From Rhodothermus marinus DSM 4252 (GTDB lineage: Bacteria; Bacteroidota; Rhodothermia; Rhodothermales; Rhodothermaceae), in NCBI RefSeq assembly GCF_000024845.1, contig NC_013501.1:1622874-1654873 (forward strand): a stretch of DNA of 32,000 nt. Reading direction: 5' to 3'. Of this stretch, positions 1-32,000 are shown piece by piece. How positions within the stretch are numbered: the first letter of the stretch is position 1; every line of letters begins with the position of its first letter. The position numbers were made by a program, and so were the translations under genes. The notes below the pieces were generated by a model that was given only the letters and a program-made list of their open reading frames with translations, ran no database searches and was not told the origin of the DNA.

Positions 1-775
1 GCACAGATAGCCGGTAGAGTGTTTCGTTGGTGAGATAAGGGCCGTCGGCCAGACCCGGAACGGGCGGCAGCGCCGTCCGAGAACCTGTCGCGATCAGCAC
101 GGCCCGGCCCGTGATCGTTTCGTCGCCCACCTGAATGGCGGTCGGACCGGCCAGCCGCGCCCGCCCTTCGCGAAAGACGATCTGCCGGCCGTCGATGAGA
201 TCCAGGTACTTGTGCCGACGCAGTTCGTCGGTCAGCGCCTGCACCTGGCCGATTACAGCGCCGAAATCCTCCACCCGACTGGTGGAACGGATCCCCGCAA
301 ACGGATGATGCGCCGCCCGGTGATGCGCTTCGGCCGCCCGGATAAGCGCCTTCGAGGGCACGCAGCCGACGTTCACACACGTGCCGCCCGGCGGCAGGCC
401 GTCGTTGACGATCAAGCTCCGGAAGCCCAGCTCCCGCGCCCGCAACGCCGCCGCAAACGCCGCCGAGCCACCGCCGATGATCAGCAGATCGTAATCGATC
501 CGATCCGAACCGCTCCTGGTCGGCGTCTCGCTGCCGATTTCACGCACCACCTCCCACGCCTCCAGTCGGTATCCGTGGCCGGCCTGCGCGACGGCCTTCC
601 TGAGCGCTTCGGCATCGACAGCGTCGCCTTCCCAGGTTACTACAGCCCGGCCGCTCTGCCAGCCGGGCACCTGCGCGCGCACCACACCGGGCACCCGCAT
701 GAGCGCCTGTTCGATCGTGCGCGCGCAATGCGTGCAGGTCATTCCCCCGATACGCAGTTCCAGGATCTTTTTCAT
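1..775 (-). CDS. merA: Mercuric reductase MerA, N-terminal ~258 codons (gene continues past the left window edge)
   Basis: Hand translation of the reverse strand from the ATG at 775-773 gives three motifs. MKKILELRIGGMTCTHCARTIEQAL is the NmerA HMA domain (GMTCxxC). DYDLLIIGGGSAAFAAA is the FAD dinucleotide fold. GGTCVNVGCVPSK is the redox-active CxxxxC of class I pyridine nucleotide-disulfide oxidoreductases. It is missing from the ORF track only because it has no stop inside the window. The start overlaps the upstream stop (ATGA). Confidence 0.9.
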   Translation of the reverse strand, partial: MKKILELRIGGMTCTHCARTIEQALMRVPGVVRAQVPGWQSGRAVVTWEGDAVDAEALRKAVAQAGHGYRLEAWEVVREIGSETPTRSGSDRIDYDLLIIGGGSAAFAAALRARELGFRSLIVNDGLPPGGTCVNVGCVPSKALIRAAEAHHRAAHHPFAGIRSTSRVEDFGAVIGQVQALTDELRRHKYLDLIDGRQIVFREGRARLAGPTAIQVGDETITGRAVLIATGSRTALPPVPGLADGPYLTNETLYRLSV

Positions 776-1401
776 GATGTTGCTCCGGTTCTGTTTTTTA
801 GCGCGGCCCCGAAGCCGGTCTCACGAATGGCCTCAATAAGCTGCATTACCGACACTTTCGTAGTATCAAAGCGCACGCGCGCCTCCGGCGGCTCCAACGT
901 TACCTCGGCCGCCTGTACGCCTTCGACGCGCCGCAGCGCATAGACCACGGCCTGACTGCACGCCTCGCACGTCATGCCCTGCACTTCCAGCACCACCTCC
1001 TGCACCGGCTCGCTACGGACCTGCTGCGCCATCGCGGTCGGATGCGTGCGTCCGATCAGCGACGGCGTCGCCAGCAGCCCCAACACCAGCACCGTACCCA
1101 GTCCCAGCAGCAACCGGCGCGTCTTCGGGCGCAAGCCGGTCTCGCAGTCGCAATCAGGCTCCGGCAAGCGCCGCGCTTCCCGGTACCAGGCCAGCCCCAG
1201 GGCTCCCAGCGCCAGCGCCACGAAAAACGGCCGGTAGGGCTCCAGCGCCGAGAGCCGGCTCACCCAGGCGCCCCCCACCCCGACGGCCACAGCCGCCAGC
1301 GGGCCGACGCAACAGACCGAAGCCAGCACGCCCGCACCTATGGCCGCCAGCAGGCTCGAACGGGCAATTCGGTCCGGCTTTTCCGTCCTGTTCGTGCTCA
1401 T
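772..1401 (-). CDS. merT: Mercury transporter, MerT-like membrane domain fused to a C-terminal MerP-like HMA domain (209 aa)
   Basis: This is the frame of track ORF 772..1908, but the real start is the internal ATG at 1401-1399 (MSTNRTEKPD...). TM1 carries a vicinal Cys pair (SVCCVGPL), followed by a second Cys pair (PDCDCE) and a further TM segment. The C-terminus has GMTCEACSQAV, a heavy-metal-associated fold. ATGA overlaps occur at both ends, with the regulator upstream and merA downstream. Confidence 0.8.
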   Translation of the reverse strand: MSTNRTEKPDRIARSSLLAAIGAGVLASVCCVGPLAAVAVGVGGAWVSRLSALEPYRPFFVALALGALGLAWYREARRLPEPDCDCETGLRPKTRRLLLGLGTVLVLGLLATPSLIGRTHPTAMAQQVRSEPVQEVVLEVQGMTCEACSQAVVYALRRVEGVQAAEVTLEPPEARVRFDTTKVSVMQLIEAIRETGFGAALKNRTGATS

Positions 1402-1811
1402 TGCGCTTCCTCCTTCAGGTTGAGGTTTAACTGAATGCGGTCCAGCTCCAGCTCGTCGAACAGTCGCACAAGCAGCCGGGCAAACGGATTGGCCGTACAG
1501 ACCCGGTAGTAGATCGTCTGCGCCTCCCGCCGCGCTTCGACGAGTGCCTTTTCGCGCAGGATCTTCAGGTGCCGCGAGACGGCCGGCTGCGAGATCTCGA
1601 AAATGTCGGCCAGGTCGCACACGCACAGCTCCCCGGCCCGGTGCAACACGTAGAGCATGCGCAGCCGCGTCTCGTTGCCGGCCGCCTGCATGAAGGCCGC
1701 CAGTGCCACCAGGTGATCGTTCCCGAGCGCCTCTTCGCGCAATCGGGCCAGCTTCTCCGGATCGACGGCCACCCGCACGCACGTGCGGTCGGTCACCTCG
1801 CGCCGCTTCAT
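1398..1811 (-). CDS. ArsR/SmtB-family metalloregulator heading the mer operon (137 aa)
   Basis: The ArsR-type winged HTH is readable: ETRLRMLYVLHRAGELCVCDLADIFEISQPAVSRHLKILREKALV. It is the first gene of the co-directional, overlapping mer cluster. Confidence 0.85.
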   Translation of the reverse strand: MKRREVTDRTCVRVAVDPEKLARLREEALGNDHLVALAAFMQAAGNETRLRMLYVLHRAGELCVCDLADIFEISQPAVSRHLKILREKALVEARREAQTIYYRVCTANPFARLLVRLFDELELDRIQLNLNLKEEAQ

Positions 1812-1860
1812 AATTATTAACAGATTGGTTAATTAACTTTATTGTTATATAACAGACAAA
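1812..1860. promoter_or_regulatory. AT-rich control region of the mer operon with stacked palindromes (candidate ArsR-type operator plus promoter)
   Basis: It lies immediately upstream of the regulator start (1811). There is a perfect 10-bp palindrome GTTAATTAAC (1828-1837) and a perfect 12-bp palindrome TGTTATATAACA (1843-1854). There is also an inverted repeat ATTAAC-N6-GTTAAT (1816-1833). It is the only strongly AT-rich stretch in this part of the window. Confidence 0.45.
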
Positions 1861-2023
1861 ACACACATTGTCAAGATCCCTGAGCCCAGATTTGAAAGAG
1901 GGCGCCACGCGCGGACGGGAAAAGCCTCAGCTTGTGCATGAACGGACAGGCTTTGCAGAAGCAGCGTCGTCCCGCTGGTGCAGAGACCTGAGCAACACGG
2001 TGCGCTTCGAACAGAAATCCAAC

Positions 2024-2048
2024 AAAAAACCCCGGCACGAAGCCGGGG
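2024..2048 (-). terminator. Rho-independent terminator downstream of tRNA-Thr
   Basis: On the minus strand the sequence is CCCCGGC-TTCGT-GCCGGGG followed by TTTTTT (complement of A-run 2024-2029). It starts 7 nt after the tRNA 3' end. Confidence 0.6.
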
Positions 2049-2054
2049 TTTGAG

Positions 2055-2127
2055 AGCCAACGGCCGGACTCGAACCGGCGACCTGCTCATTACGAGTGAG
2101 CCGCTCTACCAGCTGAGCTACGTTGGC
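2055..2127 (-). tRNA. tRNA-Thr (anticodon CGT), 73 nt, CCA not encoded
   Basis: Folded by hand into a cloverleaf. The acceptor is GCCAACG/CGTTGGC and the D arm is GCTC-AGCTGGTA-GAGC. The anticodon arm is GCTCA-CTCGTAA-TGAGC, giving anticodon CGT. The T arm is GCCGG-TTCGAGT-CCGGC and the discriminator is T. Confidence 0.9.
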
Positions 2128-2230
2128 TCGTAAGGCGCAAGTAAGTTAGCGAGCCATTTCACGCCGCGTCAAGCCGCAGGATCCCGCCCGACGGCCGCCG
2201 ACGCCAACCTTAACATTTCTTCAAGCAGCC

Positions 2231-3004
2231 CTACTGCTGTACGGTTTTATCCAGCGGCAATCCGAGCTGCTCGTAGAGTTGGCGACGCCCCTGTTTGTCG
2301 GCTTCCAGCACGCGCCGGGCCAGCCGGAACACCCGTGCGGCATGTTCGCGAGGGACGACCACCACGCCATCACCGTCGGCCACGATCACGTCGCCGGGAC
2401 GCACCAGCGCCCCGCCGATCTCGACGGGCCGGTTGACCGATTCCAGTTCGTTGCGTCCCGGACGAATGCCGCGTCCGCGCTGCAGCGGGTCCATGTAGAG
2501 CGGGATCTGCTGCTTGATGATCTCATCGGTGTCGCGCACGCTTCCGGTAGTCACAATGCCACGGGCGCCCCGGGCATACCAGAGCAGCGAGTTGTAGGAA
2601 CCGATCGAGCCCGTATCGCCGTTGCCGCTGGCGTCGATGACGATCACCGTGCCGGGCCGGATCAGGTCCACAAACGGCTCGGGCGACAGTTCGTTGTACC
2701 AGCGGCCGCTCCAGGCGTCGAATGCTTCCTCGGGGATCGGATTCGGGACGATTTTGTTGGTCGGCACGTAGCGAACTGTCAGCGCAATCCCGCAGAAACG
2801 GTGTCGAAAATCCTCCAGATCGCGCCAGAGCGGCTGAATGCGTGGATCGACCACCCCCACATTGCGCAGGCCGACCACGTCCATGGCATCGACCACGTCG
2901 GCCACGCGCAAACCTTCACAGAGCGCAAGCAGCGTCGAGTCGCTGACGGTCGTATCTTGTGGGGCCGCAAACAACAGGCTCAGCGTAAGCAGCAGGACGT
3001 TCAT
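2231..3004 (-). CDS. RraA / 4-hydroxy-4-methyl-2-oxoglutarate aldolase-family protein with an N-terminal signal-peptide-like segment (257 aa)
   Basis: The RraA-fold signature region is present: GDTGSIGSYNSLLWYARGARGIVTTGSVRDTDEI and GDVIVADGDGVVVVP. The N-terminus MNVLLLTLSLLFAAPQD is hydrophobic and leader-like. Confidence 0.7.
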   Translation of the reverse strand: MNVLLLTLSLLFAAPQDTTVSDSTLLALCEGLRVADVVDAMDVVGLRNVGVVDPRIQPLWRDLEDFRHRFCGIALTVRYVPTNKIVPNPIPEEAFDAWSGRWYNELSPEPFVDLIRPGTVIVIDASGNGDTGSIGSYNSLLWYARGARGIVTTGSVRDTDEIIKQQIPLYMDPLQRGRGIRPGRNELESVNRPVEIGGALVRPGDVIVADGDGVVVVPREHAARVFRLARRVLEADKQGRRQLYEQLGLPLDKTVQQ

Positions 3005-3051
3005 GGCGTTTCGTTTACAGGTTACAATTTATCAGACAATACATAAAAACG

Positions 3052-4596
3052 ATGGATAAAACAAGTCCCTTTGCGATCCATCCGGCGCTGGCCGAGCTGT
3101 GTGCGCACCTGGCGCGCATGATGGACCTCCGGGCGGCGGCCGCCCTGCTGGAGTGGGATCAGGAGACCTACATGCCCGCCGGAGCGACCGCCGTGCGGGC
3201 CGAGCAGCTCGGCACGTTGCATCGCCTGGCCCACGAGTGGTTCATCGCGGAGCGGACGGGCGAGTTGCTGGAAGCGGCCGCGGCCTCCGTGCGTGAGCTT
3301 CCTCCGGAGCACCTGGCCGTACGGCTCGTCGAGGTCGTGCGCGAGGATTACGACAAAGCGCGACGGGTGCCGCCCGAGCTGGTGGCCGCGCTGGCCCGCA
3401 CCGAGTCGGAGGCCCGCGAGGCCTGGAAGCAGGCCCGCCAGGAGAACCATTACGCGGTGTTTGCGCCCTATCTGGAGCGGCTGCTGGCGCTCAACCGGGA
3501 AAAGGCCGAGGCGCTGGGGTACGAAAAACATCCCTACGACGCCCTGCTGGACCAGTACGAGCCGGGCATGACCACCGAGGCGGTGCGCGTCCTTTTCGAG
3601 CAGTTGCGCGCCGAGCTGGTCCCGCTCGTTCGGGCGCTTGCCGACCAACCCCAACCCGAAGCGGCCTTCCTGCACCGCTACGTCGAGCCCGAGCGCCAGT
3701 GGGCCCTGAACCGCATGGTGCTGGAAGCCATTGGCTTCGATCTGCAGCGCGGGCGGCTGGACGCCTCGGTCCACCCGTTCAGCACCGGGATTGCCATTGC
3801 GGACGTGCGGCTGACCACCCGCATCGATCCGCACGACTTCGCCAGCGGACTGTTCGCCACGCTGCACGAGGCCGGACACGGACTCTACGAGCAGGGGATC
3901 GATCCCGTACTTGAGCGCACGCCGCTGGCCGACGGCGCTTCGCTGGGCCTGCACGAATCACAATCCCGGCTCTGGGAAAACCTGATCGGCCGGAGTCGGC
4001 CCTTCTGGGAGTATTTCTATCCCCGGCTTCGGGAGTATTTTCCGGGCGTGCTCGACGACGTGCCGCTGGATGCCTTCTACCGGGCCATCAACCGCGTGCA
4101 GCCCTCGCTCATCCGCGTCGAGGCCGACGAGGTCACCTACAACCTGCACATCCTGCTTCGCTTCGAACTGGAAGTCGCCCTGATCGAGGGGAATCTTTCG
4201 GTGCAGGATCTTCCGGCCGCCTGGGACGAGGGCATGCAACGCTATCTCGGGCTACGGCCGGAGACGCTTCGCGAAGGGGTGTTGCAGGATATTCACTGGT
4301 CGCAGGGAGCTTTCGGGTACTTTCCGACCTATACTTTAGGGAACCTGATGTCGGCCCAGCTCTGGCGGGCCATCGAGCAGACCGTCCCGGACGTAGCAGC
4401 CTTCATGCAACAGGGAGATTTTCGCCCGATTCTTACCTGGTTGCGCACGCAAATCCACCGGCACGGCCGCGCCTGGAAGGCGCCGGTCCTGCTTGAGCAG
4501 GCCACGGGCCATCCGCTCGATGCGGAACCCTGGCTGACGTATATACGCAAAAAGTACCAGGCGCTGTATCCCGCAGCGTCCGTATCTTTGTCGTAG
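3052..4596 (+). CDS. M32 metallocarboxypeptidase (Taq-type thermostable carboxypeptidase 1), 514 aa
   Basis: The zinc site HEAGHGLYE (HExxH) is present, together with the family-specific [10 protein letters not shown] and [14 protein letters not shown] motifs. Confidence 0.9.
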
Positions 4597-4622
4597 TTCA
4601 ATCACCAGCCGAGAGAGCCTCT

Positions 4623-4952
4623 ATGGAGATCCCGGAAATCGCCTTTGAGTACTACAGCGAAAATCACGAGCTGACCGACGCGCTGAAGGCCAAGGTAGAG
4701 CAGCGCATTCAGAAGCTGGCGAAAAAGCACCACGACATTACGGGCGTGTCGGTCGCCATCCAGCGCGTCGAGCATACCCATACGCCCCATGCTTACCGGG
4801 CGCGGGTGGTCGTCTACCACAAGCCTGAAAACGTGGTGGCTACCGAGGTTGCCCCGACCGTGGAGGAGTCGCTGCTCCGCGCGCTGGATTCGGTCGAACG
4901 TCAGGTGCGCGAGCAGCGGCGTAAGCTGCGCGAGCAATGGAAGCGCCCGTGA
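4623..4952 (+). CDS. Ribosome hibernation / sigma-54 modulation protein family (short HPF/RaiA-like), 109 aa
   Basis: Its size, basic C-terminus and layout (LTDALKAKVEQRIQKLAKKHHDITGVSVAI...) are typical of the family. A strong terminator follows. Confidence 0.7.
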   Translation: MEIPEIAFEYYSENHELTDALKAKVEQRIQKLAKKHHDITGVSVAIQRVEHTHTPHAYRARVVVYHKPENVVATEVAPTVEESLLRALDSVERQVREQRRKLREQWKRP

Positions 4953-4961
4953 ACGCAAAAA

Positions 4962-4987
4962 GGGGCGGTGTGAGAACCGCCCCTTTT
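4962..4987. terminator. Bidirectional rho-independent terminator between convergent genes
   Basis: GGGGCGG (4962-4968) and CCGCCCC (4977-4983) flank an 8-nt loop. An A-run lies on the left and TTTT on the right, so it works on either strand. Confidence 0.7.
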
Positions 4988-5018
4988 CATTTTACACGCA
5001 CATCTACAAGCCGCAGAT

Positions 5019-5477
5019 CTATTTGGAAGAAGGGCGCGTAGCCCGGAGCGTTTTGATCAGCCGTCCGCCACGCTGACGCAGCAGATCTTCCCGTAAAAAA
5101 ATAAGCAGGTAGTCGCGGGCCACCTGGCTTTCGATCCCGGCCTGTTCGGCCCGATCGAAAAACTCGGCAAAGCTCAGCTCGTCGGGCAACTGTGCCAGGA
5201 AGGCCATGGCCTGCTGAAGCACCTCGGCCGACAGTTCCGGCAGCCCCTCTTCGGCGGAAGGTTGCAACTCCTGAAACAGCCGATACAGCGTTACCTCTTC
5301 TCGAAGCCGCCGATTTTCTTCTCGAAGCCGTTCGTTTTCCTCGATCAGGCGCTCAACCTCCCGCTGAAGCCAGGCTAACCGTTCCTGTACATAGGCAATG
5401 AAGTCTTTCGGATCCAACGGCATCGAGATTGATTCCCCTCCGGGGCTACTGCGTACAAGATCCGGGCTGCGCGCCAT
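5019..5477 (-). CDS. Hypothetical coiled-coil protein (152 aa; alternative start at 5423)
   Basis: The ORF has high-GC codon bias. A heptad-like segment is present (LQREVERLIEENERLREENRRLREE). No recognisable catalytic motif. Confidence 0.5.
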   Translation of the reverse strand: MARSPDLVRSSPGGESISMPLDPKDFIAYVQERLAWLQREVERLIEENERLREENRRLREEVTLYRLFQELQPSAEEGLPELSAEVLQQAMAFLAQLPDELSFAEFFDRAEQAGIESQVARDYLLIFLREDLLRQRGGRLIKTLRATRPSSK

Positions 5478-5620
5478 CGGAGTCTTTCATGCTTTACAGA
5501 TAGTCTCCGAAAAGTTCGGCTCGGTTGACAAAAACTGTTGGCTCAGCAAACATGCGCCATTGGCGCATCCCTTGAAATAATCTCTGGCGCATTCTCCCGC
5601 ACGTACCCGACCTTCCAGAT

Positions 5621-6442
5621 TTAAGCACGCCAGCATTTATCGGGAAGCTTTGCTCGTTCAAAACGGTGCCGGCGAAAGTCGATAAAAGCACGCCGGGCCG
5701 GTTCGTAGCAACGCTCTTCGACCTGCACGGCGTCGGCTTCGATACGCAGCACGTTGTAAAAATTCCGGTTTCGATGCGGGCCGCGTCCCCGGCTGCTCGT
5801 GGCCGTTCCGGCACTGACGATGACCACGCGGTGGCCGTCGGGCTGCACCACGACCGGCTCCACGTGGGCCACGTGCAGGTGCCCGCACAGGATGAATTCG
5901 ATCCCGGCGCGGGCTATCACTTCCAGCGCCCGGCGGGCGCCCCGCGCCACGTCGTGCGGTCCCACCGCCTGCAGTTGCACCAGGTGGTGGTGGATCACCA
6001 GAACGCGCACGGCTGAAGGCGGCACCGTGGCAAAAAACGTCTGCAGGTATGCTAAATCTTCGGCGGAAAGGCGGCCGCCTTTAACGGTGGCGCCGTGCGC
6101 CGTGTTCAGGCCCAGCACGGCCACCGCATCGTGAACGAATGCGGGCCGCAGATCGTCCGTGAGATACCGCCGGTAGCGGGCCAGCGGCCGCACCAGTCGG
6201 CTCAGCGGTCGCCACCAGGGATAGACGTCGTGGTTGCCGGGCACCACCAGCGTCGGCGCAGGCAGCGCCTCCAGAAACGCCCGGGCGGCCCGGAACTGTC
6301 GCGGACGTGCGCGCTGCGTCAGATCGCCGCTGACGACCACCAGATCCGGACGCTGGCGACGCACTTCCACCAGCAGATCCTCGACGACGGCACCGGAGGC
6401 CAGCCGCCCGAAGTGCAGATCCGAAAGATGTACGATCACCAT
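5621..6442 (-). CDS. Calcineurin-like metallophosphoesterase (273 aa)
   Basis: The canonical motif series is present: VHLSDLHFG, VVSGDLTQRA, VPGNHD, VIHHH, LCGHLHV. Confidence 0.85.
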   Translation of the reverse strand: MVIVHLSDLHFGRLASGAVVEDLLVEVRRQRPDLVVVSGDLTQRARPRQFRAARAFLEALPAPTLVVPGNHDVYPWWRPLSRLVRPLARYRRYLTDDLRPAFVHDAVAVLGLNTAHGATVKGGRLSAEDLAYLQTFFATVPPSAVRVLVIHHHLVQLQAVGPHDVARGARRALEVIARAGIEFILCGHLHVAHVEPVVVQPDGHRVVIVSAGTATSSRGRGPHRNRNFYNVLRIEADAVQVEERCYEPARRAFIDFRRHRFERAKLPDKCWRA

Positions 6443-6514
6443 GGTCCGAAAAACAGACAGGCGGCCCGGTGGACCGCCTGCCCTGAACGCATGGCTACGC
6501 CTGCAGGTGCCCGC

Positions 6515-7840
6515 TTACAGCAGCAGATTCAGCGGCTCTTCCAGGTACTGCTGGACGGTCTTGAGGAAGCGGGCGCCCGTGGCACCATCGACGATCCGGT
6601 GATCGCACGAGAGGGTCAGCCGCATCCGCTTGCCGGGCACGATCATGCCGTTTTTCACCACGGGCACGTCGCGGATGGCGCCGATGGCCAGGATGCAGGC
6701 GTTCGGTGGATTGATGATGGCCGTGAATTCCTCGATGCCGTACATCCCCAGGTTGCTCGTGGTGAAGGTCGCCCCTTCCATTTCCTGGGGCTGCAGTTTG
6801 CGCTGGCGGGCTTTCTCGGCCAGCGCGCGCGTCTCCTCGGCGATCTGGCCCAGCCCTTTCTGGTCGGCGTTGCGGATGACCGGCGTCACCAGCCCGTCCT
6901 CCAGCGCCACGGCGATTCCGATATGAATCTCCTTCCACCGGCGAATTTCGCCTTCCTGCTCCAGGTAGGAGGCGTTGATCTCAGGATGCCGGCGCAGCGC
7001 CAGCGCGCAGGCCTTGGTGATCAGGTCGTTGAAGGAGATCTTGGGCCGTTCCTGCGCTTCGGCCAGCTCGTTGAGCTGCTGGCGGAAGGCGATGGCTTTC
7101 TCGACGTCCACGTCGACGGTCAGATAGAAATGCGGCGCCGTGAATTTGCTCTGCGCCAGCCGCCGCGCGATCGTGCGGCGCATCGACGTGATGGGCACCG
7201 ACTCGTAGGGCAGCTCGGGCGCCGGCGTGGGCGTCGGGGCCGGGGCCGGTGCAGGCGCGGCTTCGGGCGCCGGTGCGGCCACTTCGACGGACGGACGCTG
7301 ACGGGCCAGCGCCGCCTCGATGTCGCGGCGCACGATACGCCCCTCGGGTCCCGTGCCCTGAATGGTGCGCAGGTCCAGCCCGTACTCTCTGGCCAGCTTA
7401 CGCGCCAGGGGCGAGGCCTTGATGCGCGCCTCAGCGCCGTCGCCGGCCGTCACCGCGGGAGCCGGAGCGCCATCCCCCGCGCGGGCTGGCTGCTCGGCCT
7501 GCGGTGCCGCTTCGGCCGGTGCAGCCTCCGGCGCCGGCTCCGCCTGCGCGGGCGCCTCTTTCTGGCCGCTGTAGCGCTCCAGAATCTCCGAAATGTCTTC
7601 GCCTTCATCCCCCAGCACGGCGATCAGGCCACCGATGGGGACCGATTCGCCTTCTTTGACCACTTTCTTCAGCAGGACCCCGTCGTCGTACACTTCGAGG
7701 TCCATCGTGGCTTTATCCGTTTCCACCTGAGCGATCACGTCCCCGGCCGACACGCGCTGCCCTTCTTCCACCAGCCACGCCACCAGCACCCCCTCCTCCA
7801 TCGTGTCGCTCATCTTGGGCATTTCAATGGGAATCGCCAT
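6515..7840 (-). CDS. pdhC: Dihydrolipoamide acetyltransferase, E2 of the pyruvate dehydrogenase complex (441 aa)
   Basis: The lipoyl domain carries ETDKATMDLE. Ala/Pro-rich linkers and a peripheral-subunit-binding domain (ASPLARKLAREYGLDL) follow. The catalytic motif is DHRIVDGA. Confidence 0.9.
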   Translation of the reverse strand: MAIPIEMPKMSDTMEEGVLVAWLVEEGQRVSAGDVIAQVETDKATMDLEVYDDGVLLKKVVKEGESVPIGGLIAVLGDEGEDISEILERYSGQKEAPAQAEPAPEAAPAEAAPQAEQPARAGDGAPAPAVTAGDGAEARIKASPLARKLAREYGLDLRTIQGTGPEGRIVRRDIEAALARQRPSVEVAAPAPEAAPAPAPAPTPTPAPELPYESVPITSMRRTIARRLAQSKFTAPHFYLTVDVDVEKAIAFRQQLNELAEAQERPKISFNDLITKACALALRRHPEINASYLEQEGEIRRWKEIHIGIAVALEDGLVTPVIRNADQKGLGQIAEETRALAEKARQRKLQPQEMEGATFTTSNLGMYGIEEFTAIINPPNACILAIGAIRDVPVVKNGMIVPGKRMRLTLSCDHRIVDGATGARFLKTVQQYLEEPLNLLL

Positions 7841-7880
7841 GGCCGTCTTCTATCGCGTTGATTTGATGGTTTCGGGGGAA

Positions 7881-8864
<984 letters not shown>

Positions 8865-8903
8865 GGTCTATCGTCTCGGTTAGGTTCTCGGGGATACACG
8901 AAA

Positions 8904-10046
8904 TCAGGCCAGGAAAGGATAGTCCGGCTGCACGTACACGTCCTCGTAGATAGACTCCAGCGGCGGGAACGGACTCTTCTCGGCGAACTCCACGGACGCC
9001 TGCACCTCCTTCTTCACCTCGTCGTCGATGGCGTCCAGCTCTTCGTTCGTCGAGAGGCCATGCTGGAGCATGTAGCTCTTCAGCCGGATGATCGGATCTT
9101 CTTTCTTCTTGGCTTCCAGTTCTTCTTTGGTACGGTACTTGGCCGGGTCGCTCATCGAGTGCCCGCGGTAGCGATAGGTGCGCACCTCGAGCACCGAGGG
9201 CTGATACTCGCGCGCCAGCGCCACGTACTTGCGCAGGGCCTTCATCACGCTGAAGACGTCCATGCCGTCCACCAGCGCACCCGGCATGTTGTAGCTGGCC
9301 GCGTAGCGGTAGAACTCCGTGTTCGCAAAGGCCCGCCAGACGGCCGTGCCCATCGCGTACTGATTGTTCTCGATGATAAAGATGATGGGCAGCTTGTAGA
9401 GGGCGGCCAGGTTCATGGCCTCATGGACGGTGCCCTGCCCCATGGCGCCGTCGCCGAAGAACGTCAGGCATACGCCGCCGTCCTCTTTGTACTTGTGGGC
9501 GAAGGCGATCCCGACGCCCAGCGGCACGTGTCCCCCGACGATTCCGTGGCCGCCGAAGAACTTCTTTTCGGCCTTAAAGAAGTGCATCGAGCCGCCTTTG
9601 CCGCGCGAGCAGCCGTCGATCTTGCCGAACAGCTCGGCCATGCACTCGTTGGCCGTCATGCCCAGCGCCAGGGCGATCCCGTGATCGCGGTAGGCCGTGA
9701 TGACCGAGTCGTGTCCGACCTTGATCGACCAGGCGGCGCCGGTCGAGACGGCCTCTTCTCCGATGTACAGGTGCAGAAAGCCGGCGATCTTTTGCTTGCC
9801 GTACATCTGGGCCGCCCGCTCCTCGAAGCGACGCTGCAACAGCATGTTACGGTAAATGGCCAGGAGATCTTCCCGGCTCAATCCCAGCTCCTCGTGCGTG
9901 TAGGCACCGGCCGGATAGGTTTCGAACGTCTGCTCAAAGTGAATGGGCTTGGACGGCACCTGCAACTGCACCGCCTGCCCGTTGGGCTGGCCGGCGGCCT
10001 GATCTACCTGCGTCGCCTGCTGCTTCTTTCTGGTCTTGCTGGCCAT
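8904..10046 (-). CDS. pdhA: Pyruvate dehydrogenase E1 alpha subunit (380 aa from ATG at 10046)
   Basis: The motif GFLHLYIGEEAV and the TPP-binding motif GDGAMGQGTVHEAMNLAALYKLPIIFIIENNQYAMGT are both present. The first 76 codons of track ORF 8904..10274 look non-coding (low-complexity, AT-rich), so I start at MASKTRKK. Confidence 0.9.
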   Translation of the reverse strand: MASKTRKKQQATQVDQAAGQPNGQAVQLQVPSKPIHFEQTFETYPAGAYTHEELGLSREDLLAIYRNMLLQRRFEERAAQMYGKQKIAGFLHLYIGEEAVSTGAAWSIKVGHDSVITAYRDHGIALALGMTANECMAELFGKIDGCSRGKGGSMHFFKAEKKFFGGHGIVGGHVPLGVGIAFAHKYKEDGGVCLTFFGDGAMGQGTVHEAMNLAALYKLPIIFIIENNQYAMGTAVWRAFANTEFYRYAASYNMPGALVDGMDVFSVMKALRKYVALAREYQPSVLEVRTYRYRGHSMSDPAKYRTKEELEAKKKEDPIIRLKSYMLQHGLSTNEELDAIDDEVKKEVQASVEFAEKSPFPPLESIYEDVYVQPDYPFLA

Positions 10047-10244
10047 AGCAACGTGTCGTTCGTGGTTGTACGTGGCTTCTATTTTACATCCGGCGGAAAA
10101 TCGCCGGAAAAGGTAGCTTTTAAAAATACAACAAAGCAGCTCCGAAAGCGCATTCGAATTGCTGCTTTTTCTTGAGAGGACCGTGAACTTGAAAAGAAAC
10201 GTGCCGGGGTCTTTTTTGTGCCCGTCGTAGTTTAAGGGACCGTT

Positions 10245-11030
10245 TTGCCTGCAGCGATCCGTAACCGAGGGCAATCAGTGACTACCGCGCCTGCTACATC
10301 CGGCCACTCGGACACGCTCGTGGTCGTCCCGACCTACAACGAGGCGCAGAACGTCGAGCGCCTGCTTCTCCGTGTGCTGGAACTGCCTGGTCGGGTTTCC
10401 GTGTTGATCGTGGACGACGCCTCGCCCGACGGCACCGCCGAACGCGTGCGGGCGCTGCAGGAACGCTACCCGGACCGCCTCTTTCTTATCGAGCGCACCG
10501 GCAAGCTGGGCCTGGGCTCGGCCTATCTGACGGGCTTTCGCTTCGGGCTGGAACGCGGCTACACCTACCTGGCCGAAATGGACGCCGACCTGTCGCACAA
10601 CCCGGACGACCTACCCCGCCTGCTCGAACCGCTGCGCCGTGACGAGGCCGATCTGGTGATCGGCTCGCGCTACATCGGCGGCGTGCGCATCATCAACTGG
10701 CCGCTCTCGCGCCTGATCCTCTCCTACAGCGCCAGCCTCTACACCCGGATGATCACCTGCATCCCCGTCTACGACGTGACCTCGGGCTTCAAGTGCTACC
10801 ACCGGCGCGTGCTCGAGGCCATCGACCTGGACCGCATCCGATCCAACGGCTATTCGTTTCAGATCGAAATGAAATACCGCGCCTGGCGCAAGGGCTTTCG
10901 GCTGCTCGAAGTGCCCATCATCTTCACCGATCGCCAGGAGGGCTCCTCCAAAATGAACAAGGCCATCGTCTGGGAAGCCGCCTGGAAGGTCTGGGAGCTG
11001 CGCCTGCGCGACCTGCTCGGCCTGCTTTAA
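10245..11030 (+). CDS. GT2 polyprenol-phosphate (dolichyl-phosphate-type) mannosyltransferase (start uncertain, up to 261 aa)
   Basis: Readable motifs are VVVPTYNEAQNVERLL, VLIVDDASPDGT, the DxD-type EMDADLSHNPDD, and SGFKCY. Confidence 0.8.
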   Translation: MPAAIRNRGQSVTTAPATSGHSDTLVVVPTYNEAQNVERLLLRVLELPGRVSVLIVDDASPDGTAERVRALQERYPDRLFLIERTGKLGLGSAYLTGFRFGLERGYTYLAEMDADLSHNPDDLPRLLEPLRRDEADLVIGSRYIGGVRIINWPLSRLILSYSASLYTRMITCIPVYDVTSGFKCYHRRVLEAIDLDRIRSNGYSFQIEMKYRAWRKGFRLLEVPIIFTDRQEGSSKMNKAIVWEAAWKVWELRLRDLLGLL

Positions 11031-11115
11031 AAAATACGCATTCTATCCCGTCGTACCCCCGCATTTTGTAGTTTAGTCTGGAGCGGATCCGCCAACCACC
11101 CTCCCTGCACGTGCC

Positions 11116-12492
11116 ATGCGACGCTGTCTGCTTTTCCTCTGCGGGCTCTGTGGGCTCATCGGAGTCGCTGTAGCCCAGGTGCCCGTCCGGCTACCCGAGA
11201 CGCTCCCCGTGGCCGAACTGCTGCGCTCAGGTCCGATGAACGGCTACGCCACCCAGCGCGAAGTGGTCGTCTGGCTGCAGACGTGGGCGCCGGCTCAGGT
11301 GCAACTGCTCTACCGCGAAGAGGGGCAGCCCGAAGACAGCGCGCGCATCACCCCGCCGTACTTTGCCGGCCCCGAAACGGACTACACCGTGCACATCTCC
11401 GTGCCCTACCTGGAGCCGGGCCGCCGCTACGTTTACGACGTGGTACTCAACGACACGATCCTGGCGCTTCCCTACCAGCCCCGCTTCCAGACGCAACCGC
11501 TCTGGCAATGGCGCACCGATCCGCCCACGTTCACCGTGGCCACAGCTTCCTGCTTCTACGTGAACGATCCGCCCTACGACCGCCCCGGCCAGCCCTACGG
11601 CGGCGACTTCCAGATCCTCACGCACCTGACACGCCTCCGTCCCGACGTGATGATCTGGCTGGGCGACAACACCTACCTGCGCGAGGCGGACTTCGGCAGC
11701 CCGACCATGATGTCCTACCGCTACGCGCACACCCGCAGTCACCCACTGCTCCAGGAACTGCTCGCTACGGCCCACCACTACGCCGTCTGGGACGACCACG
11801 ACTACGGTCCCAACGACGCCGACCGGAGCTATGTGCTCAAAGGCGCCGCACTGCGCATCTTCCAGCAGTACTGGGCCAATCCGTCCTACGGGCTGCCCGG
11901 CACACCCGGCGTCTTCACCCAGTTCACCTGGGGCGACGTGGATTTCTTTCTGCTGGACGACCGCTTCTACCGGAGCCCCAACGACGCCCCGAACGATTCC
12001 ACCAAGACCATGTGGGGCGAGGCGCAGCTCACCTGGCTTATCGACGCGCTCACCTACAGCCGCGCCCCCTTCAAGATCGTCGCCAACGGCAACCAGATCC
12101 TCAACCGCTCCACCCGCTTCGAGTCGGTGGCCGCCCGCTTTCCGCGCGATTACGAGCGGCTGCTCCGGGAAATCGTACGCCGCGGCATCTCCGGCGTGGT
12201 GTTTCTGAGCGGCGACCGTCACCACACCGAGCTGCTGCGCTACGAGCCGGAAAGCTTCTATCCGCTCTACGAGATCACCACTTCGCCGCTGACGGCGGGT
12301 CCCTCGAACGTGGAAGAAGACAATCCGCTGCGCGTCGAAGGTACGCTGCTGCGCGAGCGCAACGTGGTGCTGCTCACCTTCTCCGGCCCCCGCACCGACC
12401 GCGTGCTGACGATCACCGCCTACGACGCACAGGGACAGGAGCGCTGGCGCCACACGATCCGGGCTCGGGACCTTCGTCCGCCCGAACGGTGA
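11116..12492 (+). CDS. PhoD-like alkaline phosphatase / metallophosphatase, secreted (458 aa)
   Basis: The signal peptide is MRRCLLFLCGLCGLIGVAVAQ. Metallophosphatase motifs are WLGDNTYL, WDDHDYGPND and GDRHHTEL. Confidence 0.8.
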   Translation: MRRCLLFLCGLCGLIGVAVAQVPVRLPETLPVAELLRSGPMNGYATQREVVVWLQTWAPAQVQLLYREEGQPEDSARITPPYFAGPETDYTVHISVPYLEPGRRYVYDVVLNDTILALPYQPRFQTQPLWQWRTDPPTFTVATASCFYVNDPPYDRPGQPYGGDFQILTHLTRLRPDVMIWLGDNTYLREADFGSPTMMSYRYAHTRSHPLLQELLATAHHYAVWDDHDYGPNDADRSYVLKGAALRIFQQYWANPSYGLPGTPGVFTQFTWGDVDFFLLDDRFYRSPNDAPNDSTKTMWGEAQLTWLIDALTYSRAPFKIVANGNQILNRSTRFESVAARFPRDYERLLREIVRRGISGVVFLSGDRHHTELLRYEPESFYPLYEITTSPLTAGPSNVEEDNPLRVEGTLLRERNVVLLTFSGPRTDRVLTITAYDAQGQERWRHTIRARDLRPPER

Positions 12493-12575
12493 AGCTTCTG
12501 CCAAGTCGGCCAAAAAAGCCTTTTTTGTGTTAATTTAAACAGGCTTCCATTCAACGAAAAATCCAGACAGACATC

Positions 12576-13856
12576 ATGGCCCAACCGGTATCCGCAGAAG
12601 CTCCCGCGTTCGAACACCTGACGCCTCCGGCAGAAGGCGCCCGCATCCAGAAGCGCCCCGACGGCACGCTGGACGTGCCGGATCAGCCGATCATTCCCTT
12701 CATCGAAGGGGACGGCACGGGGCCCGACATCTGGCGGGCTGCCCAGCTGGTCTTCGACGCGGCCGTCGAAAAAGCCTACGGCGGCCGCCGCAAGATCGTC
12801 TGGTTCGAGGTCTTCGCCGGCGAGAAGGCCTACAACCAACTCGGCACCTGGCTGCCCGAGGACACGCTGAAGGCCATCGACTACTATCTGGTGGCCATCA
12901 AGGGACCGCTGACCACGCCGGTGGGCGGTGGCATCCGCTCGCTGAACGTGGCGCTCCGCCAGCAGCTCGACCTGTACGCCTGTGTGCGGCCGGTGCGTTA
13001 CTTCCCGGGCGTGCCCTCGCCGGTCAAGCACCCCGAGCTGGTCGACATGGTGATCTTCCGGGAAAACTCGGAAGATGTCTACGCGGGCATCGAATTTCCG
13101 GCCGGCTCGCCCGAGGCGCAGAAGCTCATTCGCTTCCTGCAGGAAGAGCTGGGCGTCACGAAAATCCGCTTCCCGGAGACCAGCGGCATCGGCATCAAGC
13201 CGATCTCGCGCGACGGTACGCGTCGGCTGGTACGCGCCGCCATTCGCTACGCCATCGAGCGGGGCCGAAAGAGCGTCACGCTCGTACACAAAGGCAACAT
13301 CATGAAGTTCACGGAAGGCGCCTTCCGCGAATGGGGTTACGAGCTGGCCCGCGAGGAGTTCGGCGCCCGTCCGCTCGACGGCGGTCCCTGGCACGTGATC
13401 GAGCACGACGGGCGGGAAATCGTGATCAAGGATGTGATCGCCGACGCCTTCCTGCAGCAGATCCTGACGCGCCCGGCCGAGTACGACGTGATCGCCACGA
13501 TGAACCTGAACGGTGACTACATCTCCGACGCGCTCGCGGCGCAGGTGGGCGGCATCGGGATCGCACCGGGCGCCAACATCAACTACGAGACCGGCCACGC
13601 CGTCTTCGAGGCCACCCACGGCACGGCGCCCAAGTATGCCGGGCAGGACAAGGTCAATCCCAGCTCGGTCATCCTCTCGGGCGAGATGATGCTCCGCTAC
13701 ATGGGCTGGCACGAGGCGGCCGACCTGATCATCCGGGGCATCGAGCGCACGATCGCGCAGAAGCGCGTCACCTACGACTTCCACCGCCTCATGGAAGGCG
13801 CCACGCTGCTCCGGACGAGCGAGTTCGGACAGGCCATCGTGGAAAATATGGACTGA
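12576..13856 (+). CDS. icd: NADP-dependent isocitrate dehydrogenase (426 aa)
   Basis: Readable motifs are [21 protein letters not shown], the signature [26 protein letters not shown], and HGTAPKYAG. Confidence 0.92.
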
Positions 13857-13862
13857 CCCGGA

Positions 13863-13892
13863 GGCGGGGCGGCCAGAACGAGCCGCCCCGCC
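13863..13892 (+). terminator. GC-rich hairpin after icd (terminator-like, weak T tract)
   Basis: GGCGGGGCGGC-CAGAACGA-GCCGCCCCGCC starts 7 nt after the icd stop and is followed by TTATCTTA. Confidence 0.45.
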
Positions 13893-13904
13893 TTATCTTA
13901 CAGC

Positions 13905-14354
13905 ATGCCCGATCGCATCACCGAACATCTGGACGAAGACGGCCGGCGCTTTGTCATCCGCGCTCCGGCCGAGGCGGACGCCGACGACCTGCTGGAGGCT
14001 TCCCACCATCAGTTCATTCTGACCCACTGGGAAGAGCTGGCCGCCGCCTCGCTGACCGGCTACCGTCAGGCCGGTCGTGGCGTGCTCGTCGTGGGTGAGG
14101 CCACACCTCCGCGCAACCGGGCGCTCCGCCACGGCTTCATGATCCACCGCCTGGCCTACGCCCCGCAGGACGTCCTCGCGCCCGCACAGGAACTCCCCCC
14201 GTTACGGTGGCTGCTGGACCAGCTCGATCGGTACGATCCCAACCAAACCGTACTCCTGCTCTTTACCACCGAAGACGACTCGCACGCCTACGCCGTAGAA
14301 GGCGAGCCACCCCCACCCGACGCCCTTCGCTTCGTCCAGGCTTCCAACAACTGA
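13905..14354 (+). CDS. Hypothetical protein (149 aa)
   Basis: The ORF has host-like codon bias. I recognise no motif. Confidence 0.45.
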   Translation: MPDRITEHLDEDGRRFVIRAPAEADADDLLEASHHQFILTHWEELAAASLTGYRQAGRGVLVVGEATPPRNRALRHGFMIHRLAYAPQDVLAPAQELPPLRWLLDQLDRYDPNQTVLLLFTTEDDSHAYAVEGEPPPPDALRFVQASNN

Positions 14355-14605
14355 AAACATTCCGTCCGGGCGGCACCTGTGATCATCACGGCATGAGGTG
14401 CCGTTCCGGACCTGCTCGTCGTCCGGCACGGAGCGAAGCGAAGTGCCGTCGAAGGAAAACCCCTACGGCTGGCGCCTTCGTGGCGCACTACCAACGCATT
14501 TGTGCTTGTGGCCAGGCCTGAAGCGAAGCATAGTGCCATCAGGGGAAAGCGTCCTTTTCCGGGTGGGTACGGGCTCCATAGTCATTTTACCCCGGCCGCA
14601 AATGA

Positions 14606-14640
14606 AAAACGCCCGTAGCATTGCGCCACGGGCGTTTCTG
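14606..14640. terminator. Bidirectional terminator between convergent genes (stronger on the minus strand)
   Basis: CGCCCGT (14610-14616) pairs with ACGGGCG (14628-14634). On the minus strand the stem is followed by TTTTTCATTT, and on the plus strand by TTTCTG. Confidence 0.65.
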
Positions 14641-14656
14641 ATAGTCATCGGGGAGT

Positions 14657-15838
14657 TCAGGCGGTGGCGGCCATGGCTTCGTCCGGGCGTGCGGGCGTCG
14701 TGCCGGCCACTTCTTCGAAGAGCCGATCGTAGGCTTCCACGTGTCGTTTCCAGTCGAGGTGCGCCGGAATTTCGCGGAGCCGTTCCGGCGGCAGCGGCCG
14801 CTCCTCACCTTTCAGCAGGGCCGACAGCAGCCGGTAGAGTTCCTCCTCGTCCTCGTACAGCGTGGGCGCGTGCAGCAGCGGCCGATGCAGCGGCTCGGGG
14901 ATCAGCTCCGGATAGCTCAGCCGGTTGGGAAGCAGCGGATGGCAGCCACAGTAGATCGCCTCCAGCACCGCCACCCCGAAAAACTCGTGGCGGGCCGTCG
15001 AGACGATGATGTCGGCCCGGTGCAGCAGGCGGCTGTATTCCTCGAAGTCCTCGGCGTAGCCGTAGTGCAGGATGCGGTCGGCGTAGCGCTCGAAGGCCTT
15101 GTCCAGTTCGTAGGGCTGTTCCTCGAAGCGCTCGCCGGCCAGAATCAGCCGGAAGCGGTGGCCGGCGTCGTCCAGCCGGTTCATCACGCGCAGGAAAACT
15201 TCGGGCGCCTTGTCGTACTCCCAGCGCTGATTCCAGAGAATGATGGGCGGCGGCATGCCCGGACCCCAGTAGCGCGGCCGCCGATCCCCCGCGTACTGGT
15301 CGTGCGCCGACAGATCGATGCCCGGATAGAGCACCGAAGCCTTGGCACGAATCTCCTGCACGGCGTCCAGGTGCGTGTAATCCGGAAAAGCCCGGAGCAG
15401 CTGCGGCAATGCCTCCAGAAATTCCTCCATGTGGAAGCGCGTGTTGAACAGCACCCGATCGGCCGCCAGGCACGACAGGTAGTTGATGTACCCGAAGGCC
15501 GGATCCCGCTCTTTGCCCTCGGGCAGCGGATAGGTCAGCGCATTCTCGTGGAAATAGAGAATGACGGGCACGTGCGCCAGTTTGCTGCGCGTCAGCGACA
15601 GGAAGGCAGGCAGGTTCACCATGTTCGTGGCGAAGATCACATCGGGCCGAAAGCCTTCGTCCCAGGCCTGCAACGCCTTCCGCGCCATGGTGACGGCCCC
15701 GCCGTGCATGCGCCAGCGCCGGTAGCGCGGCGCCATCGTTACCGCATGAAACCGATGCCGGCTGTGGCGAATCAGCCCGTCCAGAAAATTCCTGTGAGAC
15801 CCTCCGTACCAGGGCTCCAGTGCCAGAATGTTCAGCAT
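14657..15838 (-). CDS. DUF3524-plus-GT1 (GT4-like) glycosyltransferase, GTDC1/QTMAN family (393 aa from ATG at 15838)
   Basis: The N-terminus MLNILALEPWYGGSHRNFLDGL matches what I recall of DUF3524. The C-terminal half has a GT-B fold signature (EFFGVAVLEAIYCGCHPLLPNRLSYPELI). The 39 codons upstream in the track ORF are Arg/Cys-rich and look like noise. Confidence 0.7.
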   Translation of the reverse strand: MLNILALEPWYGGSHRNFLDGLIRHSRHRFHAVTMAPRYRRWRMHGGAVTMARKALQAWDEGFRPDVIFATNMVNLPAFLSLTRSKLAHVPVILYFHENALTYPLPEGKERDPAFGYINYLSCLAADRVLFNTRFHMEEFLEALPQLLRAFPDYTHLDAVQEIRAKASVLYPGIDLSAHDQYAGDRRPRYWGPGMPPPIILWNQRWEYDKAPEVFLRVMNRLDDAGHRFRLILAGERFEEQPYELDKAFERYADRILHYGYAEDFEEYSRLLHRADIIVSTARHEFFGVAVLEAIYCGCHPLLPNRLSYPELIPEPLHRPLLHAPTLYEDEEELYRLLSALLKGEERPLPPERLREIPAHLDWKRHVEAYDRLFEEVAGTTPARPDEAMAATA

Positions 15839-15854
15839 GCGTCCTGACGTTTTT

Positions 15855-16133
15855 TTAATGGCTCTGTTGCTGTGCCAGCTGTTGCCGGAGCATTTCTTCC
15901 TCCTCCTCGGTCGTCGGCCGCACGATCGAGACGGCCCGCACCTGGAGTTTTTCACGAAGCACCGGATCGCGCACCTCCTCGGCCGTAACGAACGCCTCTT
16001 CGCCGGGCTTGAGCCGAATGGTGCGCGTGCTCATGGGAATTTCAACCGGCACGTCGTTCGTGTTCTTGATGATCATGCCGCGACGTTTACGACTGGCCAT
16101 GCTGCCCTCCCCGGATGGTTTGTTTGCGGGCAC
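15855..16133 (-). CDS. Small hypothetical protein (92 aa; alternative start 16100)
   Basis: The ORF lies 16 nt upstream of the glycosyltransferase on the same strand and has an acidic C-terminus (TTEEEEEMLRQQL). No recognisable motif. Confidence 0.4.
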   Translation of the reverse strand: MPANKPSGEGSMASRKRRGMIIKNTNDVPVEIPMSTRTIRLKPGEEAFVTAEEVRDPVLREKLQVRAVSIVRPTTEEEEEMLRQQLAQQQSH

Positions 16134-16201
16134 ATGCGTGGGGTATGTTCTTTAAAGTATACAATATTTCCGACGCCGATGCGAACCGTTCCGGCCGCCC
16201 C

Positions 16202-16915
16202 ATGACTGTTTTACCGGATTCTTACAGGCAGACGCTTCGCCGTCTGGGAAGGGCCCTGCGGGCGCTGGTCTATCCATGGCACTGTCTGCACTGCGGCGCA
16301 CGGGCCACACACCCGACGCTTCCGCTCTGCACAGACTGTCTGGCCGCGCTTCGTCGCGTGCCGCCCGGCGAGCCGCTTCGTCGCCTGCACCGGTTGCCGG
16401 AGGCCATCGGCTGCTTCCGGGCCGCCTACAGCCTGTGGTACGAAACCCCGGAGGGGCCCTTTCGCCCGCTGCACCATGCCCTGAAGTACGGCAACCGGCC
16501 GGTCTATGCGCAGCGGCTGGGACGGCTGCTGGGCGAAACATTCCGCGACGAGCTGCAGACGATCGACGTGGTCGTGCCCGTCCCGCTGCACCGCCGCCGT
16601 TTTCTGGAACGCGGCTACAACCAGAGCGCCTGGCTGGCCCGGGGCGTCGGCGAGGTGCTGGGACGCCCGGTAGCTCCGGAACTGCTGGTGCGCGTGCGCG
16701 CCACGCGGAGCCAGACCCACCTGGGTCGCGACGCACGTCGCGCCAACGTGGCCCGCGCCTTTGCGGCGCCTTACCCGGAGCGTGTGGCCGGACGTCACGT
16801 GCTGCTGGTGGACGATCTGCTCACCACCGGCGCCACGGCCGCCTGGGCCGCCCAGGCCCTGCACGAAGCCCACGCTTCTGGCGTCACGCTGCTCACGCTG
16901 GGCCTGGCGGCATGA
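16202..16915 (+). CDS. comF: ComF-family phosphoribosyltransferase-like protein (237 aa from ATG 16202)
   Basis: The N-terminal 4-Cys zinc ribbon is CLHCG...CTDC. Also present are LKYGNRP, VPVPLHRRRFLERGYNQS, and the PRT motif VLLVDDLLTTGATA. Confidence 0.8.
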   Translation: MTVLPDSYRQTLRRLGRALRALVYPWHCLHCGARATHPTLPLCTDCLAALRRVPPGEPLRRLHRLPEAIGCFRAAYSLWYETPEGPFRPLHHALKYGNRPVYAQRLGRLLGETFRDELQTIDVVVPVPLHRRRFLERGYNQSAWLARGVGEVLGRPVAPELLVRVRATRSQTHLGRDARRANVARAFAAPYPERVAGRHVLLVDDLLTTGATAAWAAQALHEAHASGVTLLTLGLAA

Positions 16916-17154
16916 AGCAATTGCAAATTGCCGGACCTAATGTGTGATTGCAGATTCACCGACGAATGACGGCACACCCCATGTACTGGACATGGCTCGC
17001 GGGCACAAAAAGCGGACACAGTAGGCCGTCTCTGTGTGCTGGAAATGCCGTCAGCTGTCCGATAGGGGTGCCCCAAGGTGTGCGCTCGTGCTTTCAGCCC
17101 GGGGTATAAAGCGTGGTCATGGGATACCACGCACATGCACCATGATGCCCGTGA

Positions 17155-17316
17155 TCAAGCAACCCACTCGCCACACAACACCTCCGTTTGACTCAAAACC
17201 AGCTCCACAGCCTGTTCCTGTTTGTCGGGCGGATAGCCATATTTGCGCAGGATACGCTTGACGAGTACGCGCAACTGGGCGCGGGCGCTCTCACGTCTAT
17301 TCCAATCTACTGATAG
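17155..17316 (-). pseudogene. hsdR: 3'-terminal remnant (~53 codons plus stop) of a type I restriction enzyme R subunit gene (hsdR)
   Basis: Hand translation gives (GL)[52 protein letters not shown]. This matches the highly conserved C-terminal tail of HsdR proteins as I remember it (..[26 protein letters not shown]...VL.QAE.L). The frame is closed by a stop at 17350-17352 and has no start codon. Its 5' end overlaps the Abi_C stop. Confidence 0.65.
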
Positions 17317-17806
17317 TCCGAAGATTGGGCTCCCTGCCGTCGTAGGCGCTCAGGATGAGCGCGATGACCGAGTCGGCCGATAGAAGGTACACCCGCGTGT
17401 ACCGGTTCGAGATCGCGTCAAGAAACCCATCCCTACCATGCGCGACGCTGCCGTCCTGATTGCGATACTCGTTCAATGCCTCAGCCAATCTGTTGTGCGC
17501 CGAGATCACCCTACCCAGAGGCCCCACACCCCGCTGATGGCGCAGCCCCAGGGCGTCCAATACGCGGGCAAGCAGCTCCGTTGTCGTCGGCGTGGAGGAA
17601 GCCAGTCCCTCTGCACCCAGCTCGTTGAGCACCGTCCAGCAGACGCACTCCAGGAAGGACTTGATCAACTCGATGACGCTGCTCCCTTCCCCCTCCCAGG
17701 CGCGGACGAGCTCCCGATAGTGTTGTTGAAGATTGGCGGCATCCGGCCAGCGCTCGACAGCGGCACGAAAGGCCGGGGCGATGTCGTCGAGACGGTTGCC
17801 ACTCAT
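17297..17806 (-). CDS. Abi_C (abortive-infection C-terminal domain) family protein, 169 aa from ATG at 17806
   Basis: The C-terminal half reads [23 protein letters not shown]...[21 protein letters not shown]. This fits the Abi_C pattern (RN..G.aHG followed by helices). The start lies 2 nt after the DUF4411 stop. Confidence 0.6.
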
Positions 17807-17808
17807 GT

Positions 17809-18291
17809 CTATCTCTCCAGAACGAATCGAGCTCGCTCGTGCCGCAACATTTCGAAGGGAGTCATCACCTTGATGCCCAGCCCCACACACACGTTCGGAA
17901 TCTTGACCTTATTCCGCGTGTCGGCAGGCTTTTCATGCGTTACAACGACAAACCCACCGGCCAGCGCATGGGCGATAAGCCAGTAGTCCGCCACCTGGAA
18001 AAAAGCGCTCTTGGCAGCCGGGGTGTATTCGTTGCTGTTCACCCATTCGCTCACCGCACCCATCGCTTCGAGAACAGTCGGATCTGGTTTCAAGAAGAAT
18101 CCATCCCGCTGAGACGACACCCAAACCGCCAGTTCATCGTCGCCCGCCTCGAGTTCGTCCTTGACCTTCTCAATGCTGAACACCTTGCCGGCCTGGTTGC
18201 TTTCGACCAGCCAGTCCCAGAAGGCTGGGCAGAAGTCCATGCCGTAATGCAGGTTCTTGGCCGCTATGAAGACGTTGGGCAAGTATCTCAT
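17809..18291 (-). CDS. DUF4411 PIN-like protein (predicted nuclease/toxin component), 160 aa
   Basis: Family-typical strings are LPNVFIAAKNLHYGMDFCPAFWDWL, VADYWLIAHALAGGFVVVTHE and KVKIPNVCVGLGIKVMTPFEMLR. The start overlaps the upstream stop (ATGA). Confidence 0.8.
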   Translation of the reverse strand: MRYLPNVFIAAKNLHYGMDFCPAFWDWLVESNQAGKVFSIEKVKDELEAGDDELAVWVSSQRDGFFLKPDPTVLEAMGAVSEWVNSNEYTPAAKSAFFQVADYWLIAHALAGGFVVVTHEKPADTRNKVKIPNVCVGLGIKVMTPFEMLRHERARFVLER

Positions 18292-19439
18292 GCCGGAATC
18301 TCCAGACGTTGCGCCAGCTCATAAAAGGTCCGGCTTTTTCGCACGCCGAGAAGGCGAAACGCCTCGGTAAAGGGCGTTTGTCCCTCCAACGTGCTCACGA
18401 TCACCGCCCTGGCGAATCGCTTGCCCACATGAGCGCCCAGGGTGTTGTAAAAATCTCCGCCCTTTCCTCCGGGCGAAAGCTGCTTCAACCGCTGCAACTC
18501 TTGTTGCCATGCGCTGTCCAGTGTTTCCCGATCGATCCACCCGGCATCGAACAGACGGCGCAGGATCACCAGGGTGCTGACCTTGAAGCGCCGCGCCAGC
18601 CGCTCCAGCGTCTCGGGTAAAGGTTCGCCTGCCACCAGGTTCGCTCGCACGGCTTCAAGCGGAGCAAGGAATTCCGCCGCCACCGCATTGCACCAGCGCT
18701 CGGTCCGCTCGTCGGGAAGAACGCGCGCGTCGCTATCGCTTACGCCAGATTGCCCCAACCAGAGGTGCGCCAGTTCATGGGCCAGGGTGAACATCTGTCC
18801 CGCCTTGCTGTCCCTGCCATTGATGAACACCAGCGGGGCCAGGTCGTCGGCCAGCGCGAATCCGCGAAACTCGGAGACATCGAGCGGACGGTGGGTATTG
18901 CTGCCGACAATGCCGCTGACCATCACCAGCACCCCGGCATCTTCGGCCAAGCCGATGAACTGTCGCAGCGCTTCAGTCCATGTCGTCATTCGGGAACGGG
19001 CTTCTATATCGAACCCGAGCTGTTCGCGCATCCGAGCGGCCACCTCCGCCGGGGCATCCTGAAGCGTCGCCGAGCCCACAAAGGCAACCGGCGGTTCGCC
19101 ATATAGCCGGGCAAACTCCCGGTACCAGGCCTGCCGCTGCTGACAGATGTAGATCGTTTCCAGCAGGTCGGCGCTGGGGGAGCTATGGCGTGCCTTCGAC
19201 GTGGTGCGAAAATCGGGGATCGGCAATACCTCTTCCGGCGGTTCGGCCAGAAAGAAATAACCGATAGGAGTGTGGGTGGCGCGGGCGAAGTCCTCGAGCT
19301 GCCTGAGCGTGGGTTGTCCCCGCCCTTCTAACCAGTCTTCGAGCTTCTTGAAACGACGAGACAACTCCTCCGGCATGCGGCCAGAGCGCCGCATGGCCCA
19401 ATACAAAAGATCGGGTTTAACAGGCACTCGCAAGGTCAT
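18288..19439 (-). CDS. ImmA/IrrE-family (COG2856/M78) zinc metallopeptidase with an N-terminal XRE-like HTH, 383 aa
   Basis: The HTH-like segment is PTLRQLEDFARATHTPIGYFFL. The zinc site is FTLAHELAHLWLG (HExxH), with a downstream ERWCNAVAAEFLAP. A GGAGG Shine-Dalgarno lies 7 nt upstream of the ATG. Confidence 0.8.
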   Translation of the reverse strand: MTLRVPVKPDLLYWAMRRSGRMPEELSRRFKKLEDWLEGRGQPTLRQLEDFARATHTPIGYFFLAEPPEEVLPIPDFRTTSKARHSSPSADLLETIYICQQRQAWYREFARLYGEPPVAFVGSATLQDAPAEVAARMREQLGFDIEARSRMTTWTEALRQFIGLAEDAGVLVMVSGIVGSNTHRPLDVSEFRGFALADDLAPLVFINGRDSKAGQMFTLAHELAHLWLGQSGVSDSDARVLPDERTERWCNAVAAEFLAPLEAVRANLVAGEPLPETLERLARRFKVSTLVILRRLFDAGWIDRETLDSAWQQELQRLKQLSPGGKGGDFYNTLGAHVGKRFARAVIVSTLEGQTPFTEAFRLLGVRKSRTFYELAQRLEIPA

Positions 19440-19504
19440 ACCGCATCCTCCAGAATCTTCTCTTCATCTGGCATGGATCTCCAATGGATGCCATATGTAT
19501 CTGA

Positions 19505-21022
19505 TCAATATTGCCATCTGAACAACTCATACTCCTCAGGAGCGATGGCTGGCTGCATGGATTTCTTCTTTTCCTCATCCACTATGGGTTTATTTAGCAC
19601 ACCTTTGAGCTCATCACTTTTGATCCAATCATTTTCCCATAAGGATTTTTTCTCCTTTCCCTCGGCAATAAGACAAAGCCGTTCAGACCATTCATCCTGG
19701 AATCCAAGCGGAATAGCAATTCGCTGTAGCCATACTTCCATATATCCAGTATTAGGAAGCCTTCTAAATTTTCCCACTATTTTATTAAAAATTTCTTTCT
19801 TATCACTTTCGGATTTCAAAAACCCTAATAAGCGACTGATGATTGCAGCACAGACTGGATATGTCCGCGGATTACCGTAAGCTATGTCCACAACAATACT
19901 GATAAGAACATGCGGATTTGAGCAGGTCTTCGTTTTATCCAGTTTCTTTCGAAACTCAGCGAGTCCTCGTAGCAAGCTCCCACTATTCGGATAGCAACGA
20001 GCATGGTCATGCAAAATTAATAAATGCCTTACCAGGTCATTATCCTCCTGGACTCTGAACAACCACGCTAGTTTATCTTCTTTAATGGAAGATTGAATGA
20101 TACTATCACTGATAACTGTTTTTTCGGAGTTTAATTTCAATCCCAAATTGCTCAATACCTCTGTAAGAATCTTCAGTATTTCTTCAGCATCATACTTACT
20201 TCTTACAAATATCCTATAATCGTCACGATAACGCAGGATCTTATAGTTTTTATCCTGAAGGGTAGTCTTCGCTAGCTTTTCACTAAGGCATAAATCCGCA
20301 TAGCCAAGAACCATCTCCGCTATGAAGTCCATCAGTATCGATCCTTGCGGAATCCCATTGGTCTGTCCATATCGCATATTTTGAATGCATTTGTCTATTC
20401 TATTTCCAATTAGAGACAAGTCTTTTCTTTCCTTCTTAGCTTTCTCTTTACTGTGAAGCGCCCAAGCGATTGAGTGGGTATAGATCTGACCGTAACAATC
20501 GTTGATGTCCGTATGAGCTAAAACCTCGAACTCCAAGGCCAACTCTATTGAGCGCTGCTCGATTTCTTGCCACCACACGAGTATCTGCTCCTCTTTGTCC
20601 TTAGACCTTGAGGTGGACTCTACCGGAATACTCACGCAGTCAACGACTGAGTCGTTCTTGAATTGTAAAAAGCGTTCCTGAATAAACTTCCAATTTTCCG
20701 GATGCGTAATCGCGTTTACCAAGTCAACATAGAGTACGGGGTGTATTACCTCAAACGGTCTCCACGCATGCCTTCCGTCTTTATTGGATAATAGCAAATA
20801 GTTAACTCCTTCGAGGTGTGCGGGCCGTATTCCCTGCTCGCATAGATTGTCAAGTTCTTCGTCGTGCAGGTAATTGTCCACCTCGCTTAGAACAGACTCG
20901 AAAGTGAAATAGAGTGGAAGATCAATGTCGCAGTAACTCTCCGGCTTCAGGAAGAATGCCCGGGCTTCATCTGCGCTCATATCAAGAACCAGGCGTGCAC
21001 TACTATTATTTCTCTCGCTCAT
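19505..21022 (-). CDS. Stand-alone reverse transcriptase (Abi/UG-like, non-retron, non-intron) with a ~200-aa helical C-terminal extension, 505 aa
   Basis: RT motifs are read in order. Motif 1/2 is NKDGRHAWRPFEVIHP, motif A is HTDINDCYGQIYTHSI, and motif B is GIPQGSILMDFIAEM. Motif C is ILRYRDDYRIFV, with the catalytic DD encoded at 20219-20224. Motif D/E is LGLKLNSEKT. The gene is far more AT-rich than anything else in the window. Confidence 0.85.
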   Translation of the reverse strand: MSERNNSSARLVLDMSADEARAFFLKPESYCDIDLPLYFTFESVLSEVDNYLHDEELDNLCEQGIRPAHLEGVNYLLLSNKDGRHAWRPFEVIHPVLYVDLVNAITHPENWKFIQERFLQFKNDSVVDCVSIPVESTSRSKDKEEQILVWWQEIEQRSIELALEFEVLAHTDINDCYGQIYTHSIAWALHSKEKAKKERKDLSLIGNRIDKCIQNMRYGQTNGIPQGSILMDFIAEMVLGYADLCLSEKLAKTTLQDKNYKILRYRDDYRIFVRSKYDAEEILKILTEVLSNLGLKLNSEKTVISDSIIQSSIKEDKLAWLFRVQEDNDLVRHLLILHDHARCYPNSGSLLRGLAEFRKKLDKTKTCSNPHVLISIVVDIAYGNPRTYPVCAAIISRLLGFLKSESDKKEIFNKIVGKFRRLPNTGYMEVWLQRIAIPLGFQDEWSERLCLIAEGKEKKSLWENDWIKSDELKGVLNKPIVDEEKKKSMQPAIAPEEYELFRWQY

Positions 21023-21092
21023 CGCACACCTTCTGGGATACCTTTTCTACGTTTGACTGGTTCAATGTAATCTATAATTCCGATCAGTTTCT

Positions 21093-21719
21093 TCACCGAA
21101 ACCGCCGCAAATCCACCTGTTGCATGCAGGCGGCCGCTTCGTCGGCGTCGTTGGTGGCTACCACCACCAGTCGGCCTTTCGCCCGGGCTTCTTCAAGCAA
21201 TGCTTCAACCAGCCGGCGGCCGGCCTCGTCCAGGTTCGAGCGCGGCTCGTCCAGGAGCCAGAGCGGCGGATCGGCCAGCAACGCGGCGGCCAGCCGGAGC
21301 CGCTGGCGCATGCCCGAGGAGAAAATCGCCACGGGCTCGTCGGCAAACGCCCGGAGCTGCACCCGTTCCAGCCAGCTTTCCACACGCCGGCGTCCGTCAG
21401 AAAGGCCCCGGGCCCGGGCGATAAACGTCAGGTTCTCCCGCGCGGTAAAGCCGTCGTAGAGCTGCAGGTAGGGCGCAGCCAGCCCCACGTAGAAGGGACG
21501 ATCGGTGGGCTCGACCTGGCGACCGTTGACCTGCAACCGCACCTCGCCCTCCGAGGGACGCAGCACGCCCGCCAGCATGCGCAAAAGCGTCGACTTGCCC
21601 GAGCCGTTCGGGCCCGTCACGGCCAGCGTCTCGCCGGCCGCGATCGTGAACGAAAGCCCCGCAAACAGGCGCCGGTAACCGAAGCGCTTGCCGAGCGCGA
21701 TCACTTCCAGTCGGTCCAT
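21093..21719 (-). CDS. ABC transporter ATP-binding protein (CcmA-like size, 208 aa from ATG 21719; no permease gene adjacent)
   Basis: Walker A is GPNGSGKST, the signature is SSGMRQRL, and Walker B is LWLLDEP. Confidence 0.8.
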   Translation of the reverse strand: MDRLEVIALGKRFGYRRLFAGLSFTIAAGETLAVTGPNGSGKSTLLRMLAGVLRPSEGEVRLQVNGRQVEPTDRPFYVGLAAPYLQLYDGFTARENLTFIARARGLSDGRRRVESWLERVQLRAFADEPVAIFSSGMRQRLRLAAALLADPPLWLLDEPRSNLDEAGRRLVEALLEEARAKGRLVVVATNDADEAAACMQQVDLRRFR

Positions 21720-21802
21720 GCCTGCAAGATAAGCAACCGGACCGCTCCGAAACGCATCGCTGCTCCCGCGGTATATCCTTTCGTTCAAGTTTTACTTCAG
21801 CC

Positions 21803-24160
21803 GTGGCGGAGACGACGCACCTGTACGACGACGTCGCGCTGTTCGGCCGGGATCCGGCGCCGGGGCTGCTGGACGTACAGCCGCTGCTGGACGGCGACGC
21901 CGACACGCCGGCCCGCGTGCGCCTTTACTGGCGCAGCGCGGACGGCACGCTACGCGTCGAAGAGCAGCCGTTCTATCCGTTCTTCCTGCTGGCCGACATC
22001 CGGTTGCTCCGGGGCTACCCGCGGCGGCGTTTTCGCTTTCGCCCGCTGGCAGGGAACGAGCACTTCCGCTATCTGGTCGTCTTCGAAAGCTGGACCGCCT
22101 ACCGCGAAGCGCTCCGTCACATCGAGCAGGCGGCCGCCGGTGCCGAGCGCCCGCCCGTCTATCAGATCAACGCCCCGGCCCAGCAGTACCTGATGCAGTC
22201 GGGCCGCACCTGCTTCAAAGGCATGACGCTCGACGACCTGCACCGCCTCCAGCTCGACATCGAGGTCTACACCGAATCGGGTTTCCCGAACGCGGAGCGT
22301 CCCGAAGATCAGATCGTGCTCATCGCGTTGCACGACAACCGCGGCTGGCATCGCGTGCTGGACATACGCGATGCCGGCTCCGAAGCGGCCCTGCTGCGTC
22401 AGTTTGTGGACGTGCTGCGCGAGCGGGACCCCGATGTGCTGGAAGGCTACAACCTGCTGGCTTTCGACCTGCCCTATCTGCAGCGGCGTTGCCAGCGCTA
22501 TGGTATTCCCCTGCAACTGGGCCGCGACGGCAGCGAGCTCCGCACGTTTCCGGCCAGCATTCGCTTTGCCGAGCGCACGATCGACTACACGGCCTTCGAG
22601 ATCGCCGGCCGGCACGTGATCGACGTCTACTTTCAGGTGCTGGCCTTCGACGTGTTCAAGCGGGACCTGCCCGACTACACGCTGAAGACGGTCGCCCGCT
22701 ACTTCGGCCTTTCGACGCGCGAGCGCACCTACATCGCCGGCACCGAGCTTTCCCGCACCTGGACCGAAGATCCCGATCGCGTGCGCGCTTACGTGCTCGA
22801 CGACGCCATCGAAACGGAGCGGCTGGCCCGTATGCTCTCGGGCTCGGCCTTCTACCTGACGCAAATGGTGCCCATGCCCTACGGACAGGTAGCGCGTACG
22901 GGACCCGCCGCCAAGATCGAAGCGCTCATGGTGCGCGAGTACCTGCGGCGTCGCCACAGCATCCCCTGCCCCCAATGGGGCAGCCAGGCGCTGGGCGGCT
23001 ACACGGACGTCTTCGTGACCGGCGTGGTCGGCCCCATCGTTTACGCCGACGTCGAAAGCCTCTACCCGTCCATCATGCTCACCTACGGCATCCAGCCGCG
23101 CACCGATCGGCTGGGGCTGTTTCAGCAGCTGTTGCGTCGGCTGACCGAGCTGCGTCTGGAAACCAAGCGCCGGATGCGTGAAGCCGAGTCCGAAGCGCTG
23201 CGCCGTGAACTCGACGCCCGGCAGAACTCCTACAAGATCCTGATCAATTCCTTCTACGGCATGCTGGGCTTTTCGCTGGCGGCGTTCAACGACTTCGAGG
23301 CGGCCGATCGCGTGGCGGCCACCGGTCAGGAGGTGTTGCGCCGGCTCATCCAGGCCATCCAGCAGGCCGGCGGACAGGTCGTCGAGGTGGACACCGACGG
23401 CGTGCTCTTCATGCCCCCGCCGGACGTCCGGGACGAAGCGGCCGAACGCGCCTTCGTCGAGCAGCTCGGCGAGGCCCTTCCATCCGGCATTCGCGTGAGC
23501 TACGAGGGCCGTTTCAAAAAAATGCTTTCCTACAAAAAGAAAAACTACGCGCTGCTGGGCTACGACGGCAGCCTGAAGTTCAAAGGGTCCTCGCTGATTT
23601 CCCGCTCCGTCGAGCGCTTCGGCCGACAGTTCGTGCGCGAGGCCATTGCGCTGCTGCTGGAGGAAGACGTTCAGGGACTGCACGAACTCTACCTGCGCTA
23701 CCGCGCCCGCATCCTGCAGCACGACTGGGAAAGCGTCCACGACTTCGCCCGCACCGAGACGCTGAAAGACACGCTCGAAAACTACCTGGCCGATGTGGCG
23801 GCCGGGCGGCGTCCCCGCGCGGCCGCCTACGAACTGGCCCTTCGCCTGCGCGAGGCCGGCCGTCCCGTGCGCAAAGGGGATCGGATCACCTACTACATCA
23901 CGGGCACGCACCCCAACGTGGCCGCCTACGAAAACTGCCGCCTGGCCGAGGAATGGGATCCGGCCAATCCGGACGAAAACGCGGCGTACTACCTGCGACG
24001 TCTGGACGAATTTGCCCGCAAGTTCGAGCCTTTCTTCACCCCGGCCGACTTCCGACGCATCTTCTCCCCTGACGACCTGTTCGGCTTCTCGGCCGAGGGC
24101 ATTCGCCCGATCCGCCGGGTACGCGCGCCTGAAGAAGTGTTTTCATCCACCCCGTTTTGA
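21803..24160 (+). CDS. polB: Family B DNA polymerase (Pol II-like), 785 aa, GTG start
   Basis: The exonuclease motifs are Exo I LQLDIEVY, Exo II YNLLAFDLPYL and Exo III YVLDDAIETERL. The polymerase motifs are A (DVESLYPSIM), B (KILINSFYGMLG) and C (VEVDTDGV). Confidence 0.9.
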   Translation: MAETTHLYDDVALFGRDPAPGLLDVQPLLDGDADTPARVRLYWRSADGTLRVEEQPFYPFFLLADIRLLRGYPRRRFRFRPLAGNEHFRYLVVFESWTAYREALRHIEQAAAGAERPPVYQINAPAQQYLMQSGRTCFKGMTLDDLHRLQLDIEVYTESGFPNAERPEDQIVLIALHDNRGWHRVLDIRDAGSEAALLRQFVDVLRERDPDVLEGYNLLAFDLPYLQRRCQRYGIPLQLGRDGSELRTFPASIRFAERTIDYTAFEIAGRHVIDVYFQVLAFDVFKRDLPDYTLKTVARYFGLSTRERTYIAGTELSRTWTEDPDRVRAYVLDDAIETERLARMLSGSAFYLTQMVPMPYGQVARTGPAAKIEALMVREYLRRRHSIPCPQWGSQALGGYTDVFVTGVVGPIVYADVESLYPSIMLTYGIQPRTDRLGLFQQLLRRLTELRLETKRRMREAESEALRRELDARQNSYKILINSFYGMLGFSLAAFNDFEAADRVAATGQEVLRRLIQAIQQAGGQVVEVDTDGVLFMPPPDVRDEAAERAFVEQLGEALPSGIRVSYEGRFKKMLSYKKKNYALLGYDGSLKFKGSSLISRSVERFGRQFVREAIALLLEEDVQGLHELYLRYRARILQHDWESVHDFARTETLKDTLENYLADVAAGRRPRAAAYELALRLREAGRPVRKGDRITYYITGTHPNVAAYENCRLAEEWDPANPDENAAYYLRRLDEFARKFEPFFTPADFRRIFSPDDLFGFSAEGIRPIRRVRAPEEVFSSTPF

Positions 24161-24250
24161 AAAAATCCGGGCGCCCTCCCGCCACGAAACCATTCCCGAA
24201 TCCATTGCGTTCGGACCGCGATTCTGGCACGTAAACCCGCCGGGAAATCC

Positions 24251-26212
24251 TTGGACGAAACGGCTCAGCCTCTGGAGATCGACATCGAAGCCTGGACGCC
24301 CCGGGCGGCCGAAGCACTCTACCATGTCCCGGCATGGGGCGCGGGCTTTTTCCACGTCAACGAAGCCGGACACGTAGCCGTCCGCCCGCTGGGGCCGGAA
24401 GGTCCCTCCATCGATCTGCTGGAAGTGATCGAGCGGCTGCGTGCGCAGCATGTGCATCCGCCCGTTCTGCTGCGCTTTCAGGATCTGCTGCGCACCCGCG
24501 TCCAGCAGCTCAACCGGGCGTTTCGCCGCGCCATTGCCGAGACGGGCTACGCCAACACCTATCGGGGCGTCTATCCGATCAAGGTGAACCAGCTCCGCGA
24601 GGTGGTTGAAGAAATTCTCGAAGCCGGAGCGCCTTTCTCGTTCGGGCTGGAATGCGGCTCCAAGTCGGAGCTGCTGGCCACGCTGCCCTACCTGGACCGG
24701 GACGACATGCTGCTGATCTGCAACGGCTGTAAGGACCGGGCCATGATGCAGCTCATCCTGGCGGGGCAGCGCCTGGGCAAAAAGGTGATCCCGGTGATCG
24801 AACGCATGGCCGAGTTCCGGCTGCTGCTGGAGGCGCTGGAAGATCGCTCGCTACCGCAGGCCGGTGTGCCGGCCATCTTCGGCGTGCGCCTGCGGCTGTC
24901 GGCGACGGGCGCCGGCCTGTGGTCGGAGTCCGGCGGTGAGACGTCCAAGTTCGGCCTGTCGCTGTCGGAGCTACTGGGCCTGCTCGACCGCATCGGCGAC
25001 GGTCACTCGGGGGTGTCGCTGCAGCTGCTGCACTTTCACATGGGCAGCCAGATCGCCCATCTGGCACACATTCGCGAGGCGGTCACCGAGGCCGCGCGGA
25101 TCTATGCCCGGCTGCGCAAGCGTGGGCTGGGCATCACCTACCTGGACATCGGCGGCGGCCTGGGCGTCACCTACGAGGCGGGCAACCCGGACGCCCCCGG
25201 CAGCATCGACTACTCGCTGGGCGAGTACGCCCATACGGTCGTGGCGACGGTGCAGCAGGTCTGCGAGGCCGAAGGCGTCCCGCCGCCCGTTCTGATCTCC
25301 GAAAGCGGCCGGGCCCTGACGGCCTACCACTCGGTCTTCGTGACGGAGGTGCTCGACACCCGTTCCCGACACTACGAATTGCCTGCCTGGGCCAATGGAG
25401 GCATCCATCCTCTGCTGGAGGAGCTGCGCCGGCTCTACGACGCGGCCGCCTCCGAGCCGCTGTCCGCAACGTACGAACAACTTGAAGCCGTGCGGCAGCA
25501 GGTCAACCGCTCGTTTCGGGAAGGGGCCCTGTCTCTGGAGCAGAAAGCGGAAGCCGAACAGCTCTACTGGGCTACCTGTGCCCGCCTGTGCGAGCGCCTG
25601 CCCCGCTCGTCCGAAGCGCTGGAGACGCTCCCCGAAAACCTGCGCCAGCTGCCCACGCGACTGGCCGATCATTATCTGTGCAACTTCTCCGTCTTTCGCT
25701 CGCTGATCGACCACTGGGCCATCGGCCAGCACTTCCCGATCATGCCCATTCACCGCCTGGATGAACCGCCCACACGCCACGGCATCCTGATCGATCTGAC
25801 CTGCGACTCCGACGGTCAGGTCAGCGATTTCGTCACCCCGGTCGGCGAAAAGCACACGCTTGAACTCCATCCGCTGCGCCCGGACGAGCCCTACTACCTG
25901 GGCTTTTTCCTGATGGGTGCCTATCAGGACATCATGGGCGATCAACACAACCTTTTCGGCCGCGTCACCGAAGCGCACGTCTATCTGGACGAAGACGAGC
26001 CGGGGAATTTTTACATCGAGCTGATTCTGCCGGGCGCGACCGTCGAAAAAGAACTGGCTCAGGTGCAGTACTACCCGAACGACCTCGAGCGTCGCATGAA
26101 CCGGCTCATTCAGGAGAAGGTGCGCACCGGTGCGCTGCGGCCACGGGAAGGCGTGGAATTGCTGGAACTGTACCGGCGCGTCTTTCGGACTTCCACCTAT
26201 CTGGAACACTGA
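24251..26212 (+). CDS. speA: Biosynthetic arginine decarboxylase (653 aa, TTG start per ORF track)
   Basis: The N-terminus reads YHVPAWGAGFFHVNEAGHVAVRP, and the PLP-lysine motif is YPIKVNQ. Also present are DIGGGLGV and ESGRALTAYHSV. Confidence 0.9.
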   Translation: MDETAQPLEIDIEAWTPRAAEALYHVPAWGAGFFHVNEAGHVAVRPLGPEGPSIDLLEVIERLRAQHVHPPVLLRFQDLLRTRVQQLNRAFRRAIAETGYANTYRGVYPIKVNQLREVVEEILEAGAPFSFGLECGSKSELLATLPYLDRDDMLLICNGCKDRAMMQLILAGQRLGKKVIPVIERMAEFRLLLEALEDRSLPQAGVPAIFGVRLRLSATGAGLWSESGGETSKFGLSLSELLGLLDRIGDGHSGVSLQLLHFHMGSQIAHLAHIREAVTEAARIYARLRKRGLGITYLDIGGGLGVTYEAGNPDAPGSIDYSLGEYAHTVVATVQQVCEAEGVPPPVLISESGRALTAYHSVFVTEVLDTRSRHYELPAWANGGIHPLLEELRRLYDAAASEPLSATYEQLEAVRQQVNRSFREGALSLEQKAEAEQLYWATCARLCERLPRSSEALETLPENLRQLPTRLADHYLCNFSVFRSLIDHWAIGQHFPIMPIHRLDEPPTRHGILIDLTCDSDGQVSDFVTPVGEKHTLELHPLRPDEPYYLGFFLMGAYQDIMGDQHNLFGRVTEAHVYLDEDEPGNFYIELILPGATVEKELAQVQYYPNDLERRMNRLIQEKVRTGALRPREGVELLELYRRVFRTSTYLEH

Positions 26213-26215
26213 GCG

Positions 26216-26686
26216 TTACGCCGCGCGGCGGCGTCCCTGGCGCAACAGATACAGCGCAATGCCGAGCAGATGGGCCGGATGCACCGGCCGCACCAGACAG
26301 GCATCGGCGCCTATCTGGTAGGCTTCAGCAATCACCTGCGGGTTGTCTTCCTGAAGCACGACCAGCAGCGGCACATCCGCCAGCGGCCACTCCCGACGCA
26401 ACTGCATCAGGCGCGTCCAGTCCGGGTGCGGCTGGCGGGCCTCCAGCACCAGCAGCCGTCCGGAAAACGCGCTGTGGATCTCCACGAGCGAAGCCACCCA
26501 GTGTGCATCGGCCACCTGCAGGCGCTGCACGACCGGAAGCGTCTCGGCGGTTTTTTCCTCAACAGGTACTTTTTGCAACTGCACCTGCAACTGCTGGATC
26601 ACGGCCAGCAACTCATTCAGCAACGACCGAATCGGTTCTTTTTCGGCGGCGCTCCCGGCCGATGCCTGCGGGTTGACGGCTTTCAT
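26216..26686 (-). CDS. Hypothetical protein with a degenerate receiver (REC)-like C-terminal half (156 aa)
   Basis: The segment RLLVLEARQP...VPLLVVLQEDN...GADACLVRPV resembles REC strands beta3-beta5. However, it has E where the phospho-Asp is expected and R where the conserved Lys is expected. No N-terminal acidic pair is visible. Confidence 0.35.
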   Translation of the reverse strand: MKAVNPQASAGSAAEKEPIRSLLNELLAVIQQLQVQLQKVPVEEKTAETLPVVQRLQVADAHWVASLVEIHSAFSGRLLVLEARQPHPDWTRLMQLRREWPLADVPLLVVLQEDNPQVIAEAYQIGADACLVRPVHPAHLLGIALYLLRQGRRRAA

Positions 26687-26790
26687 ACCGGAACAGATGC
26701 TTGAACTCCTCGGAAGACTACTTCAAGTATCGGTTCAGAACCGGTGGGGATTAAGCCGCAGGCGCAAGCATCGTGCCCCGGATGAAAAAT

Positions 26791-28175
26791 TCATCCTCCG
26801 GCGGCGCGCGGAAGCGGCTCGGGCAGGTCGGCGATCACGTAGGCCATGACGGCCAGCGCCGCAATGCACAGGTTCAGCTCATGGGGATCCAGCTTGTCGA
26901 TCGTGTCGGCGTCGGTGTGGTGATACCAGAAGTAGCGGGTGCCATCCACACGAAGCCCCATGCCGGGCACGCCCTCGCGCATAAGTGGTGAAATGTCGGC
27001 GCCGCCACCTCCTTCCCAGATCCGATCGGCCCCGATGGGCTCCAGCAGCCGGGCGACGGCCCGAACGATGGCGAGCGCTTCGGGCGATCCGGTAAATCCG
27101 AACCCTTCCGGCTTGAAAACCCCGGCGTCCGTTTCAATGGCCAGCACGTGCCGATCCAGTTCGTCCCGGTAGCGATCCCGGTAGGCCAGCGCGCCCCGGA
27201 GCCCGTTCTCCTCGTTGGTCCAGAGCACCACGCGGATGGTCCGGCGCGGCCGCAGACCCAGGCGTTTTAGGAGCCGCACGGCCTCCCAGGCGGCCACACA
27301 ACCGCCCGCGTCGTCCATGGCCCCCTGCCCCACATCCCAGGAGTCAATGTGTCCGCCCACCACCACGATCTCTTCGGGACGCTCCCGCCCCACCAGCTCG
27401 GCCACCACGTTGCGCGACGGCACGTCGGGCAGCGTCTGCGCCTCCATGTAGAGCCAGAGCCGGGGGCGTTGGCCGCGGTCCTGCAGGCGTTGCAGCAGCT
27501 CGGCGTCCTCGACGGTCAGCGCGGCGTGCGGAATGCGCGGCACGCCTTCTTCGTAGCGCATGCCGCCGGTATGCGGCGTGTAGAGCGAGTGCGGCGTCAC
27601 CGACCGCACCAGGCTGGCCACGGCACCGGCCCGCGCCGCGGCTATCGCCCCCAGCACCCGGTAACGCACCGTCTCGCCGTAGGTGGTAAAAGGTACGTTG
27701 AAGACGACGATGCGGCCGCGCGCCTCGTCCCGACGGGCCTCCAGTTCGTCGAACGAGCGCACGACTAGCACCTCGGCCTCGATGCCTTCCGGTGGCGTGG
27801 CCACGCTGCCGCCCAGTCCCAGCACGGCCAGTTTCTTCCGATAGGGATGGCGCAGCTCCAGCGCCTCGTTGCCCCGCACCCAGCGCGGCACCATCACCGT
27901 ATCGCCCCGGACGTTTTCCAGGCCATCCCCCGCATGGCTTCCAGCACCCAGTCGATAGCCCGCTCCAGCTGAGGCGTACCGCTGAAACGCGGCCCGAAGG
28001 TATCGACCAGATAGGCCAGACGCTCGAAGGCGCTGCTGTCGGCCAGCGCCGCTTTGATAATGCGCTGTGCAACGGCTTCGTAGCGTAGCCGAAGTGTGTC
28101 GGGCAGCGGCTGCGCCTGCCCTACCCTGCCATTCAGGATGACCAGTGTTATCAGTGTTGCAATAACGGATCTCAT
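26791..28175 (-). pseudogene. M28-family (carboxypeptidase Q-like) aminopeptidase interrupted by a 1-nt frameshift at a C5 run (27927-27931)
   Basis: The N-terminal 82 codons (MRSVIATL...AIDWVLEAMRG, signal peptide included) are in one frame, within track ORF 27894..28343. The remainder (DGLENVRGDTVMVPRWVRG...GGHIDSWDVGQGAMDDAGG...WTNEENGLRG...) is in the frame of track ORF 26791..28410. One extra G on the coding strand would join them seamlessly. Confidence 0.75.
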
Positions 28176-28241
28176 GGTGACTTGACGGTGGGTTACTTCC
28201 GAAATTATCGTGTAGCTTACGAAACCGCCTGCAGAAACGCC

Positions 28242-28850
28242 ATGCCCTCGCCTGCCGCCGACAGCCTCTGCGGCCTCGACTTCGGCGCCCGCACCGCCGG
28301 CACCACCGTGGTGGTCTGGAACGGCCGCGACGGCCGCCTCCACCTGCGCGCCTGCCCGCGCCAGACCGATGCCGACGCCTGGCTCGAACGCCTGCTAATG
28401 CCTCGCCCACCCCGCCTCGTCGCCATCGATGCGCCGCTCAGCCTGCCCCGCGCCTACTGCTGCACGGACCCCGGCGACGCGCCCGACTTCTTCTTCCGTG
28501 CGGCCGACCGCCTGGCCGGTGCCATGTCGCCGTTGTTTCTGGGCGGCCTGACCGCCCGCGCCATTGCCCTGGCCCATCGACTTCGCCGCCTCGGCGCCAC
28601 CGTGCTGGAAACCTACCCCCGCCTCGTGGTGCAACGCCGCCTGCCGGAAAACCTCCAGGCCCGCTACCGCCACGACGACCCGGAGGCCTTCGCCCGCGAC
28701 CTGCTCCCCCTGCTGCCCCAGCCCTGCGCCGAGCCCCCGGCAAGCTGGCACGACGTGGACGCCCTGCTGGCCTGGTGGACCGCCTGGCGCTACGCCCACC
28801 ATCAGGCAGCCAGCCTGGGCGACCCGGACGAAGGCCTGATCTGGTACTGA
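28242..28850 (+). CDS. DUF429-like protein (predicted RNase H-fold), 202 aa from ATG 28242
   Basis: An N-terminal LCGLDFGARTAG and a C-terminal HDVDALLAWWTAW resemble the DUF429 pattern as I recall it (G.D.a....G ... D..DAl..A). The match is weak. Confidence 0.4.
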   Translation: MPSPAADSLCGLDFGARTAGTTVVVWNGRDGRLHLRACPRQTDADAWLERLLMPRPPRLVAIDAPLSLPRAYCCTDPGDAPDFFFRAADRLAGAMSPLFLGGLTARAIALAHRLRRLGATVLETYPRLVVQRRLPENLQARYRHDDPEAFARDLLPLLPQPCAEPPASWHDVDALLAWWTAWRYAHHQAASLGDPDEGLIWY

Positions 28851-28853
28851 ACG

Positions 28854-29540
28854 TCAGAAGTGGAACGTCACGCCAAAGCGCCAGATGAGCACGTTCGTCC
28901 GTGAGCGGTACACGTCGTACATTACCCGGCCGTTTTCGCGTCGGATGGAGCCTTTGCGGAGATACTCGGCCTCCGAACCGTACAGGTAGCGCCCGCCCAG
29001 GTGGATCAAGAACCGCTGCGTACGCTTCGGCGTGGGCTTGCGATAGAGTTCGATCTCCAGACCGCCCCCGTAGCCGTAGCTCAGCGCCACGTCTTCGTAG
29101 TTGTTGGACGCGGCAATTTCTCGTTGCTGCTCGCTTTCGATGGTAGTGCGCGTGTAGAAGTAGCGTCCGCCGATCAGCCCCTCCACGAACGGCCAGAGCC
29201 GGTCCAGCCCCGGCTGCAGACGCATCAGCAGGTGCCCCATCGCCATGTTGTTGACGGTCTCGACGTCCACCGTCACGTCCGGGATCGTCAGGCTGAACGG
29301 CTCGCGACGGCGCTCCACGCCATAGATCATGAAGCCGGCCTCTGCCCCCAGAAACACCGGCACCTCCAGAAAACGCCAGCCGAAGTCGAAGTCCAGTCCG
29401 AAGCCGGCATTATCGACGTTCGTCCGGAATGCTCCCTGCGGAATGCCGGCCAGAAAATAGACGCTGCCCTGAAAGGCCGTCTGTGCCCGGGCGCCAGGCA
29501 CCAGCATGAGCCAGAGGATCAGTCCTGCGAAGCGCCGCAT
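28854..29540 (-). CDS. Outer-membrane beta-barrel protein (228 aa)
   Basis: The signal peptide is MRRFAGLILWLMLVPGARAQ. The body has alternating aromatic/glycine beta-strand patterning, and the C-terminus VTFHF ends in Phe. Confidence 0.65.
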   Translation of the reverse strand: MRRFAGLILWLMLVPGARAQTAFQGSVYFLAGIPQGAFRTNVDNAGFGLDFDFGWRFLEVPVFLGAEAGFMIYGVERRREPFSLTIPDVTVDVETVNNMAMGHLLMRLQPGLDRLWPFVEGLIGGRYFYTRTTIESEQQREIAASNNYEDVALSYGYGGGLEIELYRKPTPKRTQRFLIHLGGRYLYGSEAEYLRKGSIRRENGRVMYDVYRSRTNVLIWRFGVTFHF

Positions 29541-29647
29541 GATCCATTGCCATTACGTGAAGCGAAACCGATCTGAAAATTAGTGCTGACCAGTGGCCGA
29601 TCGTCATGCGCTTGCCGGCGCATCGCCTCCGTCTTCTTCGGCGCATT

Positions 29648-30838
29648 TCACCCGAAGCGCTCCAGTGCGAAAGCGGAACGGTGACTTCGGGCAAAGAGAT
29701 CGTAGCCATCGGGGGTGTATCCCAGCAGGAGTTCGGCCAGCAGGCGTCCCATGCGAAAGCCATAGCCCATGCCGTGCCCGGTGAATCCGGCCGCCCAGTA
29801 GCTGCCCTCCAGGCCCGGCACCTGATCGACGACGGGCAGGCCGTCCGGCGAAAAGCCCATCGTGCCGCTCCAGCGACATTGGATCCGGAGCCCTTCGGTC
29901 TGAGGAAAGTAGGCGTGCAGGTAGCGTTCCAGGTCGGCCTGCAGCGCCTCGGTGGTGGCGTCCTCGTAGCCCACCTCTTCTTCCAGGTGCAGGTGTCGGG
30001 CGCCGCCCAGCAGCAGGGTGCCGTCGGCGAGCTGACGCAGGTAAAAGAAGCCGTCGTGCGAATAGACCGGACACGGCACCCAGCGGCGGCCGGCCGGCTC
30101 GGTGGCCAGCATCTGCGCCCGTACGGGCCGCACGTAGGCGGCCGTCTCCGGCAGGAGTCGCGGCAGGTAGGCGTTCAGGGCCAGCAGCACCTGCCCGGCC
30201 CGCACCGAGCCGTAGGGCGTCTCCAGACGCACGCCATCGCCGCAGGGCTCCAGTGCCAGTACGGGGTGATGCGTAAGCACGAGCGCTTCGCTCCGGTCGG
30301 CCAGGTAGCGGACCAGCGCCACCGGATCCAGACAGCCCCCCTCGGGCAGGTACAAGCCACCCCGATAGCCGCGAGCGCGAAGACGCCGATTGATTTCGGC
30401 GGCGGATAGAAAAATCGCAGGGGCCCCGTCGCTCCGAAGCCACGAGACGGCCTCCTGCAGCCGCTTCTCCTCTTCGGCGGAGCCGGCCACGATCAGCGCT
30501 CCGCTGTCCTCCCAGTCGAAGGCCGTCGGGTCCAGCTCACGCACCAGCAGTGTGCGATTTTCCCGGGTGAACTGCCAGAGACGACGTGCTCGGGTCTCGC
30601 CATAGCGGCTACAATCTTTCAGGAAGTCGGCCGAGGCGCCGGGCAGAATAAAGCCCGCATTGCGCCCGCTGGCGCCGTCGGCCAGCGCCCCGGCCTCCAG
30701 CAAGATCAGCCGCAGCTGCGGCCGCAGCCGGTGCAACCAGAAGGCCGTGGCGCATCCGACCACGCCGCCGCCGACGATCGCGATGTCGGCCACACGTTCG
30801 GCCGCCTGATGTCGCCGTTGCCAGAAAGATCGCGTCAC
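29648..30838 (-). CDS. FAD-dependent oxidoreductase, DAO (glycine/D-amino-acid oxidase-like) family (396 aa)
   Basis: The N-terminal Rossmann motif is IAIVGGGVVGCATAFWL, and the C-terminal motif is AAGFTGHGMGYG. Confidence 0.8.
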   Translation of the reverse strand: MTRSFWQRRHQAAERVADIAIVGGGVVGCATAFWLHRLRPQLRLILLEAGALADGASGRNAGFILPGASADFLKDCSRYGETRARRLWQFTRENRTLLVRELDPTAFDWEDSGALIVAGSAEEEKRLQEAVSWLRSDGAPAIFLSAAEINRRLRARGYRGGLYLPEGGCLDPVALVRYLADRSEALVLTHHPVLALEPCGDGVRLETPYGSVRAGQVLLALNAYLPRLLPETAAYVRPVRAQMLATEPAGRRWVPCPVYSHDGFFYLRQLADGTLLLGGARHLHLEEEVGYEDATTEALQADLERYLHAYFPQTEGLRIQCRWSGTMGFSPDGLPVVDQVPGLEGSYWAAGFTGHGMGYGFRMGRLLAELLLGYTPDGYDLFARSHRSAFALERFG

Positions 30839-30844
30839 GGCTCG

Positions 30845-31831
30845 TTACGTCTGCACGTCCACCACCAGCCGTCCCTGCGTTTTGCCGGCCAGCATGGCTT
30901 CGCTCCACTGCGGCACCTCGGAGAGCGGAATCACCCGGGTAACCCGATGCAATGCGTCTTTGGGCAGGTCATGCGTCAGACGGTGCCAGGCGCGGCGGCG
31001 CCGTTCCTGGGGACAGGTATTCGAGTCGATGCCCAGCAGGTTGATCCCGCGCAGGATGAACGGGAAGACGGTAGTCGTGAACTCATGGCTCTGAGCCAAC
31101 CCACAGGCGGCCACACTGCCGTGGCGCTTGAGCTGGCTGAGCAGGGCCGCCAGCGTCGGGCCGCCCACCGTATCTACGGCACCGGCCCATAGCCCCGAGT
31201 CGAGCGGACGCTTCGGTCCCTGCCCCAGCTCCTGCCGGTCGATCACCCGGGCAGCGCCCAGCGCCTGCAGCAGGCCATACGCCGAGGTCTTGCCCGTCGA
31301 AGCGACCACGTCATAGCCCAGATGCGCCAGAATCGCCACGGCCAGGCTGCCCACCCCGCCGCTGGCGCCGGTTACCACGACCTCGCCCTGATCCGGGATC
31401 AGGCCATGCTCTTCGAGCGCCATCACCGAAAGCATCGCCGTAAAGCCGGCCGTGCCGATGGCCATGGCCTCCAGCGGCGTCAGGCGACGCGGCAGCGGCA
31501 CCACCCACTCGGAACGAACCCGGGCCCGCGTGGCATAGCCGCCCCAGTGCGTCTCGCCGATCCCCCAGCCCGTCACGATCACCGTCTGTCCGGGTTTGAT
31601 GTCCGGATTTTCCGATTCGAGCACCGTGCCCACCAGGTCGATGCCCGGCACAAAGGGATATTCGCCCCGGATGATTTTTCCCCTGCCCGTGACCGCCAGC
31701 GCGTCTTTGTAATTCAGGCTGGAATAATGCACTTCCAGCAGCAGATCGCCTTCCGGAAGGCGATCCTCCGGGAGCGTTTCGATACGGGGTTGAATCGTAC
31801 CGTTTTCATTATACAGAACCAGTGCGCGCAT
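30845..31831 (-). CDS. YhdH/AcuI-type NADPH:quinone (acrylyl-CoA) oxidoreductase, MDR superfamily (328 aa)
   Basis: Readable motifs are YSSLNYKDALAVTGRG, PFVPGIDLVGTV, and the cofactor motif VVVTGASGGVGSLAV. Confidence 0.8.
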   Translation of the reverse strand: MRALVLYNENGTIQPRIETLPEDRLPEGDLLLEVHYSSLNYKDALAVTGRGKIIRGEYPFVPGIDLVGTVLESENPDIKPGQTVIVTGWGIGETHWGGYATRARVRSEWVVPLPRRLTPLEAMAIGTAGFTAMLSVMALEEHGLIPDQGEVVVTGASGGVGSLAVAILAHLGYDVVASTGKTSAYGLLQALGAARVIDRQELGQGPKRPLDSGLWAGAVDTVGGPTLAALLSQLKRHGSVAACGLAQSHEFTTTVFPFILRGINLLGIDSNTCPQERRRRAWHRLTHDLPKDALHRVTRVIPLSEVPQWSEAMLAGKTQGRLVVDVQT

Positions 31832-31833
31832 CG

Positions 31834-32000
31834 TTACTGACAGGTTTCGTGAACAAGTTCACCCTCGATGATCACGCCGCACACGTGCGTGGTGTACTCG
31901 AAGGGATCGCCATCGAAGAGCACCAGGTCGGCGTCTTTGCCGGGCTCCAGCGAGCCCACGCGATCGGCGATCCCCAGAATCCGGGCGGCCTGGATCGTCA
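31834..32000 (-). CDS. Amidohydrolase-family protein, C-terminal 55 codons (gene starts beyond the right edge)
   Basis: Hand translation gives TIQAARILGIADRVGSLEPGKDADLVLFDGDPFEYTTHVCGVIIEGELVHETCQ*. The G.LE.GK.ADLV..DGDP tail is typical of metal-dependent amidohydrolases. The stop lies 2 nt upstream of the next gene's start. Confidence 0.6.
   Translation of the reverse strand, partial: TIQAARILGIADRVGSLEPGKDADLVLFDGDPFEYTTHVCGVIIEGELVHETCQ

Follow-up and report, generated by a model that had tools for sequence, protein, structure and literature searches.

Four open reading frames that follow one another on the minus strand in Rhodothermus marinus DSM 4252, at positions 16916-21092 of the window (the whole 32,000-nucleotide stretch analysed here), encode, 5' to 3', a reverse transcriptase (RT), an ImmA peptidase, a DUF4411 protein and an Abi_C protein. 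The question raised by this locus is whether the four genes constitute one composite anti-phage system, with the RT as an infection-triggered module, the peptidase as a sensor and the remaining two proteins as effectors, as was hypothesised in the preliminary description, or independent systems stacked in one hotspot, the alternative considered there. The latter is supported by the data presented below: the block is very probably a decayed type I restriction-modification (R-M) island with independent stacked cassettes, and not a composite system.

Gene content and flanks

The coordinates of the four genes and the spacings between them (65 nt between RT and ImmA, a 4-nt ATGA overlap between ImmA and DUF4411, and 2 nt between DUF4411 and Abi_C) are as originally reported. 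The features of the locus, all but the last on the minus strand, are the following:

21093..21788, minus strand: ccmA-like ABC transporter ATPase, housekeeping flank (NCBIfam TIGR01189 ccmA, 6.9e-43)
21023..21092, minus strand: AT-rich leader of 70 nt from the ccmA stop to the RT start (GC 40%)
19505..21022, minus strand: Abi-P2 family reverse-transcriptase-like polymerase, 505 aa, apparently intact (PADLOC, PDB 7r08 and Pfam matches)
19440..19504, minus strand: RT-ImmA spacer, 65 nt (comparison with true hsdS ends)
18288..19439, minus strand: ImmA/IrrE (M78) peptidase with an N-terminal Xre-like HTH, 383 aa, apparently intact (Pfam, PADLOC, AlphaFold2)
17809..18291, minus strand: DUF4411 PIN-like nuclease (putative toxin), 160 aa, with a 6-nt in-frame deletion (Pfam DUF4411, 2.9e-53)
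17297..17806, minus strand: truncated Abi_C-domain gene, 169 aa (Pfam Abi_C, 2e-08; blastn junction at 17310)
17155..17310, minus strand: hsdR relic, last ~51 codons and stop (tblastn, HsdR residues 1016-1068)
16115..16915, plus strand: comF/gntX-like phosphoribosyltransferase, housekeeping flank (NCBIfam GntX 3.4e-26, ComF 6.2e-23)

The stops of the two flanking genes had been described as convergent; towards the block itself only comF (stop at 16915) converges, and the ccmA-like gene (stop at 21093) runs in the same direction as the block, which starts 70 nt past its stop. This gene, 208 aa long in other assemblies (window 21093-21719), is a flank syntenic across R. marinus strains and R. 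profundi. The GC content is 42% in the RT gene, 56-62% in the other three genes of the block and about 65% in the flanks. The domain calls RVT_1 (8.7e-12), Peptidase_M78 (9.1e-17), DUF4411 and Abi_C were reproduced with Pfam, whereas the HTH of ImmA had no Pfam match and was recognised in an AlphaFold2 model (mean pLDDT 73.5) matching the Xre-family antitoxin 3omt with a probability of 0.98. All four genes had been considered intact; the RT and ImmA genes do look so, but Abi_C is truncated and DUF4411 carries the 6-nt deletion.

Same-site islands and deletions in DSM 4252

An empty comF/ABC junction, which the preliminary description proposed to look for in relatives, is present in R. profundi, where comF abuts ccmA directly. 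In three sister genomes the same comF/ccmA site is occupied by an intact island of the order hsdM-hsdS-(variable cargo)-ImmA-DUF4411-Abi_C(384 aa)-hsdR, in agreement with the earlier view of the block as part of what is left of a type I R-M locus. In two of them, R. marinus L173 and L179, which share both flanks with the window, the cargo is PDC-S06 (7e-281) and Kiwa (KwaA 2.4e-95, KwaB 1.1e-132), respectively; in the third, L003, it consists of unk435 and an Abi-P2 RT. Since the site is empty in R. profundi and the cargo varies among R. marinus strains, the block is accessory and does not belong to the core genome. Homology of the window to L173 and L179 stops at 21069 and restarts at 19473, no homology being found between 21069 and 19474, the RT region; it begins at 19473 also in L093 and L094, and at 19475 in L088.

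The full island of L003 matches the window (blastn) at 90% over 21028-17310 and at 90.5% over 17310-16817, and two deletions are apparent from this comparison. The first one, placed by the correspondence of window 21198-21019 to L003 1-191 and of window 21028-17310 to L003 4650-8375, removed hsdM-hsdS-unk435; its junction lies at about 21019-21028, inside the leader, and the sequences at its endpoints form an imperfect repeat of ~20 nt. The second is a clean deletion of 3,702 bp (L003 8376-12077), which took the C-terminus of Abi_C and all but ~51 codons of hsdR. The hsdR tail of ~50 codons noticed earlier behind the block was recovered by tblastn: window 17316-17158 gives a 96% match to the final 53 codons of an HsdR, of which about 51 fall beyond the 17310 junction, in the hsdR part. 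As had also been noticed, neither HsdM nor HsdS has a match anywhere in the 32-kb window. The dN/dS values between lineages are low for all four genes (0.02-0.31), and the damaged genes were therefore under constraint until recently.

The ancestral island, inserted between ccmA and comF, very probably had the order hsdM-hsdS-(cargo slot)-ImmA-DUF4411-Abi_C(384 aa)-hsdR, with the genes between hsdS and hsdR as embedded defence cassettes that are carried in the hsd operon and would act independently. Its decay in DSM 4252 comprised the loss of hsdM-hsdS-unk435, of the Abi_C C-terminus with most of hsdR, and of an Asp in DUF4411. Type I R-M operons with embedded defence genes have been described (10.1101/2024.01.29.577857; PMC11411939). 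As in such cases, namely PrrC/EcoprrI, TgvAB in Vibrio VPI-2 and those of the 'guilt-by-embedding' study of Payne et al. 2024, the cargo is located between hsdS and hsdR, is co-directional, often translationally coupled and strain-variable, and the slot holds known (Kiwa, Abi-P2) as well as candidate (PDC-S06) systems. Unlike in these cases, the R-M scaffold has been deleted in the window, leaving orphan cargo, and three cassettes are stacked in series, with hsdS 3'-end relics at their boundaries.

The three cassettes

Judging by its sequence, the RT is a full-length member of the Abi-P2 family, carried as a strain-specific low-GC cassette. A search with PADLOC models identified it as AbiP2 (1.3e-201, residues 8-503 on profile positions 3-485 of 489), and it matches the Abi-P2 structure PDB 7r08 (9.5e-89) over residues 11-501, a span that takes in the RT-like domain as well as the helical one at the C-terminus. 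The family alignment shows no variation in the catalytic motif YRDD (residues 265-268) or in Tyr38, which aligns with the Abi-P2 priming residue Tyr61, and all residues invariant across 31 family members are kept in the window RT. The single-gene cassette layout is also that of Abi-P2, and the GC content is below that of the host, as in the P2 prophage locus; the characterised Abi-P2 originates from P2 prophages, with no R-M link described (PMC8632793). In contrast to Abi-P2 of the P2 prophage hotspot, the window RT belongs to a type I R-M island on the chromosome of a thermophile from the Rhodothermaceae; its clade very often sits directly 3' of hsdS, and its activity is a prediction. DNA synthesis by Abi-P2 needs no template (PMC9508834), and this cassette would encode a protein-primed, template-independent DNA polymerase sufficient alone in abortive infection. 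A Shine-Dalgarno-like AGAAGG is located 7 nt 5' of the RT ATG and 6 nt of the native upstream sequence are left; a scan of the region 5' of the gene with an E. coli-type sigma-70 consensus, which may not suit Rhodothermus, gave no promoter-like site exceeding chance expectation. Transcription may reach the RT from the side of ccmA, and of the defence genes in the block probably no other still works.

The second cassette would be a toxin-antitoxin-like module, with the HTH-Zn-peptidase ImmA as its putative antitoxin or regulator and the PIN-like nuclease DUF4411 as its putative toxin. ImmA, with its HELAH motif at residues 221-225, matches the PADLOC models RmrA (3e-15) and CapP (3.4e-14), has homologues of similar length (381-384 aa) that number more than 8000, and keeps all residues invariant across 20 homologues; it survives, possibly as a regulator. 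The pair resembles the three-component HTH-DUF955(ImmA/COG2856) + DUF4411.1 modules predicted to be toxin-antitoxin-like (Matelska et al. 2017, PMC5499597) in that a gene for a fused HTH-M78 peptidase precedes that of DUF4411, which it overlaps by 4 nt, and in that the pairing is near-obligate (76 of the 80 best-scoring loci). RosmerTA, a system with a Zn-peptidase antitoxin, defends against phage (10.1101/2022.05.11.491447); the window peptidase resembles its RmrA component, but DUF4411 has no PADLOC RmrT match, and the pair would therefore not be called Rosmer. No experimental test of the exact ImmA-DUF4411 pair was found in the literature searched. Unlike in the known modules, the toxin copy in the window lacks an invariant residue: the 6-nt deletion at about 18277-18282 changes YLLDANVFI to YLPNVFI, and the Asp lost, presumably the first acidic residue of the PIN active site, is kept in each of 73 metagenomic homologues and 5 close relatives (78/78). 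Because of this one-residue loss DUF4411 is probably inactive in DSM 4252.

The third cassette would encode a 384-aa Abi_C-domain protein, of which the window copy consists of codons 1-165 followed by four out-of-frame hsdR codons and a stop. The C-terminal 219 aa present in the 384-aa orthologues of L003, L173 and L179 are absent; the closer homologues, mostly of 360-390 aa, align to it with residues 1-165 only. The Abi_C domain (PF14355) lies at residues 77-152 and is kept despite the truncation. It is N-terminal in the ~384-aa protein of this family, unlike in proteins with a C-terminal Abi_C domain, and a short motif in the C-terminal part of the family's protein is similar to the C-terminus of HsdR. 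Like DUF4411, the truncated protein is probably non-functional.

Co-occurrence of the cassettes and alternative readings

The samples of RT and ImmA loci were best-scoring matches, many on short metagenomic contigs, and the counts given here are therefore approximate. ImmA-DUF4411 adjoins the RT in 3 of 84 loci with RT homologues, and among the highly varied ORFs downstream of RT homologues, 102 of which were scanned, Peptidase_M78 was found in two loci only; the close relatives of the RT, at 79% and 65% identity, lie beside different genes. Conversely, in the 80 best-scoring ImmA loci the RT is never present, Abi_C occurs in two and Hsd genes in at least 37. Each cassette is also found alone between hsdS and hsdR: the RT in L041, L043 and L044, ImmA-DUF4411 in L135 and L155, and Abi_C, between the hsdS tail and the hsdR start, in L181.

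These observations bear directly on the composite reading, in which untemplated ssDNA made by the RT upon infection would activate the ImmA/IrrE-type peptidase, which would in turn release DUF4411, possibly with Abi_C, as effectors. The genes run in one direction with little space between them, ssDNA is reported to activate CapP and IrrE/PprI, and the ImmA model matches CapP (7t5t), IrrE (3dti) and PprI, including the PprI-ssDNA complex 8sln, which would suit a response to the DNA that Abi-P2 makes without a template. Moreover, the RT is followed by ImmA-DUF4411 in three lineages (the window with L003, L088 and L083), and some selective benefit of the combination is conceivable because of this recurrence. 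The three junctions are nevertheless different (65 nt with an hsdS relic; 345 nt; 131 nt, AT-rich and without a relic), Kiwa or PDC-S06 takes the RT position beside the same ImmA-DUF4411-Abi_C in sister strains, the GC content of the RT gene is about 20 points off that of its neighbours, and both proposed effectors are damaged in DSM 4252. With the rarity of the association added, such a system is highly improbable; the pattern is one of pure hotspot stacking, which the preliminary description had itself named as an outcome against its hypothesis. Only the RT and the peptidase still look intact and the cassettes are three separate, swappable units, so no new four-gene system is present.

PrrC is held latent by EcoprrI, and the RT could by analogy be tied to type I R-M instead of ImmA-DUF4411 and fire once the Hsd complex is put out of action by anti-restriction proteins of a phage, being an orphan in DSM 4252. 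In 26 of 74 loci the gene directly 5' of the RT is an hsdS, recognised by its Methylase_S domain; in 19 of the 80 genome-scan loci the RT start shares 1 or 4 nt with the stop of the gene before it (hsdS in at least 14 of these); HsdM, HsdS or HsdR is encoded in at least 39 of the 80 best-scoring RT loci; and PrrC has been cited as a gene that occurs almost only inside type I R-M loci (10.1101/2024.01.29.577857). However, about half of the RT loci show no Hsd genes, no R-M link is described for the P2 prophage Abi-P2, the DSM 4252 RT is apparently intact although hsdM, hsdS and hsdR have been lost, and the many unrelated types of cargo in the same slot fit passive embedding; a guard of this kind thus seems improbable. 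It is unlikely, too, that all four genes are decaying and none contributes to defence: the two large deletions, the active-site deletion, the loss of all but 6 nt of the native RT upstream region and the negative promoter scan would agree with a dead remnant, but the conserved invariant residues of both RT and ImmA, the Shine-Dalgarno-like sequence, possible read-through from ccmA and the uncertain fit of the E. coli-type consensus argue against it. The decayed island with independent cassettes thus remains the preferred reading.

It is also worth mentioning that hsdS 3'-end relics flank the cassettes, a kind of boundary mark of which no description was found in the consulted literature on R-M-embedded defence genes. 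The RT-ImmA spacer is composed of 31 nt of RT-cassette flank and a 34-nt relic (19440-19473) encoding PDEEKILEDAV*, to be compared with the true hsdS ends (...LRDTLLPKLISGELRVPDVEKILEDAV*) in L179, L173, L003 and L091; the stop of the relic overlaps the ImmA ATG. In the leader, too, a degenerate sequence is similar to the 3' tail of hsdS.

The block in DSM 4252 and the same site in other genomes

The four-gene block at 16916-21092, between ccmA and comF, is very probably a decayed type I R-M island holding independent cassettes, in which an Abi-P2 polymerase would be the sole plausibly active defence gene remaining, the ImmA peptidase would survive, and DUF4411 and Abi_C would be inactive. Gene anatomy, deletions, cassette swaps and the absence of conserved co-occurrence are observed; protein activities and expression are throughout predicted. 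The genes of the block and its two flanking genes are as follows:

19505-21022, minus strand, reverse transcriptase (RT), 505 aa, Pfam RVT_1 8.7e-12
18288-19439, minus strand, ImmA-like protein, 383 aa, Pfam Peptidase_M78 9.1e-17
17809-18291, minus strand, DUF4411 protein, 160 aa, Pfam DUF4411 2.9e-53
17297-17806, minus strand, Abi_C protein, 169 aa, Pfam Abi_C 2e-08
ends 16915, plus strand, comF/gntX-like flank gene
ends 21093, minus strand, ccmA-like ABC ATPase flank gene

The ORF listing and Pfam agree with the preliminary description as to the four same-strand ORFs, their coordinates and domains, and their spacings, which from RT to Abi_C are 65 nt, a 4-nt overlap and 2 nt. The hsdR tail that it placed in the block was recovered with tblastn: the last 53 residues (1016-1068) of an intact HsdR are matched at window 17316-17158 with 96% identity, and about 51 of these 53 codons form the hsdR side of a deletion junction. 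Neither HsdM nor HsdS is matched by tblastn anywhere in the 32-kb window, again as described, and the complete set of hsdM, hsdS and hsdR that makes a type I R-M system is not found there. The block converges on comF and is read in the same direction as ccmA. The GC content is 42% in RT, 62% in ImmA, 56% in DUF4411 and 62% in Abi_C, and about 65% in the flanks.

A scan of 16700-21900 gave two promoter-like sites against 2.5 expected in shuffled sequence, with a consensus that may not suit Rhodothermus, and seven terminator-like sites against 5.2; as neither count is in excess of shuffled sequence, the scan says nothing on co-transcription. Scanned against Rfam and for tRNAs, the window gave a single find, a tRNA-Thr at 2054-2127, and neither an RT-associated ncRNA nor a tRNA integration site near the block. 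Outside the island, the gene Rmar_1412 (window 21803-24160, plus strand), for a family B DNA polymerase of 785 aa, adjoins ccmA and is kept in R. marinus and R. profundi.

Gene content between ccmA and comF in the window and at the same site in four other genomes
R. profundi (L180): interval empty; comF and ccmA abut, ends overlap
L003 (GCA_027059865.1; RT 88% identical): hsdM - hsdS - 435-aa unknown - RT - ImmA - DUF4411 - Abi_C (384 aa) - hsdR (1068 aa)
L173 (R. marinus, GCA_000565305.1): hsdM - hsdS - 759-aa AAA_13 protein - 79 aa - 276 aa - 44-aa ORF - ImmA - DUF4411 - Abi_C (384 aa) - hsdR
L179 (R. marinus, AP019797): hsdM - 684-aa ATPase - hsdS - KwaA - KwaB - 44-aa ORF - ImmA - DUF4411 - Abi_C (384 aa) - hsdR
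DSM 4252 (window): RT - ImmA - DUF4411 - Abi_C (169 aa) - hsdR relic

In L003, L173 and L179 hsdM, hsdS and hsdR are all intact at this site, and the flanks of L003 align to the ccmA and comF ends of the window. The empty comF/ABC junction that had been proposed as a check in relatives is present in R. profundi (L180 8587-9916), where the convergent comF and ccmA share about 23 nt at their 3' ends, indicating that the insertion of the R. marinus island took place precisely at the point where the ends of the two genes abut. An exact-protein look-up with the 208-aa ccmA of the window gave no match, and the empty site was located via the R. profundi PolB orthologue.

In PADLOC searches the cargo of L179 is Kiwa (KwaA 2.4e-95, KwaB 1.1e-132) and that of L173 is PDC-S06 (7e-281). 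When the window is compared with these two strains, the flank homology (95-97%) breaks at 21069 and restarts at 19473, 34 nt before ImmA begins; by this alignment the 1.6-kb RT segment is the strain-specific part and ImmA-DUF4411-Abi_C-hsdR the constant part. One hsdS-hsdR slot within a single species is thus filled with Abi-P2, Kiwa or PDC-S06 depending on the strain, which clearly illustrates the natural exchange of cassettes within a defence operon. Within the constant part, dS between the window and L003 is about three times as high in DUF4411 (0.59) as in the neighbouring ImmA and Abi_C (0.21 each), which suggests mosaic recombination inside this module.

Loss of genes and residues in DSM 4252

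Compared with L003, the block has undergone two deletions. The first removed the equivalent of L003 ~191-4650, i.e., hsdM, hsdS and the gene for the 435-aa protein; the RT start retains 6 nt of its native upstream sequence and now lies 70 nt past the ccmA stop. The second is a clean loss of 3,702 bp (L003 8376-12077); at its junction, window 17310, Abi_C codon 165 was joined out of frame to hsdR codon ~1018, with a stop 11 nt further on. The 169-aa Abi_C is therefore truncated: when 1.84 billion representative proteins were searched, its closer homologues were mostly 360-390 aa long and aligned with it over their first ~165 residues alone.

The full-length Abi_C of L003 (7879-9030, 384 aa) contains at residues 314-354 a 41-aa stretch, absent from the window copy, that resembles the HsdR C-terminal region (VDW-RRE...RV-LKR; BLASTP 7e-05, Pfam T1RH-like_C 8.7e-04). 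This hints at possible docking of the full-length protein onto the Hsd methylase core. Recombination between this motif and hsdR was considered as the origin of the second deletion and rejected, because the junction lies at Abi_C codon 165 and the microhomology there is at most 1-2 nt.

DUF4411 carries a 6-nt in-frame deletion at window 18277-18282 (codons 4-5), which changes M-R-Y-L-L-D-A-N-V-F-I to M-R-Y-L-P-N-V-F-I. The Asp of the motif Y-L-L-D-x-[ND]-V-F is kept in 73 of 73 metagenomic homologues, as well as in the five close relatives L003, L173, L179, L088 and L083, and is absent from the window copy. By its position this Asp is taken to be the leading acid of the PIN-like active site, so that the acidic site would be incomplete in the window. 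A conserved four-acid site has been described for DUF4411 (Matelska et al., PMC5499597). The same 160-aa protein is obtained from two independent read sets of the strain (L001 and L002), which excludes an assembly error. The putative DUF4411 toxin has thus probably been inactivated in DSM 4252 and its peptidase partner left intact.

The preliminary description counted four intact genes, which does not hold: two of the four, the truncated Abi_C and the shortened DUF4411, are damaged. RT and ImmA each keep every residue that is invariant in their own family alignment and are the sole intact-looking genes of the block. Since dN/dS between lineages is low (0.02-0.31) for all four genes, the damage appears to be recent. 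In the SRR018990 assembly of the same strain (L002 10001-11585) RT is called with 406 aa, followed by a 364-nt gap to ImmA, as against 505 aa in the window and in L001; the shorter form probably reflects an error of the reads or of the assembly in that older data set.

Identity of the cassettes and their association

RT (Rmar_1410, ACY48298) belongs to Abi-P2. It matches the PADLOC AbiP2 profile with 1.3e-201 (protein residues 8-503, profile positions 3-485 of 489) and, with phmmer, PDB 7r08 with 9.5e-89 (query residues 11-501, chain 34-540); this full-length match takes in the C-terminal helical domain. The active-site motif Y265 R266 D267 D268, which has the form of the Y(R/V)DD polymerase motif of UG/Abi class RTs (PMC8632793), is invariant in an alignment of 31 sequences, and so is Tyr38, aligned with Tyr61 of the crystallised Abi-P2, its priming tyrosine (PMC9508834). 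Abi-P2 is a trimeric polymerase that performs template-free DNA synthesis with a protein primer (PMC9508834), and in a P2 prophage locus it excludes phage T5 (PMC8632793). The same activity, with phage exclusion by the single gene, is predicted for RT.

The profile searches proposed for the other proteins gave RmrA for ImmA (3e-15 and 9.2e-13 with two PADLOC models, over residues 22-313), next to CapP (3.4e-14), and no PADLOC match at E<=0.01 for DUF4411. ImmA has the catalytic motif HELAH at 221-225, and its AlphaFold2 model (pLDDT 73.5) matches CapP, IrrE, PprI and an Xre-family antitoxin HTH. It has the Zn-peptidase and HTH of the RosmerTA antitoxin RmrA; an adjacent gene matching the RmrT toxin model is not found. 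RosmerTA comprises Zn-peptidase antitoxin systems able to defend against phage (10.1101/2022.05.11.491447), and by analogy the ImmA-DUF4411 pair would work alike, but it would not be called Rosmer because DUF4411 does not match the PADLOC toxin model. It does have the arrangement of a predicted three-component TA-like module, a fused HTH-DUF955 gene followed directly 3' by DUF4411 (PMC5499597), here with a 4-nt overlap.

The association of these genes was assessed from both sides, using the best 80 genomic loci with RT homologues of 48-56% identity plus the closest relatives (84 loci in all) and the best 80 metagenomic loci with ImmA homologues of 55-79% identity. At least 39 of the 80 RT loci have a recognisable HsdM, HsdS or HsdR; in 26 of 74 (about a third) the gene directly upstream of RT encodes a Methylase_S domain, and the stop of the upstream gene frequently overlaps the start of RT by 1 or 4 nt. 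The genes 3' of RT are highly varied, e.g., Schlafen/AlbA_2, AAA_21, RhuM, GmrSD and Fic, with Peptidase_M78 downstream in two scanned loci only. In the relative at 79% identity (L085) RT is followed by a 1179-aa unknown protein, and in that at 65% by a 212-aa protein and then hsdR. ImmA-DUF4411 stands beside RT in 3 of the 84 loci, L003, L088 (69% identity) and L083 (51% identity), with different RT-ImmA junctions of 65 nt, 345 nt and a 131-nt AT-rich spacer, respectively; Abi_C is present in the 88%-identical L003 alone. Among the 80 ImmA loci DUF4411 lies downstream in 76; none of the loci has RT, two have Abi_C, and Hsd genes are found in at least 37.

Each cassette also occurs alone in the slot: RT between hsdS and hsdR in three loci (L041, L043, L044), ImmA-DUF4411 in two (L135, L155), and a 383-aa Abi_C homologue in L181, with an hsdS tail upstream and the HsdR N-terminus downstream. 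For a distant Abi_C homologue (P0249) the context consists of 1.3-kb contigs only, whose ends are still informative. These solitary occurrences, together with the strain-wise swap of RT, Kiwa and PDC-S06, show three independent cassettes, stacked in the slot where a type I R-M operon carries its cargo.

The composite system of RT, sensor peptidase and effectors favoured in the preliminary description is not supported by these data, as conserved co-occurrence of RT, ImmA, DUF4411 and Abi_C across diverged homologues is not observed. In its narrower form, untemplated ssDNA from Abi-P2 would activate the IrrE/CapP-like peptidase and RT-ImmA-DUF4411 would be a coupled sensor-effector; the combination is present in three lineages, but with ImmA-DUF4411 in 3 of 84 RT loci, RT in none of 80 ImmA loci and the cassettes swapped between strains, such a circuit is highly improbable. 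The alternative offered there, independent systems stacked in a hotspot, is the one that both the counts and the swaps bear out. That RT guards the R-M complex in the manner of PrrC is improbable too. Complete loss of function of the block, which overlaps the reading as a decayed island with one plausibly active gene, is unlikely.

The result is mainly corrective: what looked like a new four-gene RT defence system resolves into three cassettes, known or predicted, that remain in a collapsed type I R-M island, with two of the four genes damaged. Defence genes embedded in type I R-M, BREX, DISARM and Hma have already been described (10.1101/2024.01.29.577857; PMC11411939); the members are new, but their kinds and the type of arrangement are known, and the novelty is low. 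Among the best 80 loci (L005-L084) the Abi-P2 clade lies directly 3' of hsdS in about a third, a placement that raises the question of functional coupling to restriction. The 435-aa protein between hsdS and RT in L003 (3163-4467; 48% GC, low like RT) and the 1179-aa protein between RT and hsdR in L085 (2291-5827) have no Pfam or PADLOC match and are candidates for embedded defence genes of unknown kind.

Relics of the hsdS 3' end

The true hsdS genes of these loci end with ...LRDTLLPKLISGELRVPDVEKILEDAV and a stop overlapping the ATG of the next gene. Relics of this tail (...GELRVPDVEKILEDAV and a stop, likewise overlapping the next ATG) recur before successive embedded cassettes. In the window, positions 19440-19473, the 34 nt that precede ImmA, encode PDEEKILEDAV followed by a stop. 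Further relics are located as follows:

L173 9920-10004, before ImmA, 27 codons
L179 8365-8404, before ImmA
L003 4608-4660, before RT
L085 2260-2295, after RT, before the unrelated 1179-aa gene
window 21020-21050, degenerate, directly after ccmA at the left edge of the island

Both endpoints of the deletion that removed hsdM and hsdS fall within such relics, and in 7 of 85 loci the score of a tail-like sequence within 400 nt downstream of RT exceeds the 99th percentile of control segments. This suggests, though it is not proof, that cassettes are loaded and removed by recombination at the conserved hsdS 3' end and stay translationally coupled in the process. Repeated relics may be the substrate by which cassettes are loaded, stacked and deleted in type I R-M operons; their presence at cassette boundaries and at one deletion's endpoints would offer a simple homologous-recombination route for the gain and loss of embedded cargo. 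It is also worth mentioning that a 25-aa tblastn match to RT upstream of ImmA in L094 was rejected as an RT remnant because by eye it is an hsdS-tail relic in another frame; a relic in that frame is included in the over-extended 540-aa RT ORF of L003.

Follow-up and report, generated by a model that had tools for sequence, protein, structure and literature searches.

Rmar_1410 encodes an Abi-P2-family polymerase

We identify the 505-amino-acid (aa) product of Rmar_1410 (ACY48298.1) of Rhodothermus marinus DSM 4252 as a bona fide abortive-infection polymerase of the Abi-P2 family, a reading to which we assign a probability of about 90%. The gene occupies positions 19505..21022 on the minus strand of the window, i.e., the whole 32,000-nt stretch of DNA that was analyzed, and its assignment draws on the open reading frame (ORF), the PADLOC AbiP2 profile, PDB entry 7R08, and Foldseek; all coordinates below refer to the window unless a related locus is named, and all features described lie on its minus strand. 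The family is already characterized, and Rmar_1410 is an ordinary member that matters little for classification; the new part is its genomic context. The public annotation, which reads only "RNA-directed DNA polymerase," can now be replaced with the name Abi-P2-family polymerase, Tyr38 being the predicted priming tyrosine.

An initial annotation, made from the nucleotide sequence alone, had proposed a 505-aa reverse transcriptase (RT) at these positions, and the ORF is indeed present on the minus strand with an ATG start. All five motif strings listed for it were recovered in order, at residues 80-95, 170-185, 223-233, 264-272 (RYRDDYRIF), and 293-302, and the flanks of 70 nt upstream and 65 nt downstream proved exact, being bounded by a ccmA-like gene (21093-21788) and an M78-peptidase gene (18288-19439), respectively. 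Pfam RVT_1 matched residues 166-305 (E = 8.7e-12), and this match, alignment to the EC30 protein described below, and AF2 secondary structure delimit an RT-like fingers and palm domain at residues 1-305 (20108..21022).

Membership in the Abi-P2 family was established by profile and structure-database searches. The PADLOC AbiP2 profile matched residues 8-503 over profile positions 3-485 of 489 with 668.7 bits (E = 1.3e-201), 485 bits ahead of the second-best PADLOC model, RT_UG14 (183.9 bits); the same profile gave 536.8 bits for the founding E. coli P2-EC30 protein and 531.5 bits for that of phage pro147. The environmental branch that includes the R. marinus RT is large, and its family-profile scores exceed those of the E. 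coli proteins. A match to PDB 7R08 (Abi-P2) extended over RT residues 11-501 and chain residues 34-540 (E = 9.5e-89), and identity to EC30 Abi-P2, the one characterized enzyme, was 37.5% over 498 columns, with both domains collinear. These results bear out the earlier view of a defense-type RT of the Abi/UG lineage with an intact YRDD motif, for which Abi-P2 had been among the named candidates. The accompanying suggestion that the protein might fit no group, and its treatment as unplaced, give way to a confident HMM placement within a characterized stand-alone family that has a solved structure and the same gene context.

The reference protein, Abi-P2 of the E. coli prophage P2-EC30 (ORF570, PDB 7R08; Odegrip 2006; Figiel 2022, PMC9508834), is a trimer with an 11-helix solenoid that carries out protein-primed, template-independent synthesis; its Y61F variant no longer synthesizes DNA, whereas Y46F is active (PMC9508834). 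The functional residues are conserved in R. marinus: in a MAFFT alignment, Y61 corresponds to Y38, Y282 to Y265, and DD284/285 to DD267/268. Tyr38 (codon at 20909..20911), the predicted priming tyrosine by its alignment with Abi-P2 Tyr61, and the YRDD catalytic motif at residues 265-268 (20219..20230), which aligns with EC30 Y282-R-D-D285, were both invariant in family alignments (31 and 30 sequences). The dispensable Y46 of EC30 is F23 in the R. marinus protein, consistent with the active Y46F variant of EC30.

The predicted fold agrees over its entire length with that of the reference. The AF2 model (pLDDT 87.6, pTM 0.88) contains 11 helices within residues 308-487 and superposed full length on 7R08 (512-518 alignment columns, solenoid included), with Foldseek TM scores of 0.82-0.87. 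Together with the published description (PMC9508834), the model and superposition define a C-terminal alpha-solenoid helical domain at residues 306-505 (19508..20107) in the place of the thumb. The initial annotation had read this region as a long helical extension free of nuclease or protease motifs, and both points were upheld, residues 308-487 of the model being all helices. The first ~23-31 residues of EC30, which are disordered in its crystal, are absent from the R. marinus RT.

Rmar_1410 does not lie in the hypervariable region of a P2-like prophage; its context is chromosomal (ccmA, a decayed type I restriction-modification [R-M] operon, and polB). A P2-prophage location is not defining for Abi-P2, because the family spans many phyla, plasmids, and viruses, as reported in the literature and confirmed in this analysis. 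AbiP2 is described as a stand-alone multidomain protein (UG/Abi preprint), and the stand-alone feature holds here as well, in that neighbors vary among the closest relatives.

Two deletions stripped the surrounding R-M operon

Comparison with related loci, designated here by L numbers, revealed that two deletions stripped a type I R-M operon at this site and left as survivors the RT, an M78 peptidase, a DUF4411 protein, a truncated Abi_C, and a 51-codon relic of hsdR. The RT is therefore not the "orphan" it was first called; it is the survivor of an R-M operon with embedded defense genes, and M78/DUF4411 and the truncated Abi_C still follow it.

Junction A (21019..21028), located by blastn and by junction alignment against L005, joins the ccmA-side flank, with a GAAGG ribosome-binding site just upstream of the ATG, to the start of the RT. 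It was fused through TGTnnGATGA microhomology, is also found in L094, and, relative to L005, has lost hsdM, hsdS, and an unknown gene of 435 aa. Because 1-6 nt separate the junction from the ATG, the RT has an upstream flank foreign to it: the 70-nt upstream spacer (21023..21092; 79% identical to L005 positions 1-191) comes from the ccmA 3′ flank rather than from the RT cassette. The 65-nt spacer between the RT and M78 genes (19440..19504) travels with the RT in L005 and L007 (L007 homology, 19435-21026), and the homology of L092 to the R. marinus DSM 4252 locus resumes at 19473. A scan for promoters and terminators with a sigma-70-like consensus, which is uninformative for this phylum, returned none in either RT spacer.

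Junction B, placed at 17310 by junction alignment, removed one half of the Abi_C gene together with almost the entire hsdR. The hsdR relic consists of the last 51 codons and the stop (17155..17310) and was recognized by translation and by homology to L005 and L092: it corresponds to 12077-12232 in L005 and to L092 sequence starting at 15841, and its 51 translated residues are the same as those at the C terminus of L005 HsdR. The truncated Abi_C gene (17297..17806; Pfam Abi_C) encodes 169 aa versus 384 aa in relatives (gene calls in L004 and L094), and its final codons are read from the hsdR relic. Between it and the RT lie the gene for an ImmA/IrrE (M78) metallopeptidase (18288..19439; Pfam Peptidase_M78, E = 9e-17; PADLOC RmrA, E = 3e-15, and capP, E = 3e-14), an RmrA-like, independent neighbor of defense or TA type, and that for a DUF4411 protein (17809..18291; Pfam DUF4411, E = 2.9e-53), which shares 4 nt with the M78 gene and likely encodes its partner. 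The M78/DUF4411 pair is kept in L005, L092, and L094.

The GC content of the RT gene is 42%, versus 61-67% in its neighbors and ~65% in the R. marinus DSM 4252 genome. We propose that the RT is a mobile cassette of low GC content with the variable hsdS-hsdR slot of type I R-M operons as its site of insertion; the two later deletions, in removing the R-M genes, brought it directly behind the first ribosome-binding site of the island, downstream of ccmA. The history of the locus is unusually clean, with junctions resolved to the base: a defense cassette was swapped into a PrrC-type slot, and the R-M genes were subsequently lost in the two deletions.

Association of related RTs with type I R-M operons

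In L005, L007, and L010, the RT sits exactly in the X position of an hsdM-hsdS-X-hsdR arrangement. Across 38 well-flanked relative loci, hsdM/S upstream and hsdR downstream of the RT were found at 18, and 17 had no detectable R-M genes; at the R-M-embedded loci, the hsdS stop often overlaps the RT start. Neighbor detection relied on phmmer and just two sets of hsdM, hsdS, and hsdR queries, so the share of R-M-embedded loci, 18-21 of 38, should be read as a minimum. A Pfam scan of the loci scored as lacking R-M revealed no missed R-M families among the 25 most frequent families, and no Pfam family recurred among 109 neighbor ORFs of the 21 non-R-M loci. R-M-embedded and solitary RTs are intermixed within the family.

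The slot is that of PrrC, the anticodon nuclease associated with EcoprrI, which is encoded in a type Ic R-M operon at the same position between hsdM/hsdS and hsdR as the RT in relatives, and a sibling R. marinus strain carries a PrrC-related ABC ATPase there (PDC-S06, 932 bits; PrrC model, E = 1.7e-10). The type I R-M enzyme linked to PrrC keeps the nuclease silent (PMC1484252, PMC2610378). PrrC differs in being an unrelated protein that cleaves tRNA, as opposed to the DNA synthesis of Abi-P2, and in that the R-M genes have been lost from R. marinus DSM 4252. By analogy, the type I R-M complex encoded around the RT might keep it latent until a phage anti-restriction protein inactivates the complex and so frees the RT, whose regulator would since have been lost in R. 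marinus DSM 4252. Abi-P2 enzymes lodged between hsdS and hsdR would then be wired to type I R-M, and the R. marinus allele would be undergoing retuning for autonomous action; RT evolution was faster after the loss of R-M, and, were the coupling true, the burst at variable, possibly surface, positions (dN/dS of 0.77) would be attributable to that retuning. Both the latency of the RT and the retuning of the allele seem unlikely to us. The Abi-P2 of E. coli P2 functions from a prophage without R-M genes, embedded and solitary RTs are not separated within the family, and the decayed allele persists with its conserved core intact. Moreover, defense genes in general tend to be embedded in R-M operons according to the UG/Abi preprint, where operonization with type I R-M is cited only as a nonspecific mark of defense. 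A literature search on Abi-P2, hsdR, and type I restriction returned R-M papers only, and the coupling question was not found addressed in the literature examined. About half of the RT clade occupies the hsdS-hsdR slot, as far as the sensitivity of the search allows an estimate, which makes it a testable question whether restriction and Abi-P2 are coupled.

Selection on the RT after the deletions

Over the long term, the RT has evolved with a dN/dS of 0.12-0.31, while the gene-wide value since the deletions, 0.77, cannot be told apart statistically from 1 (P = 0.44). An RT that is a nonfunctional relic, i.e., an intact-looking ORF drifting toward a pseudogene in a decaying island, could yield such a value, and the same reading would accommodate the destruction of the surrounding operon by two deletions, the loss of the native promoter region of the RT, and a 1-nt frameshift at RT codon ~399, seen as an apparent extra T at 19826-19829, in the SRR018990 assembly, which represents the same strain from another read set. 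The distribution of the substitutions makes this reading quite improbable. None of the 29 post-deletion substitutions fell in the 148 conserved columns, where 8.5 were expected (P = 3e-5), and amino-acid changes arose in both lineages. The RT has thus been evolving fast since the deletions, only at variable positions, with conserved positions still protected, and pseudogene decay as the cause of the elevated dN/dS is largely rejected by the untouched conserved columns. In addition, the ORF is intact not only in R. marinus DSM 4252 but also in L003 and in four metagenome contigs with the same junctions, the catalytic and priming residues are all present, and the GAAGG ribosome-binding site precedes the ATG.

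The RT and the downstream defense genes are probably independent

The RT, M78 peptidase, DUF4411, and Abi_C genes follow one another on the same strand with short spacers, and this order is shared by R. marinus DSM 4252, L005, and L094, as would be expected if the four constituted one multigene system. Such a system is very unlikely and was rejected on the basis of the locus survey, a cassette swap, and dN/dS. In L092, M78-DUF4411-Abi_C is kept and the RT is replaced with a different cassette; conversely, the RT is present in L007 and L010 among different neighbors. Among 80 further loci, M78, DUF4411, or Abi_C was seen near the RT at a single one, and that match was weak. The RT also stands apart in GC content (42% versus 56-62% for the M78, DUF4411, and Abi_C genes) and in its dN/dS since the deletions, which is ~18-fold that of the M78 gene (0.77 versus 0.04).

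Other RT classes and associated RNA

The initial annotation had reasoned that the flanks leave no room for a retron msr/msd, an intron ribozyme, or a diversity-generating retroelement (DGR) template, and no sign of any of these was found. Rfam at gathering thresholds identified tRNA-Thr alone in the whole window, and relaxing the threshold to E <= 1 around the RT added only two noise matches, to a miRNA model and an lncRNA model. The RT flanks folded no better than shuffled sequences (70-nt upstream, z = +0.87; 65-nt downstream, z = -1.32), and a search of positions 15000-25000 for DGR TR/VR or island-bounding repeats returned only 26-30-nt matches at chance level. A retron RT was rejected (NCBIfam retron St85, 20.5 bits versus a cutoff of 235; no Rfam match), as were a group II intron RT or maturase (TIGR04416, 61.9 bits versus a cutoff of 300; no Rfam intron; flanks of only 70 and 65 nt), a DGR RT (no template/variable repeat pair near the RT), and DRT4, or UG15 (NCBIfam Drt4, 127.6 bits versus a cutoff of 450, RT core only).

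Abi-P2 is a stand-alone, protein-primed, and template-independent polymerase, and therefore no noncoding RNA (ncRNA) is expected. The hidden template ncRNA that had been entertained for this locus is accordingly discounted, both on the published priming mechanism (PMC9508834) and on the foreign origin of the upstream flank. That Rmar_1410 might be a template-dependent RT (retron, DRT2/DRT9-like, group II intron, or DGR) with an overlooked RNA, or belong to another or new UG/DRT group, is already effectively refuted: its weak cross-matches to Drt4, Drt6, UG14, group II maturase, and retron models are expected for any RT domain, the NCBIfam matches are all far under their cutoffs and the AbiP2 profile leads by the margin given above, and no Rfam family, structured flank, TR/VR repeat, or co-inherited upstream flank accompanies the gene.

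Proposed mechanism and comparison with known systems

For Rmar_1410 as an Abi-P2 polymerase, we infer enzymatic activity, oligomeric state, phage trigger, and expression along the following lines. By homology, the protein would assemble as a trimer, possibly a hexamer, and prime synthesis with the Tyr38 hydroxyl, carried by the loop that links helices α2 and α3 of the fingers; the YRDD palm would polymerize deoxynucleoside triphosphates (dNTPs) without a template into random-sequence single-stranded DNA (ssDNA), and the 11-helix C-terminal solenoid at the thumb position would hold the nascent strand. Rmar_1410 would act alone, without an ncRNA or partner gene, and the defense outcome would presumably be abortive infection. 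R. marinus is thermophilic, with growth at about 65 °C. Enzymatic DNA synthesis could benefit from a thermostable DNA polymerase that needs neither primer nor template, and the enzyme of a thermophile could be a robust sample for the still-missing structure of an Abi-P2-DNA complex.

As far as it is cited in PMC8632793, the abortive-infection phenotype has been shown only for the Abi-P2 of E. coli P2, against T5. Regarding the trigger, a model for DRT4 and DRT6 holds that ssDNA made by the enzyme escapes host exonuclease because a DNA-binding protein of the phage covers it, leading to toxic accumulation (PMC12783706). By analogy, a trigger of this kind appears most likely for Rmar_1410, whereby shielded ssDNA would build up to toxic levels.

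EC30 Abi-P2 shares with the R. marinus RT a palm and fingers, an 11-helix solenoid that replaces the thumb, the priming tyrosine, the YRDD motif, and a stand-alone gene with GC content below that of its host. The R. marinus protein differs in its sequence (37.5% identical), its length (505 aa versus 546 aa, with a shorter N terminus), and its setting, which is the chromosome of a thermophilic member of the Rhodothermota and a decayed type I R-M operon rather than the hypervariable region of a P2 prophage. AbiK of Lactococcus lactis (PDB 7R06/7R07) is likewise protein primed and template independent, has an RT-like domain as well as a helical one, and shows three-fold symmetry, but it is a hexamer, its 16-helix domain is unrelated in sequence, and its priming Tyr44 is not strictly equivalent in position; it is a distant structural match to the R. 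marinus RT (TM, ~0.53), and the PADLOC AbiK model gave only 110.8 bits. DRT4 (UG15) and DRT6, each a single-gene class 1 UG/Abi enzyme whose random ssDNA is started on a priming tyrosine, are the next-best structural matches to the R. marinus RT after Abi-P2 (TM, 0.62). They are nonetheless separate families, with 16-21% identity to the R. marinus RT in Foldseek alignments and, for the PADLOC Drt6 model, 178.8 bits versus 668.7 for AbiP2.

A member of the Abi-P2 family

The RT gene (ACY48298.1/Rmar_1410), whose sole public name is "RNA-directed DNA polymerase," occupies positions 19505-21022 of the minus strand as a genuine ORF of 505 codons beginning with ATG. Exact matches of housekeeping proteins encoded nearby assign the DNA to Rhodothermus marinus DSM 4252. 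The five motif strings quoted in the initial annotation were located at residues 80-95, 170-185, 223-233, 264-272, and 293-302, and the Pfam RVT_1 match covers residues 166-305. Scored against the PADLOC models, the protein matched AbiP2 with 668.7 bits (E = 1.3e-201; residues 8-503 on profile positions 3-485 of 489), with RT_UG14 as runner-up at 183.9 bits. The founding member, ORF570 of P2-EC30 (EC30), and the protein of phage pro147 scored 536.8 and 531.5 bits with the same AbiP2 model; the R. marinus protein is therefore nearer to the family consensus than the name-giving proteins. NCBIfam matches (Drt4, Drt3b, group II maturase, AbiA, and retron) involved the RT core only and all fell far under their cut-offs.

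Alignment to EC30 with MAFFT (498 columns) placed Tyr38 opposite Tyr61, the experimentally defined priming residue, Tyr265 opposite the DNA-contacting Tyr282, and D267/D268 opposite the catalytic DD. Phe23 is the counterpart of EC30 Tyr46, a residue whose change to Phe is tolerated with activity kept (PMC9508834). Tyr38 and YRDD were invariant in family alignments of 30-31 members. The top solved-structure match, by far, was the Abi-P2 crystal structure 7R08 (E = 9.5e-89; query 11-501 on chain 34-540). AlphaFold2, given 30 homologues, produced a confident model (pLDDT 87.6, pTM 0.88), and in a Foldseek search of the PDB with this model the six 7R08 chains ranked first (TM 0.82-0.87 over 512-518 alignment columns), followed by DRT6 and DRT4 (TM 0.62), AbiK (~0.53), and AbiA (~0.43). 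The helical C-terminal part noticed by eye was borne out in the model as 11 helices across residues 308-487, as many as have been described in the helical domain of Abi-P2 (PMC9508834). Every defining feature of Abi-P2 that can be tested by sequence or structure was thus found, and we conclude that the gene is a member of this family. Compared with the E. coli enzyme, it is 37.5% identical, has a shorter N-terminus, resides in a thermophilic member of Rhodothermota, and lies in a different genomic setting, but none of these differences places it outside Abi-P2; judged from sequence, it would share the family's mode of action as well.

Abi-P2 forms trimers, which can stack into hexamers (Figiel et al., PMC9508834). 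The enzyme synthesizes DNA without a template, and Y61F abolishes synthesis; a helical domain stands in place of the thumb and stabilizes the single-stranded product, as seen in an AbiK-DNA adduct structure (PMC9508834). By the same chemistry, Tyr38 would prime template-independent synthesis of single-stranded DNA by the YRDD palm in the R. marinus RT. The intergenic gaps beside the gene are exactly 70 and 65 nt, as first described, and had left it puzzling where a template RNA might come from; the puzzle dissolves because Abi-P2-type synthesis needs none. Near the gene there was no Rfam match at either of two thresholds, neither flank folded better than shuffled sequence, and no DGR-type repeats were found around it. 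For the way in which the DNA product might arrest phage, the best analogy is DRT4/DRT6, where a phage DNA-binding protein shields single-stranded DNA from host exonuclease, leading to its toxic build-up (PMC12783706).

Origin of the locus from a type I R-M operon

All of the RT's nearest relatives are embedded in type I restriction-modification (R-M) operons, with the orders hsdM-hsdS-unk435-RT-M78-DUF4411-Abi_C(384 aa)-hsdR (L005; RT 88% identical), methylase-RT-unk1179-HSDR_N (L007; 79%), and hsdM-hsdS-RT-unk212-hsdR (L010; 65%). L005 and the window share the same chromosomal site and align in three segments: the ccmA end (window 21019-21198 with L005 1-191), the stretch from RT to Abi_C (17310-21028 with 4650-8375, 90%), and the side bearing an hsdR relic (16817-17310 with 12077-12573). 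Two segments of L005 are therefore missing from the window. The first junction falls 1-6 nt before the ATG of the RT, where a TGTnnGATGA microhomology joins the GAAGG ribosome-binding site on the ccmA side to the RT start; at the second, Abi_C is broken near codon 165 and joined to the final 51 codons of hsdR. Since this relic (17155-17310), whose translation is identical to the L005 HsdR C-terminus, survives, it was the window lineage that underwent deletion, and an insertion in L005 is excluded. The "orphan" label hence fails, as the alignment to L005 identifies the locus as a decayed type I R-M operon. The fusion of the truncated Abi_C (169 aa versus 384 aa in relatives) to the relic spans 17155-17806 of the minus strand.

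In a sibling R. marinus genome (L092, GCA_000565305.1), the type I R-M operon is intact at the same site, another cassette replaces the RT, and window 19474-21068 has no counterpart; the RT is therefore a swap-in cassette in a variable slot of the operon. The L092 slot (6526-10004) encodes a 759-aa ABC ATPase related to PrrC (PADLOC candidate PDC-S06, 932 bits; E = 1.7e-10 with the PrrC model). Next comes a 79-aa fragment that corresponds to the HsdS C-terminus, a hint that cassettes are swapped through recombination at the conserved 3' end of hsdS. The slot also holds 276- and 44-aa ORFs without assigned function. The same slot is the classic position of PrrC (PMC1484252, PMC2610378). Alongside the RT, the slot contains a 435-aa protein in L005 (3163-4470) and a 1179-aa protein in L007 (2291-5830), both without Pfam or PADLOC match, and a 212-aa protein in L010 (10616-11254) that weakly resembles IS200-like Y1 transposases (E = 2.5e-5); all three are candidate uncharacterized defence or mobility genes.

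Spread and gene context of the family

More than 6,000 database proteins are related to the RT at E ≤ 1e-10, and relatives occur in at least 568 species-representative genomes of many phyla, the best 80 being 46-56% identical, as well as in 14 viral contigs and 119 plasmids. This picture of a very large, mobile family agrees with the literature. In the 38 loci that offered 4 kb or more of upstream and 6 kb or more of downstream sequence, hsdM or hsdS lay upstream of the RT in 21 and hsdR downstream as well in 18, with neither in 17. The hsdS end was within 100 nt of the RT start in 21 of 67 loci with enough upstream sequence, and stop and start codons often overlapped. All these R-M counts are lower bounds, from phmmer with two query sets only. 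No Pfam family recurred among the 109 neighbour ORFs of 21 loci without detected R-M genes (maximum two each), and M78, DUF4411, or Abi_C stood beside the RT at one of 80 loci, by a weak match. R-M-embedded and solitary RTs were intermixed, nearest neighbours having the same status in 36 of 56 cases versus 29.8 ± 4.4 when shuffled (p = 0.09). These observations fit a self-sufficient single-gene module moving in and out of defence islands.

The R. marinus gene has 42% GC versus 56-67% in its neighbours, and at 51 of 54 loci from many phyla (drawn from the 80 loci L012-L091) the RT was poorer in GC than its distal flanks (median gap, 8.5 points). The Abi-P2-like gene acts like a mobile gene that stays AT-rich and has not ameliorated to its hosts. 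In the prophage hypervariable region of the P2-like Escherichia phage pro147 (L002 1547-5536), the Abi-P2 gene adjoins a retron Ec48-type RT and membrane effector, so that two RT-based defence systems lie side by side.

A UG/Abi survey has already pointed to operons that join defence RTs to type I R-M genes as a generic sign of defence. A specific account of Abi-P2 in the hsdS-hsdR slot was not found in the literature searched, although this absence is no proof of novelty.

Selection on the RT since loss of the R-M genes

Over the long term, RT dN/dS was 0.21 versus L005, 0.31 versus L007, and 0.12 versus L010. In four metagenome contigs (L094-L097), the RT shares 94% identity with that of the window; L094, the only one spanning both island ends, has both deletion junctions in common with the window (97.7% nucleotide identity, 4,158 bp), and their divergence is therefore later than the R-M gene loss. 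Over this interval the RT accumulated 31.5 nonsynonymous and 10.5 synonymous changes, a dN/dS of 0.77 by a simple Nei-Gojobori estimate from one pairwise comparison with small counts. This value significantly exceeds 0.2 (P = 2.5e-5) and cannot be told apart from 1 (P = 0.44); M78 and the truncated Abi_C gave 0.04 and 0.22. Given the latter value, the truncated Abi_C may retain some function.

Twelve of the 29 RT amino acid differences were derived in the window and 8 in L094, with 9 ambiguous. At the 148 columns with conservation of 90% or more across 28 further family members, no difference was seen where 8.5 were expected (P = 3e-5); thus the conserved RT core is still under selection, with fast change limited to variable positions. 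Diversifying selection or relaxation at variable positions fits this pattern better than decay. A PrrC-like coupling of Abi-P2 polymerases in this slot to the R-M complex, to whose loss the DSM 4252 allele would now be adapting, is improbable.

The Logan assembly of another read set from the same strain (L004, SRR018990) is identical to window 9803-31022 apart from one extra T at 19826-19829 (TTATTTAGGG versus TTATTAGGG; L004 ~11195-11197), which frameshifts the RT near codon 399 and yields a 406-aa gene call. Either a sequencing error or a genuine subpopulation with an inactivated gene could account for the extra T.

Other genes near the island

At 17809-19439 of the minus strand, an M78/ImmA-IrrE peptidase gene (PADLOC RmrA- and capP-like) and a DUF4411 gene overlap by 4 nt and resemble a defence pair of the RosmerTA or toxin-antitoxin type. 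The pair was kept at the site in all Rhodothermus-like loci examined, M78 is under strong purifying selection (dN/dS 0.02-0.04), and the pair is independent of the RT. Adjoining the island, a bacterial family-B DNA polymerase gene (21803-24160, plus strand; 785 aa, exonuclease and polymerase domains) diverges from a ccmA-like ABC ATPase gene. The polymerase appears to belong to the conserved Rhodothermus core genome, as it occurs at both the L092 and the L004 locus and has been named in R. profundi. The ccmA-like gene (21093-21788, minus strand) encodes a CcmA-type heme-exporter ATPase (TIGR01189, 146.6 bits versus a cut-off of 131.6); no ccmB or ccmC is adjacent, and the defence island occupies the spot where downstream partners of ccmA might be expected.
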